Part shown: piece by piece, positions 1 to 64,000 of the stretch
Layout of the letters: each line of letters opens with the position of its first letter
Numbering within the stretch: the stretch's first letter is position 1
NCBI GenBank assembly: GCA_963735035.1
Contig: CAVTJJ010000003.1
Span: 704,001-768,000, forward strand
Source: an uncultured candidate division Zixibacteria bacterium
GTDB taxonomy: Bacteria > Zixibacteria > MSB-5A5 > GN15 > FEB-12
DNA: 64,000 nt
Reading direction: 5' to 3'
Position numbers and translations under genes: made by a program
Notes under the pieces: model-generated
What the model was told of the DNA's origin: nothing
Databases searched by the model: none
What the model saw: only the letters and a program-made list of their open reading frames with translations

Positions 1-622
1 TCAAGGCAGCGACCACGATCTGTGTCCACAGAGACCCTGAGTTCCTTAGACCAACGGTCATAACAAAGATCAGCATCAACGCGGTCATAATAAAGACGAT
101 TATTCCCATTACCCGGGGGTATTTCTTTGACAAGAACCCGGCTGCCGCGATCACGAGCCACGGCCACGCCTGCATAAATGCCCCGACAATCGAGCCGCCG
201 TCCATGGCCGCAAATGTGGCAATCAACAGACCTGCCGAAATGATTATTTTCGAAGCTGCTTCGCGATAGTTCTTGACCAGGATGACGTTTAACAGACCCT
301 TCGCGACGAGACCAACGATTATCGCCGTCGCGAACAACTCGAAGTCGTGGTTGCCCTCGGTCTCCAGCTTGGCCATGAAAATGACACAGGTGATGAGTAG
401 GACGGCGAACCCAATATTGCCGGAGCGGTAGTTGATCGTCATCTGGCGCTCATCGACATTCTTCCGGGCGATTCCTAGCGACGCCAGAGTTGGTCGAAGC
501 AGATACGACCCTATTCCCAGGGCTATCCAAAACTGGTTTTGGGTGATCGCAAAAAGCGCAAAGCCCAGCACCAGAATGCCGGCCGCACACCAGAAAATCG
601 GATCTTTCTTAAGCATGGTCAT
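1..622 (-). CDS. Multi-pass membrane protein (DUF2178-like 'DER' motif), runs off the left edge
   Basis: Hand-translated from ATG at 622 (GGAAGG upstream): MTMLKKDPIFWCAAGILVLGFALF...NVDERQMTINYRSGNIGF. Several hydrophobic segments and no stop before position 1. Directly downstream of an XRE regulator, a common pairing. Not in the ORF track because it is truncated. Confidence 0.7.
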   Translation of the reverse strand, partial: MTMLKKDPIFWCAAGILVLGFALFAITQNQFWIALGIGSYLLRPTLASLGIARKNVDERQMTINYRSGNIGFAVLLITCVIFMAKLETEGNHDFELFATAIIVGLVAKGLLNVILVKNYREAASKIIISAGLLIATFAAMDGGSIVGAFMQAWPWLVIAAAGFLSKKYPRVMGIIVFIMTALMLIFVMTVGLRNSGSLWTQIVVAAL

Positions 623-667
623 TACCTTCCTATCTGAACTTGTTTCAGGCGATAACCGGAGTCTGGC

Positions 668-877
668 CTAGTCATGATCTGACTCCTCCAATAGGAAGAG
701 TTCTTCGACCGTCGTATCGAGCTTGAAGGCGAGTTGGAGGGCCAGTTTCACCGACGGGCTATAATCCCCTTTTTCAATCGAGACGATAGTCTGCCGGGAA
801 ACCGAGACCATATCGGCTAGTTGCTGTTGGCTTAGCTCGCCTCGTTCAAATCTGAATCTTCGAAGGTTGGTTTTCAT
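668..877 (-). CDS. XRE/Cro-family HTH transcriptional regulator
   Basis: LSQQQLADMVSVSRQTIVSIEKGDYSPSVKLA is a classic HTH_3 signature; 69 aa. Confidence 0.92.
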   Translation of the reverse strand: MKTNLRRFRFERGELSQQQLADMVSVSRQTIVSIEKGDYSPSVKLALQLAFKLDTTVEELFLLEESDHD

Positions 878-998
878 GGTTGTTCTTAGGGTTTTCGTTT
901 CATCTCTATTCTCGCCCTATTGTATAGTATTCTTTACATTCTGTCAAGCAAATTGTTCACAAAGACAAGAAAAATGTACCGCTATTACCAAACCATAG

Positions 999-1024
999 AC
1001 CGAGGTCCCCCCTCGGACCTCGGT
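999..1024 (-). terminator. Hairpin downstream of the hdr-mvh operon, probable terminator
   Basis: ACCGAGGTCC-6 nt-GGACCTCGGT perfect 10-bp stem about 60 nt past the last operon gene. The U-tract is weak. Confidence 0.5.
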
Positions 1025-1087
1025 TATCACATTGAGATAGAGTATGTTACACAGAAGCAGATAGTGTTGAGCGGTCAGCTTTGCGAG

Positions 1088-1396
1088 CTACTGTTTGATG
1101 CCCGGTCGGTAGGCGAACTCGGATGCTGCCATCGACGCCGGTACCGGGTAGAAGCCCGCCCCCGAGCAGAGCGGACAGGGATTGCGATCGACCTGTCTGA
1201 CTTCGATCAGGCCGGTCCCGTGGCAGGCGTAGCACGGGTTTTCAAGGGCGTCGAACCCTTTCCCGTCACAGTACATGCACTTGTGCGAATGGTCCGGTGT
1301 GATACACCGATTATCTACCCAGCCCCGGCCGCGGCACTCCGGGCAGACTTTTGGTTCGCCCTCGGGCGACGGCTTCTTTCTGGTCTCTGTCCCCAT
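1088..1396 (-). CDS. Stand-alone DnaJ-type zinc-finger protein
   Basis: Four CxxCxGxG motifs (CPECRGRG, CMYCDGKG, CYACHGTG, CPLCSGAG) and no J-domain. GAGGTG RBS before the ATG. Confidence 0.8.
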   Translation of the reverse strand: MGTETRKKPSPEGEPKVCPECRGRGWVDNRCITPDHSHKCMYCDGKGFDALENPCYACHGTGLIEVRQVDRNPCPLCSGAGFYPVPASMAASEFAYRPGIKQ

Positions 1397-1871
1397 ACTT
1401 CACCTCGCACGTTCTATTGCGAATCCATTCTTCGACTAAAGTAATCGCCGGCTCCACAGCCGCCGTAACGGCCGGGGTCATCTCTTCCGACAGCGTCTGC
1501 ACATCGGCCGCTTCCACGGCCAGGACGTCTATATTCTCCGGCATCTCATAACCAAGAAGCCTTCCAAGCCGGAGCGCCGTCGGCAGACTTATCTCGTGAC
1601 TTGATACCAACCCTCGACCGGGGGTCCAATATCCGTTCGGGAAGAAATGCAGTGTCCCTGGAATCGCTTTGCTCGTCAGCACTGTATCCACTACCAGCAC
1701 GGCCTCACGGCTGTGCATCAGATCCAGCAATGCGAACCCCGCCACCGAGGCGGTACAGACATCGGCGCGTTCGGTCACTTCCGGCCGAGTCAGACTCTCC
1801 CCCACCCGCAGACCAAAAGCGTCGTCGGTCAGCACATCATTTCCCAGACACAGGATCAGAATCGGTTTCAA
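1311..1871 (-). CDS. Hydrogenase maturation protease (HycI/HyaD/HoxW family)
   Basis: ILCLGNDVLTDDAFG, VLVVD and SSHEI motifs. TTG start overlaps the mvhA stop. The 3' end overlaps the next gene. Confidence 0.9.
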   Translation of the reverse strand: MKPILILCLGNDVLTDDAFGLRVGESLTRPEVTERADVCTASVAGFALLDLMHSREAVLVVDTVLTSKAIPGTLHFFPNGYWTPGRGLVSSHEISLPTALRLGRLLGYEMPENIDVLAVEAADVQTLSEEMTPAVTAAVEPAITLVEEWIRNRTCEVKYGDRDQKEAVARGRTKSLPGVPRPGLGR

Positions 1872-3353
1872 CCGTCTCTCCGTTTCGAGTCAATAATTTC
1901 GCCGGTCGCAGCGTCGTGCACAATCAGCTCCAGCGGCATCTCGCCCGGCAGCGAATGCGTGGCGCATCCGAAACAGGGATCGTACGCCCTAAACGCCATC
2001 TCAATCCGGTTGAGAATGCCTTCGGTGAGCGTCGTACCCTTCTTGATCAAGCCTTCCGCGGCCCGTTTGATTGACATAGTAATCGGGGCATTGTTGTTCG
2101 TGGTACCGACGATCAGGTTGGCTTCGGTGATGATCCCTCGGTTGTCGGTCTTATAATGATGCGTCAGCGTTCCCCGAGGCGCTTCGACAATGCCAACCCC
2201 TTCGCCCACAATGCCTGTCGGCGGCTCGAAGATCTTGTCGGATGTGATTTCTTCATCCTGGGCCTGTTGCAGCACTGCCTCGCAGGCAAACACCAGCTCA
2301 ACTACCCTCGCCCAGTGCGTGGCCAGAGTAGCGTTGACCGGCGTTCTGCCGGTACGATCCCCGGTCAGCGTCTCATAGAACCGTTCGTACTCAGCTTGAG
2401 CCAGCGGCGTAGCCATACCGTCCGAGACGTTGAGCCGACTCAGCGGAGTCGCCTTGTAGACGCCTGAATCCTTGCCGTCGATAAATCCCTTCCACCCGAC
2501 CTTCTTCAGGAACGGATATTTCAGATAGCTATATGGCTCGACATGCTCGGCGACATATTCGAGATAATCTTTCGGCGCATATTTGGCGTGTTCGGTGCCG
2601 TCGGGCGCGGTCACCCGCACCATACCATCATAGAAAGTCACCTTGTTGTTGGCGTCCACCAGCCCCATGTTGTACGTCTTGTGGCAGAACAGGTCACCTA
2701 CTATCAGATTGACATAATGCTTTGTTCGCAAGAACCACGTCGTTGAGCACCTGAATCGTAAACTTGGCGAACTCAACCATATCCCGGCCGATCTTGATCA
2801 TCTCCTGCTGTTCTTCCTTGGTGACCCGTTTGGACATGCCTCCCGGAAGCGCCGTCACCGGATGTACTTTCTTGCCGCCGATGATCTCGATAATTCTCTG
2901 ACCGCGCGCTCTTTGAGCAATGACCTTCTTGCCGGCGTCGATGCCCACCTTGGCGATTACGCCAAGGATATTGCGCTCAAGCGGGGGCGCATCAGGACCG
3001 CAAACGAAATCCGGTCCGCCCAGAGCATAGAAATGGGTGGTATGATCGCCCGCATAGAATCCGTTATAGACCAGTTCGCGTAGCTTGCGCGCCGCCGATG
3101 GAATCGTCACTCCGTAAACCGCATCGGCCGCTTTCGCCGCCGCCATGTGGTGGGCATCGGGACAAACCCCACAAATGCGGGTCGTAATGCGACACATCTC
3201 CTCAACCGGCCGCCCAACACAGAACTTCTCGAACCCGCGCAGTTCCGGCACTTGGAAATAGCAGTTGGCCAGCGAGCCGTCGTCGTTGATGAATAGGTGT
3301 ATCTTGCCGTGGCCCTCGAGCCGGGTGATCGGATCAATCAGGACCGTTCTCAT
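1868..3353 (-). CDS. mvhA: [NiFe]-hydrogenase large subunit, MvhA/group 3c-like; frameshifted near 2722
   Basis: N-part has ITRLEGHG and L1 RICGVC. C-part has EAPRG and L2 RAYDPCFGCATH plus a cleavable tail. Removing one A from AACAAAGCATTAT joins the ORFs as ...VLANKHYVNLIVGD. Confidence 0.9.
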
Positions 3354-4321
3354 ACTTGTACTCTCCTGATCATTGATGCCGGAAGACTGAAACGATAGAA
3401 CGTGCCGACCGGATCGGCGATGGTCCCGATGATCTCGTCGATCTCCTCCGGATCGGTGGAATCAATCACGCTGGCCAGCGCCGAAACCATCTTCGCCCCC
3501 TGATCGCGGACGTTCACCGGAAGGCCATAGCAGCCCCGGCAGGGCACCCCGGCCGTTGAACATTTCGCACCGCAGCCTGCCCGAGTCGCCGGTCCCATGC
3601 AGACAATACCCTGTTCCAGCAGACATAGATTGGCGTCGATCCTGATCTCATGCGGCCGGTAGAATTTCTTGATCTTCTTGATATTCTTTTCGCGCAGACA
3701 TTCATCGCAACAAGTCTTGTCGGTCGCCCCGAGAATCGTCCCTTTCGGGGGCAGCGGTTTGCCGTTTTTCAGGATATCGATCACCGCTTCGACCACTGCC
3801 GCAATCTGATTCGACTGGGGCGGACAGCCGGGAATGATATAATCGACCTCGACCACCTGCGGCAGCGTCCGCACCGTATTCCACAAGTATGGGATGTGAA
3901 GCTCACCCTCGGGGACTTTGACAGTCGGTTGCGGTACTACTACGCTCCCCTTTTCCAAAGAGGGCGACTTCTTGTAGACATAATCCATAATCGCGTCTTT
4001 AGTCACCAGATTGGCCATCCCGGGAATACACCCCTCCGAGGCGCAACTGCCGAACGCACACAGCACCACCGACTTGGCCCGCATGAGCTTGGCCATCTCG
4101 TAGTTTTCGTCGCTGCGAATGGCCCCGTTGAACAAAGTCAGCGTGATTGACTTATCGTCCATCCGACGGATATCGTCATACTTCGTATCCATCGCACATG
4201 GCCAGAAGATCGGGTCGAAGAAATCCGCCACGGCCAGAATCTTCTCCTCGATATCCAGAATTGCGATATCACAACCGCCGCACGACGATGCCCAATAGAT
4301 TGCCAGTTTCGGTTTAGCCAT
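3350..4321 (-). CDS. mvhG: [NiFe]-hydrogenase small subunit, MvhG-like
   Basis: Start at MAKPK (4321). SCGGC, GSCASEG, PGCPP, CLLEQGIVCMGPATRAGCGAKC and CRGCYG motifs. No Tat signal. Confidence 0.92.
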   Translation of the reverse strand: MAKPKLAIYWASSCGGCDIAILDIEEKILAVADFFDPIFWPCAMDTKYDDIRRMDDKSITLTLFNGAIRSDENYEMAKLMRAKSVVLCAFGSCASEGCIPGMANLVTKDAIMDYVYKKSPSLEKGSVVVPQPTVKVPEGELHIPYLWNTVRTLPQVVEVDYIIPGCPPQSNQIAAVVEAVIDILKNGKPLPPKGTILGATDKTCCDECLREKNIKKIKKFYRPHEIRIDANLCLLEQGIVCMGPATRAGCGAKCSTAGVPCRGCYGLPVNVRDQGAKMVSALASVIDSTDPEEIDEIIGTIADPVGTFYRFSLPASMIRRVQV

Positions 4322-4326
4322 GTTTG

Positions 4327-4809
4327 TCACTCCCTGCTCACAACCAAATCGTGGCTCGCGACTGAGGCGTGGCGCGTGTCCGCCTCGCCCGGCTCGAACG
4401 TCCAATCCTTCAGGTGAAGCGGCCCCAGTTCGCGAATCTGTTCGGTAAATTCGCCGATCACTTCCTGGAACCGCACTCCTTCGGACGCCGAGACCCATTC
4501 GAGGCGAAGCCGCCGCTTATCGACCCCCATCGCTTCTAGTAACTTGAGAGTCAGCGGCACGCGACGCATGCACTTGTAGTTGCCCTCGACATAATGGCAG
4601 TCGCCCGGATGACACCCGCAGATCAGGACCCCGTCGGCCCCTTTCTGGAACGCATCCAGCACGAATCCGGGATCGACCCGACCGCTGCACATCACCCGAA
4701 GGCTCAGGATATTGGGGGGATATTTAAGCCGCGCCGTGCCGGCGAGGTCGGCGCCAGTATAACTGCACCAATTGCAGAGGAAACCTATGATCTTGGGTTC
4801 GAAGCTCAT
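4327..4809 (-). CDS. mvhD: MvhD [2Fe-2S] subunit
   Basis: MSFEPKIIGFLCNWCSYTGADLAG, VMCSGRVDP, GCHPGDCHY and WVSASEG. ATGA overlap with the upstream gene. Confidence 0.95.
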   Translation of the reverse strand: MSFEPKIIGFLCNWCSYTGADLAGTARLKYPPNILSLRVMCSGRVDPGFVLDAFQKGADGVLICGCHPGDCHYVEGNYKCMRRVPLTLKLLEAMGVDKRRLRLEWVSASEGVRFQEVIGEFTEQIRELGPLHLKDWTFEPGEADTRHASVASHDLVVSRE

Positions 4810-6564
4810 ACCAACATCCCCTCTATTTGGGCGTAAATTTGTTCGTCGGTGAAATGTCTCGCGACAATCGCACCGGCCGGGCAGGCGGCCACACAGGTGC
4901 CACAGGCTTTGCACAACGCCGAATTCACGACGCTGACTTTCTTATCGGTCAGGTAATCAATCGCATTGTACGGACACAGTTCATTGCATACGCGACAACC
5001 ACCGCAATATTCTTCCTGAATTGCCGCATATGCGGCATCCATCATTATTTCGCGCTGACAAAGTAACTTGAGCGCATGTGAGGCTGCCGCCCCTCCCTGA
5101 GCTACTGTATCCGGAATATCCTTAGCGCCCTGACAGGCTCCGGCCAGGAATACGCCATCGGTGGTTGTCGAAACCGGCCCAAGTTTCGGATGTGCCTCTA
5201 TAAACCAGCCGTCGGCGCCAACTGAAATGTTGAACTTCCTCGCCGTCTCCTTGGCGTCCTTGCGTGCTTCCAGTGCCGTGCAGAGGATCACCATGTCGAC
5301 CGGAATCTCGCGGAACTTGCCTATCAGCGTGTCCTCGCACATGACCAGCAAGTGGCCTTCCTCGCCCCGACGGAACCCCGACGGCACCACTTCGGCTGCT
5401 TTGCCGCGGATAAGATTCACATCTTCATCGAGAATGCGCTGATAGAACTCTTCGTACCCCTTGCCGAAACTGCGCACGTCGATATAGAGTTGGTAGACTT
5501 CCGCCGAGGTCTTTTCCTTCACCAGATGCGAGAACTTGAAAGCGTACATGCAGCAGACCCGACTGCAGTACTTGTGATAGTTTTGATCGCGGCTGCCGAT
5601 GCAGTGCAGAATGGCAATCGCCCGCGGCTCCTCGCCGTTTTCCAGCACGATCTTGCCCCCGGTCGGACCGGCGGCGTTGTTCATCATTTCGAATTCTTCG
5701 GCCGAGATGACATTCGGATACTTGCCGTAGCCGTACTGCTTCATCGGTGTGGGGTCAAAGCTGTCAAAGCCGGTGGCCATGACAACGACGCCAACATCGA
5801 ATTCCTCGAACTGATCCTGATCGTCGTAGTGAATACAGTCTTTCGGGCAGACTTTCGAGCAAACCTTGCACTCACCCGTATTGAAGTGTATGCACTTGTC
5901 CGGATCGATGAACGGGACGTTCGGCACGGCTTGGCGAAACGGCAGCGAAATCGCCGAGTTCGGCCCGAGCGATATCTCGCTGTGTACAATTGAACGCCCG
6001 TGAATTTCTTCCATCTTGATATGCCCGGTCGGACATACACTGGCGCAGGCGCCGCACAAGATACAGTCGTCGCTGCCAGCCTCCGAACGGCGTGGCGACT
6101 TCCCGATAAATGCCCCGGTTACTGAAAGCGAGCGCATGCGCGCCGACGACTTCGTCGCATACCCGCACGCACAGACCGCACAGAATACACGTGTCCTCAC
6201 CCGTGCCCCAGCGCGGCTTGTCGATTCCGAATTGCTCCGCCAACTGCTGCAACACCGGAACCGGCGCGCAGCGACTCATGAGCATTTCGAGATTGACCCG
6301 GCGAGCGTTTATCACACGCGGCGTCGAAGTGTGTATTTCCAGACCGTCCCAGACCGGATAGTTACAGGCCGTGACAATCTTGCTCCAACCTCGGCCGTCG
6401 CGCGCCTCGACCGCACAGATACGGCAGGCGGCGTACGGGGTCATATACGGATAGTGGCAGAGAGTCGGGATGTACGCTCCGAGCGCGCGGGCGCCGTCGA
6501 GAACAAACGCTCCTTCTTCCATCTCCACCGAATGTCCGTCGATCTTTACATTCACTTTGGCCAT
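4806..6564 (-). CDS. hdrA: Fusion of a HydA/HoxU/NuoG-type N-terminal Fe-S domain with the C-terminal half of HdrA; frameshifted near 6084
   Basis: N-part: IPTLCH...ACRIC...TAC [2Fe-2S] and CILCGLCVRVC. Removing one G (TTCGGAG to TTCGAG) continues into PFEAGSDDCILCGACASVCP. Then HdrA motifs AISLPFRQAVP, ATGFD, YGYGKYPNVI, CIGSRD, YCSRVCCMYAFK, GACQGAKDIPD and a terminal 2x[4Fe-4S]. Confidence 0.85.
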
Positions 6565-8585
6565 CAAATCCTCCTACGCCACCGTGGCCGCTTCGCGCCT
6601 GACCGATGTCTCCCAGACCTGAACTGCTTTAGTCTTGAATGCCCGTCGCCTTCACCTCGTTTGACGCGCACGATGGCGTCGTGCTTGCAGATCTGGTAGC
6701 AGGCACCGCACTGGATGCATTTGTCCTGGATGATACTGTGCAGCTCTTTCGGCTTGCCTACAATTGCCTTAGTCGGGCACGGCTTCAAACATGCCACACA
6801 GCCGGTGCATTTCTCGGTAATGGCGTGCGACACTAATTCTTTGCAGACTCCGGCCGGACACCGCTTATCACGAATATGCGCCATGTACTCCTGTCGGAAA
6901 TACTTGACCGTCGACAGAATCGGGTTCGGCGCACTACCGCCCAACTGACAGAGACTGGTATCCACCAGTACCTGTCCTAGTTCTTCCAGCAGTGACAGAT
7001 CTTCGACCGTCCCTCGACCATCGCAGATCCGGGTCAGCACTTCCAGCATGGTCCGGATGCCTTCCCTGCAGGGCAGACACTTCCCGCAGCTTTCTTCCTG
7101 CAGGAAAGTGAGGAAATACCTGGCGACATCGACCATACATGAATCTTCGTCCATCACAATCATGCCGCCCGAACCCATCATCGAACCGACTTTGGTGAGC
7201 TCGTCGAAATCTACCGGCAGATCAAGCAGGCTAACCACTTCCTGATCATCGCGGATATCGCCGTGCGCCACCAGGCTGTCGTGAATCTTCTTCTCACCGG
7301 TTTCGACTATCAGCGTCCCCCCCGACGGCCCACCGGTTTGCACCGCCTTGAATCTCTTGGTGCCTCTCACACCGCCACCGATATCATATAGGATTTCGCG
7401 AAGTGTGATGCCCATTGGCACCTCGACCAGACCGGTGTTGTTGACCTTGCCGGTCAGGGCGAAGACCTTGGTTCCCTTTGAGCCCTCGGTTCCGATCCTG
7501 GCATAGGCTTTGGCCCCCATCTCGATGATGATTGGGACATTGGCCCAGGTCTCTACGTTATTCAGGTTGCTCGGCTTGTCCCACAAGCCGGATTCGACTG
7601 TGTGAATATACTTGGCGCGGGGTTCGCCGGTTTTCCCTTCGAGCGAGGCCATCAGCGCGGTCGATTCTCCGCACACAAACGCCCCGCCGCCACGCGAAAC
7701 CTCGATGTCGAAATCGAATCCCGTCCCGAGTATGTTCTTCCCCAGAAGGCCGCATTCACGGGCCGCGTCGATTGCGATCATCAGATTCTTGACCGCGAGA
7801 GGATACTCGTTGCGCACATAGACGAACCCCTCATTGCTGCCTATGGCATACGCACCGATAATCATCCCCTCGATAACAGAATGCGGATTGCCTTCGAGCA
7901 GGGAGCGATCCATGAACGCGCCGGGATCGCCTTCGTCCGCGTTGCAGATGACATATTTCGGCGTTCCTTTCGCCTTTCGACAGGTCGCCCATTTCTTGCC
8001 CGTGGGATATCCTCCACCCCCTCGACCACGCAGACCGGAGGTAGCTACTTCCTGAATGATCTCCTCAGGCTTCATCTTGAGCGCCTTAACCATGGGTCCG
8101 TATCCGCCCAGAGCGATGTAGTCACCTATCGAAGTCGGATCCATGTGACCGTTCTTCCCGAAAATCAAGCGCATCTGCTTTTTGTAGAACGGTATATCTG
8201 CTTCGTGAATGATCGTCTCTTTGGTAAGCGGATCGCTATAGAGCAGGCGGTTGACTATCTGCCCCGCTTTGATCGTCTGGTTGACTATCAGCTTGGCATC
8301 GGACGCTTTCACCCGCTGATAGAAGATGCCCTGCGGATGAACCACCACCAGCGGACCCCGCTCACAGAAACCGTGACACCCGGTTCGTTTTAGTTCGACT
8401 TCTTTATCCAGGTGACCCGCCACGAGTGCCTCGTGAAGGGCATTGCTTACCTTCTCGCAACCGCACGCCAAACATCCGGTCCCCGAGCAAACTGAAATAG
8501 TTGTTCTCTCTTCCTTACGGTGCTTGACGAGACTGGCTCGAAATTCTTCGAGCCCCGCAGCCGAGGTGATCCGTGTCATGTTCAT
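6564..8585 (-). CDS. NAD(H)/FMN subunit, long HydB/BfuB (NuoF-like) type
   Basis: N-terminal thioredoxin-like [2Fe-2S] (CSGTGC...GCHGFC), [48 protein letters not shown] and C-terminal 2x[4Fe-4S]. The last ~30 residues may be out of frame. Confidence 0.92.
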
Positions 8586-9100
8586 GATTCCTCCTCACCC
8601 TCTGCAGCACCGGTCGCTTTGCCCTTCAACCCATCAAGCATGCGGTCGACTTTCGACACCGTCATGTTGCCGTAATAGACTTCATCAGCCGTCACCAGCG
8701 GCCCCAGGGCGCAGGCCCCGAGACAGTTCACCGTCTCCAGGCTGAATTCCCGGTCGTCGGTAGTCAGGCCGGGTTTGATGCCCAGCGACGTCTCCAGCCT
8801 GTCCACAATGACCGACGCCTGGCGAACGTGACAGGCCGTCCCGGTACAGACACAGATGTGATGCTTCCCCTTAGGGGTCAGACTGAATGAGCGATAGAAC
8901 GTGGCCACACCAAATACCTGGGCCACCGGCAGCTCCATCTTCCTGGCCACCAACTTGAGGGCTTCAATCGGCAGGTAGCGATAATGCTTTTGCACATCCT
9001 GAAGGATCATGATGAGGGCGGTTTGTTTCGCCTCATACTTGTTGACGATACTATCGATCGCTTCGGCCAGATCGTAGTGGCTCTGCACGGCCGTTGTCAC
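8582..9100 (-). CDS. NuoE/HydC/HoxE-type [2Fe-2S] subunit
   Basis: [14 protein letters not shown] and [12 protein letters not shown] start overlaps the hdrA-N stop, with a GGAGG RBS. Confidence 0.93.
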
Positions 9101-10071
9101 TTCGAGCCTCCTTCCACCGGCACCGACAGCGGCTCCGGCATCGGCTGCGCGCCGGTCAGCAGGGTCAAATCGTGGTCGGGACCCAGGACACCACGATGAC
9201 TCATGTCGAGCGCCTTCCCTTCTCTGACCACCTGCTTACCGAGAAACAATCTTCGCTCGCGGGGATACGGCTTGCTGGGACACGCCTCGTAACATGAGCC
9301 GCAACTGTTGCACAGGGTCGGATCGACATAGCGCGCCTTCTTACGAACCTTCACTTTGAAGTTGCCTATGTATCCCTTGACTTCCTCGACTTCCGCATAA
9401 GTCATCAATTTGATATGCGGATGCTTCCCCACCGATACCATCTTGGGAGTCAGAATACAGGCGGCGCAATCAAGCGTGGGAAAGGTCTTGTCGAATTGTG
9501 ACATGTGGCCGCCGATCGACGGCTCTCTCTCGACCAGCACCACTTCAAAACCGGCGTCGGCAATTTGCAGGGCCGCTTCGATTCCGGCGATACCGCCCCC
9601 GACAATCAATACCCGCTGGAAGATCGGTACCCGGCGCATTTCGAGCGCTTCGTGGAACTTCACCCGCGCCACCGCGCCGCGCAGCAGAGCGAGCGCTTTG
9701 GTGGTCGCCATCCGAGGATCGACTGTTACCCAACTTACCTGCTCGCGAATATTGGTCATCTCAAAGAAATACCGGTTCAGGCCGCCGTCCTCGACCGCTT
9801 TACGGAAAGTCGCTTCGTGCATGAGCGGACTGCACGCCGCCACCACTACCCGATCGAGTTTCAGTTCTCTGATATCCTTCTGAATGAGTTCCTGTCCGGG
9901 GTCCGAACACATGAATCGATAGTGACGCGCGATCACCACTCCCGGCGCTTCGGCTATGGTCTCTGCAACTTTGACCACATCAACCGTCTTGGCGATATTC
10001 GTCCCGCAGTGACAGATATACACTCCCACCCGGGGGGTACCATTGCCGGACGCATGTTCAAGCGAGCTCAT
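9097..10071 (-). CDS. hdrA: Heterodisulfide reductase subunit A, N-terminal half only
   Basis: RVGVYICHCGTNI, MCSDPGQ, VAACSP, NIREQ, IVGGGIAG, DKTFPTLDCAAC, then KARYVD-CNSCGSCYEACP. It ends there with a non-homologous tail. Confidence 0.92.
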   Translation of the reverse strand: MSSLEHASGNGTPRVGVYICHCGTNIAKTVDVVKVAETIAEAPGVVIARHYRFMCSDPGQELIQKDIRELKLDRVVVAACSPLMHEATFRKAVEDGGLNRYFFEMTNIREQVSWVTVDPRMATTKALALLRGAVARVKFHEALEMRRVPIFQRVLIVGGGIAGIEAALQIADAGFEVVLVEREPSIGGHMSQFDKTFPTLDCAACILTPKMVSVGKHPHIKLMTYAEVEEVKGYIGNFKVKVRKKARYVDPTLCNSCGSCYEACPSKPYPRERRLFLGKQVVREGKALDMSHRGVLGPDHDLTLLTGAQPMPEPLSVPVEGGSK

Positions 10072-10952
10072 ACCGCCACCCCTTCCGCCAGCGCCCGAAG
10101 TTTGACCGGATCTACCAGCAACTTATCCAGCCCCATCTCGTGCGATGAAATCCCCAGCGCCGCCCCTACCAGATGACTGAAATAGACCACCGGAATCTTG
10201 AAATCGCGCCCAAACGTCTTGCTGATCTTGCCCTGATAGGCTTCGAGATTCATCTGACAGAGCGGACAGGCGGTGGCAATTATCTCGGCGTTGGTGTCGT
10301 TGGCCGCCTGAAGCAGCTTCATGTTCAGATCGAGCGCGACGTCTTCCTGGGTGGTCATCAACATACCACCGCAGCAGCGTACTTTACAGGGGTAAGGGAC
10401 CACCTCGGCTCCCAGCGCGGTCAGCAGTCGATCCATCGTAACCGGTTCGTCGACATCGTCGAAATGCCCGTGCGGCCGGACGATCTGGCAGCCGTAGTAG
10501 GTCGCCACCCTGATGCCCGCCAGACTGTGCTTCATCCTGGCCTTGATCGCCGGAAGCCCGAAATCGTTTACCAGGATATCAAGCGGGTGCCGGACATCGA
10601 CCAGCGTGTCATACTTAAGTCCCGCCGCCGCCAGGGCTTCGTTGATCTTGGCGCGTTCTTTCGGATCCCACGCGATGTGGCGATTGGTCTTCCGTAGAAT
10701 CGTGTAACAACTGCTGCAAGGGGCGCATATCTGCATGCCCATGTTCTGCGCCAGTGCCAGATTGCGGGCGCTTATCGCGTAGCCCACAATCTTCTTGACC
10801 GACATGTACATGGTCGCGCCGCAGCAGTTCCAGTCCTCGATTTCGTGCAGGGCGATCCCGAGCGTCTTGAAAATAGCCCGGATCGACTTGTCGTACGGAC
10901 TGGCGGTGTGTTCCAGGCTACAGCCTGGATAGTATGCATATTGGAGCATCAT
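10068..10952 (-). CDS. hdrB: Heterodisulfide reductase subunit B (CCG domains)
   Basis: YYPGCS, DWNCCGA, CSSC, YYGCQ, RCCGG and ACPLCQMNL. Confidence 0.95.
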   Translation of the reverse strand: MMLQYAYYPGCSLEHTASPYDKSIRAIFKTLGIALHEIEDWNCCGATMYMSVKKIVGYAISARNLALAQNMGMQICAPCSSCYTILRKTNRHIAWDPKERAKINEALAAAGLKYDTLVDVRHPLDILVNDFGLPAIKARMKHSLAGIRVATYYGCQIVRPHGHFDDVDEPVTMDRLLTALGAEVVPYPCKVRCCGGMLMTTQEDVALDLNMKLLQAANDTNAEIIATACPLCQMNLEAYQGKISKTFGRDFKIPVVYFSHLVGAALGISSHEMGLDKLLVDPVKLRALAEGVAV

Positions 10953-11536
10953 CCTTCTCCAAATTCATTGGCCTTATTGATGATGGCCCGTATGTCTTTT
11001 ATTCTTCTTAACTTTCTTGGAATCAAGCCCATCCGCCCCCGGCGAATCATCGACCACCCCATACCGGCGTTCGAAATAAGACGACTGATTTCGGTCCGCG
11101 CGAAATACCGGATGCCCAACCCCAACTCATAGTTGCGGCCGTACCTATAGACGTTATCCACAAAAGCTCCCGACAGTACGTGCACGAGGAAGCGGCCCGG
11201 ATACATCTTCTTCGCCATCGCAATCCGCTTCAGAGCGTACATGGTGTCAGTCACCCGGATGTCCGCGGGACAGCGGACCGTACATGAATAGCATGATGCG
11301 CAGAGCCAGATGGCTCGGCTTTGCAGTATCTCTTCAATATGGCCGGCCCGAAACATGGCCACGATCTGACGAGGGGTCAGGTCCATGGCATAGGACACCG
11401 GACAGGTCCCCGTACAGGTTCCGCACTGCAGACAGCGCTTAATCTTGAACCCCTCCGGAAAACTTCCGACCTGTTCCCAAAAGGCCGCCCGAAGCTCGGC
11501 CTCCTTTTTAGGGAGAAATTCGATCTTCCCTATCAT
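10949..11536 (-). CDS. hdrC: Heterodisulfide reductase subunit C
   Basis: CLQCGTCTGTCP and WLCASCYSCTVRCP; first gene of the operon. Confidence 0.95.
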   Translation of the reverse strand: MIGKIEFLPKKEAELRAAFWEQVGSFPEGFKIKRCLQCGTCTGTCPVSYAMDLTPRQIVAMFRAGHIEEILQSRAIWLCASCYSCTVRCPADIRVTDTMYALKRIAMAKKMYPGRFLVHVLSGAFVDNVYRYGRNYELGLGIRYFARTEISRLISNAGMGWSMIRRGRMGLIPRKLRRIKDIRAIINKANEFGEG

Positions 11537-11725
11537 AAGGTCTCCTTGCTGGCTCGGACTGACAAAGATCGTAATCAGATACTAAAATGGGCTTTGTGAT
11601 CCGTAAAGCTTGCCCGACTACAGTTAACCCTATCGACGATACACAAAGCGGTCAAGGGATATCTTTCACAAGGCGCTTACGTCCCGCCAGTTTGAAGCAA
11701 TACCTAAAAGACTGATATGATCCAA

Positions 11726-11988
11726 GTTACACGTTTGTAACATGGTCTATTAAGACTAATATTAACGCAATCTAATACGCTATATTACTGTGAGTTAGTA
11801 CCAGCTAACATAGTCTCCATCGCCCTCAAATTCGCTCAGGACAGACGTTGTAACCATGAGGTGACAACTTGGATGGTTTGTCACAAAGCAGTGACATATA
11901 CTCCCCCGGGGGAAATTTGAAACGAAATTGCTCCATCCGCCTCGTGAATATGACCCAATTCCACCCCCTTCTGTCACTGAGAAGTGAC
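11726..11988. promoter_or_regulatory. Array of GTNAC-N6-GTNAC palindromes, candidate TetR operators
   Basis: 11726 GTTAC-N6-GTAAC, 11850 GTAAC-N6-GTGAC, 11880 GTCAC-N6-GTGAC and 11973 GTCAC-N6-GTGAC. The last abuts a TTGACA at 11989. Confidence 0.6.
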
Positions 11989-12080
11989 TTGACAGAATCC
12001 AATTTGATTTGCAGTCTACCTTATCGACTGCACTCAAACCGACGGCTCCGTTCGGGACAGCCGTCCAAGGAGTAGGTCCG

Positions 12081-12704
12081 ATGATTCGAGACAAAGAGGC
12101 CACTCGGGCCAGGATTCTTGCCGCCGTGGGAACCGTTCTCTCGCGCCGGGGCTTTGCGAAATTCGGGATCAATTCAATCGCCAAGGAGGCCGGAGTAGAC
12201 AAGGTATTAATCTACCGATACTTCGGCGGTCTCGATCGGCTCTTGAAAGCTTACGCCGAGGAAAATCTGGACGCGTACACGATTCCCCCACTGGCCTGGC
12301 CGCCGCACGAGAAGAACATTCCCCCCGCCCTGACCACTTCGGTGCTGTTGCGCGACCAACTCGAGGAACTCCGCCGACGACCTGTCGCACAGGAGACGCT
12401 CCGATGGGAATTGCAGAGCCCCAACACTCTCACTGATCTGATAGCGACGGCTCGGGAAAAGATGGCGAAAGAGTATCTCGCGCGACTCCCCTTCGATCAT
12501 GAGAAACATCCCGACTGCGATCTCGGCGCCCTCTTCGCCCTGCTTCACGCCGGCATTACCCATATGGTCGCCAGCGCCCCGAAGCTTGACTATTACCAGG
12601 GCATTGACTTGAAATCAGCACGCGGCTGGAAGCGGATCGAGCAGATGATCGATGCTCTGGTGCAGGCCTATTTCGGTCGGCATGCGGCACAGCCTTCGAA
12701 ATAG
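12081..12704 (+). CDS. TetR/AcrR-family regulator
   Basis: ATG at 12081 after AAGGAG. GINSIAKEAGVDKVLIYRYFGG is a TetR HTH. Confidence 0.93.
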   Translation: MIRDKEATRARILAAVGTVLSRRGFAKFGINSIAKEAGVDKVLIYRYFGGLDRLLKAYAEENLDAYTIPPLAWPPHEKNIPPALTTSVLLRDQLEELRRRPVAQETLRWELQSPNTLTDLIATAREKMAKEYLARLPFDHEKHPDCDLGALFALLHAGITHMVASAPKLDYYQGIDLKSARGWKRIEQMIDALVQAYFGRHAAQPSK

Positions 12705-12767
12705 ACTCTCTTGCTTTCTTGGGTTTAGCGCAAGATATCAGCGACTCATAACTAACAATCGGTTACG

Positions 12768-13793
12768 CTAGTGGCTGTGCCGATGGTGTAGGTCGGGCCA
12801 GTGGGGGTGAGCATGTGCGATCGGATCATGACGATGACGGTGCGTATGGCGGTTGTCCTCCTCGCCTTCCCGGTGATCGTGTCGATGGTGCCCGTCGTCA
12901 TGCCGATGACTATGCTCGTGTTCCAACTCTTCGTGCCGGTGCTGGTGTTCATGTTTGTCGCGGAAGACCAATACGAGCGATACGCCGAGACCCGCTATCG
13001 CTACCATTTGCAGCACGGAAATAGACTCGCCGAGGAAAATGGCCGAGAGCAACACTCCGAAGAACGGACTGCTGGCGAAAAACATCTGCCCTCGCGCCGC
13101 TCCGATATTTTGCGCCGCCGTGATGTACAAAATGATGCTGGCTCCATAGGAAAACGCTCCCACCCCAAGCGCTCCAAACGTCGTGGACGTGGAGCCACCC
13201 CAATCCTGCGACGAGAGACCTATTCCGAGATTGATAACCCCAGCCACGATTCCTTTCCAGAACGTGCTCTGGGCAGGAGTTATGCCGTCGATAAGAGCCG
13301 TGAAATTGTTATCAAATCCCCAGCAGGCGCAGGCGGCCAGAACCAGCAGCCCAGCCTTGATCCCGGCTGTTCCCTCGCCCACGCACAGCAGGACACTCGC
13401 CGCTACAACTCCGAGCATGCCCAGCCAGCCAAACATCCCCAGGTGATCGTTAAAGAGCCAACGCCCCAAAATGGCAGTTGCCACCAGTTCAAGCGGCAGC
13501 CAGAGCGAGACGGATGCCGCCGATGCCACCTTGAGACCAAACAGGAGAAACAGCGGCGCCAACACCCCGCCGAAAAGCACTGCACCGGAGAGCCGGAACA
13601 TGTTACGGCGATCCATGCGCCAGGGTTGGGTCTGACCCTTCTTGAAAGCAACGACAGACGCCCCCAGTGCCGCGCCGAGATAGAGCAGTCCCGCCAACTG
13701 AAAGGCGCTGAACGAATCCAACAGCGCCTTGCTTAACGGAGTAGCGGCGCCGAACAGCGCGGCCGAGAGAAGCGCGAGCATAACATAGAACAT
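12768..13793 (-). CDS. DMT/EamA-family transporter with His-rich C-terminal tail
   Basis: About 10 TM segments, WGFDNN motif, and a tail HEHQHRHEELEHEHSHRH...HWPDLHHRHSH. Confidence 0.9.
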   Translation of the reverse strand: MFYVMLALLSAALFGAATPLSKALLDSFSAFQLAGLLYLGAALGASVVAFKKGQTQPWRMDRRNMFRLSGAVLFGGVLAPLFLLFGLKVASAASVSLWLPLELVATAILGRWLFNDHLGMFGWLGMLGVVAASVLLCVGEGTAGIKAGLLVLAACACWGFDNNFTALIDGITPAQSTFWKGIVAGVINLGIGLSSQDWGGSTSTTFGALGVGAFSYGASIILYITAAQNIGAARGQMFFASSPFFGVLLSAIFLGESISVLQMVAIAGLGVSLVLVFRDKHEHQHRHEELEHEHSHRHDDGHHRHDHREGEEDNRHTHRHRHDPIAHAHPHWPDLHHRHSH

Positions 13794-14089
13794 TGCGCGG
13801 TCAAGAAACGAAATCCAATCCACTTGTGCAATATGGTGACGTGGAGACGAGTCGGTTATTACTGTGGGCGGCACACTGCCTGCCCCCGACTTGAGGGCCT
13901 TTTGAAGAACTGCTCGAATGTTGTTGCGGCAGGTCTTGCGTCGCCGAAGGCGGCGTGTGACCTGCCGCGTTGCATTGACCTAGCGAGATGCTTACTATCA
14001 CTCGTAGACGATGCGTGATAAGAGAACGACTCTTTCAAGAGGCCCTTGATCGGGGGTCCCCTTGTGCCCCCGATTCGTGGAATAGAAAA

Positions 14090-14133
14090 CGACCGGCGCA
14101 ACCACCTCAAGTGAAGTCTGGTCGCGCCGGTCG
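14090..14133 (-). terminator. Rho-independent terminator after the YHS-protein gene
   Basis: CGACCGGCGC / GCGCCGGTCG stem followed by TTTTCT on the minus strand. Confidence 0.6.
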
Positions 14134-14159
14134 ATACAATCTTGACCTAAGGGGCGTTC

Positions 14160-14651
14160 TTACTTGTGTCCGCCCATTCCCTTCATGTCCATGGTCGGCT
14201 TCTCGGACTTGGTCGGTTCATCCATCATCTTCAGGTATTCCTGCGGCTTGGCCTTGAACTTGTCCACGCATTTGGAGCAGCAGAAATTGATACGACGACC
14301 TTCATAATCGGTGTAAGTATTCTTGTCGGTCAGGGTGTCGCCTGTGACCGGGCAGGTTTTCTGTATGTTCTGAAACAGAACGCCTTCGGCTGCTGCTGCC
14401 TTGAAATACTTATCCGGGTCGGCTTTCACTTTGTCCGGACAACCTTTACAGCAGAAATACACGCGCTGACCCTGGATATCCAGATAGACAGATGAGTCTA
14501 TCGGTTTTCCCATGACCGGACAAACGGTCTGGTTATGCAATTTCGTGACCGTCGCCGCAGCGGTTGCTGTCGTCGTACCCTCTGAAAATGCCAGAGCTGC
14601 GATCACGGCTACCAGCGACATGGCCAATACAAATAATCTGATTGTCTTCAC
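14160..14651 (-). CDS. Exported protein with two YHS/TRASH-like metal-binding repeats
   Basis: GTG start after AAGGAGG and a signal peptide. CPVMG...YFCCKGC and CPVTG...NFCCSKC repeats; Met/His tail MDMKGMGGHK. Confidence 0.85.
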   Translation of the reverse strand: MKTIRLFVLAMSLVAVIAALAFSEGTTTATAAATVTKLHNQTVCPVMGKPIDSSVYLDIQGQRVYFCCKGCPDKVKADPDKYFKAAAAEGVLFQNIQKTCPVTGDTLTDKNTYTDYEGRRINFCCSKCVDKFKAKPQEYLKMMDEPTKSEKPTMDMKGMGGHK

Positions 14652-14738
14652 GAAAGGATCCTCCTTACGGCTGCTTTCCGGCCTCGATAACAACTATTGA
14701 GGCCTTCACGTTTTCCATTACTCATGCACTGTTCTACC

Positions 14739-14753
14739 ACAAAGATCGTGCCA
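14739..14753 (-). promoter_or_regulatory. Sigma54-like promoter for the YHS gene
   Basis: Minus strand TGGCAC-GATCT-TTGT, one mismatch from TGGCAC-N5-TTGC. Confidence 0.55.
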
Positions 14754-14848
14754 TAGCCCAACGTTTGTGTAAACGATTGACAAATAACACGTTATCTGAA
14801 CATCCGAATCCTCCATCAACTCCCGCAAGATAATAGTGTTGGTTATTG

Positions 14849-14866
14849 AAGAATATTCTTCGGTAG
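14849..14866 (-). promoter_or_regulatory. Candidate enhancer (UAS) for the NtrC-type regulator, copy 1
   Basis: Minus strand CTACCGAAGAATATTCTT, identical to 17758-17775. Contains the palindrome AAGAATATTCTT. Confidence 0.6.
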
Positions 14867-15050
14867 TTGACGATTATAAGGATATGGAATAAGCTTTGGC
14901 GCGTGCCACACAGACCCTTGAGAATTGCAACCGGTTGTCCTGCATGACAAGCGCAGGTATTGCTGGTTAGGGTCGAATCGACAAGAGCCTTTGGCACGAA
15001 TGTTTCAATAGGTCTAGTTAATGAGCGCGTTCTCCAAATATTCCGAGATC

Positions 15051-16106
15051 ATGCGTTTCACCCGTGTGAAGCTGCTTGTACTTGCGGCGATCATGGCACT
15101 CACGGTCACAATTCACTACGGCTGGCTGACCGACGCGCTTTTCGGACACGTCCACTGGCTGCACGCCCTGCACAGCCGCTTCTGTTACATCCCGATCGCT
15201 GTCGCCGCCTCCTGGTTCGGACTGCGCGGCGGCATCCTGAGCGCTCTGGCTATCTCTCTGATGGTTCTCCCGTATCTTCTGAGCACGGCTTCGAATACGA
15301 CTGATCTGTCTCAGGAACTCGTCGAGATATTCTTCTACTTCGCAATCGGCATCCTGATCGGTGCCCTCATCGATCGAGAGATGCGTGTCCGACGCAAGCA
15401 CGAGGAAGTCAAATTGCAGTTGGAGCGCAGCCGACACCTCTCCCTCGTAGGCCAGATGGCCGCCGGTGTGGCTCACGAAATCAAGAACCCGCTCGCTTCA
15501 ATCAAAGGCGCCCTCGAGATAATCCGCGATGACAAAGTGCCGCAATCGGATCGCAACGAATTCAGCGACATTGCTTTCAAAGAAGTCAAACGGATTGACA
15601 GCACAGTCGCCGAGTTTCTCCAGTACGCCCGACCGAAAGCGACCCAAAGGCAGGACGTGGATTTGTCGGCGCTGGTGGAATCCGGCCTCAAACAATTGAA
15701 CCCCCAGATGGCCAAGGCCTCACTGAGTCTGCAGACGAGCATACAGACAGATGTCCATATCCTGGCCGATTGGGAACAGATCCATCAGGCGTTGCTCAAC
15801 CTGGTCATCAACGCCATGGAAGCATCGCAGCCCGGTGGTTCAATCGAAGTTAAGCTGAGTCACGCCAGTACCGATCGCGTTGTCCTGTCGATTTCCGATA
15901 CCGGTTCGGGCATGAACTCGGCTCAGCAGGAACAGGCGTTCGATCCATTCTATACCACCAAGGCGGCGGGTACCGGTCTGGGTCTGGCTATTGTGAAATC
16001 AATCATCGACGGACACCACGGCCAAATTGAAATACAAAGCGAAGCAGGCCGTGGGACGCGAGTGAATGTCACGCTGCCCGCACTTGAAGTAAAGGCCGGA
16101 TCATGA
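15051..16106 (+). CDS. Membrane sensor histidine kinase (ZraS/HydH-like)
   Basis: His-rich N-terminal TM region, AHEIKNPL H-box, NLVINA, DTGSG, FYTTK and GTGLGL. Confidence 0.92.
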   Translation: MRFTRVKLLVLAAIMALTVTIHYGWLTDALFGHVHWLHALHSRFCYIPIAVAASWFGLRGGILSALAISLMVLPYLLSTASNTTDLSQELVEIFFYFAIGILIGALIDREMRVRRKHEEVKLQLERSRHLSLVGQMAAGVAHEIKNPLASIKGALEIIRDDKVPQSDRNEFSDIAFKEVKRIDSTVAEFLQYARPKATQRQDVDLSALVESGLKQLNPQMAKASLSLQTSIQTDVHILADWEQIHQALLNLVINAMEASQPGGSIEVKLSHASTDRVVLSISDTGSGMNSAQQEQAFDPFYTTKAAGTGLGLAIVKSIIDGHHGQIEIQSEAGRGTRVNVTLPALEVKAGS

Positions 16107-17458
16107 ATATCTTGCTTGTCGATGACGATGCCGCCCTTCGCCGCATAATCGAATTCAAATTGAAGCAGCGCGGCTATCATGTGACTGCTGTCGGCGACGG
16201 CGAACAAGCGCTGGCAAAGCTTCGGGAAGCACGATTCGATCTGGTCCTGTCGGATATGAAGATGCCCGGCCTGAGCGGTCTCGATCTGCTCAGTCGGGCC
16301 AAGCGAATCCAGCCCCATCTTGAAGTTATCCTCATGACCGCCTACGCCGCCGTTTCCCAGGCAGTCGAAGCGGTCAAACAGGGAGCGTTTGATTACCTGA
16401 CCAAGCCTTTCGACGACGATCAATTGTTGGTCACAATCGAAAAGGCAGTCAAGTTCAAGAATCTCGAGAACGAGAATCGACTGCTCAAAGAGCAACTCAC
16501 AACCGCTGGTCAGATCAGACCGATGGTCGGCGTGGCGCCGTCATTCAAACAGCTTCTCGAACTGATCGACAAAGTCGCTCCGACCGACGCCACAATCTTA
16601 ATCACCGGCGAATCCGGTACCGGCAAGGAATTGGTGGCCAGAACCCTGCATCGTCAGAGCAACCGCGCCCAGCGCGAGTTCGTGGCGGTGAACTGTGCAG
16701 CCATCCCCAGAGATCTGCTGGAATCGGAATTGTTTGGCCATGTCAAGGGAGCTTTCACCGGAGCGGTTCGGGACAAGAAAGGTAAATTCGAACAGGCCGG
16801 CGGCGGCACACTTCTGCTCGACGAAGTCAGCGAGCTGGGCATGGAACTGCAGGCCAAACTCCTGCGCGCCGTTCAGGAACGGGTGATCGAACCGGTCGGC
16901 TCGGAGCGACCCGTTGAAATCGATGTGCGCCTGTTGGCCGCCACCAATGTCAACCTTCGCGATCTGGTCGCCTCGGGGCGCTTTCGCGAGGATCTGTATT
17001 ACCGGCTCAATGTCATCCCCCTGCACGTGCCGCCGCTCCGCGAGAGACGGGAAGACATCCCTCTACTTGTGAAAACATTTCTTGAGCGATTTGCCCCCGG
17101 AGCGGATATCAGCGTGGCCGCCGACCTGATGACAACTCTAAAGCAACACCCCTGGCCGGGGAATATCCGGGAATTGGAAAACCTGATGGAGCGCATGGTC
17201 ATCCTGCGCAACTCAAATGAGCTGACATCGGCCGATCTACCGCCGGATTTTGGTCACGTCGGCCGAACGAACGAACCTGCTGAGGCGACTGGCTCGAGCG
17301 AGCACGTGACATTCTATGAAAATGAGAAGAATCTCATTATCGCCGCGCTTGAAAAGTTCGCCTGGAACAGAACGAGGGCTGCCGCCTACCTTGACATCCC
17401 CCGCCATGTCTTGATCTATCGCATCAAGAAGCTCGGCATCACTCCGGACAGCGCTTGA
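16103..17458 (+). CDS. Sigma54-dependent response regulator (NtrC/ZraR family)
   Basis: Receiver domain, GESGTGKE, ELFGHVKGAFTGA, WPGNIREL and a Fis-type HTH. Confidence 0.95.
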   Translation: MNILLVDDDAALRRIIEFKLKQRGYHVTAVGDGEQALAKLREARFDLVLSDMKMPGLSGLDLLSRAKRIQPHLEVILMTAYAAVSQAVEAVKQGAFDYLTKPFDDDQLLVTIEKAVKFKNLENENRLLKEQLTTAGQIRPMVGVAPSFKQLLELIDKVAPTDATILITGESGTGKELVARTLHRQSNRAQREFVAVNCAAIPRDLLESELFGHVKGAFTGAVRDKKGKFEQAGGGTLLLDEVSELGMELQAKLLRAVQERVIEPVGSERPVEIDVRLLAATNVNLRDLVASGRFREDLYYRLNVIPLHVPPLRERREDIPLLVKTFLERFAPGADISVAADLMTTLKQHPWPGNIRELENLMERMVILRNSNELTSADLPPDFGHVGRTNEPAEATGSSEHVTFYENEKNLIIAALEKFAWNRTRAAAYLDIPRHVLIYRIKKLGITPDSA

Positions 17459-17757
17459 TGAACATCTAGTCGATCTCCAATCGGACTGATCTACCTAATC
17501 AACCGGGAGTGCTGAAATGGTCCCTTCCTCGTCATCGCGAGTCTTGGCCGCGCTTCGCGGACGAGACGTGGCGATCTCAAATGTCACTGAGTGCCCGGTC
17601 CGCCGCGGCGGATCCACATCTGCCGGCTCGTATTGATGTGATTGGATTGAGATTGCCGCGCTACGCTGTCCCTCCTGGCGGCGGGCCATCTCCGCTCGCA
17701 ATGACGATTAGACAGACTTTTTCAACAGGCCCCCACCCCTTCAGATAGTATTCCTCC

Positions 17758-17775
17758 CTACCGAAGAATATTCTT
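17758..17775 (+). promoter_or_regulatory. Candidate enhancer (UAS), copy 2
   Basis: CTACCGAAGAATATTCTT about 80 nt upstream of a consensus sigma54 promoter. Confidence 0.6.
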
Positions 17776-17852
17776 TACACCCAGGCGAACGGGGACTGAG
17801 CAGTGTTTTTTAATTGTATGTCGTGGTTGCACTTAGGTAGATAGGAAGGGTT

Positions 17853-17867
17853 TGGCACATCTCTTGC
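17853..17867 (+). promoter_or_regulatory. Sigma54 promoter of the RND efflux operon
   Basis: TGGCAC-ATCTC-TTGC is a perfect -24/-12 consensus. Confidence 0.85.
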
Positions 17868-17921
17868 GAATTGCAGGTCGTTATGAAGATATCAAGTACA
17901 TTAATCTATAATGGTGACTGT

Positions 17922-19244
17922 TTGGCGAAGACTCGCATCACCTGGTATGTCCTGGCTGTCATGTTGGGGGCAAGTCTCGCCTTCTCCGCCTCAGCACAGA
18001 CACCCAATTCTCTCGGTCTGGATCAAGTCATCCGAGACGTTGTCCAGCACAACGACCGCATCGCTGCCGCACGTTACATGGAACAAGCCGCCCAGGCCAA
18101 AGTAGGTCCGGCCGGAGCGTGGGACGACCCCATGCTCATGCTCGGAGTACAAAACCTGCCGACCAATTTCGATTTCACGATGGACGATATGACCATGAAG
18201 ATGGTCGGCCTGAGCCAGAACATCCCGTACTCAGGATATAAGCACTTAGCCCGCAAGTCGGCGTCTTCTGAATCAAGAGCATCATCCGACGAACGCCGCG
18301 CGGATGAACTGACTCTGGTGACCTCCGCCAAGCAAGCGTTCTTCGACCTGTATTACCGTCAGCTCAACTTGAAGGCGCTCGAAAGCCAGCGAGAAATTCA
18401 GCAGCAAATCGTAGCTTCGACTACCGCCAAGCTTCGAGTCAATCAAGCCGGACAAGAAGAAGTCCTTGGCTCCCAGGCGGAACTGTGGCGGCTCGAATCG
18501 ACTATCCTCTCCGCTCAGCAGGAACTGACAGCATCGGCCAACAGTCTGTATGTCTTGCGCGGCCTCGACACACCCAAAGACATTCCAGCTTTGAGTGCCC
18601 CCCCGGCCGTAACCGTTCCCGAGTCGAGCGCGGCCTGGTCGGATGCGGCGCGTCAGGTCTATCCTCCCCTGAAACGCCTGAAGAATCAGTCGGAAGCGTA
18701 TGCTTTCTCTGCGCAATCATCCCGACGTATGCGCTGGCCGATGCTTGGACTTTCAGCCAGTTATGGTATACGCACCGGAGAATTCACTATGCCTAGTATG
18801 GGACGCATAATGAGAGACAATATGGTCAGTTTCGGACTGCAGTTCTCGCTGCCGATATTCTCCGGTCGCCAGCAGGGACGGATGGCAAAATCGATGACGG
18901 CAATGCAGATGAGCGCCGACGCAGAATCGGCCCAGTTGTGGCGGGAAGTGCAGTCCGATCTGGCTACCTTGCATCAGCGCGCGCTAAGAATTCAGCAGAG
19001 TCTGGCGCTCTATCGCGATCGCATCGTCCCGGCTTCCGAGGAAGCTTTCCGCAGCGCCCTGTCCGCTTACACGAACAATAATTCGACCCTGGTTTCTTTG
19101 CTGGCGTATTCGTCAGCTGTCTACCGAGACCGTATTACCGCCAACGAACTGGCCAACGATTTAGCAACTACTATGGCACAGGTAGAGCAATACACGACCG
19201 ACCCGAGCGTGTGGGAACCCATAACTTCAGATTCGGGCAAGTAG
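17922..19244 (+). CDS. TolC/CusC-family outer-membrane efflux protein
   Basis: Signal peptide, WDDPMLMLG, SLPIF and coiled-coil pattern; first gene of the RND operon. Start uncertain (17883 ATG or 17922 TTG). Confidence 0.85.
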   Translation: MAKTRITWYVLAVMLGASLAFSASAQTPNSLGLDQVIRDVVQHNDRIAAARYMEQAAQAKVGPAGAWDDPMLMLGVQNLPTNFDFTMDDMTMKMVGLSQNIPYSGYKHLARKSASSESRASSDERRADELTLVTSAKQAFFDLYYRQLNLKALESQREIQQQIVASTTAKLRVNQAGQEEVLGSQAELWRLESTILSAQQELTASANSLYVLRGLDTPKDIPALSAPPAVTVPESSAAWSDAARQVYPPLKRLKNQSEAYAFSAQSSRRMRWPMLGLSASYGIRTGEFTMPSMGRIMRDNMVSFGLQFSLPIFSGRQQGRMAKSMTAMQMSADAESAQLWREVQSDLATLHQRALRIQQSLALYRDRIVPASEEAFRSALSAYTNNNSTLVSLLAYSSAVYRDRITANELANDLATTMAQVEQYTTDPSVWEPITSDSGK

Positions 19245-19285
19245 CACAAGAAGAGCAAGAAGCACGAGAAAGACGAGTAGAGATT

Positions 19286-20871
19286 ATGTCAGACGATCAT
19301 CAACTATACAATCCGGATGACAGCGAAGTGATGCCCGAAGGCGAAGAAGCACCTCCGCCCTACACGCACACCATGGCTATAGTGCGCTGGGTACTCCTGG
19401 GTGCAATGACCCTGTTCGCGGTCGTTATGGTACTTCATTACTTCGGCGCCACCCCCTGGCAGAGCGCGTCCGCTCAGGCGACCCAGTACCACTGCCCGAT
19501 GCACCCCACTTATGTCAGCAACCAACCAGGCGAATGTCCAATATGCGGCATGAACCTTGTCCCGATCGACAAAGAGGGACATGAGATGGCCGCGAGCAAG
19601 GATACCGACGAGCATGGCGGGAATGCCGGGAATGGCAGAACCGGCCAAACCGAAAGCCAAACCAGGGCAGTACACCTGCCCGATGGACCCGGAGAGTAAT
19701 TTCGGACACCCCCGGCAAGTGCCCGATTTGTGGCATGAACCTTGAGCTTGTGCCCCCCGATACGACCACCACCGCTTCGACACCTGCCGCCCCATCGACC
19801 GCGATGCCGATGCCGAATCCATCCCCGGTGCCGGGACTCGTATCCGTGACAATCGAACCACAGCGACTGCAGTTAATCGGCGTGAAGACCGGCCCTGTCG
19901 AAATGCGCAAGATCGAAGGCGGAATCAAACTCGTGGGCTACGTCACGCCCGACGAAACGAAAGTCTCCAATCTGAATATCAGGGTCAGCGGCTGGGTTCA
20001 AAAGCTGTATGTCGACCAGACCGGCCAGTTGGTCTCAGAGGGTCAACCCTTGCTTTCAATATACAGTCAGGATTTATACCAGGCCCAGCAGGACTATCTG
20101 GTAGCGCTGGCGACGTCCGGGCAGATGACGGGTGACGCGGTTCTCGGATCGGCGCGAACGCAAATCGTCGATGCCGCTCGCGAGCGGCTGCGGCTTCTGG
20201 GCATACCCGACGAGGACGTCACCACTCTCGTAGCCGACGGCAAAGCAAGTTCAGAACTGACTCTTCGCAGCCAGTTCACCGGCATCGTCCTCAATAAGAA
20301 TGTCAACCAGGGGCAATTTGTCGGCCCGGGTCAGGACTTGTTTACTATCGCCGATCTCCGAAAAGTGTGGGTCCTCGCCGACGTCTACGAGAAAGACCTT
20401 TCGCAGATTCGTGTCGGGCAGGAAGTCACCGTGACCGCATCGGGAGTCGATGAAGAATTTCAGGGCACCGTGCAATTCATCTATCCCACCGTAGCCGAGC
20501 AGACGCGCACGGCCAAGCTGCGCATCGAACTGTCGAACCCACAGATGAAACTTCGCCCCGGCATGTACGCCGACGTTCGACTCACCGACGACAGCAAGCC
20601 AGTTCTGGCGATGCCGTTCGACGCCTTGATGGACGGCGGCGAGACGCGGTACGCCTTTGTCGTACACAACGGAACTCACTTCGAGCCACGATTGCTCAAC
20701 ATCGGCCGTCGCTCTGACGAATGGGTCGAAGTGCTCTCGGGACTTTCGGCCGGTGAGGTCGTGGTCACCAGCGCCAATTTCCTAATTGATTCCGAGAGTC
20801 GGCTGAAAGCCGCTATATCAGGGATGGGAAGCACTGAACCCAACGCCCATGCCGGCCACAGTGGCATGTAG
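19286..20871 (+). CDS. cusB: CusB-like RND adaptor with two heavy-metal-binding domains; two frameshifts (about 19607 and 19695)
   Basis: TM helix, then YHCPMHP...CPICGMNL. A second motif [24 protein letters not shown] is restored by removing two extra bases. Then the membrane-fusion domain (LRPGMYA, SANFLIDSES). Confidence 0.85.
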
Positions 20872-20888
20872 GAGATGAGAAGATCGAT

Positions 20889-23800
20889 ATGATAAGCGCC
20901 CTGATAGATTTCTGCGCCCGAAACAAGGCGGTAGTGTTCATAGCGACCGTCTTCGCGATTCTGGGCGCATGGTACTCGATCCACAACATCGCCCTCGATG
21001 CGATCCCCGATCTGTCCGACACCCAGGTGATTCTCTACACCGAGTGGATGGGACGCGGTCCCGATCTGGTGGAGGATCAGATCACCTACCCGATGGTGTC
21101 CGCTCTGCTGTCGGCCCCGAAAGTAACCGCCGTGCGCGGGTATTCCATGTTCGGCATGTCGTTCGTATACGTCATCTTCGAAGACGGCACCGACATCTAC
21201 TGGGCCCGCAGCCGGGTGATGGAGTACATGAAGCAGTTCGAGTCCAAGCTGCCGACCGGAATCACTCCAATTATCGGACCTGACGCCACTTCGGTCGGAT
21301 GGGTGTTCCAGTACGCCCTGGTAGACAAGACCGGCAAGCATGACCTGGCTGATCTACGGACGTTTCAGGACTTCAATCTCCGTTATGCACTCTCGGCGGT
21401 CTCGGGAGTCGCCGAGGTAGCCTCAATCGGCGGGTATCAGAAACAATACCAGGTAGAAATCGACCCGACCAAGCTACAGGCGTATGGACTGTCCATAGGC
21501 GATGTTACCCGCGCCATCCGTGCAAGCAACAACGATGTCGGCGGACGCGTTCTCGAGATGTCCGGTCGCGAGTACTACGTCCGCGGACGGGGTTATATCA
21601 AAGATCTCGAAGCCCTGCGGCAAATCTCACTCGGCCGTAGTCCGACCGGCACACCGATCCTGCTCGACAATGTCGCCACTCTCAGTTTCGGCCCGGATAT
21701 CCGTCGCGGCCTGGGCGAGCTGGACGGCATCGGCGAGGCGGTCGGCGGCATCGTGGTCATGCGTTTCGGCGAAAACGCGCTGGATGTAATCGAGCGGGTT
21801 AAACAGAAGATCCAGGAACTTCAGCCCTCGTTTCCGGAAGGTGTCGAGCTCAAGATCGTCTATGATCGCAGCAATCTGATCGACCGGGCCATCCACACCC
21901 TGAAGCACAGCTTAATCGAGGAAGGCATCGTGGTCGCAGCGGTCATTATCATCTTCCTGATGCATTTCGGAAGTTCTCTGGTGCCGATTATAGTCCTGCC
22001 CATCGCGGTCGCACTGGCTTTCATCCCCATGTACTTCTTTGGCATCAATTCCAACATCATGAGCCTGGGAGGTATTGCCATCGCCATCGGCGCAATGGTC
22101 GACGCCACTATTGTACTGGTGGAGAACGCCCATAAACGTCTTGAGAAAGCCCCGCCGGCGCCAGTCGCTCTGAAGTTATCATCGCCGCCGCGAAAGAGGT
22201 CGGCCCCGCTATCTTTTTCGCACAGTTGATCATTACGGTAGGCTTCCTGCCGATTTTCGCCCTCACCGGTCAGGCGGGCAAACTCTTCACACCGCTGGCC
22301 TTCACCAAGACGTTCGCCATGTTCTTCTCGGCCGTCGCGGCGATGACTATCGCTCCGGCCCTTATGATGTTGTTCATGCGCGGCAAAGTTCATCCGGAGT
22401 CCAAGCATCCGGTCTCGAAGCTGCTTATCGCGGTGTACAAACCATTTGTTTACGTGGCTCTCCGTAATCCGAGAACGACCATTGCCATCGGCATTATGGC
22501 GATCATTTCGGCCATTCCAATGATCCCCAAGATCGGCTCCGAGTTCATGCCGCCGCTCAACGAAGGGGACATTCTCTACATGCCGACCACTTTCCCGAAT
22601 ATTGCTATCGAGCAAGCCAAACAGTACATGCAGTACCAGGATCGCGTGATCAAATCTTTCCCCGAAGTGATCTCGGTCTACGGCAAAGCCGGTCGTGCCG
22701 AAACCCCTACCGATCCGGCCCCGCTCAGCATGCTTGAAACAGTCGTGCAGTTGAAACCGCGCGAGGAATGGCGCAAGGTGCCGCAGGAGCGCTGGTACTC
22801 TTCATGGGCGCCGGAATTCATGAAGAAGGCTCTTCGCCCCATTTGGCCGGAAGAACGCATCATCGATTGGAAAGAACTGATCGCGGAATTTGACAAGGCG
22901 ATGCAAATGCCGGGCTGGACCAACGCCTGGACCATGCCTATCAAAACTAGAATCGACATGCTCTCGACCGGTATCCGCACCCCTATCGGCGTCAAAATTT
23001 TCGGAACGAGTCTCGATGAAATCGAACGGATCGGTCAGGAGCTCGAAAAGTCGCTGTCGAAACTTCCCGGTACCCGCTCGGTGTACTCCGATCGCAACAC
23101 CGGCGGGTTCTTTATTGATATCATCCCGGACCGCGAGGCGATAGCCCGCTACGGCCTCACCATGCAGGATGTGAATGACGTCATCGAGGCGGCTATCGGC
23201 GGCATGCCGGTGAGCGTCACGGTCGAAGGCCGCAACCGCTTCTCGGTCAACGTTCGCTATCCCCGCGAACTGCGCCAGAATGTCGACCGACTGAAAGAGA
23301 TCCTCATTCCTCTACCCGCCTCTGCAGGCGACAAATCCAGCAGTGGAATGCCTACCATGGGCGCCCTGCCAACGTTCACCGAACCGCCGCTCCTGGCCTC
23401 GAATGACCCTATAGTCGATTACCAGGCTTTGGCAAAGACTGTACAATTCGCCCAGATGGGCAACATGCCCGCCGGCGGCGGAAGTATTGACCGCCCCTTC
23501 CCCGGCGCCGGAATGAGTTCAGGCCAGATGGCGCCGAGCAAGATGCCGGCCAATGCCGCGGGCATGTCCGGATCATCGAGCACGCCAACTTTCAAGCTCC
23601 CGGAAGGCCGTGCGAGCATTCCGCTGGGCCAGATTGCCGAAGTCAAAATAGTCGGTGGACCGCCGATGATTCGCGATGAAAACGGCATGCTGGTCGGCTA
23701 TGTCTATGTCGACATGGATCAAACCAAGCGCGACATCGGCGGCTATGTGGACGAAGCCAAGAAGACGGTCGCAGCCGAAATTTCGATACCGGCCGGGTAT

Positions 23801-24391
23801 TATCTGAAATGGACCGGTCAGTACGAACTGCTTGAAGCGATGGCCAAGCGCATGAAGATCGTAATTCCGATCACGCTGATTCTGGTCGTCATACTCCTGT
23901 ACCTGAACTTCCGCAACGTGACCGAAACCTTGATCGTGCTCGCCTCGGTACCGTTTGCTCTCGTGGGCAGTATCTGGCTGATGTACTTCCTGGGGTACAA
24001 CTACTCCACCGCGACCCTGGTGGGCATTATTGCACTGGTAGGATTGGCAACCCAGACCGGCATTGTAATGGTGCTATATCTCGATCACGCCTATGAACGG
24101 CGCAAGAAGGCCGGCAAGATTCGTGATCTCAACGATATTATCTGGGCGCACATGGAAGGTACTGTGATGCGCGTCCGACCCAAGCTCATGACGGTGACTA
24201 CTACGGCCGTCGGCCTGATACCGCTCCTTTGGGCTTCTGGAACGGGCGCAGACGTCATGAAGAGAATCGCGGCGCCGATGGTCGGCGGGCTGATTACGTC
24301 TACCTTCCTGACGCTTGAGATTATCCCGGTGGTCTACACTTACTGGCGACTCTGGCAAATTAGGCGGGAGAAGCTCCAATCCCAGCATTAG
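20889..24391 (+). CDS. cusA: CusA/SilA-family heavy-metal RND permease; frameshift near 22157
   Basis: LDAIPDLSDTQV, NIMSLGGIAIAIGAMVD, EFMPPLNEG, RIDMLSTG and MKRIAAPMVGG. Adding one G at CCGCCGGCG joins the two ORFs. Confidence 0.92.
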
Positions 24392-24488
24392 TATTTGACA
24401 ATCCGACGACATGTCAGCAAGTTACGCTCTACGGCAGGAAAGCGACAATCCAAGCGAGAAAGCGACCTGCCGAGACTGATAGGCCGCT

Positions 24489-25199
24489 ATGTCTGACAAA
24501 ACCGTTCTGGTCATAGAAGACGATAACGACATTCGTGAACTCATCACGTACAATCTAGTTCGTGAGGGATACCAGGTTTTGGAATCGTCTGACGGAGAAG
24601 ACGGTCTGTCCAAGGCCAAATCGAAGCCGTGTGACTTGATACTTCTTGATCTGATGCTGCCCGGCGTTAGCGGCCTTGAAATCTGCAAGAACCTGAGAGC
24701 CGCTCCAAAAACGGCCAACATTCCCATTATCATGGTCACAGCCAAGGGCGAGGAAGCGGACATAGTCGTTGGTCTAGAACTTGGAGCTGATGACTATGTC
24801 GTCAAACCGTTCAGCCCGAAAGTGCTCATGTCCCGAGTGCGAGCGGTGCTCAGGCGACAGCGTACTAGCACCGACGCTACATCAGGAGCACCCATCAAGT
24901 TCGACAATCTCGAAATCCACTCCGGAAAACGCGAAGTCCTGATCGATAGTAAACCGATTGATCTGACCTACACCGAGTTTCAGATTCTATATTTTCTTGC
25001 TTCGCGACCCGGCTGGGTCTTCACCCGGTATCAGATTGTCGATGCGGCCAAAGGTGAAGGTTACCCGGTAACCGACCGGGCCGTCGATGTACATATCGTC
25101 AGCCTGCGCAAGAAGCTGGGAGCGTGTGGCAAGTATATCGAAACGATACGCGGTGTCGGCTACCGCTTCGCCGAACAGATACCCGAGGCCGAGGAATAA
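24489..25199 (+). CDS. phoB: Phosphate regulon response regulator
   Basis: OmpR-family receiver plus winged helix (ETIRGVGY), upstream of the pst genes. Confidence 0.85.
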   Translation: MSDKTVLVIEDDNDIRELITYNLVREGYQVLESSDGEDGLSKAKSKPCDLILLDLMLPGVSGLEICKNLRAAPKTANIPIIMVTAKGEEADIVVGLELGADDYVVKPFSPKVLMSRVRAVLRRQRTSTDATSGAPIKFDNLEIHSGKREVLIDSKPIDLTYTEFQILYFLASRPGWVFTRYQIVDAAKGEGYPVTDRAVDVHIVSLRKKLGACGKYIETIRGVGYRFAEQIPEAEE

Positions 25200-25202
25200 A
25201 CT

Positions 25203-26990
25203 GTGGCTAAGCGCCCCCTGTTCTGGCAACTCTTCCCCTCATATCTGGCGGTTCTATTCCTTGCCCTCGCTGCGGCGAGTTGGTTTGTGGTGCATTCCAT
25301 AAAGGACTTCTATCTCAGCCACACGGCTCAGGAACTTGAGGCTCGCGCTGTGCTATTGCGGGAGCAACTCGCAGGTTACAGCTTCGACTCCGAACCTACC
25401 AAGATTGACAGCCTGTGTAAGCGGCTCGGCCGCGAGAGCGGGACACGTATTACGGTGATGTTGCCTTCGGGAACAGTCATCGGCGATAGTGACGACAACC
25501 CACCTACCATGGAGAATCACGCCAATCGACCCGAATTTCAAGATGCCCTGAACGGCCGCACCGGAGTTGCTACTCGCTTCAGTCACACTCTGCAAAAGAC
25601 CATGATGTACGCGGCGATTCCAATTAAATCAAATGGCCAGCTAAGAGGCATCATACGAACATCCATGCCCATCAACGAAATTGAGCACACCTTCGGCTCC
25701 ATCTATACCAAGTTGAGCGGTGGACTTCTCTTGATCGCTCTGCTTGCCGCATTTGTCAGTCTGTTCATTTCGCGCCAGCTTGCCCAGCCGCTGGTTAAGA
25801 TGCGACTGGCCGCAGAGCGCTTTGCCGTGGGTGATTTCAGTCACCACCTCCCGGCGGGAACCAGCCAGGAAACCGATCAACTGGCCCGGACCATGAATGA
25901 AATGGCGGCCCAGCTCGACGATAAGATTCGAGCCATCACCGACCAGAGAAACGAACGTGACGCCGTCCTGTCGAGCATGGTGGAAGGCGTGATTGCGGTC
26001 GATACGAACGAACGTGTCATCAGTCTTAACCGTGCCGCCACTCAGATGCTGGATGTTGAATCGCATACGGTGGTCGGCCGCTATCTTCAGGAGGCTTTCC
26101 GAGTCGCCGATCTGCAGCAATTCGTGGCAACAATTCTCCGTACTCAATCAACCCAGGAAAGCCAGTTCAGCCTTCAGGGATCGAGTACCCGGATAGTGCA
26201 GGCTCTCGGCGCGCCCCTAAAAGGTGATTCGGGTCAGAACCTGGGAGCGGTGGTAGTGCTGCACGACATAACCCGGCTGCACCAACTCGAAGTCGTTCGT
26301 CGTGATTTTGTCGCCAATGTTTCCCACGAACTCCGCACCCCGATTACTTCGATCAAGGGATTCGTGGAGACTCTTCGCGATGGTGCTATGGCAGACACCG
26401 AGCAAGCAACCCGATTCCTGGACATAATCTCTCGCCAGACCGACCGCCTCAATTCTATAATCACCGACTTGCTCACTCTGTCCGAGTTGGAGCAATCCTC
26501 ACGAGGCGCCATCGGCCTTCAGCCCTCCGATCTCAAGGCCCTTCTGGAAGGAGCCATCGAGTTGGTGCGTCCGAAAGCGGAGACGGCGAGAATCAACATC
26601 TCACTACAATGCAACCCCTCTCTTGAAATCACGGTCAATCCCCCCCTCATGGAGCAGGCCATCGCCAATCTGCTGGACAACGCCATCAAGTACAGCAACG
26701 CCGGTGAAGCAATCGAAGTAACCGCCCAGATTGCCAATCAGCGGGTCTCGATAAGTGTCCGTGACCACGGTTGTGGTATCGAACGAACGCACCTGCCGCG
26801 CCTGTTCGAACGATTCTATGTGGTCGATCGGGCCCGCAGCCGCGAACTCGGCGGCACAGGGCTGGGTCTCTCGATTGTTAAGCATATCGTTTCGGTTCAC
26901 GGCGGCGAGGTTACAGTCGAGAGCACCCCCGACAAAGGCAGTATCTTTACTATCAGCCTGCCTTACTCTCCGACCAACATTAATCTCTAA
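25203..26990 (+). CDS. phoR: Phosphate regulon sensor kinase (HAMP-PAS-HisKA-HATPase)
   Basis: ENHANRPE, RRDFVANVSHELRTPITSIKG and FERFYVVDRARSRELGGTGLGL. Confidence 0.9.
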   Translation: MAKRPLFWQLFPSYLAVLFLALAAASWFVVHSIKDFYLSHTAQELEARAVLLREQLAGYSFDSEPTKIDSLCKRLGRESGTRITVMLPSGTVIGDSDDNPPTMENHANRPEFQDALNGRTGVATRFSHTLQKTMMYAAIPIKSNGQLRGIIRTSMPINEIEHTFGSIYTKLSGGLLLIALLAAFVSLFISRQLAQPLVKMRLAAERFAVGDFSHHLPAGTSQETDQLARTMNEMAAQLDDKIRAITDQRNERDAVLSSMVEGVIAVDTNERVISLNRAATQMLDVESHTVVGRYLQEAFRVADLQQFVATILRTQSTQESQFSLQGSSTRIVQALGAPLKGDSGQNLGAVVVLHDITRLHQLEVVRRDFVANVSHELRTPITSIKGFVETLRDGAMADTEQATRFLDIISRQTDRLNSIITDLLTLSELEQSSRGAIGLQPSDLKALLEGAIELVRPKAETARINISLQCNPSLEITVNPPLMEQAIANLLDNAIKYSNAGEAIEVTAQIANQRVSISVRDHGCGIERTHLPRLFERFYVVDRARSRELGGTGLGLSIVKHIVSVHGGEVTVESTPDKGSIFTISLPYSPTNINL

Positions 26991-27068
26991 CGCCATACCC
27001 GGCATCTAACTACAGCAGCGAGGGCCCTTCTTCCCTTTCTTCGGGGAATAAGACGGGTATACCTATTT

Positions 27069-27096
27069 CTAACTAGTCCTTAACAGAATCTTAACA
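27069..27096 (+). promoter_or_regulatory. Pho box upstream of the porin-pstS unit
   Basis: CTAACT, TTAACA and TTAACA at 11-bp periodicity (27069, 27080, 27091). Confidence 0.7.
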
Positions 27097-27187
27097 GGCC
27101 CCCGGTTTATAGGGGCATCTGAGTGAACGTATTCCCGCGTGACTCGGCAGGAACTTGGCAGGAATCTGGGAAGAGAAAGGAACTATA

Positions 27188-28429
27188 ATGAGAAAGGCGC
27201 TAATCGTAGCCCTGGTAATTGCAGCAACGGCAGCCGGTCGTGGGGCGGGCCAGTCATCGAGCGACAGCACTTTGACTCCACAGGAAATCAGCGACCGCCT
27301 TGCCGGCATAAACGAAAACCTGAACACGCTGAACGGTGATGTCGCCATCCTCAAAAGCCTCAAAGCCAGCGGCTATCTCCAGGCCCGATACGAGTACAAT
27401 GATACCTCGCAGACCGGCGACCTGGTCAACGGAACGGTCGTTAATCGAAACGCCAACAATTTCTATATCCGCCGCGGCCGGATCAAATTCACTTTCCAGC
27501 CCGCCCAGTCGAGCAAATACGTGATTTACTTCGACGCCTCCAAGAATAGCATCTCTATGAAAGAAGCTTATCTGGAACTCTACCGCTCGTTCGATAAGCA
27601 CAATTTCGCCTTTACGGCCGGCCAGTTCAACATTCCGTTTGGATACGAGATCGAGTACTCGTCCTCAAAGCGTGACTTCCCCGAACGAAGCATGGCCGAG
27701 AACAAACTGTTTCCCGGCGAGCGCGATCGCGGGATCAATCTTACCTACACTGCCCCCAAGTACTTGCAGTTGAATGCGGGAGTACTTCAGGGGAACGGAA
27801 TTGACGGCGCCTGGAATACACCAAGGAAAGCCAAAGATGTGGTAGCACGCGCTAAGGCCAAGTTCGGCTTTATCGATGTCGGCATGTCCGGCTACTGGGG
27901 AAAATCTTACGTCGCCAGCACCGCCGCCGTCGTGGGTTCGAGTTCCTGGTACGACGCTAACAAGAACAACCAGATAGATTCGGGCGAAGTCAAGACCACT
28001 TCCCCCAAAGCGGCCGTTCAAGGATCGACCTGGGACAAGGACCGCTACGGGCTCGACGCCCAGGCGTATCTCGACCTGCTTCCGATCGGCAGCACAGGCC
28101 TTCGAGGCGAATTCTACCTGGCCAGAGATTACAATAAAGACATCAAGAATGTAGCCCATGAGCAGGGCTGGTATCTTTGGCTATCACAGAATCTCGGCAA
28201 GAAATTCGGCGCTGCCGCTCGCTACGATTACTGGAGCCCGAATACCCGCCTGGCCAACAACGCCACCGGCACCTGGTCGTTTGCGACTAGCTACTTCTAC
28301 GACGGCAACGTCCGTATCACCCTTGGGTACGATATTCCCAAGTTGCTGAAAGGGAAATCTACCTTCTCCAAGTCGGAAAAGGATCGCAAGGACAACCGGC
28401 TCACCCTTCAATTCCAATACACGATATAG
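27188..28429 (+). CDS. Phosphate-selective porin (OprO/OprP-like)
   Basis: Signal peptide, short coiled coil, FYIRRGRIKF, GQFNIPFGYE, RDRG and terminal beta-strand LQFQYTI. Lies between phoR and pstS. Confidence 0.8.
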   Translation: MRKALIVALVIAATAAGRGAGQSSSDSTLTPQEISDRLAGINENLNTLNGDVAILKSLKASGYLQARYEYNDTSQTGDLVNGTVVNRNANNFYIRRGRIKFTFQPAQSSKYVIYFDASKNSISMKEAYLELYRSFDKHNFAFTAGQFNIPFGYEIEYSSSKRDFPERSMAENKLFPGERDRGINLTYTAPKYLQLNAGVLQGNGIDGAWNTPRKAKDVVARAKAKFGFIDVGMSGYWGKSYVASTAAVVGSSSWYDANKNNQIDSGEVKTTSPKAAVQGSTWDKDRYGLDAQAYLDLLPIGSTGLRGEFYLARDYNKDIKNVAHEQGWYLWLSQNLGKKFGAAARYDYWSPNTRLANNATGTWSFATSYFYDGNVRITLGYDIPKLLKGKSTFSKSEKDRKDNRLTLQFQYTI

Positions 28430-28460
28430 ATAAGACCAATAGGCGTAAGGAGCCCAAAAT

Positions 28461-29324
28461 ATGAAAAACGAAAAATTGACAAAGAAGCTGCTTACGGTTC
28501 TTGTGTATGGAACCGTGGCCCTGACCATCGCCCTCTGTCTATGCGACGCTGTTTTTGCCGCACAGACTGTTACGGTCAAAGGATCGGATACTATGCTCCT
28601 CCTGGGGCAGAGATGGTCCGAAGTTTTTATGAGCAAGAACCCGAATGTGTCGATCCAGGTAATGGGCGGTGGATCTGGTGTCGGGATCGCCGCTCTAATC
28701 AATGGTTCGACCGACATTTGCGAAGCCTCTCGTTCGATGAAGCCCAGCGAAGTCGACAAACTGAAGGAACGGTTCAACAGCCCCGGAGTGGAAATTCCGG
28801 TAGCTCGTGACGGACTCTCGGTATACGTCAGTGAAGCCAACACCGTAACTGAACTTACAATCGACCAATTGAAGCAGATCTACCTCGGCAAGATTACTAA
28901 TTGGAAAGACGTCGGCGGATCGGATGCGCGGATCATTATGTACGGACGTGAGAACAGCTCCGGCACTTACGCCTTCTTCAAGGAAAACGTTCTGGCCAAC
29001 AAAGACTTCGCCCCCCAGGTGCAGGGTCTGCCGGGGACTGCGGCCGTCGTGAATGCTGTCGCCAAAGATAACTCCGGAATCGGCTACGGCGGCGCCGCCT
29101 ACGCCAAAGGGGTAAGACTCCTCAAGCTCAAGAAGGACGATAAGAGCCCGGCCTATGAGCCATCGCTCGAAAACGTCAAGAGCGGTCAGTACCCGTTGTC
29201 GCGACACTTGTTCTGGTACCTGCGGAACAAGCCGACCGGCGATCTGAAGAAGCTGGTCGATTTTGTCCTCTCCCCTGAAGGACAGGAGATTGTTACCAAG
29301 GTCGGGTATTTCCCGGTCAACTAA
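28461..29324 (+). CDS. pstS: Phosphate ABC transporter substrate-binding protein
   Basis: KGSDTM, GGGSGVG, ASR, GRENSSGT and YPLSR. Confidence 0.95.
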   Translation: MKNEKLTKKLLTVLVYGTVALTIALCLCDAVFAAQTVTVKGSDTMLLLGQRWSEVFMSKNPNVSIQVMGGGSGVGIAALINGSTDICEASRSMKPSEVDKLKERFNSPGVEIPVARDGLSVYVSEANTVTELTIDQLKQIYLGKITNWKDVGGSDARIIMYGRENSSGTYAFFKENVLANKDFAPQVQGLPGTAAVVNAVAKDNSGIGYGGAAYAKGVRLLKLKKDDKSPAYEPSLENVKSGQYPLSRHLFWYLRNKPTGDLKKLVDFVLSPEGQEIVTKVGYFPVN

Positions 29325-29335
29325 CCAGGGTTTTC

Positions 29336-29362
29336 GGAGGGGAGCACTGCTCCCCTCCTTTC
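29336..29362 (+). terminator. Hairpin after pstS (terminator or mRNA stabiliser)
   Basis: GGAGGGGAGC-ACT-GCTCCCCTCC followed by TTTC. Confidence 0.7.
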
Positions 29363-29403
29363 ATTCCACCGCCCCATCTCTCGGGCGGCCAATTTTATGT
29401 TTT

Positions 29404-29421
29404 CTTAACCAAATCTTAACA
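29404..29421 (+). promoter_or_regulatory. Pho box upstream of pstC
   Basis: CTTAACC-AAAT-CTTAACA, 11-bp direct repeat matching the box at 27079. Confidence 0.7.
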
Positions 29422-29583
29422 TTACGAAGGTAGATAATTGAAGTATATGAAGACGATACGGATTCTGAGAAGGCAACTCCCGACCGGTGGTGGGCAATCG
29501 AGAGTCAGAAGATTGCTGCACAAATCAATTACTTCCCGCCGGCGCTGGACTATACGGAGAAGCGTGCGCTAAAGTAGGCAGCC

Positions 29584-30543
29584 ATGCAAGCATATCGATT
29601 CAAGCCCAAATCGAGAGTCCGAGAGTTTGTTGGTGAGAAGATCATCCAACTGTCGGCTTTTGCCGCCTTGCTTGGCATCGTCCTGATATTCATTTTTGTC
29701 TTCAAGGAATCGCTGCCCATCTTCACCGATCCTACAGTACGCTCTGAAGCGAGTGTCGACAAGCTCGTATTCAAACAACAGTTCTACGATGACCAGGAAC
29801 CGAACTGGGCCTGGCAGCCGACCTCGGACTCCCCAAAATATTCGATAATGCCGCTGGTTGTCGGCACACTCAAAGCGGCCCTCATAGCCATGCTTCTTGC
29901 CGCGCCGCTTGGTATAGCAGCCGCCGTGTATACATCGGAGTTCGCCTCCAAACGCGCCCGTGAATGGATCAAACCGACTATCGAACTTCTCGCCGGAATC
30001 CCCTCGGTCGTGCTTGGTTTCTTCGCGCTGATCGTACTCGCATCGATGCTTCAGAAAATGTTTGACCTGACCTACCGCCTGAATGCCCTTAACGCCGGAA
30101 TTGCGCTCGGCATCACGATTATCCCGGTGATCTTTACCATCGCCGAAGACGCCATGTCTTCGGTGCCAGGGACGCTTCGGGACGCCGCTACCGCGCTCGG
30201 CGCCAACAAGTGGCAGGTAGCCACTACAATGGTTCTTCCCGCGGCACTTCCAGGCATCGCCGCCGGAGTCGTGCTCGGTTTCGGACGGGCCATCGGCGAG
30301 ACGATGATTGTGCTTATGGCTTCGGGTAACGCCGCATTGTTGTCGGCGAATCCAGCCGAGTCGGTACGGACGATGTCGGCGACGATAGCGGCTGAGTTGG
30401 CTGAGGTTGTATTTGGAGGGGCTCATTACAGTGTGCTATTCTTCATCGGCACCCTTCTCTTCGTATTCACGTTCCTTATCAACCTGGGCGGCGACATGGT
30501 GCTGACCAAGCTCAAAGAGCGGATTCAGGGAAGGAGCGCCTGA
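29584..30543 (+). CDS. pstC: Phosphate ABC transporter permease
   Basis: IELLAGIPSVVLG and GRAIGETM. Confidence 0.95.
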   Translation: MQAYRFKPKSRVREFVGEKIIQLSAFAALLGIVLIFIFVFKESLPIFTDPTVRSEASVDKLVFKQQFYDDQEPNWAWQPTSDSPKYSIMPLVVGTLKAALIAMLLAAPLGIAAAVYTSEFASKRAREWIKPTIELLAGIPSVVLGFFALIVLASMLQKMFDLTYRLNALNAGIALGITIIPVIFTIAEDAMSSVPGTLRDAATALGANKWQVATTMVLPAALPGIAAGVVLGFGRAIGETMIVLMASGNAALLSANPAESVRTMSATIAAELAEVVFGGAHYSVLFFIGTLLFVFTFLINLGGDMVLTKLKERIQGRSA

Positions 30544-31499
30544 TGACTCCCACAACTTCCGGCCCATCCGTTGCTAACTCCGGCCCGATCATCAGTCTCA
30601 CACCCAAAGGAACGGCACCACTTCCGCGCGCGCTCATGCTTCTGTCCGTAATCATCATTCTGGCCATCCTGGCCGTGCTAATAGTTCACGTCATGATCGG
30701 TGGGCTCGGAACGATAAGCTGGGAGTTCTTCAGCAGCCCACCCACGCAGGGAATGGAAGCCGGTGGCATCTTCCCTGCTCTCTTCGGAACCGTTCTGCTG
30801 GTCCTCCTGATGGTTATCGCGGCCGTTCCGGTCGGTGTGCTGACGGCGGTCTATCTTCAGGAATACACGAACCCGCAATCCCGACTCACCCGGATGCTTC
30901 GCGTGGCTATCAACAATCTCGCGGGTGTACCCTCAATCGTATTCGGCCTTTTCGGTCTGGGATTCTTCGTCGGTTTCATCGGCGGCGGGCTGGACAAATT
31001 GCTTCATCCTGCCTCCGGCCCCGTCTGGGGACAACCGGCTATCATCTGGGCTTCGCTCACAATGGCGTTACTGACCCTGCCGGTCGTAATTGTCTCAACA
31101 GAAGAAGCCCTGCGCGCTATCCCTCGCGAACTCAAAGAAGCGAGCTATGCCCTGGGTGCGACCAAACTTCAAACCATCATCCGGATTGTCATCCCGCAGG
31201 CTCTTCCCGGCATATTCACCGGCGCTATTCTGGCCGTCGGGCGTGGCGCAGGCGAAGTTGCCCCGATCATGTTCACCGGCGCCGCTTACTACCTGCCGCA
31301 TCTGCCGGCGCACTTGAACGACCAGTTCATGGTGCTCGGCTATCATGTCTACGTCATGGCGACACAATCACCGGATATCGAAAAGACCAAACCGATTCTG
31401 TACGGTACGGTGCTGGTATTGCTCGTCCTGACGTTTCTTCTGAACGTTGTCGCTATCGTGATCCGGTCACGTATAAGATCGAGGCGCATCAGTGGTTGA
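30543..31499 (+). CDS. pstA: Phosphate ABC transporter permease
   Basis: [22 protein letters not shown] and GRGAGEVAP. Confidence 0.95.
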
Positions 31500-31506
31500 G
31501 AACACT

Positions 31507-32319
<813 letters not shown>

Positions 32320-32332
32320 TGGAGAACATATT

Positions 32333-33004
32333 ATGGCTCAGCATTTACAGCGAGAAATCGAACAGCTCAAGAAGAAGATTCTTACTCTGGGCGCCACGGT
32401 CGAGAGCGACATACATAAAGCCGTCCATTCGGTATTGAATCGCGATATCGACCAGGCCGTTGAAGTGATCAACCTCGACGCTACCATCGACCAGCTGGAA
32501 GTTGACCTCGAGGAAGACTGCCTCAAGATTCTTGCGTTGCATCAACCGGTCGCTATTGATCTCAGGTTTATTGTAGCCGTTCTCAAGATCAATAACGACC
32601 TGGAACGCATGGGCGATCTGGCGGTCAATATCTCCGAACGGGCGAAATTTCTCGCCACCAAGCGTCAGATCAATATCCCCTTTGATCTCCACACGCTCGC
32701 GAAGAAAGCCATGGGGATGGTCCAAAAGAGCCTCGACTCGCTGGTCAATCTGGACGCGTCCCAGGCACGCGAAGTTTGCCGCATGGATGATGAAGTAGAC
32801 GAGCTGAACCGCCAGGCCTTTGAGTCGGTCATGGCCACCATCCGTACCCAGCCGGACCAGGTTGATATCCTGATCGCCTATCTGTCCGCCTCCCGCTATT
32901 TGGAACGAATCGCCGACCACGCCACCAATGTCGCCGAGGACGTCATTTACATGATCGAGGGGGTGATTGCGCGGCACCGAGAGGATTCGTCACGAATTGC
33001 CTGA
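32333..33004 (+). CDS. phoU: Phosphate signalling protein PhoU
   Basis: QPVAIDLR, DLERMGD and YLERIADHATNVAE. Confidence 0.95.
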   Translation: MAQHLQREIEQLKKKILTLGATVESDIHKAVHSVLNRDIDQAVEVINLDATIDQLEVDLEEDCLKILALHQPVAIDLRFIVAVLKINNDLERMGDLAVNISERAKFLATKRQINIPFDLHTLAKKAMGMVQKSLDSLVNLDASQAREVCRMDDEVDELNRQAFESVMATIRTQPDQVDILIAYLSASRYLERIADHATNVAEDVIYMIEGVIARHREDSSRIA

Positions 33005-33200
33005 GCCGGTTTGACTTCGAGGAGTCGGAACACTGCAAACTACATGGGGCTGTCGCGTAACTAATCACTGGACATTCTATAAGTCCTCTTAAGATATTTA
33101 GAGGTATCACACAGATCTGACGGACTCCTGGTGGTGACTATCGAGAGCGCCTCTAAATAAGATCGCTACGACGGCAACGGCCGATGCGATACTGAGGAAC

Positions 33201-34112
33201 ATGCTGACTGGCGACCAAATCGGAGCCGCATCTAAACTCGATCGCAAGGGTATTGCGTCGTTCCTGCTTATCACCTTTGCCATTACTTACGCCATCGATC
33301 TGTCACTTATCGCGGCCGGATTTCGCATCACGCAGATCCCGGCTATGTACGGACAGCTTGCGGTCGCAGCCGTCATGTGGGTCCCGGCGCTGGCCACGTT
33401 TCTTACCGTCAAGTTCATTACGCGGGAAGGTTTCGCCGGCACGAATCTCCGCATCGGTCCGTGGAAGCCCTATCTCAAATCCGCATTGATTATCCCCCTT
33501 TGCTTTGCCGGTATCTATTTTCTCACCTGGCTCCTGAACCTGGGTGATCCCGACTGGAAGATGGAGCGGTTCTACGGTATGATTGCTTCGGCCGCTGGAC
33601 CGGGTACACCGTCGATACCATCTCTTGGACTAGTCTTGCCGGCGCTGTTCTTCCTAACGGTTATCATCGCACCTATCTTCAATGCGCTCCTCGGCTTTGG
33701 AGAGGAACTTGGTTGGCGAGGCTACTTGCTGCCCAAATTGATGCCTCTTGGAAAAGTCAGAGCGTATCTGCTGCTGGGCGTTGTGTGGTCTCTGTGGCAT
33801 CTGCCCCTTATCTTGATCGGATTCACTTACCCCGACCACCCGCTTCTCGGCATCGTTGCATTTACGGCCATGCTGTTTTCATTTGGGATCTACCTGAATG
33901 AGCTGACTCTCCGACACCACAGTTGTCTCCTGGCAGGTTGGATTCACGGCGTGTTCAACAGTCAGAAGTTGGGTATCTGGGTCTTGCTCTTTCCCGATGT
34001 GAATCCGCTAATCGGCGGCTATGCGGGGGTATGCGGCATAGTCGTATGGCTTGCTCTTGGACTGTACGAGATGCGACAGGCAAAACACGTTGAGGAAGTT
34101 GCCGTCGCCTGA
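33201..34112 (+). CDS. CPBP/Abi (CAAX protease-like) intramembrane metalloprotease
   Basis: GEELGWRGYL, WSLWH and HGVFN motifs. Confidence 0.92.
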   Translation: MLTGDQIGAASKLDRKGIASFLLITFAITYAIDLSLIAAGFRITQIPAMYGQLAVAAVMWVPALATFLTVKFITREGFAGTNLRIGPWKPYLKSALIIPLCFAGIYFLTWLLNLGDPDWKMERFYGMIASAAGPGTPSIPSLGLVLPALFFLTVIIAPIFNALLGFGEELGWRGYLLPKLMPLGKVRAYLLLGVVWSLWHLPLILIGFTYPDHPLLGIVAFTAMLFSFGIYLNELTLRHHSCLLAGWIHGVFNSQKLGIWVLLFPDVNPLIGGYAGVCGIVVWLALGLYEMRQAKHVEEVAVA

Positions 34113-34361
34113 TTACAAGTAGGGACTCTTGCGGCAAACGCCGGTCATCGCTCAACCTGGGTCCCACATGCCGCCGCAACCATGTCCGATCCCATACTTC
34201 ACGATGGTGGCTTACTATCGACGAATCCGAATGCGGACACGCGCCCTGTCCGAGCAAAAAAACTTGACATCATCGCTCTTATTTTGTCTGTTGGGATCTG
34301 ACAGAAATTCTGGCGGATACGAATAAGAGTGGTTGAGTTGTCGAGCGAAATTAGTACGACC

Positions 34362-35636
34362 ATGCGCCCGGCTGATACCGGGTGTTCTTATAGGCTGCTC
34401 CGGCATCTGTCGAAGGCCCTGCTGCTTTCCTGCCTTGTCACAGCGTGTTTGATGTCGGTTTCGGTCCAGGCCGTCGATCTTTCAGGTCGGATCACCTCCA
34501 GTCTGTACGGCTCCGAGCGCTCCCATGACAAATACTGGCGCGGCTACGTGGGATTCAATTCCAACGCTACCCTGTGGCGCTCGACTCAGAACCGATCCCT
34601 CGCACTTCATACGAACCTGCGCTGGACCGGTGATCTGGCCACCAAACGACCCGGCACGCCGCAGACTTATATATATGACCTCTACTTCAAACTCGCTGGT
34701 TATCCTTCGGGCAGTGCGATCTATGTCGGTCGTCAGTTCGCCTACAACACGCTGGGCAGCTCGTTGATCGACGGATTCCGCGCCAGACTGCGTATAGTCA
34801 AGGCAATCAACCTCGATTTCTTCGGCGGCGCAACCGTGGCGCATGAACGACCCGAGAAGATTCAATCTCTTGGCAATTTCAGCATGTTCGGCGCTCGCAT
34901 CGAATACACTCAGTCCCAAACCACACGACTGGCCCTCAACTGGCTCGCCCAGACATCGTACGGCTCAACCAGCCGTAACCGGGTCGGAGTCGATGCTTTC
35001 CGTGAGGTCCGGCAGATAGAGATGTACAGCCGGATATCGTACGATCTTCTTAATGCTGACATGGCCGGAGTGTTGGCCAGAATCTCCTCCCGCCCGGGCA
35101 AATGGTACCTGTCGGGGGAATTCGATTGGCGGAAGCCGTCGGTCGATGGCAATTCCATATTCAGCCTGATCGACGCCGATGCCTATAAGGGTGTCCGGGC
35201 TGAAGCCAATCGCACCGTGTGGCGGGATATTCGCCTGCTGGGCCAGTTCCACAAAGAATTCCTGGCCGAAGGGGACGCCTGGCGCACGGTGCTGGGTCTG
35301 CGTAACACTAATTTCATGATCGGCTGGTACCACCGCGCCGGGTATGGCGGAGAAAGCAACGGACTGCAAGGTCAGGTCAATCTGGACCTCAGACCCGGCC
35401 TCGAGCTGTACGGCTCGACTTTCATGTCGCGCTACCTGATCCAACCAGAGACTCGGGATAAGATCGACGCTTATTCATCCAGTGCCGGCTTACTCTGGCG
35501 ACCGGGCCGGGCGATGCAGATCAGGATCGAAGGCCAGTACTTGCGAAACGCCGTAGAAAAGAATGATTACCGGATATACGTTCAGTTGGCGAAGAATTTC
35601 GACATCAGATCGACTAGGACGGAGGCGGGAAAATGA
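34362..35636 (+). CDS. Putative outer-membrane beta-barrel of a porin-cytochrome cluster
   Basis: Signal peptide (…VSVQA), alternating amphipathic strands rich in Y/W/G/R, and VGRQF. ATGA-coupled to a multiheme gene. Start uncertain. Confidence 0.7.
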   Translation: MRPADTGCSYRLLRHLSKALLLSCLVTACLMSVSVQAVDLSGRITSSLYGSERSHDKYWRGYVGFNSNATLWRSTQNRSLALHTNLRWTGDLATKRPGTPQTYIYDLYFKLAGYPSGSAIYVGRQFAYNTLGSSLIDGFRARLRIVKAINLDFFGGATVAHERPEKIQSLGNFSMFGARIEYTQSQTTRLALNWLAQTSYGSTSRNRVGVDAFREVRQIEMYSRISYDLLNADMAGVLARISSRPGKWYLSGEFDWRKPSVDGNSIFSLIDADAYKGVRAEANRTVWRDIRLLGQFHKEFLAEGDAWRTVLGLRNTNFMIGWYHRAGYGGESNGLQGQVNLDLRPGLELYGSTFMSRYLIQPETRDKIDAYSSSAGLLWRPGRAMQIRIEGQYLRNAVEKNDYRIYVQLAKNFDIRSTRTEAGK

Positions 35637-36691
35637 ACATCCGACGTCCTGGTCTGCTTGCTGTGATAACGCTGACTGTCGCTGCCGCCATGATGGCGGG
35701 CACGCCTCCGCAGGCGACTGTTTCGAGTCTGATATTCTCGCACACCCTGCACGTCACGGGACAGGGAATCGAGTGTGTCGCCTGTCACGCCGAAATTCCA
35801 TCCAGTACCGGCGCCAAAGATCTCAAGCTCCCGACCATGGATGCGTGCGCCGCATGCCATGAAGTCGAAGATGACAAGACCTGCGGACAGTGCCACCGCG
35901 ATCCGGAGAATCCGTCACCGGCGGTTGCGACCAGACTTTCGGTCCAGTTCAACCACAAGCGACACTTGGAACTCAAAACCGCCTGTAACACTTGTCACAG
36001 CCTGACGAATGAAAACGGCGAAGCTCTGCTGACACCCACTTTGCCAAATAAGCCGATGTGTATGTCCTGTCACGATGGCGTCCGCGCCCCGTGGGATTGC
36101 CGTCTTTGCCACGCCGGCGGTAAGACGACTCTGGCCGATATCCATCCGACCGGTTGGCGTCACCAGCACGCCGAACAAGCCACGCTCAAGCCGGATTGGT
36201 GCCACACCTGCCACCAGCAGGAAGTGTACTGCATTAGCTGTCACCGGGGTGACAACCAGACCGGCAGCATTCACGATCTCAACTACGAATTTACGCACGG
36301 GCTCGACGCTCAGGGCAAAGAGGCCGATTGCGCCCATTGCCACGACAGACGCGCTTTCTGCAACGATTGCCACGAACGCGAGAACCGAATGCCGCTAGCC
36401 CACTCGACCGGAGCCTGGCTCACCGAACACGGACGGGCGGCGCGCAACGACATAGAGAACTGTGCCTCCTGCCATGAAGTCGATGATCCCACCTGCGCCC
36501 GCGCGGGTTGCCATCGCGATGCCGACGGAGTTCGCGGGACAGACCAGCCGATTCATTCGGCAGATGCGGGTCGATTCGATAGCCATGGACCGTGGCACAG
36601 CGACGATAGCTATTTCTGTTTCACCTGCCATACCAGCACCGGCCGTCCGGGGGTTGGTTTCTGCGGCTACTGTCACGGGAGCAAAGACTGA
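35633..36691 (+). CDS. Periplasmic multiheme cytochrome c (13 CxxCH plus 1 CX4CH)
   Basis: Signal peptide and c3/c7-like FSHxxH/FNHxxH elements. Motifs counted by eye. Confidence 0.92.
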   Translation: MNIRRPGLLAVITLTVAAAMMAGTPPQATVSSLIFSHTLHVTGQGIECVACHAEIPSSTGAKDLKLPTMDACAACHEVEDDKTCGQCHRDPENPSPAVATRLSVQFNHKRHLELKTACNTCHSLTNENGEALLTPTLPNKPMCMSCHDGVRAPWDCRLCHAGGKTTLADIHPTGWRHQHAEQATLKPDWCHTCHQQEVYCISCHRGDNQTGSIHDLNYEFTHGLDAQGKEADCAHCHDRRAFCNDCHERENRMPLAHSTGAWLTEHGRAARNDIENCASCHEVDDPTCARAGCHRDADGVRGTDQPIHSADAGRFDSHGPWHSDDSYFCFTCHTSTGRPGVGFCGYCHGSKD

Positions 36692-38181
36692 TGAAAGCCC
36701 GGACAAATACTGGCCGCAGTCATAACGGAGCCGGTCTGGCATTAATTCTTTGCTTTGGTCTTCTTCTCTCCACCTGGTGCTGCAGCGATGAACGCACGGC
36801 CAGTCAGTTGCCGGGCACCCACTCGGCTTCGTGGATGGTTAGGGGATTGGCCGATTTTCATGGTACGGTCGCACTACAGAACGGCACCGGAAGTTGCGCC
36901 GTATGTCACGGGGAGGACTACAATGGCGGGCAGGTAGGCGTTTCATGTATTGATTGTCATCTAACCAGCGGTGCCTGTATCGCCTGCCACGGCGGATTGG
37001 ACAACCACACCGGCGCACCACCTCTCGGACTTCGCAGCGAAATTTCCGACACAACCGTGGCCGTGGGTGCACACACTCTGCACCTGACCGGAACGTCGCG
37101 CTCAGCTGCGGTGACCTGCCAGTCGTGTCACCTCGTTCCGGCAAGCATGTTCGAGCCGTATCATCTGAACGCCAACGGCGGCGTTCTTGATTCGATTGCC
37201 GAAATAACCTGGCAAGGATTCGCCGACGGCGGTCGCGCTCGATGGAACCGTACCGCTCGCACCTGCTCCCGCACTTATTGCCACGGCAATTTCAGCGGCG
37301 GTGATTCCACCTATTCTCCGATATGGACATCGCCCAAACCAGATTCATTGCGGTGTGGCACCTGTCATAATTCTGGTGACAACCCTGACTCTCTCGGATT
37401 CATCCATATAGTTCACTATTCCGGCAATACCTTCGTATGTGCCGACTGTCATTCCGGTGTGGTGGACTCGTCGCTGCACATCATCACCCCTTCGCTTCAC
37501 GTCAACGGCGTTGCCAACGTCACCCCTCTGGACACCACTAGGTGCGATCAGTGTCACGGCACCGGCCCGGCGGCCTGCACCCACTGTCACGGCGGCGGTG
37601 ACAATCAGACCGGGGCGCCGCCTCGTGGTTTGCACGGCGAAAATTCCGCGGCCGAACTGGCCGTGGGAGCGCACACCCCGCACATGGAAAGCGGCTATGT
37701 GGCTGACGCTTTCGCGTGCAATGAGTGCCACAAAGTGCCATCCCGCCTGTCCGATCCCGATCATTGGGCGGTTGATTCGGTTGCCGAAATCACCTGGGGT
37801 TCGCTGGCCGGCACCGGCTCGACCTGGAGTCGCATTACCCGCCGCTGCAGCTACACCTACTGCCATGGGAACTTCTACGGTGGATATATCGCCAACGCAC
37901 CTATCTGGAACGCCCCCGGCCAGGCAGCTTGCGGCTCGTGCCATGACGACGGCGCCAATCCGGGCGATCTGCTGGGCAAACACAGCAAGCATGTCCGTAG
38001 CGAACATATCGGATGCTACGAATGTCACTCCACTACGGTCGATTCGAGCTTGTCGATTATTGGCAAAGCGGTTCACGTCGATGGCCAGAACACGGTCGCG
38101 TTCGGAGCCAGACAGATTACTTACTCGAACGGCGGATGTTCCGGCTCAGGGCTCTGCCACGGTGATGAAAACTGGTTCTGA
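36691..38181 (+). CDS. Multiheme cytochrome c lipoprotein with CxxxxCH/CxxCH domains (11 CxxCH, 2 CX4CH, 1 CX5CH)
   Basis: Lipobox-like LLSTWCC. CSRTYCHG...W...CGTCH and CSYTYCHG...W...CGSCH. Internal duplication of GGxDNxTGAPPxGL...AVGAH. Confidence 0.9.
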   Translation: MKARTNTGRSHNGAGLALILCFGLLLSTWCCSDERTASQLPGTHSASWMVRGLADFHGTVALQNGTGSCAVCHGEDYNGGQVGVSCIDCHLTSGACIACHGGLDNHTGAPPLGLRSEISDTTVAVGAHTLHLTGTSRSAAVTCQSCHLVPASMFEPYHLNANGGVLDSIAEITWQGFADGGRARWNRTARTCSRTYCHGNFSGGDSTYSPIWTSPKPDSLRCGTCHNSGDNPDSLGFIHIVHYSGNTFVCADCHSGVVDSSLHIITPSLHVNGVANVTPLDTTRCDQCHGTGPAACTHCHGGGDNQTGAPPRGLHGENSAAELAVGAHTPHMESGYVADAFACNECHKVPSRLSDPDHWAVDSVAEITWGSLAGTGSTWSRITRRCSYTYCHGNFYGGYIANAPIWNAPGQAACGSCHDDGANPGDLLGKHSKHVRSEHIGCYECHSTTVDSSLSIIGKAVHVDGQNTVAFGARQITYSNGGCSGSGLCHGDENWF

Positions 38182-38211
38182 TTAATCTGTATTGAGATTG
38201 AATGACTGCTT

Positions 38212-40008
38212 CTATTTCACGGCCAACTGCGGATTCGAGCGGGCGTCCCTGAGATACTGAGCGCACTTCCGAAGCGATTCAACGTAAACTACAACCACCA
38301 ATATTAGCATCACCACCGTCGCCAACGCATTCAGGTTTCCCGTGAAAGTATGCTTGGGGAGATAGTTGTTGACGATGTTCTCGATTCCCGCCACGAAAGT
38401 CGTCGCGAACATGAATAGCGACGGGATGAAAGTCATCAGAGCGTAAGTCCATTTCCCCGAACGCTTCAGAATATAGATTGTACCTATCGACAGCGCCAGT
38501 GTGGCCAGAAGTTGGTTCGCGACCCCAAACATCGGCCAGATCGATGAAATATCGCCGTTGTAAACCAGATACCCCCACAGGAAACTGATCGCGGCGCTGC
38601 TGAAAATGACCCCGGGCAGCCAGGTCGAACTTCCGAGTTTCGGATGAATCGGCTTGAGAATCTCCTGCAGGATATAGCGCGCGACACGGGTGCCGGTATC
38701 GACCGTGGTCAGGATGAACAGCGCTTCAAACATGATCGCGAAATGATACCAATAACTCATCAGGTGTTTCATGCCCTGAATCGACGACAGAATCAGCGAC
38801 ATCCCCGCCGCCAATGAAACCGCCCCTCCCGTCCGTCCGGCCAGCGTTTCACCCGTCATCTGCTCAATATAATGAAGCTGATCGATCTGCATGCCCAGCT
38901 TGCTGAATACTTCCGGCGGAAGATTGATCGCGAAGTAATCACCGGGCATCATGGTGGTGGCAGCTATCAGCGCCATTATCGAAACAACCGCCTCGGCCAG
39001 CATCGAGCCGTAACCGATCAGGCGAATATCTCCTTCGCCGCTGATCATCTTGGGCGTCGTACCGGAACTTATCAGCGCGTGGAACCCACTGATCGCTCCA
39101 CAGGCAATCGTGATGCAGACAAACGGCCACACGGTGCCGGGAATGATCGGCCCTCCCCCGTGCACGAACTGGGTAATCGCGGGCATATGAATGACCGGGT
39201 TGACCACTATAATGCCGACCGTCAACAGCAGGATGGTCCCGATCTTCATGTACGAGCTTAGATAATCACGCGGACACAGCAGCAGCCAGACCGGCAGCAC
39301 TGAAGCAATCAGGCCATAGAGCGGGAGAATGATCGAAAGCGCCGGCTTTGAGAGAATGAAGTATTGGCCGAAAGCCGTGTGTGACAGCGGTTCTCCGGCT
39401 ATGACACCCAGGACTACAATAGTCACGCCGACCAACGATGCCTCGACCAGTTTCCCGGGTCGCAGCTTATACATGTACAGCCCGACGAACAACGCGGCTG
39501 GAACCGTGACAGCAATAGTGAAAGTCGCCCAGGCGCTTTCATTCAGCGCATTGACCACCACCAGAGCCAAACCGGCCAGGGCGGTGACAATTATGAAGAG
39601 AATCGCAAACGCCGTCGCAACACTTGCCACCGGGCTGACATGTTCCTTCGCCAGATGAGTCAGCGATTGACCCTGCGACCGCACCGAAGCAAATAGAATC
39701 ACCATGTCATGCACAGCCCCGCCGAGCACGGCGCCGATCAAAATCCACAAGTATCCGGGCAAATACCCGAACTGGGCGGCCAGGACCGGCCCCACCAACG
39801 GACCCGCCCCCGAAATAGCCGCAAAATGATGACCAAACAGCACCCAGCGGTTGGTCGGGTGATAGTCTTTTCCGTCGCGCAACGTGTACGCCGGAGTAGG
39901 AAGTGACTTATCGAATACGAGCGCTTTGGTTATGATGAACTTGGCGTAGAATCGATACGCCAGCGCGAAGAGCAGCAGGGCAATTATGATCAGAGTCGAT
40001 GCGTTCAT
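38212..40008 (-). CDS. cstA: Carbon starvation protein A (peptide/pyruvate transporter)
   Basis: LFGHHFAAISGAGPLVGP, PRDYLS, IACGAISGFH and WPMFGVANQLL. Confidence 0.95.
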   Translation of the reverse strand: MNASTLIIIALLLFALAYRFYAKFIITKALVFDKSLPTPAYTLRDGKDYHPTNRWVLFGHHFAAISGAGPLVGPVLAAQFGYLPGYLWILIGAVLGGAVHDMVILFASVRSQGQSLTHLAKEHVSPVASVATAFAILFIIVTALAGLALVVVNALNESAWATFTIAVTVPAALFVGLYMYKLRPGKLVEASLVGVTIVVLGVIAGEPLSHTAFGQYFILSKPALSIILPLYGLIASVLPVWLLLCPRDYLSSYMKIGTILLLTVGIIVVNPVIHMPAITQFVHGGGPIIPGTVWPFVCITIACGAISGFHALISSGTTPKMISGEGDIRLIGYGSMLAEAVVSIMALIAATTMMPGDYFAINLPPEVFSKLGMQIDQLHYIEQMTGETLAGRTGGAVSLAAGMSLILSSIQGMKHLMSYWYHFAIMFEALFILTTVDTGTRVARYILQEILKPIHPKLGSSTWLPGVIFSSAAISFLWGYLVYNGDISSIWPMFGVANQLLATLALSIGTIYILKRSGKWTYALMTFIPSLFMFATTFVAGIENIVNNYLPKHTFTGNLNALATVVMLILVVVVYVESLRKCAQYLRDARSNPQLAVK

Positions 40009-40165
40009 GCACTTACCCGGATGCCAAAATCCGCCCGCAACCCAAAGTCTGCCTCATTGCGGGCACGTCATCCTGTTAGACATATAACCAATTTCCGGAG
40101 CATTACCAAACGAAAACTTGTCTAAACGGGTGCATCGCGCTCGCAGGCGCCAAAGTGACGCTATA

Positions 40166-41089
40166 CTATCCTGTTGCGCCCAACGCACTTTTCAGGTTTC
40201 TGGTCAGACTGATTGGATCTTCCAGCAGGCCCGTTGTCCTGAACTTGGCGATTATGCTCGGCGGCATCTGGTCCGATGTGACTCCCGCCAGGATCAAGGC
40301 GGTCTCCTCTTGCGTAAACTCCGCCAGGTGCTCCTTCCACAGACGGACATCTTTGTTCTCGGGACAATAGTGCTGGCATTGCATACAACCTACCAGGCAA
40401 TGGTGCCAGGACTTATCTATCCATTGCGGAAACTGCTCGGACGACTCGTTGTGAAGTGTCAGACACCTCTCGGTGTGCAATTGAAACCGATCCGGGTCGA
40501 TGGCTCCGGTGGGGCAATGTTTCGTGCAGGCCTGACAGCCATCACACGCGTCAAGTACTTGAGGCTCACGCCAGCTATCACTTTCTACCGGCATATCAGA
40601 GTAGAATGCGAGGAGGCGGTGAAAACTTCCCATCCCTTCCACATAGGCGACGTTGTTCTTGCCGTAGCGCGCTATACCGCTCCGGACCGCTAATAGCTTC
40701 AGCGGCAGCATAGCACGACAGATCTGAAATCCATGCGGTACCAGGGAAGACTCAATGGCGGACGTCACGGTCTCATCAATACTGTGCTCATATGTGGGCG
40801 GAATGATCAAGGTGCGTTGTTTCCCATCGATATCGAAAGTCACTTCCAGCGCCGGGCGCGGTACCGCTACGACAACTATCGAGCGCGCCCACGGAACATC
40901 CTGTGAGAGCATATTCTCGAAATAGGCCGCGTATTGTCTGAACACGGCGCTATTAATCAAGTTAGACGCCCGCCCCTCTTCAATAGTCCGGCGTAATTCG
41001 AGCGAGCGCTCGGCCGACACGACCGCGGATTTGAATCCCCACTGCTCCAGGCTTGCCTGCAAGGCGTCGAGAACTTCTCTTGAACTCAT
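40166..41089 (-). CDS. QueG-like double-[4Fe-4S] protein
   Basis: PLKLLAVRSGIARYGKNN, CDGCQACTKHCPTGAI, RCLT and GCMQCQHYCP. Confidence 0.75.
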   Translation of the reverse strand: MSSREVLDALQASLEQWGFKSAVVSAERSLELRRTIEEGRASNLINSAVFRQYAAYFENMLSQDVPWARSIVVVAVPRPALEVTFDIDGKQRTLIIPPTYEHSIDETVTSAIESSLVPHGFQICRAMLPLKLLAVRSGIARYGKNNVAYVEGMGSFHRLLAFYSDMPVESDSWREPQVLDACDGCQACTKHCPTGAIDPDRFQLHTERCLTLHNESSEQFPQWIDKSWHHCLVGCMQCQHYCPENKDVRLWKEHLAEFTQEETALILAGVTSDQMPPSIIAKFRTTGLLEDPISLTRNLKSALGATG

Positions 41090-41131
41090 GTAAAGCGCTC
41101 CAATTCCGAATTCTTATCCGTAGTATCTGCC

Positions 41132-41189
41132 GTTACCGCCAATAATATATTACTGGTTACGTTACCTGTCAATACGTTTTACCGGTTAT
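41132..41189. promoter_or_regulatory. Two tandem TTACC-N17-GGTTA boxes between divergent genes
   Basis: 29-bp units at 41132-41160 and 41161-41189 share the same inverted-repeat ends. Confidence 0.55.
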
Positions 41190-41229
41190 TTTTGTTTACA
41201 AGTTATTGGAGACGCTGTATCTTTGTACT

Positions 41230-41802
41230 ATGAAGAACCTCAACCTGCTCACCACCGGGAGCAAACCCGCGCCGGGCGAACTCGTTCTCGTACAGGGGCT
41301 TGTGAATACATTCAATGTCGAAACGGGTGAAGATGAAATCGGCACCAAAGAATCGCTTAAAGCCTGGCTGGTCCGCCATGGCTTGCTGCGCTCGGCCGCA
41401 GAAGTAACTTCTGAGGACCATCGGATCGCACTATCGTTTCGTGAAGCAATCAGACACCTCCTGTTAGCCAACAACGGCCAAACGGTGGAACCCGCGTCGC
41501 TAAAGCAGATAAATGCTCTGACCTCTCGGCTCAAACTGGGAATACAATTCAAGTCTGACGGGAATCTAACCCTCTCGCCTGACAGCGACGGCATTGCCGG
41601 TGTTTGCGAGCAGATACTGGCTATTGTAGTTCAGGCCATCAACAAGGGGACCTGGTCTCGCCTGAAAGCCTGTCACGAGTCCCACTGCCAGTGGGTGTTC
41701 TATGACTCTTCGAAGAATCACTCCGGTCGCTGGTGCTCGATGACTGTCTGCGGCAGCCGCGACAAGGCCCGAGCCTTTCGCAAGCGTAGATCCCTGGGGT
41801 AG
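41230..41802 (+). CDS. ABATE/CGNR zinc-finger regulator
   Basis: LVNT...RLKACHESHCQWVFYDSSKNHSGRWCSMTVCGSRDK. Confidence 0.9.
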   Translation: MKNLNLLTTGSKPAPGELVLVQGLVNTFNVETGEDEIGTKESLKAWLVRHGLLRSAAEVTSEDHRIALSFREAIRHLLLANNGQTVEPASLKQINALTSRLKLGIQFKSDGNLTLSPDSDGIAGVCEQILAIVVQAINKGTWSRLKACHESHCQWVFYDSSKNHSGRWCSMTVCGSRDKARAFRKRRSLG

Positions 41803-41814
41803 TGAAATTGCTAA

Positions 41815-42234
41815 TCAGTGGGAAGGTTGCTGAACGACTAGCTGAGGGGTCGGCTCAACGACGTCTATTATCCAGGCCAGAGCTACCTTCTCCCAGTTCT
41901 CCGTAATTCTGGCGTCAATGATACGATCATTGGTGGGGTACTGGGCCTTCGCGCAGGCTTGAATGACCATACCTTTGGCTACAGGCGACTCAACTATGAT
42001 GGCGCCTCTTTCACATCCCATTTTCCAAACGGCATCGTAAAGTTGGTCGAATACTTTGAGCACTTCAGGCGTCGGCAGGGTCAGCCTTCTCGAGTCAATC
42101 AAGAGTGAAAATGGTCCGGCGTGCTCGGCGAACGCAGCCATAACATCGGATTTGTACCGTTGCACTTCGTCGATTTTGAAAGTGCCCAACTGCACAATCT
42201 TGAATCCGTATGATGTCTTCTCGATCGAATACAT
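41815..42234 (-). CDS. Hypothetical protein (possibly STAS/SEC14-like fold)
   Basis: 139-aa ORF with FSLLIDSR...RGAIIVES pattern. The fold assignment is a guess. Confidence 0.6.
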   Translation of the reverse strand: MYSIEKTSYGFKIVQLGTFKIDEVQRYKSDVMAAFAEHAGPFSLLIDSRRLTLPTPEVLKVFDQLYDAVWKMGCERGAIIVESPVAKGMVIQACAKAQYPTNDRIIDARITENWEKVALAWIIDVVEPTPQLVVQQPSH

Positions 42235-42309
42235 TGAGCCGATAATCCGGTTTTTAGAGAAACTTATCTCTATTATCGGCCAATCCTGGGGGGTACTTGA
42301 CTAACAGAG

Positions 42310-43620
42310 CTACGCCAGCTTCTTCATCTCACCACCGAACGCAATGCCCATATCCCTGAGCATTTCAAACGGCGGGACGCCGCCTATCTGGACGATTACA
42401 TAGTCGTTGAGAATCTCGCGCACGCCCTCATTGGTTTGCAGGACCACGCTCTTGTCTTTGATTTCGACCACCTGTGAATCGAAAATCGCGTTTACTTTGT
42501 GACCCGCGATCAGCCGCGTCATGGCGTCTTCGTTCTTCTTCTTCACCCGAAAGAAGCTGCTCTTGCGATAGGATATAGTCACCGTATTTCCGGGTTGTCT
42601 CGCCAGACCGACCGCCGCTTCGACCGCACTGTCTCCTCCACCCACCACCAACACATGCTGGTTGGTGTAAGACTGGGCGTCGACCAGTTGATACATGACT
42701 TTGGCCTGTTCCTCGCCGGGCACTTCCAGCCGACGCGGCGTCCCGCGGCGACCGATCGCCAGCACCACAAAACGGGCCGAATACTCCGCCACCGGGGTCT
42801 TGATATCAAAATGGCTGTCAACGTGGCGAACTGACTCGACTTTCTGCCCCGGGCTCATCTTCAGATGAAAGCGATCATCGATTTCGTGCCAGATGCTCAT
42901 CAAGACTTCTTTCGAATACTCATCTTTCGTCAACCAACCGTAGAGCGGAATCTCGATCGGCTGCGTCATGACCAGTTTGCGGCGTGGATACTGGAGAATC
43001 GTGCCGCCCAACTCGCGTTCATCCAGCATGACATAATTCAGACCGTATTGTACTGCTGTTAACGCCGCTGAAATGCCGGCCGGTCCGGCCCCCACGATCA
43101 CGAAATCGTAATCAGTGCCATTCCCCGGCTTAACAATCCGTCGGGCGATTTCATCGACCACCATCCGCCCCTGGGCTACGGCGTTTCTAATTAGCGATAA
43201 CCCCCCCAGTTCGCCGGCTATAAACAGCCCCGGGACCGTGGTCTCGTTGACCGGCGTAAGAACCGGTATATCCGGGCGCGTTTTGATATCCCCCAGGCCG
43301 ACCTTAAGAGCTCCCACCGGACAGGCGGTTTCACAGAAACCGTGACCCACGCACCGCTCGCCGTTGATAACTTCGGCCACGCCCCATACCACTCCCAGGA
43401 CATCACCTTCCGGACAGGACGCAACACAGGCTCCACAACCGATACACTGAGACCGATTGACCATGGGATACTGGGCTCGTGGGCGGTCGATGCCCATGGC
43501 ATGCGCTTCCTGATGGCGTTCCGCCACGACCCGTCGGTTGTTCCGAAACTGGATCAGATACGGAAAGAAAATCACGGCTGCCAGAACCGCAACACCGGTC
43601 CAAATCAGTAGATGTTCCAT
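42310..43620 (-). CDS. Membrane-anchored ferredoxin plus thioredoxin-reductase-like NAD(P)H flavoprotein
   Basis: N-terminal TM helix, CIGCGACVASCP, CVGHGFCETACP, GLFIAGE, IVGAGPAG, VGGGDSA and SYRK. Confidence 0.88.
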   Translation of the reverse strand: MEHLLIWTGVAVLAAVIFFPYLIQFRNNRRVVAERHQEAHAMGIDRPRAQYPMVNRSQCIGCGACVASCPEGDVLGVVWGVAEVINGERCVGHGFCETACPVGALKVGLGDIKTRPDIPVLTPVNETTVPGLFIAGELGGLSLIRNAVAQGRMVVDEIARRIVKPGNGTDYDFVIVGAGPAGISAALTAVQYGLNYVMLDERELGGTILQYPRRKLVMTQPIEIPLYGWLTKDEYSKEVLMSIWHEIDDRFHLKMSPGQKVESVRHVDSHFDIKTPVAEYSARFVVLAIGRRGTPRRLEVPGEEQAKVMYQLVDAQSYTNQHVLVVGGGDSAVEAAVGLARQPGNTVTISYRKSSFFRVKKKNEDAMTRLIAGHKVNAIFDSQVVEIKDKSVVLQTNEGVREILNDYVIVQIGGVPPFEMLRDMGIAFGGEMKKLA

Positions 43621-43655
43621 AGTTGTTCTAACGTTCAAGAAGTTGTCTGGTTCGC

Positions 43656-45260
43656 TTAGAACCTGTAACCAAGTTCCGACTGAATCCGGAAACCCTTGAT
43701 ATCGTCGCCCGAATCGGTCTGCAATAACAGCCCCAGCCAGTATCGACGGCTGAGATCAGCCTGTCCGGACAGCTCGACCCAGTCGTTGTGTCGATAAGTC
43801 GTCACTTGCTCGGTCCGGTAGGCGTAGCTTCCGTAAGCAGCGTTGGCCGAGTACCTGCCACCAAAATAGGTGGTGGCTCGGACCGAGTAATTGTAGCCTC
43901 GGTTGGAAGGTCCGCTAAAGCCCGCGTACTGACCCATCAAGCTGAGCCCTTGAAACAGCAGGCTCCCCTTGCGAAGCTGTACTGAATAGGACTTGGTCGC
44001 GCTCGGGTCACCGGAGCGATTGCGATACCCCGCCGACAGAGACGAATACAGGTTACCGGGAAGTGTCAGATCGCTCTGCAGCCTGACTCCCTGGCGAAGA
44101 TGGTCATCGAATAGGCTGTCGACTGTAGAGCGGCTCCCGTATGTCCAGTAGTTGGTGCGGTTGTCATAGCTGAGAGAAAACCGTACCCGGGAAGTCGGAC
44201 GGATCCAGCCACTCAGGTAGAGATTCGACAGCTCGAACGTCGTCCCGGCCCGGACCTTTCGCCAGCTCCGATTGATATCAATCTCTCCGGTATGGTTTAT
44301 TCCCCATACGCTTCCCCGGCTCAGACGTCCCTGAATAACCAGGTACTCCCGGTTGACTTCCTGCCCATGATATTCACCAACTGCACCCAGGCTCTGCTCG
44401 AAATAGGTGTTCCGATAGTCACCTGAAGAGTAGCTGAAGTATCCGCCACCTTTCATTAGAGTCAGGCCTTGCTCATCGTACAGCCAATTCGGATAGGATC
44501 CACCGAACAGACCCGCGCGGAAGCGGTTGGACATCAGCCATTCCACCAACGCGCCGTCGATGAAGCCGATCGAGCCTGTCCGATGCGGCAGAATCCGACC
44601 GATCTGAAAATTGACCGGCGCCGACGGCTCCTCGTAGCTCAGCGAAAACTCCCATAGTCGATTCTGCCAGTCGTTGCGGGTGACAGCGGACGTGTAATCT
44701 CGCCGGCGTTTGTCAAACCGACCCCTTCCTCGTACGGCCAGCGTCAGTTCGTTGCCCCAGAGATGACGAGCCGTGAGTGATACTCGCGCGGTGGTTTGAC
44801 TGAAATCGAGATTCGACACGGTTTCATCGTTCCAGTAATAATACAAGAACGACATGCTGCCACTTACCGCCGCCTGACCTGGCTTGATTCGCACCGGCGT
44901 CGGTGCGGAAACGGGCGCGGGACTTACGGCCACCGGCTTTAGCGAATCTATCGTTACCGTACTGTCGAAGTTCAGAGGCGTCTTTGGTTCGACTGCGTCG
45001 CCGGCCTGAATATCACTCGTAGAGCTGATGATCTTGCACGAGGCCGAGTGGACCGAAATGTAAACCACTTCGATCTCCGCCTTGCTACCCTGTTTGCCCA
45101 AAACCAGAAGGCGCGTTCCCACGCTGAGACCGTCCGCCTGACCACCGTCAAGATAGACATTCTCGACCGAAACATATTTGACCGCAAAACGATCCTTGGC
45201 GCTTGCAGTAGCCACCAACAAGGTTAAGCAGACTGCGAATATCAGCAATTTCTTGATCAT
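43656..45260 (-). CDS. Outer-membrane beta-barrel with N-terminal soluble domain
   Basis: Signal peptide, small beta domain (VYLDGGQADGL), Pro-rich linker and amphipathic strands. C-terminal beta-signal ELGYRF; ATGA-coupled to the cytochrome gene. Confidence 0.82.
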   Translation of the reverse strand: MIKKLLIFAVCLTLLVATASAKDRFAVKYVSVENVYLDGGQADGLSVGTRLLVLGKQGSKAEIEVVYISVHSASCKIISSTSDIQAGDAVEPKTPLNFDSTVTIDSLKPVAVSPAPVSAPTPVRIKPGQAAVSGSMSFLYYYWNDETVSNLDFSQTTARVSLTARHLWGNELTLAVRGRGRFDKRRRDYTSAVTRNDWQNRLWEFSLSYEEPSAPVNFQIGRILPHRTGSIGFIDGALVEWLMSNRFRAGLFGGSYPNWLYDEQGLTLMKGGGYFSYSSGDYRNTYFEQSLGAVGEYHGQEVNREYLVIQGRLSRGSVWGINHTGEIDINRSWRKVRAGTTFELSNLYLSGWIRPTSRVRFSLSYDNRTNYWTYGSRSTVDSLFDDHLRQGVRLQSDLTLPGNLYSSLSAGYRNRSGDPSATKSYSVQLRKGSLLFQGLSLMGQYAGFSGPSNRGYNYSVRATTYFGGRYSANAAYGSYAYRTEQVTTYRHNDWVELSGQADLSRRYWLGLLLQTDSGDDIKGFRIQSELGYRF

Positions 45261-48200
45261 GCCCGCCCCCTTGGGTGACACGAGTAGCATGATGTGCTCT
45301 GGTACTGGTAGTTCTGAACACCGGAGTGCTTTGAATCGGTATCGGTCTTGTTGTGCTCGTGACAATTGATACACTCAAAGACGGCAAACGAACCCGCACT
45401 CACGTGACAATCTGCGCAAACACTCCAACGACCGTTGTGTATTCCTGAGTAGATCGGGAAATACTGACTGTCGTGATCCCAGGTCGACGGAGTCCAGCCG
45501 GTGGTCGTATGACAGTTCTGGCAGGCTGTCGGGAAGCCCGCCGCGGCGTGGCTCGGATTCGTGGTGGTCTGGTAAGCCGTCTGATGACACGCATAGCAAG
45601 CCGTCGAAGTGCCGGTATAGCCGCTGCTATGACACGCCACGCACGTCAAAGTTGTGTGCGCTCCCGTAAGCGGGAACGCCGTGGTGGCGTGGTTGAAGGA
45701 CGATGGCGTCCAAGCCGTAGTGGTGTGACAGGTCGTACAAATGTGATCGAAATTGTTGGTCACATGGTTCGGGTCTACCACTCCCTGGTAGGCCGCCTGG
45801 TGGCAGGAATAGCATGCTGTCGAAGTTCCGGCATAACCACTAGCGTGACACGATACACAGGTCACCGTAGCATGGGCTCCCGTAAGTGGGAAAGCCGTGG
45901 TGGCGTGGTTGAAGGTCGATGGCGTCCAGGCCGTAGGTGGTATGGCAGGTCGTACAAATGTGATCGAAATTGTTGGTCACATGGTTCGGGTCTACCACCC
46001 CCTGGTAGGCTGCCTGGTGGCAGGAATAACAATCGGTCGGTGTCCCGGCATAGGCCGTGGCGTGACAGGATATACACGTCACCGTAGTGTGAGCACCGGT
46101 CAAAGTGTAGCCGGTCGACGAATGGCTGAACGACGATGGCGTCCAGGCCGTGGTCGTGTGGCAGCCGGTACAGTCTTGGCTGAAACCAGCCAAGACATGG
46201 TTGGGATTAGTGGACGACGTAAAATTACTCTGATGACAGGAATAACATGCCGTCGAAGTTCCCGTATAACCACTGGCGTGGCACGATACACAGGTCACTG
46301 TGGTGTGCGCGCCGGTCAGCGGAAATGCCGTAGTGGCATGGTTGAAAGTCGAGGGCGTCCAAGCCGTGTTGTTATGACAGGTCAAACAATTGTGGTCGAA
46401 ATTGTTGGTCACATGGTTCGGATCTACCACCCCCTGGTAGGCCGCCTGATGGCAGGAATAACAGTCTGTCGGCGTTCCGGCATAGACCGTGGCGTGGCAC
46501 GAAACGCAGGTCACCGTAGTGTGAGCCCCGGTCAAAGCGTAACCCGTCACCGTATGGTTAAACGACGATGGCGTCCAGGCCGTAGTCGTATGGCAGCCGG
46601 TACAGTCTTGGCTGAAACTCGCCAGCACGTGGTTCGGATTGGTAGACGACTCGAAATTGCTCTGATGGCAGGAATAACAGTCGGTCGGCGTGCTGACGTA
46701 ACCCCCGGCGTGACACGAAATGCACGTCACCGTAGTATGCGCCCCTGTCAGCGGGAAGGCGGTAGTGGCGTGGTTGAAGCTCGAAGGAGTCCAGCCGCTA
46801 GAAGTATGGCAGGTCTGACAGTCGGTTGGGAATCCGGCCGTTACGTGGTTAGGATTCGTAGCCGTCGCAAAGGAGCTCTGATGACACGCATAGCAGGTCG
46901 TCGGCGTCCCGGTGTATCCGGCCGCATGACACGAATTACAACCTATCGTCAGATGCTGTCCCGTGAGGGCGAACGACGTCAGGGCATGACTAAAGCTCGA
47001 CTCCGCCCACGAGGTAGTATTGTGGCAGGTCAGGCAATTGTGATCGAAATTGCCCGTCACGTGATTCGGATCCGCCACACCCTGGTAGGCCGCCTGATGG
47101 CAGGAATAACAATCGGTCGGCGTACCGGCATAAGCTGTCGCATGACACAGATTACAGGCGGTGGTAATATGGGTACCCGTCAACGTGTAGCCTGTTACCG
47201 AGTGATTATATGACGACGGCGTCCAGCCACTGGTCGTATGGCACGTTGTGCAGTCGTGGCCAAAATTGGCGAGCGCGTGATTCGGGTTGGTGCCGGACGC
47301 ATAAACGCCCTGATGACACGAATAGCAATCGGTCGGTGTGCCGGCGTACCCGCTCGCATGACACAAATTACACGCGACGTTGACGTGCAAGCCGGTCAGC
47401 GGAAAAGCTGTAGTAGCATGGTTGAAAGTCGAGGGCGTCCACCCTGCCGTCGTATGACACACCGTGCAGTCGTGACCAAACCCCTGCTGCACATGGTTCG
47501 GCGACGTAACACCTTCGAATGCGGCCTGGTGGCAACTGTAGCAGTCAGTTGGAGTCCCGGCAAAGGTAGTGCTATGGCATCCTGAGCATGTCGCGCTGAC
47601 GTGCTTTCCGGTCAGCACAAATCCGGTCGTCGAGTGATTAAACGACGACGGCTTCCACGCGGAAGTAGTATGGCACTTAGTACAGTCGTGATCGAATTGC
47701 GCCAGAACGTGATTGGGATCCGTCGATTGATCGAAAACGGCCTGGTGACAGGCATAACAAGCGGTCGGCGTTCCCTTGTACTGTGTCGCATGGCAGGAGA
47801 TGCAAGTCGCCTGAAGATGCGCACCAGTCAGCGGAAACACTGTCAGGGAATGGTCAAAAGTGGCCGGCTTCCAGCCGTAGATCGTGTGGCACTGCGTACA
47901 GTCATGCGGGTAGGCGCCCGTCACATGGTTCGGATCGGTCGTGGCAGCAAAGACAGCCTCGTGGCATGAATAGCAATCGGTCGCTAAACCGACATACTGA
48001 GTAGCGTGGCACGCCTTGCAGGCCACTCCCTGATGCCCACCGACAAGCGGAAAAGCCGCCGGGTGATGATATTCCACATTCCGCCAGGTGGATGCAGTCG
48101 GCTGATGACAAACCTTACAGTCGGTCGAAAAACCGGCCCGCGCATGATTCGGATCCTGGGTCGCCGAGTACGCCTCCGTATGGCAATCGTAGCAAACCAT

Positions 48201-48665
48201 CGGCGTGCCGGCGTACTCCTGTCGCGCGTGGCCGACATGGCAAGCTTCGCAGTCCGCGACCGCGTGCGCACCGGTCAGAGCAAATCCCCTTGAGGCGTGC
48301 ATTTCGAGCGTACTTCGACGGTTCTGCCAATCGCGCGGCGTGTGGCAATTGTCGCAGTCCTGACCAAGCTGGCCGTTGTGGCGATCAGCGTGGCAGTCAG
48401 CACAGGCAACTCCGACGTTACTAAACAGGGGACTCTTGTGGCAGCCGATACACTGCGCCGTTGCGTGCGAACCTACCAGGACAAAGCCGGTCGCATCGTG
48501 CTTGAACTGCAGCGAATCGCGCATCTTCGACCAGGATTCGGTGGTATGGCAGTCCTGACAGTCCCACTTCAAGTTACCGTGGGGGTTCTTCACGGTCGAT
48601 TGACTTAGAAGCGCACTTCCGATAAGCAATGACGCGCCAATCAGAAACAAGAAGAATCGTCTCAT
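45257..48665 (-). CDS. Giant multiheme cytochrome c, 46 CxxCH, about 1135 aa; frameshift near 45936
   Basis: 37 CxxCH before and 9 after the shift. Removing one base (CATACCACCTACGGCC to CATACCACTACGGCC) restores the HTTTAWTP repeat. Sec signal peptide. Confidence 0.92.
45480..48030 (-). repeat. Intragenic 216-nt (72-aa) tri-heme tandem repeat, about 12 regular units
   Basis: Unit CxxCH-10-CYxCH-20(PNH)-CxxCH-27(WTP..FNH..FPLTGAH). The distal units are nearly identical at DNA level. Confidence 0.9.
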
Positions 48666-48667
48666 GA

Positions 48668-50320
48668 TTAACTGCTCCTTTCCGGAGTGATCGTGCCGTG
48701 GCAGGAGACGCAAGTGATGTCAATCGGCTTGTATTTGGCAAATAGTCCGTTCTCGTCTTTTACACTCAAATGACACTTTTCACAGAGCACCGTCCGGTGG
48801 GCGCCGTCCAGTTTGAACCGACTATTCTTATGGTCGAACTTCGTAGTCTTCCAGCTTGATGCCAAATGGCACCCCGAACAATCGGTGGCATTATCCTTCG
48901 CGAATTGACCGCGATGAGTATCCGGATGACACGATTGGCAATCGGTCCGGATACCGGTAAAGCGCACCGCTTTGATGTCTTTCGCCTGGGCGATATCGGT
49001 ATGACACTTCATACAGGCAACTTGGACGTGACGCCCTTCGAGAGGAAACTTGCTCTTCGAATGGTCATAATTGACCCGGTTCCACCCCTCGACTGCGTGA
49101 CAGAGTTCACACCCTGAGGCCGCCACCATCTTGTCCACTTGTCCCTTGTGCGGGTCCTTATGGCATCCCAGGCATTTCACAGAAGCGAAGACAAACCGCA
49201 GCTTTGAAGAACCATCGGCCGCTTTCAGCTTGTGGCAAGTCAGACACGGTACGGCTTGATGGGCGCCACGAAGCGGATAATCCGATTGATCGTGCTGGGC
49301 CATCGTGTAGCGCGCCGGAGAGTAACCGCCGACCGTATGGCACTCTTCGCAAGCGCCCTTCGACGCCCGCTTGGCGAAATCTCCATTATGGTAATCCGAA
49401 TGGCAGTCACGACAGGCGGCGAATTTCAATCCCGGCTTGGCCTGGCCTCCGCTGTGACATTTCTCGCACTTCAGGGCAAGATGCTTCCCTTCCAACGGGT
49501 AGCGCGTCTTCTTGTGATCGAAATTCACCGTATTGACCAAACGCCACCCTTCACTGCTATGACAGGAGCTACAGTTCGCCCCGAGCTTACCCTTATGCGG
49601 ATCGGTATGGCAGTCAGTGCATTGGGCAAACGGCAAGCCGACGTACTTCTGGTAGTTGGGATCTTCCGGGAGCGGACGGTCGGTCAGAAGTGGGTGACAT
49701 TTTACACAGAGAACGGTCATGTGCTTGCCTGTCAGAACATATTTGGCCGTGGCGTGGTCGAAGGCCGCCGCCGGTTTCCACGCGGTCATAACGTGGCACT
49801 TGGCGCAGACTTCACTCAATTGGCCGCGATGCTCATCCCGATGGCACGCTGTGCAGGCGGTCTGAAGTCCCAGGAAAGTCCTCTTTGGGTTAGTCTTCTC
49901 CTTCGATCCAACCGCCAGCGCGCCCATATACTTGGCGTCATGACACTTGCGGCAAGTCAGCGAGCCATGTTTCCCCTCAAGACGAAACGCGGTGGCAGAA
50001 TGGTCAAACGCGGTGTCGCCGTCTTTCCAATAGATCAGAGCAACGTCACGCCCCTGGTGCTCCACATGGCACTTCTGGCAGGAACGATAATCCTGGCGGC
50101 TGTGCAGTCCTTTGCCGGCGTCCTGCTGGTTCTTGATCCGGACATGGCAGTCAAGACATTTGTCCGGCACCAGTTCCTGATCACCACCGTGGCATTTGGT
50201 GCAGTTCTCAACTCCTTCGAGAGACGTATGCCCCTCACTTAGATCACCGGGCGAGAGCTGCGCCCGAACTGTCCCCGCCCCGAGGAAGAAAAGAAATATG
50301 AGCAGTAGGCCCCTTACCAT
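48668..50320 (-). CDS. Periplasmic 20-heme cytochrome c
   Basis: Signal peptide ending VRA-Q, LSPGDLSEGH and 20 CxxCH. FDH...YPLEGKH tri-heme repeats; Lys-rich. Confidence 0.93.
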   Translation of the reverse strand: MVRGLLLIFLFFLGAGTVRAQLSPGDLSEGHTSLEGVENCTKCHGGDQELVPDKCLDCHVRIKNQQDAGKGLHSRQDYRSCQKCHVEHQGRDVALIYWKDGDTAFDHSATAFRLEGKHGSLTCRKCHDAKYMGALAVGSKEKTNPKRTFLGLQTACTACHRDEHRGQLSEVCAKCHVMTAWKPAAAFDHATAKYVLTGKHMTVLCVKCHPLLTDRPLPEDPNYQKYVGLPFAQCTDCHTDPHKGKLGANCSSCHSSEGWRLVNTVNFDHKKTRYPLEGKHLALKCEKCHSGGQAKPGLKFAACRDCHSDYHNGDFAKRASKGACEECHTVGGYSPARYTMAQHDQSDYPLRGAHQAVPCLTCHKLKAADGSSKLRFVFASVKCLGCHKDPHKGQVDKMVAASGCELCHAVEGWNRVNYDHSKSKFPLEGRHVQVACMKCHTDIAQAKDIKAVRFTGIRTDCQSCHPDTHRGQFAKDNATDCSGCHLASSWKTTKFDHKNSRFKLDGAHRTVLCEKCHLSVKDENGLFAKYKPIDITCVSCHGTITPERSS

Positions 50321-51243
50321 ACCCACCCGTATCCGGTCCAGACAACCACACTGATATGAACCATCATTATGATATACATGAGAATCGCAAACGGCTTGTG
50401 GATCACATGCCAGTAATGAAACGTTTGCTGCACCTGTGCCAGCAGCGCCACCCGTCGCTGAAGCAGCGCCCTTGTGAACGCCGGTTTTGCAAATTCTCGC
50501 AGTTGTCGCTTGGGCATAGGCATGGCAACCATTATCTCATGTACAAAGCGGCGCCGCACAAACGGACGAAACAAATCGTCCACAAGCAAGAGGCCGATGG
50601 CTCGCATGGCGCCGCCCCCGAAACCGGTAACGTACCGGGCGGTCACGCCCTCGAGCTTGATGATGCCGGCGTCATCTAGTTCAAAACGATTTCGCAGTTG
50701 CTTGGTTAAATCGCCCATTAGCCCATTTAGTTCCTGAATGGTCAGTTCTGTGCCCTGGATATTTCGAGGAATCTGCAGATAAAGATAGCGGCCGAAAAAT
50801 CCGCTTGCAGCCACCGCCACCATAGACCAGAAAGCTACCGCCACCAGACCTTGTACCTTGAAAGCCGTATGTAGTACAATGAAGAGCGGTCCCATAACGC
50901 CCAGGTAAATATGAAAATCCAGCAATGACCGAAGCGAAATCTTCCGTCCCAACAACTTGGTACGCTTGCGCACCGAATAGATCAGCATCAGAACCAACAT
51001 CCCTGCTCCGGCATAACCGTACATCAGCCCTCGGGTTCCGGCGGGGCGGAATTCGCGATAGCCTAGGTCGTGAGGCCGGTCGGCATAGGGGGTCGTGTAG
51101 TACGAAAAACCGTCTATCAGAAACCAGACAAGCAGAGCTATAGAAACGAGCCAAACCAGCCAGAAGAACAGACTCCTGCCGGACTCATTATTGTGGGGTT
51201 TCTCAAGGACGGGACTGACCGCCTCAACGAGTGGTAATTGCAT
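50314..51243 (-). CDS. Inner-membrane protein with conserved-looking TM histidines (cytochrome b / ferric-reductase-like)
   Basis: About 5 TM segments with LDFHIYLG, IVLHT, YWHVIHKPF and MVHIS. First gene of the cytochrome operon. Confidence 0.75.
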   Translation of the reverse strand: MQLPLVEAVSPVLEKPHNNESGRSLFFWLVWLVSIALLVWFLIDGFSYYTTPYADRPHDLGYREFRPAGTRGLMYGYAGAGMLVLMLIYSVRKRTKLLGRKISLRSLLDFHIYLGVMGPLFIVLHTAFKVQGLVAVAFWSMVAVAASGFFGRYLYLQIPRNIQGTELTIQELNGLMGDLTKQLRNRFELDDAGIIKLEGVTARYVTGFGGGAMRAIGLLLVDDLFRPFVRRRFVHEIMVAMPMPKRQLREFAKPAFTRALLQRRVALLAQVQQTFHYWHVIHKPFAILMYIIMMVHISVVVWTGYGWVW

Positions 51244-51593
51244 CCAGAAAACGTCCTATTTGAATGCTTATGTCATTACCAGCTATCTGGTCTACAGGTT
51301 CGACCGGGGCTCGAACCGGGTCCAATGCGTATCAGTCTTTATATCGGCAGTTTAGTAAAGCGAATCAAAGAAAAAGAAGTATTGTCAGTTTGCAGGCAAA
51401 AGGCACTGGCCCTGAAGAGCTTGTGAGGTTGCCTAACTTCAATCAATATCGCCTTCTCGAGCTCACGGGCCTGGTCAAGGGTCTGCGATCCCCCTCCGAT
51501 ATACGGGAAAATGGAGAGCAATATCGCTCGGCTTTCCCAAACCCAATACGGTTATGCGGACACGGCAGTGGACGCTGAAAGGGTGACTCTCTC

Positions 51594-52394
51594 ATGAGTA
51601 ATCTACGGGAACACTTAAAGCCAAATCAACTCAAGGGCAGCAAGCCTCGCTGTCACACACTAACGCATGGCCTACCAGAACAAGTTGCCAGGCAGCTAAA
51701 CAAGCTCGTTGATCCTTGCGGCTCGATCGCGGCATCCGACTTCTGGATGCCACGGGGTTTTGACGACATCGAGGAAGCCCAGTTGCACAACGCGCCGCAC
51801 TTGCTTGATACAAAACGGAACGGGGAAGCGCTCAAATCGTGGTGGCTCGCCTGCGCCGGCTCCACTACGCGTACACCGAACTGGGATATCGCAAGCACTT
51901 GCACGATTGAAGGCAGACCTGGCTTGCTTCTGGTTGAGGCCAAAGCGCACTGTAGAGAACTGAAGACGAAAGATCGCTGTGGCTCCGGCAATGAAATGAA
52001 TTACGAGCGTATCGGACAGGCAATACGCGAGGCCAACGACGCTTTCAACCTGATTAGGCCCGGCTGGAAATTGTCACACGAGCATCACTATCAGTTGAGC
52101 AATCGCTTTGCATGGAGCTGGAAGCTGGCGAGTCTTGGCATACCGGTTGTGCTCGTGTATCTGGGGTTTCTGAATGCAAATGAAATGAACGACCCCTTCC
52201 ATGATGAGCAATCCTGGGTTCGTACAGTACAGAGCTATGCTCGAGATGTTGTGCCCGAGAGTGTTTGGGACAGCAAATTGATAATTGGCAATACTCCCCT
52301 CTACGCGCTCATCCGTTCAATAGAGATTCCGTTGGCGTCGATTACCGCTACAACTGATGAGTTGAAGGCAAGAAGCGCAACAAGAGTCCATTAG
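51594..52394 (+). CDS. Hypothetical protein with PD-(D/E)XK nuclease-like motif
   Basis: TPNWDIAS...LLLVEAKAH...E followed by HYQLSNR. Confidence 0.6.
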   Translation: MSNLREHLKPNQLKGSKPRCHTLTHGLPEQVARQLNKLVDPCGSIAASDFWMPRGFDDIEEAQLHNAPHLLDTKRNGEALKSWWLACAGSTTRTPNWDIASTCTIEGRPGLLLVEAKAHCRELKTKDRCGSGNEMNYERIGQAIREANDAFNLIRPGWKLSHEHHYQLSNRFAWSWKLASLGIPVVLVYLGFLNANEMNDPFHDEQSWVRTVQSYARDVVPESVWDSKLIIGNTPLYALIRSIEIPLASITATTDELKARSATRVH

Positions 52395-52431
52395 AAGCGA
52401 CCGAAACACTACCTTCCACGCCGCTCAGCCG

Positions 52432-53679
52432 CTAACGGCGACGTCGGCCCTTGGTCGATTTCGGTTTCGAAGTCCGGCCAAACGGCCTGGGCGGTCTCGC
52501 GGCCTGCGCCCGCTCCAGCGCCATCGGCGCGGGACGACGCGGCACCTTATCGAACGGCAGTCTCGGAACCTGCTTGATTGACAGTCCGGTCTTTATGAGT
52601 CGCTCGATGTCCCTGATGTCGTTGCGCTGATCGAACGTGGCAAACGAAATCGCGCGGCCGGCCATACCGGCGCGAGCTGTGCGACCGATCCGATGCACAT
52701 AGTCCTGTGAATTGCCGGGCAAATCGTAATTAATCACGACTTCGATACCGACCACGTCGATACCCCGCGCAGCGACATCGGTGGCCACCAGTACCCGATA
52801 CTTCCCCGACTTAAACCCCTCGAGCGCATCGCGCCGCTGCCCCAGGCTGCGGTCGGAATGTATCTCCGCCGCCGAGTGCCCCATACCGCGCACATAGCGG
52901 GTTAGTTTGCGAGCCCCGTGCTTGGTGCGGGTAAAGACCAGCACCGGGCCGTGGTATTCAGCCAGCAGAATTTCGAGAAGCTGGCTCTTCGCTTCCCGCT
53001 CGATGAAGAACACTTCCTGCACGACTTTTTCGGCGGCCGTTCCCGACGGCGCGATCTCGATATTGATCGGCAGCTTCATGTGCTGGCGGGCAAGCCCCAT
53101 AATCTCCGACGGTATCGTGGCGGAAAACAACATGGTCTGCCGCTCTTTGGGAATAGCCCTCAGTATCTTGTTGAGTTGAGGAGCAAACCCCATGTCGAGC
53201 ATGCGGTCAGCCTCGTCCAGAACAAGTATCTGAACGTTGCACAGATTAATCGCCCGTTGCTCAAGGAAATCAACCAGGCGGCCGGGTGTAGCTACGATTA
53301 TGCGCGGATTCTTCTCCAACGCCTTCTTTTGGGGGCCTTCAGGCGCTCCGCCTATCAGCACCGCGGTACGCAGACCAAGGTTCGCTCCCACCGACTGAAG
53401 CGATTCACTTACCTGAATCGCCAGTTCGCGTGTCGGCAAGAGCACCAGCCCGCGGCCCTTGAGCTGTGCCAGGCGTTGAATCATGGGAATACCGAACGCG
53501 AGCGTCTTGCCGGTGCCGGTTTGGGCGACCGCAATCAGGTCCTTGCCTTCGAACCCGACCGGAATCGAGCGTCGTTGTATGGGTGTCGGCTCAGTAAACT
53601 TGAGACGATTGATAGCCGCCAGCAGTCCCGGGGCTATGCCCAGGCCGCCGAATCCTTTAGAGTACGTATCACTTACCAT
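52432..53679 (-). CDS. DEAD-box RNA helicase (RhlE-like)
   Basis: PTPIQ, AQTGTGKT, PTRELA, TPGRL, DEAD, SAT and HRIGRTAR. Confidence 0.96.
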   Translation of the reverse strand: MVSDTYSKGFGGLGIAPGLLAAINRLKFTEPTPIQRRSIPVGFEGKDLIAVAQTGTGKTLAFGIPMIQRLAQLKGRGLVLLPTRELAIQVSESLQSVGANLGLRTAVLIGGAPEGPQKKALEKNPRIIVATPGRLVDFLEQRAINLCNVQILVLDEADRMLDMGFAPQLNKILRAIPKERQTMLFSATIPSEIMGLARQHMKLPINIEIAPSGTAAEKVVQEVFFIEREAKSQLLEILLAEYHGPVLVFTRTKHGARKLTRYVRGMGHSAAEIHSDRSLGQRRDALEGFKSGKYRVLVATDVAARGIDVVGIEVVINYDLPGNSQDYVHRIGRTARAGMAGRAISFATFDQRNDIRDIERLIKTGLSIKQVPRLPFDKVPRRPAPMALERAQAARPPRPFGRTSKPKSTKGRRRR

Positions 53680-53860
53680 ACCACAAGGGTAAGGCTAACC
53701 GGTCGCAAAAGATATTCAAAAATTGCGATTGATTCCGACTGAAGAAGGCTGATTGACCACACTTACGTCGCAATTGGCCGAACAACTGGCCGCCCAAAAA
53801 CCGGCTGGCGAGTGCCTGCCGGTCGTCAATATGTCCTTCAGATGAAGAGCGCAGTGGTCC

Positions 53861-55285
53861 TTACTGACCCGGCCTGATATTCTGATTCATACGAAACAGG
53901 TTTTCCGGATCATATTTCTTCTTGATCGAGGCCAGTCGGTCGTAACCCGGTCCATAGGCGGCCTTGATACGTTCCGATTCGTCATCGGTCAGGAAATTGA
54001 CATACACACCACCCGTCGCGTACGGCGTGGCTTCGCGGAAGAATCCTCGCGCCCAGTCGATACAATTCTTGTCCTCTGACGGCTTCTCCCAGCGCCCATG
54101 GACATTGCACACGTAGATCGTGTTGCGATGCGAATAGGCGGTCGCGTCAGGCGATGGACGAGTGGTCGCGCCGCCGAGCAGACCGAAAAATATCTCACAG
54201 TGAGGCGAGGGTAGGTTCTCTGAGTAACGCACCGCTACATCGATTGCGCCGTCGCTCAGATCGACAAAGTTGTGTGATTTCCAGTAGTTCCGCGCCCCCG
54301 GAGTAAGCAGCGGATCAAACGCCTGCTGCCAGGCGGTGTACGGTTGCACTCCGACATGCTCTCCCAGCACCGTCCCGAACTTGCGCACCGGCTGAAGGAT
54401 CTTCTCACCTTCAGTCGGATCGCCGGCGTGGAACAAGCAGAACGCGATGATTTCGGTGCCATGTACTTTAGCTGGAAGGAACGGCAGAGGCGGCGCTTTG
54501 CGCATAACTGTCCACACAGTTGTCTCGTCGCCGAGCTTCCTGACATACTCTCGGAACGCCTTCAAAGCCGACCTGGCTTCTTTCAGCGGATAGACCACCA
54601 GCCCGCTGTATACCTCCGGCCCGACCTGGTGCAGCTTGAACTCGAAGCGACTCACAACCCCAAAATTGCCGCTGCCGCCGCGAAGCGCCCAGAACAGATC
54701 CGCATTCTCCTTGTCGCTCGCGTGGAGCAGTTGCCCGTCAGCCGTGATTACGTCGGCACCAATCAGGTTGTCGACCGTCATCCCGTACTTGCGCGACAGC
54801 CAGCCAAAACCGCCTCCGAGCGTGAGCCCGGCCAGACCGGTAGTCGAGTTGATGCCAACCGGAGTAGCCAGTCCAAACGCCTGACATTCACGATCGAAAT
54901 CAGCCAGGGTCGCCCCCGGTTCTACCTGGGCTACCCGGGCGGCGGGATCGACTGTCACACTGCGCATGTTCGACAGGTCAACGAGCAGACCGCCGTCGCA
55001 CACCGCATTCCCCGCAATGTTATGCCCGCCGCCTTTGATTGCGGTCAAAAGATTTTGTTCTCGCGCAAACGAGATTGCCTTGCGGATATCCGCCACCACG
55101 GAACACCGCACCACCATTCCCGGTCTGCGGTCTATCATGGCATTCCAGACGGTCCGCGACTTGTCGTAACCATCATCGCCGGGGAATAACAGCGCCCCGC
55201 GCAATGACGATCTTAGCTTTTCGAGAGCGGTGGAGTCCACCATGAGGGCTTCACCGTTCCCTGTGGCCACTCTTGCTGCTTTCAT
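53861..55285 (-). CDS. FAD-binding PCMH/BBE-family oxidoreductase
   Basis: KGGGHN (covalent-FAD His), GLTLGGGFG, DLFWALRGGSGNFGVV, YVNF and KYDPENLF. Confidence 0.93.
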   Translation of the reverse strand: MKAARVATGNGEALMVDSTALEKLRSSLRGALLFPGDDGYDKSRTVWNAMIDRRPGMVVRCSVVADIRKAISFAREQNLLTAIKGGGHNIAGNAVCDGGLLVDLSNMRSVTVDPAARVAQVEPGATLADFDRECQAFGLATPVGINSTTGLAGLTLGGGFGWLSRKYGMTVDNLIGADVITADGQLLHASDKENADLFWALRGGSGNFGVVSRFEFKLHQVGPEVYSGLVVYPLKEARSALKAFREYVRKLGDETTVWTVMRKAPPLPFLPAKVHGTEIIAFCLFHAGDPTEGEKILQPVRKFGTVLGEHVGVQPYTAWQQAFDPLLTPGARNYWKSHNFVDLSDGAIDVAVRYSENLPSPHCEIFFGLLGGATTRPSPDATAYSHRNTIYVCNVHGRWEKPSEDKNCIDWARGFFREATPYATGGVYVNFLTDDESERIKAAYGPGYDRLASIKKKYDPENLFRMNQNIRPGQ

Positions 55286-55466
55286 GACTTGCACTCCAAT
55301 CTGGCTATTCGCAGGCAACACGCTTTGCCTGCGTCGTATTTCACGACGTGGATCAACATTATCCATAATACGCCGCATCGTCCCGGACGTTTGAGATTTA
55401 GTTTGACGCTAATGTGACAGATTGGCTACGGACAAAGTCGTTGCAGGTCAAGGGACTATGCCCCTG

Positions 55467-56243
55467 CTATTTCCGGCCGGTCTTGGGAATTTGCGCCAGG
55501 AGGCGAAGCAGACCGTCAAGTATCGTAACGGGATGGGGCGGGCAGCCGGGTATAAAAAGGTCCACCGGCAGCAGGTTCTCGGCGCCGTTGTGTACCTGGG
55601 GATGGTCGACATACGGTCCGCCGGAAATTGCGCAGGCTCCGACCGCGATCACAATCTTCGGATCGGGCACCGCCTCGTAGGTCTTGAGTAGAGCGAGTTT
55701 CATGTTTTCCGTGACCGGGCCCGTAATCAACAACCCGTCGGCGTGTCTCGGCGAAGCTACAAACTGGATACCAAAACGCCCCAGATCGTACACAATGGTG
55801 CCCAGCACATTTATGTCTACCTCACACCCGTTACACCCACCGGCGCTTACCTGCCTCAGACGAAGCGAGCGCTTGAACAAGCGAAGAGATTCATCCTGGA
55901 GCTTTTGAACCAGCACTTTCTCCGAATCGTGTCGAATCAGAAGATCGGAGCGATTATTGGCGGCCAGGCTGTGGTCACCAGAGTACCTAATCAATTTTCC
56001 CGAACAAGCTTTCACACACTCCCCACAGAAGAGACAGCGGCCCATATCAATCACCGGATGGCGGTCAACCACTTTGACCGCGACTGTTGGACAGACTCTT
56101 ACGCACTCAGAGCATTCGTTCGCACAGTTATCCGAACTGACCACAGGCCGACCGGCAAACCGCTCCGGAAGGATCGGGGGTTCGTCAGGGAAACCGACCG
56201 TCCGGTTTCCGAATTTCATGCGCGCGAGTAACGCTTTCAGCAT
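55467..56243 (-). CDS. Ehr small subunit (2x[4Fe-4S] fused to NuoB/HycG-like domain)
   Basis: CSECVRVCP, CLFCGECVKAC, GGCNGCE, ASPRHADG, GACAISGG and PGCPPHP. Confidence 0.9.
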   Translation of the reverse strand: MLKALLARMKFGNRTVGFPDEPPILPERFAGRPVVSSDNCANECSECVRVCPTVAVKVVDRHPVIDMGRCLFCGECVKACSGKLIRYSGDHSLAANNRSDLLIRHDSEKVLVQKLQDESLRLFKRSLRLRQVSAGGCNGCEVDINVLGTIVYDLGRFGIQFVASPRHADGLLITGPVTENMKLALLKTYEAVPDPKIVIAVGACAISGGPYVDHPQVHNGAENLLPVDLFIPGCPPHPVTILDGLLRLLAQIPKTGRK

Positions 56244-56252
56244 AAGTCTGCT

Positions 56253-57731
56253 CTACAGGTCATGGCCACAGTACGAAAGGTTGAAACTCTTATTGCACAG
56301 CGGGAAGTCCGATATCTGCTGGTTTCGCATCGCGGCCGCGAGGCCGGCCCAGTTATGAAATGACGGATCGAACACTTTGTACCATTCGAATCGCCCGTCG
56401 CCGCCAGTGCACGCTATATGACAGATTTCGCCGCGCCATCCTTCGACCAGCGAAATAACGAGTGAGTCCGGCTCAATCGAGTCAGACGTAGCCGGGGCCA
56501 GAGCCGGCTCGTTTGGCATGGTTGTCAACCGGGCGCGAATAAACTCAACCGAGCGGGCAATCTCCTGCCAACGAATATGCGCACGCCCAAACACATCCCC
56601 CGTCTGCCACAGCGACACCGGAATCTGAGCAAAACTGAAGACATCAGAAGGATAATCCAAACGCGCATCCTGTTCCAATCCTGCCGCCCGCGCGGGGGGA
56701 CCAACGATTCCCAATTCCCGACACTGCGCCATTCCGAGCAATCCCGCCCCTTCGAAACGACTGACCACCGACGGCGTGTCCCACAACAGAGCCGCGGTCG
56801 TACTGATGTCCGCAAAAGCCTGATCCAGTCTCTTCAGGAACACCTCTATCTGACTCTCATCGAGATCATACGCCACACCGCCGGGCCGCGCGATGCCGCG
56901 CCCAAGCCGATTGCCACAGAGAAATGCCGTCAGGTTCAGGAAGTCTCCCCGAATTCGTCCACAGTGTGACGCCACCGGAAGATAGCCAACATCGCCGGCC
57001 AGCGCCCCGAGATCGCCCGTGTGATTGGCCAGACGTTCCAACTCCAGCGCCACGCTTCGCAAGATCATCCCGCGCAAAGACACTCGACGGTGCGACAAGG
57101 TCTCTAAATTCTGGCAGTACGCGGTGGCATGCCCGACCGACGTATCCCCCGCCAGCGTTTCCATATAATGTATGGTGCGCGGGGTCGGTCCGTCCTTCAA
57201 AGCCTGTTCCACGCCCCGGTGTTGATACCCGAGTGAGATTTCCAAGTGTAGGACATTTTCCCCTGCGCACGAAAATCTAAAATGCCCCGGCTCGATTATT
57301 CCCGCGTGCACCGGGCCAACTGCCACTTGATGAATGTCGCTTCCGGAAATACTGTAGAAATCGGTTATTCCCACCGGCGATCCGCTGAATCGAATAGGCT
57401 TCAGCCAGGGATGCCCTTCGGGAGTCACACCGCACGATTCTGCGATCTCTCTTTCGAACCAGTGGGCCTGCGTGCACTGCGGCGTCAAAGCAGGATACCT
57501 ATCCTTCACGAGCGTCGAGCAAGTCTTGAGCGCCCCTTCATCCCGGACGGAAATCACCCCGTAGAGCCGGTGTCCATTGACATGCGGTTGCGCGAACAAG
57601 GCAATCAACCGGTCGCCGATGGCAACGCTCCCAATGATCGTCTCAGCGAAAGAATCGAACTTGAGCATCGGGATGTCCCGAAGCCGCACCAGTTCGCAAT
57701 GGCGACACATGAGCGCCCGATCTCCACTCAT
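56253..57731 (-). CDS. Ehr large subunit (HycE/NuoCD-like, no Ni-binding CxxC)
   Basis: FEREIAE, VGPVHAGIIEPGHF, LGYQHRG and EGWRGE. The L1 position reads ETLAGDTSVGH and the C-terminus reads DFPLCNKSFNLSYCGHDL. Confidence 0.9.
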   Translation of the reverse strand: MSGDRALMCRHCELVRLRDIPMLKFDSFAETIIGSVAIGDRLIALFAQPHVNGHRLYGVISVRDEGALKTCSTLVKDRYPALTPQCTQAHWFEREIAESCGVTPEGHPWLKPIRFSGSPVGITDFYSISGSDIHQVAVGPVHAGIIEPGHFRFSCAGENVLHLEISLGYQHRGVEQALKDGPTPRTIHYMETLAGDTSVGHATAYCQNLETLSHRRVSLRGMILRSVALELERLANHTGDLGALAGDVGYLPVASHCGRIRGDFLNLTAFLCGNRLGRGIARPGGVAYDLDESQIEVFLKRLDQAFADISTTAALLWDTPSVVSRFEGAGLLGMAQCRELGIVGPPARAAGLEQDARLDYPSDVFSFAQIPVSLWQTGDVFGRAHIRWQEIARSVEFIRARLTTMPNEPALAPATSDSIEPDSLVISLVEGWRGEICHIACTGGDGRFEWYKVFDPSFHNWAGLAAAMRNQQISDFPLCNKSFNLSYCGHDL

Positions 57732-59210
57732 CACCGGCCTCCCAGCAAGCGTGCCGCTTCGTTAAGAAGACCGCTCAACGGCGACGGCAGGTAGACACCC
57801 AACATCAGGACCGCAAGGCACAAGACGGCCGGAGGTAGAATCGAGGTCAAAGATTCTCTATCAGTCGAGGTGCCTGCCGATTCACGGGTCGGTCCGTACA
57901 CCATCTTCATTACTATACTCGTCATGGCGACAAAGATAACCCCCAGCGCCGCCAGAAGCACAATTGCTACCATTATGTGCCCCGAGTCGAGGGCGGCGCG
58001 AATAATTGTCAACTCACTTTGAAAAAGACCAAACGGCGGCATTCCGGTAATGGCGAACAGACCGGCCATCCAGAGCACCCCCGATGCCGGCAGTTCGCCC
58101 AGCATGCCGGTAATCATGCTGACCGACTTCGTTCGGTAACGCGCCAGAATATTGCCCGCTACGAGAAACAGCATCCCTTTGGTCAGCGAGTGATTCACGG
58201 CGTGAAGCAGGGCTCCGAAGGAACCCAGCCCGCCGAGTCCGACACCCACGGCCAGAATTCCCATGTGTTCGATGCTTGAATAGGCCAGCATTCGCTTGTA
58301 ATCAAGCTGTGCGACTATGAAGACCGTCGCAATCACGACCGAGAGCAGCCCGAACACGAGCAATAGTCCATGAGCAAAGTCACCAGACCCGGTCGCATCG
58401 AGCACCTGCGTCATTCGCAAAATGCCGAGGAAAGCGCAATTAAGCAGCGCTCCCGAAAGCAGCGCCGATACTACCGACGGCGCCTCGCTGTGGGCGTCGG
58501 GCAGCCAACTGTGAAGAGGCGCCAGTCCCATTTTTGTTCCATATCCTACCAGCATGAACAGGAAAGCTATCTTTATCCAGGGCACCCGGAGGGACGAAGC
58601 ATTGGCAACCAGGTCGCCCACCACCAGCGGCACATCAGTGGTCTCCATGTCCTGACGCGGCAAAGGCGAGAAAGAACGTGCCCAGCAGGGCCAGCGCGAT
58701 ACCCACCGAACAGATCAGCAGATATTTCCAGGTCGCTTCAAGGGAACGATGGTGTCGGTGGAAATAGATGAGCGGAGCACTCGTCAGCGTGGTCGCCTCG
58801 ACCGCCACCCAGAGCAAGCCGAAGTTGTGACTCATAGTGACGAGAGACATCGTCGCCAGGAAAAGCAGCAGGCAACCGACAAAGACAGCTTCGGGCTCAT
58901 TGACGAACAAGACCGATTCTTGAAAATCAGGTCGTTCCCCGGCTTGCTCCCGGGCAAGGTATGACACAGCGTACACGGCCGCGGCCAGGAACAGGCAACT
59001 TACGGCCGACAGGAATACCAACCCAAGAGCATCGATCTGCAGCCAGCCGTCCATGATCGGCTCAGGGCGCAAATACCAGGCTAACGCCGTCAGTGCGGCG
59101 TGACCAATCGCCACCGCCACCAGCAGCCCCCGCCGCAGGTCATTCCTCCGCGTGACGAAAGATGTCAGTCCGGCCAGAGCCGGTATGAGTACGAGCGCCA
59201 GGATTATCAT
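57731..59210 (-). CDS. hyfF: HyfF-like antiporter-type membrane subunit; frameshift near 58640
   Basis: WVAVEATTL and EATWKY, then GYGTKMGLAPLHSWLPDAHSEAP and KRMLAYSSIEH in the adjacent frame. Confidence 0.85.
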
Positions 59211-59902
59211 GCTTCGGAATCCTTGCTCGTCAATTCCTTGCGACCCTTGAACCAGTCTTTGAGCGTACTCAACTGACCCGTCTCGATGTTGTCAAACTCG
59301 CGACTGATCTGGAACACCATGATGCCCATGATGAACACACCCACAAAGACGTCCAGGAGAATACCTATTTCGATCAACATCGATTCCGACTGGGCGAAGA
59401 AGACACCGAAAGCATAAATGCCGTTTTCCAAAGCGAGATACCCGATGATTTGCATCAGAGCTTGTCGACGGCTGACGATCAGAAAGAGTCCTGTGACTAT
59501 AGTAAAGAAGACCATCGGTATCGCCAGGCGGTAACCGGTCTGGTCAGGGAGTGGCAGGACGTATCCCCACCAGAGTGAACTGCCCATCACAAAGATGCCG
59601 ATTAGCAGCGAAGGCATCGGCCCGACATAGTAGGTGATGGTGCGCACCGTGCTTAGTTCGCGAAGACTGCGCATCAACAGGCGGGGAAACACGATACCCT
59701 TGAGCGTGATCACCAGAACCGCGATTATCGCCAATCGAACCGAGAGTCCGTCCTGATGGACAAACAGCGGCAGAAGGCCTAGCGCTAGTCCTTGAACGGC
59801 GATGATTCGTACCGACGCTCTCAGCCACCCTGCACCCAGAAGCAGGAAGTTGGTGATGATAATCAGCACGACTAAAGCACTTACCATATCGTACATAATC
59901 AT
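59207..59902 (-). CDS. hyfE: HyfE-like membrane subunit
   Basis: Hydrophobic, with QIIGYLALENGIY and EIGILLDVFVG. TGATG coupling. Confidence 0.85.
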   Translation of the reverse strand: MIMYDMVSALVVLIIITNFLLLGAGWLRASVRIIAVQGLALGLLPLFVHQDGLSVRLAIIAVLVITLKGIVFPRLLMRSLRELSTVRTITYYVGPMPSLLIGIFVMGSSLWWGYVLPLPDQTGYRLAIPMVFFTIVTGLFLIVSRRQALMQIIGYLALENGIYAFGVFFAQSESMLIEIGILLDVFVGVFIMGIMVFQISREFDNIETGQLSTLKDWFKGRKELTSKDSEA

Positions 59903-60816
59903 CACCCTAGAACCAGTATAGCCGCCAGCATGGAGAGCGCTCCGGCGCCCACCAGCAGTTGAGGAACCTTGAGCAGACGAAAACGAGCCATCGACGATTC
60001 CACGATGCCCACGGCGATTGTCAGGAAGAGCATGCCCACGAGAGCGTATCCCTCCCTGAACCAAATCGGCGCCTCGGTCAGGTTCGGTGAAAATACGCCG
60101 ACAAACAACGCCCCGAGCAGCCATAGTTTCAGCGCGCTGCCGTAGAGCACGAGGCCTAAATCCGGACCGCCGTGATCGAGAACCATCACTTCGTGAATCA
60201 TGGTTAGTTCGAGATGGGTCGTGGGATCATCGATCGGAATACGGGAGTTTTCCGCCAGGTACAGAACGAATAAAGCTCCGGCCACCAGCGCCGGCGCACC
60301 GATACTCCAACCGGTCACACCCGACGTGTACAATATTCCACTGAGCGACAGACTGTGACTGAGACGAGAGAGCGCAAACAGACCGACAAACAAGGCCGGC
60401 TCGACCAGCATCGAGAAAGTCACTTCGCGGCTGGCCCCCATCCCTTCGAACGCAGAACCGGTATCAAGCGCGGCTATCACGATGAAGAATCTCGCCAGTC
60501 CAAGGACGTAGGCTAATAGAACCAGGTCTCCGTTGAATGCCAGAGGAGCCACACTACCGGCGAATGGAACCAACAACAATCCGGCGACAACCATGGCCAG
60601 ACCGACTATCGGCCCGGCTCGGAACACCCAGGTCGTCGTACGACTATATACGGCGCTCTTGTGCAGCAACTTGTAGATGTCGGAGTATGCCTGCAAGAGC
60701 GGCTGACCGCGCCTACCGGCCATGATAGCTTTTGTGCGATTGATAATGCCCAATAAGAGCGGCGCCACGACCAGCGCCAGAATAATATGCCCCACTGAAA
60801 GCAGATTGATCTTCAT
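59902..60816 (-). CDS. hyfC: HyfC/HycD (NuoH-like) membrane subunit
   Basis: GRRGQP, DTGSAFEGMGASRE and ENSRIPIDDPTTHLELTMIHE. Confidence 0.9.
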   Translation of the reverse strand: MKINLLSVGHIILALVVAPLLLGIINRTKAIMAGRRGQPLLQAYSDIYKLLHKSAVYSRTTTWVFRAGPIVGLAMVVAGLLLVPFAGSVAPLAFNGDLVLLAYVLGLARFFIVIAALDTGSAFEGMGASREVTFSMLVEPALFVGLFALSRLSHSLSLSGILYTSGVTGWSIGAPALVAGALFVLYLAENSRIPIDDPTTHLELTMIHEVMVLDHGGPDLGLVLYGSALKLWLLGALFVGVFSPNLTEAPIWFREGYALVGMLFLTIAVGIVESSMARFRLLKVPQLLVGAGALSMLAAILVLG

Positions 60817-62784
60817 CGCAGCTTCCAGAACATCAGGGTGAGCAGGGTTATCAGGATATATAGCACGTAGAGTTGCACATTGCCATGTTGTACCCAACGA
60901 AAGGCTTCCAACACTTTTCGAACACCTATGAAAACCGGACGATAGAGAAGCTCCTGGAACAAATCCGGAGTGACTGTCTGCAACGACGCCGCTTTCGGAA
61001 ATACCCCTTCGGGTTTCAGTAGAATCTTACGAGTTCGTAGAATCCCGCGGAATCTCTCAGTGATCGGTCGCGTGAAGGATGAAGCCGTGTACTGCATACG
61101 GGCGGTAGGACGGGCGTAGCCACAATCCCAGGTCACCGTTTCCTTTACTACTTTCCTTCTCAGCAATCCCAGTCGCAAGAAGGCTATGAGCGCCACCAGC
61201 CCCAGACAGATCAAGAATGCCGCCATGACGTAGTAGAGCGGTTTCGTCCCCTGAGCAAACAGATCGTTTATTGCGGCTGGAGGCATCTGACTTATCTTGG
61301 CCAATTACCGGACCAAGGGCGGTGAAGACATACGGCGCCAGAAGACCTACGGCCAGACACGCCACGGCCATGACTACCATGGGTATGACCATGCCAGGGC
61401 CGACTTCATGGATGTCTCTCGCGGATTCAGTCCTGGGCTCACCGAGAAACACCACCCCGGACGCTTTAGTAAAGCAGGCCACTACCAGTCCGCCGATCAG
61501 CGCCAGGCTGCCGAGCGTCACCACTCCCACTACCGCCAGACGGCCGTCGGATGCGGTCCCCCCGTGCAGTGCCCCTAGATATATGAGAAATTCACTAACG
61601 AACCCGTTGAGCGGCGGGAGACCACAGATGGCGATTGACCCGACCAGAAATGTGACACCAGTCCACGGCATACGTTTCAAGAGGCCACCCAGTTGATCCA
61701 TTTCGCGCGTTCCGGTAGAGTGCGCCACCGATCCGGCTCCGAGAAAAAGCAATCCCTTGAAGAGAGAATGATTTACAACGTGAAGCAGCCCCCCGCCAAA
61801 TCCCAGTATCGCTATCATAGGGGCATTGAAGCTTATCCCGAGCAACCCGATTCCCAGCCCCGCAGCTATTATCCCAATGTTCTCCACACTGCTATAGGCC
61901 AGGAGCCGTTTCAGATCGTGCTGCGCCAGTGCAAACAGAACTCCCAGGACTCCCGAAGTCAACCCGACCGCGAGAAGTAGATATCCCCACCATTGCGGCG
62001 GCGGACCCAGAAACGTGAGCGTACGCAATATGCCGTAGATGCCCATCTTGATCATCACGCCCGACATGAGCGCGGAAATATGGCTTGGCGCCGCCGGATG
62101 TGCCTCGGGCAGCCAAACATGCAGCGGTACAAACCCTGCCTTGGTACCGAAACCGATAAGGCAAAGAATAAAGAGAAGCCCAGCGTGAGCTGCCGGTGAG
62201 AATTGGTCAAAGTCAAGCGAGCCGTTGTGTCCCATAAGAATGAAAAGGGCTATCAGAAACGCCGTCCCAAAATGCGCCGCCACCAGATATATCCATCCCG
62301 CCGTCTGAACGCCGTCCTTCTTGTCTTCCAACATTACCAGGAAGAACGACGAGAGCGACATCGCCTCCCAGGCGACCAGAAAGAGCACCGCGTTTCGCGC
62401 GACTACGACCACCACCATCGAAACGATGAGCACACCAGTGAAGAACCAAACTACTCCGAGATTGTGCTCGTGCCGGCTGTGCCAGAGATACGAGGCTCCG
62501 TAAACGCTCACCGGTATCGATATGCCGAAAATAATCAACAGGAAGAGCGCGGAAAGTGGATCCAGACCGACCGAGAAAGTCCCTCCCGGAACATTCCACA
62601 ACCATCGAATGGAGTCAACCCCGCCGCTTATAAGAGTTTTCACGACCGGTACCAGGCCTACCAGACAGCCAACAACAATCCCGATCACACTTGCAGCGGA
62701 TGCCGCGGCCGGGGATCGCTGCAGTATCAGCGATACGATGCCGGAGAAGAGAATTACGGCTACGGCAATGAGTACCGTCTCCAT
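60813..62784 (-). CDS. hyfB: HyfB-like antiporter-type membrane subunit; frameshift near 61297
   Basis: AWEAMS, KAGFVPLHVWLPEAHPAAPSH and KRLLAYSSVEN. The tail TWDCGY...RMQYTASSF is in the next frame. Confidence 0.88.
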
Positions 62785-62788
62785 TAGT

Positions 62789-63493
62789 CTACCCCACCTG
62801 CGGCTTTGCAGAAGCGCCTTGCACCAGCGCCGCTTCTACGTTTTTCGCTGCGTCAAGAATCTCATCTCGCAAGCCCCGATGCTGCACCGCGGCGAGAAAA
62901 GCGGGGTCACGAAGCGAGTAGGCCAGACGTGAGATAATATGAAGGTGAGCCCGCACAGTTGGGCTGATCAACATGAAAAGCGCATATACCGGCTGGCCGT
63001 CGATAGCCCCGAAATCAACCGGATTTTCGAGAAAGAACAGCGTGACCATCGGTTTCGAAATGTGCAGCACTACCGGATTCCGGACGTGAGGAATCGCGAT
63101 ACCGTCGCCAATGCCCGTCGACGACAACTCCTCGCGCGCCACCAGCACTTGATAGAGAAACTCCCGATCCACTTCCTCAGGCAACTGCAGCAACTGGACC
63201 ACGTTCTTCAGCACCGCCCATTTGTCCGCGCCGACTACCCTGTAATTGACCCCACCGTTTTGAAGGGCTTCGTATAATGATGGCATCGGAACGCCGCTGG
63301 TTTCCGGCTCGGCAAAGATCTCAGGCGAGATGGCCATTTTCCGGGAAGTGGCCCATTCCAGGATTTCGGCCCGGTTGAACCGGTATTGTTCGTGCACCTG
63401 GTAGGCCGGTATCTGACCCTGGCTAATCCAGCGGTAAACTGTTTTCTCAGAAACGTTTAGGAGTCGGGCGATATCTTTGACCGTCAGTGTCAT
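62789..63493 (-). CDS. Excisionase-type HTH fused to PTS EIIA(Ntr/Fru) domain
   Basis: LTVKDIARLLNVSEKTVYRW plus REELSSTGIGDGIAIPH. Sits 4 nt upstream of hyfB. Confidence 0.9.
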   Translation of the reverse strand: MTLTVKDIARLLNVSEKTVYRWISQGQIPAYQVHEQYRFNRAEILEWATSRKMAISPEIFAEPETSGVPMPSLYEALQNGGVNYRVVGADKWAVLKNVVQLLQLPEEVDREFLYQVLVAREELSSTGIGDGIAIPHVRNPVVLHISKPMVTLFFLENPVDFGAIDGQPVYALFMLISPTVRAHLHIISRLAYSLRDPAFLAAVQHRGLRDEILDAAKNVEAALVQGASAKPQVG

Positions 63494-64000
63494 GAAGTCA
63501 CATCTTTCTCACGCATGCCCTATTAGTGGCCACGTATACCTAACATCGGACATGTAGTGCCCTCCCCCGTAGTCTGTCAAGGACAAAACTGATCATCTAA
63601 AGGCCATTGGACTGCCTGTAGTAGCAATATAAACCCTGCACCTATTGTTGAAAGACCAAAGGTGCCTTGGTCCCCCTTGCGACAGACCCGAAGACATACC
63701 CGATCCCAATCCGACTGCGCTATCAATAATTGACGAAACTCGATGGAGCACAATAAGGTACGAGAATTGAAACCTGTCGGTTTGATGCTGTGTGGAGCTA
63801 TCGTCCTGTGGCGAATTGTACCATACTTCCAGGCCAGCCCCGACCTAATCGCAAGAAACTTGACTCTCGCAATCGACAATCATAGCTTGGAGCAAGCGCA
63901 CTTTGTTCAGTCAGACGCGCGAAAATCATGAACGTAACGCTGTTCACTTATTCTGTCGAGGAGACCGTGTGAAACATCTCATTACACTACCGGCTGCTCT

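Follow-up and report, generated by a model that had tools for sequence, protein, structure and literature searches.

A split HdrA with a nested Bfu-type module in a candidate hydrogenase–heterodisulfide reductase operon of an uncultured bacterium

The operon analyzed here probably encodes a single soluble Mvh–Hdr–Bfu complex in which HdrA is reassembled from two chains, a Bfu module sits at the low-potential exit of HdrA, and the frameshifts in the deposited sequence are consensus errors. It lies on the minus strand of a 64,000-nucleotide stretch of DNA (the window), in the gene order hdrC, hdrB, hdrA(N), bfuC (nuoE-like), bfuB (nuoF-like), a bfuA-like::hdrA(C) fusion, mvhD, mvhG, mvhA, and a maturation protease gene. 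An earlier note, made from the sequence alone, had proposed one HdrABC/HydABC-like/MvhADG complex with two bifurcation-type centers in series. The comparative evidence fits that proposal: gene order, fusions, cofactor motifs, and conservation are directly shown, and the single complex, its substrates, and the direction of electron flow are deduced from them.

Flavin-based electron bifurcation defines the energetic limits of anaerobic life. To our knowledge, bifurcation modules were studied one per enzyme before 2026. The structure of a class II benzoyl-CoA reductase, presented in a 2026 preprint, shows that HdrA-type and HydBC-type modules can be stacked (bioRxiv 10.64898/2026.04.10.717634). 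The coupling of these two modules is thus not new in itself; the novelty foreseen in the earlier note is confined to the exact architecture, of which a literature search found no prior description. The window operon stacks the same two modules in reverse, that is, with Bfu on the low-potential exit and a [NiFe] hydrogenase on the input. If active, the complex would alter the view of how H2, NADH, ferredoxin, and the thiol/disulfide pool are connected in sediments and soils.

Gene layout and the two-part HdrA

The features of the operon, all on the minus strand and in gene order, are as follows.

10949..11536 (-): hdrC, 195 aa, 2x[4Fe-4S] ferredoxin-like (Pfam Fer4_8/Fer4_17, E 6e-11); kept upstream in relatives
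10068..10952 (-): hdrB, 294 aa, two CCG domains (Pfam CCG, E 1.8e-28, two stretches)
9097..10071 (-): hdrA(N), 324 aa (5ODC_A 4-268, E 5e-99; 8RVU_a 11-267, E 2e-102)
8582..9100 (-): bfuC/nuoE-like, 172 aa, thioredoxin-like [2Fe-2S] (Pfam 2Fe-2S_thioredx, E 1.9e-50)
6564..8585 (-): bfuB/nuoF-like, 673 aa (Pfam; the best solved relatives are Bfu-type B subunits)
6080..6567 (-): fusion gene, BfuA-like N-terminal part (frame A), with a [2Fe-2S] and the first [4Fe-4S] motif (Pfam Fer2_4, E 2.8e-14)
6072..6083 (-): fusion gene, extra-base site that breaks the frame (DNA alignment with relatives' loci L019, L013, L021, and L026; protein alignment with five in-frame relatives)
4806..6078 (-): fusion gene, remainder with HdrA(C) (alignment of in-frame relatives and 5ODC_A)
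4327..4809 (-): mvhD (Pfam FlpD, E 8e-54); ATGA overlap with the fusion gene
3350..4321 (-): mvhG, [NiFe] hydrogenase small subunit (Pfam Oxidored_q6); start set at MAKPKL, as relatives' alignments begin at residue 59/60 of the long ORF
1868..3353 (-): mvhA, [NiFe] large subunit, in two ORFs (Pfam NiFeSe_Hases positions 1-79 and 273-508 on separate ORFs)
1311..1871 (-): HycI-type hydrogenase maturation protease (Pfam HycI, E 2e-9)

By Pfam and synteny, the full MvhADG-HdrABC gene set, with a two-CCG hdrB, hdrC, an FlpD-type mvhD, and small and large [NiFe] subunits, is present in one operon. The motifs ICGVCPDAH and AYDPCFGCATH of MvhA agree with the MvhA L1/L2 patterns of PMC6085437. The nuoE-like and nuoF-like genes do follow hdrA(N), as had been claimed. 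From ORF coordinates, hdrC and hdrB share an ATGA start/stop overlap, and further junctions show GTGA, ATGA, TGATG, and ATGA overlaps; the GTGA joins hdrA(N) to the nuoE-like gene, with a GGAGG upstream of nuoE. The earlier note had counted two GGAGG-type sites, but there are three (nuoE, nuoF, and the fusion gene).

The break in HdrA falls within the inserted ferredoxin domain, after the first and before the second of its Cys motifs (5ODC_A 4-268 versus 245-650). hdrA(N) includes the N-terminal cluster domain, the initial portion of the FAD (thioredoxin-reductase-like) domain, and M0, the first of these Cys motifs. It does end after M0, as first read, although not immediately: a tail of 59 residues follows, which is conserved across eight close relatives. 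The M0 cysteines, C254/257/260/264, are invariant in all 23 split HdrA(N) sequences compared. The rest of HdrA lies within the ORF at 4806-6200(-). In the in-frame relative P0001, residues 166-584 align with 5ODC_A 245-650, and residues 4-187 match WorA (9MQX_A) 5-189 at E 7e-35. Aligned to the characterized HdrA as the earlier note had advised, the two halves together cover 5ODC_A 4-650 and hold the N-terminal cluster, FAD, two-motif inserted ferredoxin, and C-terminal ferredoxin domains. Instead of one continuous polypeptide of ~650 aa, HdrA is thus a 324-aa protein and a fusion of the 585-aa type, with two genes between them. With the query used, no second HdrA(C)-like gene was found in the source genome (G000).

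The fusion of HdrA(C) behind a HydA/HoxU-type domain, also claimed at the outset, is seen in relatives, in which no stop separates the two parts; in the window, it is frameshifted near 6079. All 16 fusion proteins compared retain each of the 16 cysteines in their four N-terminal motifs.

Multimer structure prediction brings the two HdrA halves back together: HdrA(N) and the fusion protein bind with an ipSAE of 0.81, versus 0.00 for the best of three controls. Of 157 solved complexes, 116 score this high, as do 2 of 215 mismatched pairs. At least 88% of contacts agree between runs, the partner pLDDT is at least 83, and the predicted interface includes HdrA(N) residues 253-291 against fusion residues 125-176 and 198-246. 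As HdrA structures are already solved, this outcome may reflect that likeness alone.

Candidate electron path and its direction

We propose that the two polypeptides reassemble into a normal HdrA fold, in which both pieces would contribute to the FAD domain and to the inserted ferredoxin domain. It follows that the two [4Fe-4S] clusters of the latter domain would be ligated across two chains. The second polypeptide would begin with a BfuA-like domain, carrying a [2Fe-2S] cluster, A1, and [4Fe-4S] clusters A2 and A4, that docks the BfuBC (NuoF/NuoE-like) core. MvhA would oxidize H2. The high-potential electron would then pass through HdrC to HdrB for disulfide reduction, while the low-potential electron would travel via the inserted ferredoxin domain directly to A4, A2, and A1, and on to the Bfu FMN/Fe-S center. 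From there, NAD+ and ferredoxin would be reduced. By analogy with the structures of the methanogen and Bam enzymes, the inserted ferredoxin domain is the presumed low-potential exit. A DsrC-type protein with two C-terminal cysteines is encoded in the source genome, in which no match to dsrA was found.

A bolder version of this proposal is possible, and we offer it tentatively. It envisages a hard-wired two-stage cascade, in which the low-potential electron of HdrA enters the third-substrate port of Bfu, rather than free ferredoxin, and undergoes a second energy split, in which two polypeptides ligate the ferredoxin-domain clusters, and whose design has had multiple origins or been exchanged, at an HdrA loop that repeatedly takes up NAD(P)H-linked modules. 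If this is true, an H2-oxidizing disulfide reductase could work at very low H2 or with weak oxidants, sending half of its uphill electrons to NAD+; alternatively, the effect would be a reductant well below ordinary ferredoxin.

Of the four closest known systems, three are compared here. The first is MvhAGD-HdrABC of methanogens (5ODC, 8RVU) and of bacterial hdrCBA-mvhDGA operons, with which it shares all six subunits, including a two-CCG HdrB and an FlpD-type MvhD, and the order of canonical same-order operons (loci L017 and L018). The window HdrA differs in being two polypeptides cut inside the inserted ferredoxin domain; the split accommodates three Bfu genes, of which one is fused to HdrA(C). 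The BfuA-like domain would fill the site of the supposed electron hand-off to free ferredoxin in methanogens.

The second is Bam[(BC)2DEFGHI]2, or Bam-Bfu, in which, according to PMC9304861 and the 2026 preprint, HydBC/Bfu and HdrA modules are likewise joined through a BfuA homologue to give two centers in series. There, Bfu is described as feeding the input side of HdrA, with BamI connecting to both the MvhD-like BamF and the C-terminal ferredoxin-like domain; the tungsten enzyme is reached via the inserted ferredoxin domain, and BamE is a fused HdrA dimer. In contrast, the window operon has the Mvh hydrogenase on the input side, Bfu at the inserted ferredoxin domain, and a split HdrA. It has neither a BamB/BamC tungsten module nor a Bfu at the HdrA C-terminal side via BamF, and no member of the tungsten-enzyme/aldehyde:ferredoxin oxidoreductase (AOR) family is among the Pfam matches of the scanned window ORFs.

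The third is type III HdrA with a GltD/NfnB-like insert (ANME-1 HdrA9-11). According to PMC9012536 and PMC12054007, this form also holds an NAD(P)H-linked module between the same two Cys motifs, sometimes with mvhADG. Its insert is a single in-frame GltD-like domain (FAD and Fer4_20) in an unsplit gene, whereas the window has a three-subunit FMN/Fe-S Bfu module; by Pfam, no Fer4_20 or second Pyr_redox_2 module is found in the window HdrA. Among 80 fetched loci, 10 have the GltD-insert form, confirmed by Pfam in L091 (a 1144-aa ORF) and inferred from spacing in nine, and 7 of these 10 share the major branch of the HdrA(C) tree with the split form of the window.

The same complex might be wired in the opposite direction. 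Bfu would then be an input that confurcates NADH and reduced ferredoxin and feeds HdrA via the inserted ferredoxin domain, and the hydrogenase would be an H2-evolving outlet; or either Mvh or Bfu would donate the electrons for disulfide reduction. PMC9304861 describes Bfu and HydABC enzymes as reversible, the 2026 preprint presents the HydBC-type module of class II benzoyl-CoA reductase as a confurcating input, and for type III HdrA, PMC12054007 proposes just this reverse direction, with NADH as donor via the inserted ferredoxin domain. Moreover, a HydS-like sensory [FeFe]-hydrogenase cassette lies between hdrA(N) and nuoE in 9 of the 30 loci that carry the fusion, and such cassettes go with reversible HydABC operons. 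Against this wiring, the Bfu of Bam, as reported in the preprint, enters not through the inserted ferredoxin domain but at the C-terminal ferredoxin domain of HdrA and the MvhD-like adaptor; in the window operon, that entry side is taken by MvhD and Mvh. H2 evolution coupled with thiol oxidation would also have no obvious physiological use. We consider the reversed wiring rather unlikely, and prefer electron flow from Mvh through HdrA to Bfu.

Frameshifts in the window and cofactors of the Bfu module

Two genes of the operon are broken. The BfuA-like ORF (5872-6567) shares 329 nt with the HdrA(C) ORF (4806-6200) but is read in another frame; an in-frame fusion requires the removal of one base near 6079. 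This base is absent from all four relatives aligned there (L019, L013, L021, and L026), and five in-frame proteins of 583-585 aa span both window ORFs. Likewise, mvhA is broken by one extra T near 2716, which is absent in L019, L013, L014, and L026. Elsewhere in the window, a cusA/AcrB-like gene is split in the same manner (20838-22226 and 22145-24388). Since both sites are in frame in relatives and further window genes are broken as well, the extra bases are very likely errors of the assembly consensus.

If the frameshifts were instead real mutations, the operon would be a decaying relic in its source organism and the complex would not be made. Two single-base insertions do fall inside one 10-kb operon, neither of them in a long homopolymer. 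In addition, the operon was not found, with the query used, in either of two same-genus genomes (77% and 100% complete), so loss occurs within the lineage. Decay is nevertheless unlikely. Extra bases aside, all ORFs are open and 73-93% identical to relatives, and every cofactor cysteine is retained. Unrelated window genes are split alike, the cusA-like gene with certainty and the cusB-like and antiporter-like subunit genes probably, a NuoF paralogue elsewhere in the source genome has internal stops, and that genome is a 6-contig assembly. Further gene pairs of the window overlap suspiciously.

In the Bfu module, BfuB has an N-terminal [2Fe-2S] domain, an FMN/NADH core, an SLBB domain, a [4Fe-4S] domain, and a C-terminal 2x[4Fe-4S] domain (Pfam 2Fe-2S_thioredx 23-103, Complex1_51K, NADH_4Fe-4S, and Fer4 592-638). 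It thus combines the FMN/NADH site with clusters beyond B1. The best solved relatives are 9MQX_B (1e-229), 7T2R_B (1e-223), and 8A6T_B (3e-215), and the cysteine patterns of 9MQX_B are kept. At the B2 (Zn or [2Fe-2S]) hinge site, one C-x4-C pair aligns with 9MQX_B, the ligands being only partly mapped. The module is completed by the [2Fe-2S] of BfuC and by A1, A2, and A4 of the N-terminal BfuA domain (Fer2_4 and two 4-Cys motifs; WorA 5-189). Judged by its motifs, the NuoF-like protein appears to have all the cofactors expected of a bifurcating Bfu/HydB enzyme.

This makeup bears on whether the NuoEF-like pair could be a plain, non-bifurcating NADH diaphorase of the Hox type, with H2, NAD(H), and disulfide coupled and the HdrA FAD as the sole bifurcating center. 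Many NuoF homologues are indeed non-bifurcating, according to PMC9304861 and PMC5861303. However, BfuB has two extra terminal domains, [2Fe-2S] at the N-terminus and 2x[4Fe-4S] at the C-terminus, by which Schut et al. 2022 (PMC9304861) tell bifurcating Bfu from plain diaphorases and which are absent in the cited non-bifurcating homologues. The nearest structures to BfuB are all bifurcating enzymes (9MQX, 7T2R, 8A6T, 7Q4V, 9N5U, and 7P5H), at E 1e-229 to 6e-181 versus ~1e-104 for complex I Nqo1. A diaphorase is therefore quite improbable.

The fourth of the closest systems is WorABCSL, a tungsten aldehyde oxidoreductase with Bfu (9MQX, PMC12318220), which provides the closest solved BfuA (9MQX_A, 7e-35) and BfuB. 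WorA is a short BfuA that has A1, A2, and A4 but no A3, with electron entry at A4 (PMC12318220), and the window BfuA-like domain has the same motif set. The third-substrate module WorSL docks by a C-terminal helix, whereas in the present design, a covalent fusion places HdrA(C) directly behind the A4 motif.

Recurrence and history of the layout

The split was sought in other genomes and recurs in many. The fusion is in frame (579-604 aa) in 113 of the 120 best database matches, the other seven being 423-546 aa. It is present in 30 of the 80 fetched loci, from source MAGs labeled with at least 12 phyla. Upstream of it in these 30 loci are nuoF (26), nuoE (24), and hdrA(N) (25), and downstream are mvhD (23) and mvhA (17). 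All eight neighbors are found at 12 of the 30, and some absences are contig ends. A fusion copy 80-86% identical to that of the window occurs in 5 of 40 relatives' genomes; synteny was checked in four of these (L013-L016), and all four have the gene order of the window. The layout thus looks evolved rather than misassembled, as the earlier note had supposed. A chimeric join of nuoE/nuoF/hoxU-like genes into hdrA, to which only the generally error-prone assembly lends support, is rejected as next to impossible because assemblies made independently in many studies show the same order, translation is coupled across the junctions, and the fusion is in frame among 113 of the 120 best protein clusters.

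A quick HdrA(C) tree does not group the fused forms as a single clade (AU p = 1.1e-5). Thus, their history is not one clean event, and the topology suggests repeated origin or exchange of the design. In L093, a Planctomycetaceae MAG, one ORF of 558 aa encodes HdrA(N)::NuoE, which makes a second covalent link.

The design is common among uncultured genomes labeled Zixibacteria, Acidobacteriota, Aminicenantes, Chloroflexota, Planctomycetota, and Desulfobacterota. In databases, the fusion is named "heterodisulfide reductase subunit A" or "4Fe-4S dicluster domain-containing protein", so surveys that expect a 650-aa HdrA probably miss or miscount the system.

Organization and reading frames of the operon

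Ten co-directional genes, defined by open reading frames (ORFs) and Pfam matches, occupy the minus strand of the window between 1311 and 11536. The order, from hdrC onwards, is as follows.

10949–11536, minus strand: hdrC
10068–10952, minus strand: hdrB, with two CCG domains
9097–10071, minus strand: N-terminal piece of HdrA, HdrA(N), 324 aa
8582–9100, minus strand: NuoE-like [2Fe-2S] protein
6564–8585, minus strand: NuoF-like flavoprotein, 673 aa
5872–6567, minus strand: HoxU/NuoG-N-terminal-like ORF
4806–6200, minus strand: ORF of the C-terminal piece of HdrA, HdrA(C)
after the HdrA(C) ORF, minus strand: mvhD, mvhG, mvhA, then a HycI-type protease gene

The earlier note had proposed that an NAD(H)-linked module is nested inside a split HdrA. 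This layout is real and recurrent, but the fusion gene that joins the HoxU-like (BfuA-like) domain to HdrA(C) is out of frame in the window. The junctions overlap, as the earlier note had it: the overlaps GTGA, ATGA, TGATG, and ATGA make the genes translationally coupled. GGAGG-type ribosome-binding sites lie 5′ of three genes, nuoE, nuoF, and the fusion gene, and not of two as in the earlier note. A TetR-family regulator gene (11988–12701, plus strand) lies just upstream of hdrC and is divergent from it.

The HoxU-like and HdrA(C) ORFs share 329 nt, read in different frames. Five in-frame relatives of 583–585 aa bridge the two ORFs; that is, the relatives have no stop between the HoxU-like domain and HdrA(C). 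DNA alignment places one extra base near 6079, absent from the relatives' loci L019, L013, L021, and L026. Likewise, mvhA (1868–3353, minus strand) consists of two overlapping ORFs, with an extra T near 2716 that is absent from the in-frame loci L019, L013, L014, and L026. Both extra bases are read as probable consensus errors of the assembly, because the window also has a similarly split cusA/AcrB-like gene and several further gene pairs with suspicious overlaps, a NuoF paralogue elsewhere in this six-contig assembly has internal stops, and every cofactor ligand of the operon is intact. Genuine decay of the operon in the window's strain would be in line with two same-genus genomes in which a search with this query found no operon; weighed against the points just listed, we consider it improbable. 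A programmed frameshift was rejected, as the two sites have no common motif and the relatives are in frame, and selenocysteine insertion or stop read-through was rejected, as the ORF pairs overlap in different frames.

Elsewhere in the window, a heavy-metal RND efflux operon (17841–24388, plus strand) encodes an OEP, a CusB-like HlyD protein with an HMBD, and the CusA/AcrB-like protein. The AcrB-like gene is split into 20838–22226 and 22145–24388, with profile positions 4–415 and up to 1018 on overlapping ORFs, and the CusB-like gene probably runs across two frames (19082–19696 and 19585–20868). These breaks look like more assembly indel errors. A group-4 hydrogenase/complex-I-like membrane module (55470–62835, minus strand) includes an Oxidored_q6 subunit with Fer4, 49 kDa and 30 kDa subunits, NADHdh, and two Proton_antipo_M subunits; its ORF pairs at 57734–60226 and 59905–62835 show what looks like a frameshift-type overlap.

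The cut in HdrA and the nested module

Aligned to the solved methanogen HdrA (5ODC_A), the two pieces behave as halves of one HdrA, as the earlier note had supposed. HdrA(N) matches residues 4–268 and ends with the first four-Cys motif of the inserted ferredoxin domain, followed by a 59-residue tail. Residues 166–584 of P0001, the 585-aa in-frame fusion protein of a relative, match residues 245–650, and its residues 4–187 match WorA (9MQX_A), a short BfuA that belongs to the tungsten aldehyde oxidoreductase WorABCSL. The first HdrA motif seems to be matched twice, an effect of its similarity to the final [4Fe-4S] motif in the BfuA-like domain; it follows that HdrA is entire and nothing has been lost. 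By this alignment, HdrA is cut in the inserted ferredoxin domain, in the stretch that links its two Cys motifs, and two chains have to come together to form this domain and likewise the FAD domain.

By domain content, the nested module is of the Bfu type. In Pfam terms, the NuoF-like protein runs from an N-terminal thioredoxin-like [2Fe-2S] domain through an FMN/NADH core and a [4Fe-4S] helical domain to a 2x[4Fe-4S] domain at the C-terminus. Among solved structures, it best matches the B subunits of bifurcating enzymes (9MQX, 7T2R, 8A6T, 7Q4V, 9N5U, and 7P5H; E from 1e-229 to 6e-181), whereas complex I Nqo1 gives an E of about 1e-104. According to the available text of Schut et al. 2022 (PMC9304861), the additional B clusters are missing from non-bifurcating homologues. 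The BfuA-like domain has the A1/A2/A4 cluster set without the His-ligated cluster, as in WorA, where A4 is the entry point of electrons (PMC12318220). All 16 fusion proteins compared share the 16 cysteines of A1, the two BfuA motifs, and the second HdrA ferredoxin motif, and all 23 HdrA(N) sequences compared share the four cysteines of their motif. Two further Bfu-type NuoF paralogues are found in the genome holding the window, at C2:6605-8461 (52% identity) and C6:184842-186590 (58–60% identity, with internal stops); there may be further Bfu enzymes in this organism.

The halves are also predicted to bind each other. Window HdrA(N) with P0001 gave an ipSAE of 0.81, against 0.00 in the best of three controls; among solved complexes 116 of 157 attain this mark, and among mismatched pairs 2 of 215. 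The runs share at least 88% of contacts, with partner pLDDT of at least 83. This outcome favors association of the halves, but it may reflect only likeness to the solved HdrA structures. In the predicted interface, HdrA(N) residues 253–291 (the Cys motif and tail) face fusion residues 198–246 (the second HdrA motif) and, on a second face, residues 125–176 (the BfuA-like ferredoxin motifs), an arrangement that fits a continuous chain of clusters. Modeled alone with AlphaFold2 on a 16-row alignment, the fusion protein had a mean pLDDT of 53, being confident only over residues 1–160 (BfuA-like) and below 50 in the HdrA(C) part. Comparative evidence supports the interpretation of one putative complex with two potential bifurcating centers.

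Recurrence, variants, and descent

Among the 120 best database matches to HdrA(C), 113 are proteins of 579–604 aa with a [2Fe-2S] domain in front, the other seven being 423–546 aa long. Five of 40 relatives' genomes carry a copy at 80–86% identity. In the four relatives examined, the order is hdrC-hdrB-hdrA(N)-nuoE-nuoF-fusion-mvhD-mvhG-mvhA-hycI, although in one of them, genome G030, a separate mvhD match was not found. Two other relatives have an unsplit, ordinary hdrCBA-mvhDGA at 49–63% identity.

A scan of one genome per species gave 603 confirmed stretches, and in the best 80 of these the fusion is present at 30 loci; the gene order given in the earlier note recurs in independent assemblies. 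Upstream of the 30 fusions we find nuoF (26), hdrA(N) (25), nuoE (24), hdrB (20), and hdrC (18), and downstream mvhD (23), mvhG (19), and mvhA (17); all eight neighbors are kept at 12 loci. Where nuoF is missing, two loci are cut short by a contig end and two truly differ. In one of the latter, L058 (8117–10775), hdrA(N) directly precedes a BfuA-like::HdrA(C) gene in two frames, with nuoE and nuoF absent between them; in the other, L036 (8569–10503), the fusion is 644 aa long and has no [2Fe-2S] domain, and hdrA(N), nuoE, and nuoF are absent within 9 kb upstream. By record title, which for these genomes is a MAG label and at times unreliable, the fused loci belong to Zixibacteria, Ignavibacteria, GN15, Calditrichaeota, Armatimonadetes, Acidobacteriota, Aminicenantes, Verrucomicrobiota, Fidelibacterota, Chloroflexota, Desulfobacterales, and Planctomycetaceae. 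The protein-cluster look-up gave MAG labels only and named no cultured strain. The family is widespread; the window copy is an ordinary representative of it and, frameshifted as it is in the assembly, not the best exemplar.

Several variants were seen. At nine fused loci (L030, L027, L029, L031, L032, L035, L037, L038, and L042), grouped by extra length, an additional 3.2–4.0 kb lies between hdrA(N) and nuoE. In L030, the one locus checked with Pfam, this cassette (2593–6312, plus strand) encodes two ATPases, one of the anti-sigma type (HATPase_c_2) and one of the histidine-kinase type (HATPase_c), together with a PHP protein and a [FeFe]-hydrogenase-like protein (Fe_hyd_lg_C) that carries an Fe-S domain (PF04060) at its C-terminus. 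Judged by its domains, the cassette is a HydS-like sensory set, typical of HydABC operons; this suggests that the nested genes came from an operon of the HydABC type. In L093, from a Planctomycetaceae MAG, a single 558-aa ORF (1920–3596, plus strand) comprises HdrA(N) and then an in-frame NuoE-like [2Fe-2S] domain; thus, both HdrA halves are covalently tied to Bfu subunits in that lineage. Between its nuoF and fusion genes, this locus also has CBS-domain and PHP/HATPase genes.

Another group, 10 of the best 80 of 603 loci, has an HdrA into which about 1.5 kb is inserted where the window HdrA is cut. In L091 (6634–10068, plus strand), a 1144-aa ORF includes Fer4_20 and Pyr_redox_2, i.e., a GltD/NfnB-like module; this content was Pfam-checked in L091 only, the other insert loci being L076, L079, L080, L086, L087, L090, L095, L096, and L098. 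The insert-type loci have bacterial MAG labels (Bacteroidota, Aminicenantes, Eubacteriales, and Dehalococcoidia), and some have mvhDGA downstream. This form is the type III HdrA, also called ANME-1 HdrA9-11, published for archaea in the available portions of PMC9012536 and PMC12054007. Type III HdrA has its GltD insert at the window's split site, yet as one in-frame domain.

A quick maximum-likelihood tree of HdrA(C) only was built from 85 rows (33 fused, 42 canonical, and 10 big-insert), with the groups set prior to tree building and with five contig-end rows, one duplicate locus, and one minus-strand locus dropped. The window falls in a starred clade of 12 rows, all fused. Across starred branches the fused forms require at least five changes, and on this quick tree a single fused clade is rejected (AU test, p = 1.1e-5, log-likelihood 253 lower). 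Fused forms labeled Desulfobacterales, Planctomycetaceae, and, in one case, Dehalococcoidia stand apart, and GltD-insert and canonical forms are nested among the fused ones. From the tree, it would seem that the arrangement has more than one origin or, alternatively, that halves were exchanged or reverted.

Proposed electron flow and known systems

HydBC- and HdrA-type modules in series were proposed in 2022 for Bam-Bfu, Bam being class II benzoyl-CoA reductase (PMC9304861, main text), and the series coupling in Bam is shown structurally in the accessible part of a 2026 preprint (bioRxiv 10.64898/2026.04.10.717634). In Bam as there described, the Bfu module connects to HdrA on its input side, and the HdrA there, BamE, is a fused dimer, whereas in the window Bfu is at the inserted ferredoxin domain, the presumed low-potential exit. 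Desulfotignum has nuoEFG-mvhD-hdrA transcription units, and the available text of PMC4046663 mentions neither split nor fusion. Nor does the split figure in the accounts available from PMC10689502, PMC5165239, PMC5736913, PMC11406978, PMC5861303, PMC6085437, and PMC11216029. No description of an HdrA split around a Bfu module came to light in the full-text literature searched, which does not include the Appel et al. 2021 review on HdrA(BC) modules or the supplementary tables of PMC9304861, where Bfu gene clusters are listed and this type may be among them. What appears new is the joining of Mvh-Hdr and Bfu in a topology unlike that of Bam; the kinds of components were already known.

In methanogen MvhAGD-HdrABC and in Bam, electrons enter through the C-terminal ferredoxin domain and MvhD to reach the bifurcating FAD, and the low-potential electron exits through the inserted ferredoxin domain (available text of PMC9012536 and bioRxiv 10.64898/2026.04.10.717634). 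By analogy, the window operon would keep MvhD and Mvh at the entry, with the BfuA-like domain welded to the exit. The most economical reading is that H2 would reduce the FAD, the high-potential electron would pass through HdrC and HdrB to a disulfide, and the low-potential electron would enter Bfu at its third-substrate port and go on to NAD+ and ferredoxin. The available text of PMC9304861 gives potentials of −414 mV for H2, −140 mV for the heterodisulfide, about −280 to −320 mV for NADH, and about −500 mV for ferredoxin; with these, the thermodynamic load would be lighter if NAD+ took some of the uphill electrons, and the enzyme could then run with a weaker oxidant or lower H2. The main rival to this H2-driven route is reverse flow, in which Bfu would be a confurcating input.

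As regards the disulfide, a DsrC-type protein with a CysB-x10-CysA C-terminus is encoded about 77 kb beyond the window (G000:C3:844848-845144, locus L099, G000 being the genome holding the window). dsrA (TIGR02064) has no match across this genome, and a Dsr-type substrate is therefore unsupported. The window also has two clusters of multihaem cytochrome genes, 34302–38178 (plus strand) and 45260–51255 (minus strand), with Cytochrome_C7, c3, and MtrC/MtrF-like domains, proteins of up to 959 aa, and overlapping ORF ends; these clusters suggest a capacity for extracellular electron transfer.

Follow-up and report, generated by a model that had tools for sequence, protein, structure and literature searches.

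Can a single operon carry electrons from cytoplasmic NAD(P)H to the cell exterior, and could it do so independently of the quinone pool? This question is raised by five genes in a 64-kb stretch of Zixibacteria DNA (the window), which a sequence-only reading had proposed to encode an undescribed system of extracellular electron transfer (EET). To our knowledge, the characterised Gram-negative EET routes all enter the periplasm from the quinone pool. We find that the operon is probably a conduit of the PCC3 type, a design already proposed in print and matched by four of the five genes. The fifth gene, encoding a ferredoxin-flavoprotein, is new relative to the portions of the published PCC3 accounts available to us.

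A compact and conserved five-gene operon

The five genes all lie on the minus strand between positions 42310 and 51243, in agreement with the sequence-only reading. They encode a membrane protein (IMP; 50314-51243, 309 aa), a 20-haem c-type cytochrome (48668-50326, 552 aa), a large repetitive cytochrome with 46 CXXCH motifs (45257-48665, spread over ORFs 45840-48713 and 45257-45865), an outer-membrane β-barrel or porin (43656-45260, 534 aa, no CXXCH) and a membrane-anchored ferredoxin-flavoprotein (42310-43638, 436-442 aa, with a likely start at 43620). The unit is indeed tightly packed: the IMP and 20-haem cytochrome genes overlap by 13 nt, a 2 nt gap separates the latter from the next ATG (48665), the stop of the large cytochrome and the start of the barrel share an ATGA at 45257-45260, and the barrel and flavoprotein genes are spaced by 17-35 nt. 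The claimed total of 66 haem motifs also agrees with our count (20 + 37 + 9). As only 19 ORFs with at least three CXXCH motifs occur in the whole 3.6-Mb genome, and dozens of other genomes keep the five genes in synteny, the operon is not a chance find.

Conservation was surveyed in the 80 closest related loci listed by a search of genome contigs, with hosts annotated as Zixibacteria, Ignavibacteria, Calditrichota, Acidobacteriota and others. The flavoprotein was found in 55 of these loci, and the remaining 25 end no more than 5.5 kb past the membrane gene. Where at least 9.5 kb of downstream DNA is available (47 loci), barrel and flavoprotein are both present in 46, on the same strand as the IMP and the cytochromes and with the flavoprotein following the porin; in the 47th (L054) the flavoprotein is cut off at the locus end. 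At another locus (L068), the IMP and flavoprotein genes directly adjoin, with no cytochrome between them. The five-gene set thus recurs across related loci, with the flavoprotein in strict synteny with the cytochromes. Of 11 other window proteins, from genes next to the operon or further away, none was found again in the 80 closest loci. Further genes in the 64-kb window also appear split.

Relation to PCC3

The proposal that this EET system is undescribed did not hold. Four of the genes, those for the porin, both giant cytochromes and the ~300-aa membrane protein, correspond to the PCC3 cluster, a bioinformatic proposal by He, Barco, Emerson and Roden (2017, Front Microbiol 8:1584; PMC5566968), which has also been surveyed in Gallionellaceae (PMC9900912). 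The assignment rests on gene content, order and motifs when set against the published description of PCC3. Read from the other end the order is the same: porin, giant repetitive cytochrome, a periplasmic cytochrome of ~21 haems and a five-TM protein of ~300 aa. The membrane protein shares SGXXG on TM4 and HX13H on both TM3 and TM5, and the giant cytochrome shares the low residue-per-haem ratio and the T/S/A/G-rich repeats. In contrast to the proteobacterial PCC3, which is described as four genes, a membrane-anchored ferredoxin-flavoprotein forms a fifth conserved gene here; the hosts are Zixibacteria, Ignavibacteria and Calditrichota rather than Proteobacteria, and the periplasmic cytochrome has 20 haems as opposed to 21-27. 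A flavoprotein gene is not mentioned in the available portions of the He et al. text and supplementary files, nor in those of later PCC3 papers. Since its proposal in 2017, PCC3 has had no established function; it occurs widely, and its haem counts are among the largest known.

The ferredoxin-flavoprotein

The fifth gene product starts with a TM helix, continues with a domain of the 2x[4Fe-4S] type and has two Rossmann motifs, for FAD and NAD(P)H; it matches Pyr_redox_3 (E 2e-45) in addition to Fer4 families. The FeS ligands C65, C68, C71, C75, C96, H99, C102 and C106 are invariant (51/51), with the second site being of the Cys3His type, and the same applies to the dinucleotide motifs GAGPAG and GGGDSA (51/51). 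The latter motif is followed by SYR, within a stretch rich in R/K, and from this SYR(K) we infer that NADPH would be preferred over NADH. A K+R count of 7.4 after the TM helix versus 0.1 before it predicts an N-out/C-in topology, and no Tat motif was detected in any of the 51 flavoproteins. A TM-anchored ferredoxin-flavoprotein with an NAD(P)H site, as originally suggested, is therefore supported by domains and motifs, with these domains predicted to be cytoplasmic.

The closest solved structure is that of YpdA/Bdr (7a7b, E 1e-28), and TrxR-type ferredoxin-NADP reductases are also among the PDB matches. Identity as YpdA/Bdr was rejected at 168.4 bits against a cut-off of 339.9 (TIGR04018), as was identity as a thioredoxin reductase (TIGR01292, 94.2 versus 343.45 bits), the redox CxxC being absent. 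All 7 Cys residues of the protein are located within the FeS domain and do not form a CxxC disulfide; given this and the scores below cut-off, annotations such as 'thioredoxin reductase (NADPH)' are likely misnomers. The presence of both dinucleotide motifs and the lack of a disulfide centre suggest that the flavoprotein may work like a TrxR-fold ferredoxin-NAD(P)+ reductase.

The inner-membrane protein

An AF2 model of the IMP (pLDDT 78.3) contains five TM helices (residues 21-44, 70-95, 104-125, 133-157 and 268-303) and a ~110-aa helical insert predicted to be cytoplasmic, with loops 92-103 and 158-271 placed on the cytoplasmic side by the positive-inside rule. Across 51 members, H111, H125, H276, H279, H282 and H296 are invariant. 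These include the paired TM His residues seen in the sequence-only reading, which form two HX13H pairs, H111/H125 on TM3 and H282/H296 on TM5, with all four retained in 51/51. SGXXG is equally present in 51/51, and both HX13H motifs are extended by a Trp (WX3HX13H) in 32/51, with L107 replacing the TM3 Trp in the window copy.

Weak Pfam matches among the 51 members are to DUF4405 (28 members), Ferric_reduct (26) and Ni_hydr_CYTB (19), every other family being matched by at most 3. The best E values are 4.8e-6 for DUF4405 and 4e-4 for Ferric_reduct (PF01794), and the window IMP is below the cut-off for both (E 0.046, and 17.4 bits versus a gathering threshold of 28, respectively). DUF4405 has been shown by experiment to be a haem b protein (PMC11334425). 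These weak matches to di-haem b families are consistent with the earlier suggestion of haem b, and the IMP is a putative di-haem b transmembrane wire. The IMP model gave no Foldseek match at E≤0.001, a wide structure search with VIA reached a best Z of 8.2 with generic helical bundles, and a PDB profile search returned nothing below E 1.5; none of these searches clearly linked the IMP to NOX, MsrQ or a solved cytochrome b.

In four longer, distant IMP relatives (649-742 aa, 27-34% identity), the IMP domain is preceded by a cytoplasmic poly-4Fe-4S domain. P0121, the sole FeS-fused relative aligned to the IMP, retains the four His residues. He et al. likewise report that an FeS gene adjoins, or is fused with, the PCC4 IMP (PMC5566968). 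The FeS-fused relatives and the two-cluster flavoprotein together suggest that electrons pass directly between proteins on the cytoplasmic side.

Parallels to this arrangement exist among known systems. DUF4405/FezC proteins, which are flavinylation- and ferrosome-associated, resemble the IMP in having four central TM His residues and a proposed role in transmembrane electron transfer, but possess six TM helices and ApbE/flavinylated partners as opposed to five TM helices and multihaem partners (PMC11334425). In the case of NOX, ferric reductases and MsrQ with its flavin reductase, as in the path proposed here, a cytoplasmic NAD(P)H flavoprotein delivers electrons to a stacked pair of b haems, which are anchored by two His pairs on two TM helices and conduct the electrons across the membrane. 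In contrast to these, the flavoprotein studied here is a protein apart, with a TrxR fold, an FeS domain and a TM anchor. The five-TM membrane protein includes a helical insert on the cytoplasmic side and scores below the Pfam threshold, and the acceptor would be a multihaem cytochrome instead of O2, Fe chelates or MsrP. In the Tmc and Hmc complexes of sulfate reducers, a cytochrome b in the membrane connects a periplasmic multihaem cytochrome with an FeS protein in the cytoplasm. The proposed conduit would share this layout; however, the subunits of Tmc and Hmc are NarI/HdrE- and HdrD-like, and an NAD(P)H flavoprotein, porin and outer wire are all lacking.

Source of the electrons

We consider it an even bet that the operon encodes a PCC3-type trans-envelope conduit with a NOX-like input, running from NAD(P)H through FAD and FeS to haem b, and exporting electrons. 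Cytoplasmic NAD(P)H would reduce the FAD of the membrane-anchored flavoprotein, the two FeS clusters of which would pass electrons on to a stack of two b haems, for which the HX13H pairs of IMP TM3 and TM5 would provide the ligands. Having crossed the inner membrane, the electrons would reach the fixed-length 20-haem periplasmic cytochrome, and would exit via the variable-length 3n+1-haem cytochrome associated with the 22-strand barrel. The analysis establishes which genes are present, their motifs, predicted topology and synteny, and the domain fusions; that cofactors bind, that the partners touch, which way electrons flow and that quinone is not needed are inferred. We more tentatively suggest that PCC3 of the FCB group may be a self-contained, quinone-independent NAD(P)H:extracellular-acceptor oxidoreductase, with a NOX-like pair of flavoprotein and di-haem b protein hard-wired to a 20-haem periplasmic 'ruler' and an elastic 3n+1 wire of 10-70 or more haems.

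Alternatively, the IMP could be a quinone-active di-haem cytochrome b connecting the menaquinone pool to the periplasmic cytochrome, with the flavoprotein acting as an NAD(P)H:quinone-type feeder, or in an accessory or regulatory role, as opposed to a direct haem donor. Ni_hydr_CYTB-type cytochromes b are typically quinone-reactive, and it is this family that 19 of the 51 IMP members weakly match. The two-cluster ferredoxin domain of the flavoprotein and the FeS domains fused to IMP relatives argue against this alternative, as does the strict synteny in which the flavoprotein is kept. The published PCC3 model nevertheless has the IMP exchanging electrons with quinone (PMC5566968). The five-gene operon contains no quinol oxidase of the NapC/NirT/CymA or CbcL type and no FdnI-fused domain, and none of its hits is named ImcH. 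The sequence-only reading, in which no CymA, ImcH or CbcL was recognisable, is correct for the operon but does not extend to the genome, which elsewhere encodes two CbcL-like multihaem/FdnI-like fusions (contig C1), a Rieske/cytochrome b module that includes a 9-haem cytochrome, and a set resembling HmcABC. These are possible quinol:cytochrome modules that could supply the periplasmic cytochrome. The genome also has complex-I-like and further quinone-linked modules. On balance, we regard quinone coupling as rather unlikely.

The cytochromes and the barrel

The 20-haem cytochrome is probably the periplasm-spanning wire, a placement made by analogy with PCC3. It contains 20 CXXCH motifs, 40 His and 40 Cys residues and a Sec signal peptide, and matches Cytochrome_C7, c3_2 and CIII. 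The haem count is exactly 20 in 59 of 61 orthologues.

The large cytochrome, probably the outer wire, is built from tandem repeats with a period of 216 nt, corresponding to 72-aa three-haem units; it has roughly one haem for every 25 aa and is rich in T (15%), A (10%), S (9%) and G (7%). Orthologues contain 10-70 haems, with a 3n+1 count in 35/37, and a lipobox is absent from all 37. The 46 motifs of the proposed 46-haem cytochrome are present, although not in a single open frame as assembled: 37 are found in ORF 45840-48713 and 9 in ORF 45257-45865, which is in a different frame. Comparison with sibling repeat units reveals that the frame is broken by an extra T at 45935. The insertion lies outside any homopolymer run and a stop follows 31 codons on, as might be expected if the frameshift were genuine and the operon were decaying, leaving the conduit non-functional in this organism whatever the family does elsewhere. 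We consider decay improbable, as the sum of 37 and 9 haems conforms to the 3n+1 rule of the orthologues, the downstream frame stays open with perfect repeats and is joined to the barrel gene through ATGA, and other window genes also look split. Given the 3n+1 sum, the intact downstream frame and the other split genes, an assembly error is an equally likely origin of the extra T. A 46-haem ORF is intact at a related locus (L031).

The barrel protein comprises a signal peptide, a small N-terminal β domain, a disordered linker and the barrel, with a C-terminal ...GYRF; in orthologues the signal peptide is kept and the C-terminal residue is mostly aromatic or Leu. The AF2 model (pLDDT 85) has ~22 strands and matches PapC and porins in Foldseek (E 2e-9). 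Using VIA, the 22-strand FyuA aligns with Z 17.5 (rmsd 4.8, 353 residues aligned), and MtrB (6r2q_B) is found at rank 27 with Z 14.8 (rmsd 5.0, 337 aligned). The model and its outer-membrane barrel matches confirm that the operon encodes a β-barrel.

MtrCAB of Shewanella and OmaB-OmbB-OmcB of Geobacter, conduits that receive their electrons from CymA, ImcH or CbcL, similarly combine a porin with periplasmic and outer multihaem cytochromes into a trans-outer-membrane wire. In contrast to these, the barrel model has ~22 strands and is closest to barrels of TonB-dependent-receptor size, and the outer cytochrome is no lipoprotein. Identity with MtrCAB was rejected: the DmsE/MtrA model scores 60.7 bits (cut-off 192.2), the lipobox is absent and the resemblance to MtrB is generic.

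Direction and implications

Electron flow is likely outward, with reducing equivalents dumped on Fe(III)/Mn(IV) minerals, humics or partner cells; the export step would be electrogenic and would conserve no energy by itself. The sequence-only reading had the path usable in either direction, whereas inward flow to NAD(P)+ would oppose both redox potential and membrane potential. Import from Fe(II), cathodes or partner cells, with the IMP and flavoprotein passing electrons to NAD(P)+, is very improbable: while the cofactor chain is reversible in principle and Fe(II) oxidisers were the bacteria in which PCC3 was discovered, with Fe(II) oxidation proposed as its role (PMC5566968), the inside-negative membrane potential and a target of ~-320 mV would require very low-potential donors, and both PCC3 clusters of Sideroxydans ES-1 are down-regulated on Fe(II) (PMC8788666).

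The syntenic NAD(P)H-type FeS flavoprotein and the FeS-fused IMP relatives offer a concrete, testable idea for how the inner membrane is crossed. If correct, the PCC3/PCC4 IMP would no longer count as a quinone-active cytochrome b but as a transmembrane wire docking cytoplasmic FeS partners. Fermentative bacteria could in that case release electrons from pyridine nucleotides directly onto minerals or partner cells. The idea would also account for how fermenters living in sediments, aquifers and bioreactors could rely on minerals or electrodes to take up their electrons. Given the size of the IMP family, a function once assigned would annotate thousands of genes labelled 'hypothetical' or 'thioredoxin reductase': 3992 cluster representatives belong to it at E≤1e-3, and members occur in 78 of the 285 genomes from the phylum of the window.

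Organisation of the operon

The five genes lie closely packed on the minus strand of 42310-51243 in the order membrane protein, first cytochrome, large cytochrome, barrel and flavoprotein. The open reading frame (ORF) of the 309-residue inner-membrane protein (50314-51243) overlaps by 13 nt that of the first cytochrome (48668-50326; 552 residues, 20 CXXCH motifs), and the ATG of the second cytochrome gene follows 2 nt after the latter. This second, large cytochrome is spread over two ORFs in different frames (45840-48713 and 45257-45865), with 37 and 9 CXXCH motifs respectively. Its stop overlaps, in an ATGA, the start of the barrel gene, which spans 43656-45260 when read from an internal ATG (codon 39 of its ORF), and 17-35 nt separate the barrel gene from that of the 442-residue flavoprotein (42310-43638), for which the alignment favours a Met at 43620. 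A promoter/terminator scan was at background (5 found against 6.5 expected, and 12 against 8.4), and a sequencing-run search with the operon listed neither a run nor an RNA source. Only 19 ORFs with at least three CXXCH motifs are present in the whole 3.6-Mb genome. Directly downstream of the flavoprotein gene are an ABATE/CGNR zinc-finger regulator gene (41206-41802, plus strand) and a 139-residue ORF of no known family (41815-42234, minus strand), neither of which is kept with the cluster in related loci.

Both cytochromes match c7/c3-type multihaem families. The His and the Cys residues of the first each number exactly 40, against 20 motifs, a composition that would fit electron-transfer haems that are all bis-His ligated. 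In the second, units of 216 nt (72 residues, three haems each) follow one another in tandem, at approximately 25 residues per haem and with abundant T, A, S and G. The sequence-only reading had given 46 heme motifs for this gene and 66 for the operon; these figures are correct as CXXCH counts (20 + 37 + 9), but no single open frame spans the 46-motif gene. The sequence shared by sibling repeat units is TGCCAyACGACCACGGCCTGG (CHTTTAW); in the unit at 45947 one additional T is present, at position 45935, following which the upstream frame stops after 31 codons. The extra base is at least as likely to be an assembly error as a genuine insertion, given that the 37 + 9 motifs add up to 3n+1, that the downstream frame is intact, and that signs of frame errors occur elsewhere in the assembly. 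A 46-haem ORF is intact (1142 residues) in the related locus L031. A complex-I/Mrp-like (group-4-hydrogenase-like) module is also encoded in the window (55467-62784, minus strand), with a NuoB-like protein containing a Fer4 domain, NuoCD-like and NuoH proteins and antiporter-like subunits; its pieces at 57731-58663, 58635-59210, 59207-60124 and 59902-60897 overlap or have domains missing, as though frame errors had broken them up.

The barrel protein has no match in Pfam or NCBIfam. A structure model built from a 42-sequence alignment (pLDDT 85) begins with a signal helix and a small β domain (25-92), which a disordered linker joins to approximately 22 strands. Foldseek matched this model to outer-membrane barrels (PapC, E 2e-9), while VIA ranked 22-strand TonB-dependent receptor barrels highest (FyuA, Z 17.5, rmsd 4.8 over 353 aligned residues) and placed MtrB at rank 27 (Z 14.8, rmsd 5.0, 337 aligned). 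The orthologues retain the signal peptide, and their last residue is mostly aromatic or Leu, the commonest ending being GYRF.

Conservation of the five genes

The scan of other genomes, using one genome per species, yielded 476 relatives of the membrane protein, of which the best 80 loci were analysed. By tblastn, the flavoprotein is present in 55 of these 80 loci, and every one of the 25 without it ends no more than 5.5 kb past the membrane gene. The locus labelled Caldithrix abyssi (L058) stops 1.4 kb past that gene. Where at least 9.5 kb is available downstream (47 of the best 80), barrel and flavoprotein genes occur in the same order and on the same strand in 46, the exception (L054) being a locus whose end cuts off the flavoprotein. 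A further 11 proteins of the window, from genes next to the operon or farther off, were looked for in the best 80 loci and none was found again; the five genes are therefore the conserved unit. The five-gene feature is real and is conserved. The membrane protein was found in 78 of 285 genomes of the phylum (60 of 198 high-quality genomes), nearly always as one match, and its family comprises 3992 cluster representatives at E<=1e-3.

The two cytochromes differ in how far their haem number is fixed. The first has exactly 20 motifs in 59/61 orthologues, whereas in the 37 loci with one large ORF the second carries anything from 10 to 70 (counts across the loci reach 73), with 3n+1 motifs in 35 of the 37 and a lipobox in none of them. 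A constant 20 haems beside an elastic partner fits a putative periplasm-spanning ruler together with an external wire of adjustable length, and a comparable idea appears for PCC3 in the accessible part of PMC9900912.

Relation to PCC3

The available parts of He et al. 2017 (PMC5566968) describe the porin-cytochrome c cluster PCC3 as comprising a porin, two cytochromes (one 'extracellular', with a median of 34 haems, the other 'periplasmic', with a median of 21) and a hypothetical inner-membrane protein of ~300 residues. Of the five transmembrane (TM) helices of the latter, TM4 carries SGXXG, and TM3 and TM5 carry WX3HX13H; this protein was likened to a ferric reductase domain and proposed to be a quinone-active cytochrome b. 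Among our 51 membrane protein sequences, SGXXG and two HX13H motifs are present in 51/51, with both Trp residues in 32/51; the window's own protein departs from WX3HX13H in having L107 where the TM3 Trp is expected. On these motif results, the cluster shows every PCC3 feature that could be tested, and what had been put forward as an undescribed extracellular electron transfer (EET) system is of a known, although uncharacterised, kind.

The later PCC3 literature, including PMC9900912 and PMC8788666, treats it in its accessible parts as a four-gene cluster; according to those of PMC8788666, Sideroxydans ES-1 has two such clusters, both down-regulated on Fe(II). What is new with respect to this literature is an NAD(P)H-type FeS flavoprotein kept in strict synteny. 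No paper tying PCC3 or another porin-cytochrome cluster to such a flavoprotein was found in a search outside subscription journals and bioRxiv supplements. Several published systems were considered and set aside: OetABI of syntrophic SRB, where OetI is the porin; EET1-4 of a peat preprint, with cytochromes of 8-13 haems; the Rifle bioanode study, whose PCCs in Ignavibacteria are OmbB- and MtrB-like; the Chocolate Pots study, with 'pcc-like' systems only; and the Zixibacteria RBG-1 paper, with an MtrAB-like cluster and PetAB. The accessible part of the Caldithrix abyssi genome paper gives no account of such a cluster.

The inner-membrane protein

The AF2 model of the membrane protein (pLDDT 78.3) consists of five TM helices, with a helical insert of ~110 residues separating TM4 from TM5. 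Charge counts (5.1 K+R for loop 92-103) place both this loop and the insert on the cytoplasmic side, so that the predicted topology is N-in, C-out. H111 and H125 on TM3 and H282 and H296 on TM5 are invariant (51/51). So is H276-x2-H279-x2-H282 (FHYWHVIHKPF), a cluster at the end of TM5 that faces the cytoplasm; it may serve for docking or as an additional metal or haem site.

The window's protein matches Ferric_reduct at E 0.005, under threshold. Pfam matches among the 51 members are to DUF4405 (28), Ferric_reduct (26) and Ni_hydr_CYTB (19), with at most 3 for any other family; these three di-haem b families belong to the same Pfam clan. Haem b binding has been demonstrated for DUF4405, according to the accessible part of PMC11334425. 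Structure comparison of the model gave no Foldseek match in the PDB at E<=0.001 and only generic helical bundles in a wide VIA search (Z<=8.2), while the family profile had no match to PDB sequences below E 1.5, and all 30 matches listed in the ESM Atlas are unnamed clusters. PF01794 had no match in the window's own genome at E<=0.001, which thus supplied no MsrQ for a profile comparison.

Relatives outside the five-gene arrangement bear on the partner of this protein. In L068 (labelled Acidobacteriota) the membrane gene adjoins the flavoprotein gene with no cytochrome in between, the only neighbour of the pair to be identified being a PDZ protein. Four longer relatives (P0121-P0124; 649-742 residues, 27-34% identity) have a multi-4Fe-4S domain directly N-terminal to the membrane domain and no signal peptide; P0121, the sole fused relative aligned, keeps all four His. 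Ahead of the 4Fe-4S domain, P0121-P0124 have a region of ~200-250 residues with no Pfam match at E<=0.001. In PCC4 subgroup II, the available parts of PMC5566968 report an FeS gene (pfam13247) upstream of the membrane gene or annotated as fused with it. The new implication is that the PCC3/PCC4 membrane protein would dock cytoplasmic FeS partners. Two family members of odd length, joining the N-terminal half of the membrane protein to a Pyr_redox C-terminal half (P0381) or to a cytochrome c (P0382), look like gene-call chimeras and were set aside as fusion evidence. Predictions of a complex of membrane protein, flavoprotein and two haems scored 0.51, 0.10 and 0.05 in separate runs.

The flavoprotein

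Behind an N-terminal TM helix, the flavoprotein carries a ferredoxin domain for two clusters and then an FAD/NAD(P)H domain of TrxR fold (Pyr_redox_3, E 2e-45). Public annotations read 'thioredoxin reductase (NADPH)', 'YpdA family' or 'NAD(P)-binding'. The closest solved structure is YpdA/Bdr (7a7b, E 1e-28), and the protein scores under the cut-offs of the YpdA and TrxR models. A disulfide reductase is out, since the protein's only seven Cys all occupy FeS-ligand positions.

Across 51 orthologues C65, C68, C71, C75, C96, H99, C102 and C106 are invariant, and the second cluster, at C-x2-H-x2-C-x3-C, is probably Cys3His ligated. Both glycine motifs are likewise invariant, as is the SYR behind the second; the presence there of basic, not acidic, residues suggests NADPH as the substrate. 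The redox domains should face the cytoplasm, on the grounds that a Tat motif occurs in 0/51 orthologues and that K+R number 7.4 behind the TM helix against 0.1 ahead of it. Residues 125-165, which link the ferredoxin domain to the first GxGxxG, include a conserved TxxPGxFxAGELGG, presumably akin to the 'GD' motif that binds FAD near the C terminus of pyridine-nucleotide-disulfide oxidoreductases; this likeness would suggest a circular permutation.

Proposed electron flow and other routes in the genome

A NOX-like input to the conduit is the best-supported reading. Electrons would pass from NAD(P)H to FAD and the two FeS clusters of the flavoprotein, then to two b haems crossing the membrane, and from these to the 20-haem wire of the periplasm and on to the outer wire of variable length at the barrel. 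Bioenergetic considerations make outward flow most likely: export would be aided by the membrane potential and the proton would stay inside, so that the module would act as an electron sink for redox balance, as opposed to a coupling site.

The main rival is the quinone-coupled model, as published for PCC3, with which all the present results are compatible. The genome also holds other modules, each of them a possible electron donor to the periplasmic cytochrome. An adjacent pair of CbcL-like proteins (L081, contig C1, 9000-16019; genes at 1407-3428 and 3459-6263 of this segment) carries 11 and 19 CXXCH motifs, in each case in fusion with a di-haem b domain that is formate-dehydrogenase-gamma-like (FdnI-type); these are candidate quinol oxidases for EET. 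Another is a Rieske/cytochrome b module that includes a 9-haem cytochrome; an HmcABC-like set is a further one, and so is the large cluster described below, with its NHL-repeat proteins and 42-haem cytochrome.

Besides the five-gene operon, the window contains a second putative porin-cytochrome set (34329-38181, plus strand). It comprises a 435-residue protein with no Pfam or NCBIfam match, a 352-residue cytochrome with 13 CXXCH motifs (c7 triheme type) and a 496-residue cytochrome with 11 (Geobacter CxxxxCH/CxxCH domain); it is not conserved beside the PCC3-type set in the best 80 of the 476 loci. A second large EET-like cluster lies elsewhere in the genome (L086, contig C3, 864000-883999). 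It encodes a 1066-residue cytochrome with 42 CXXCH motifs in doubled-CXXCH/DmsE-like repeats, together with a decahaem DmsE-like protein, several 5-7-haem cytochromes and two NHL-repeat proteins.
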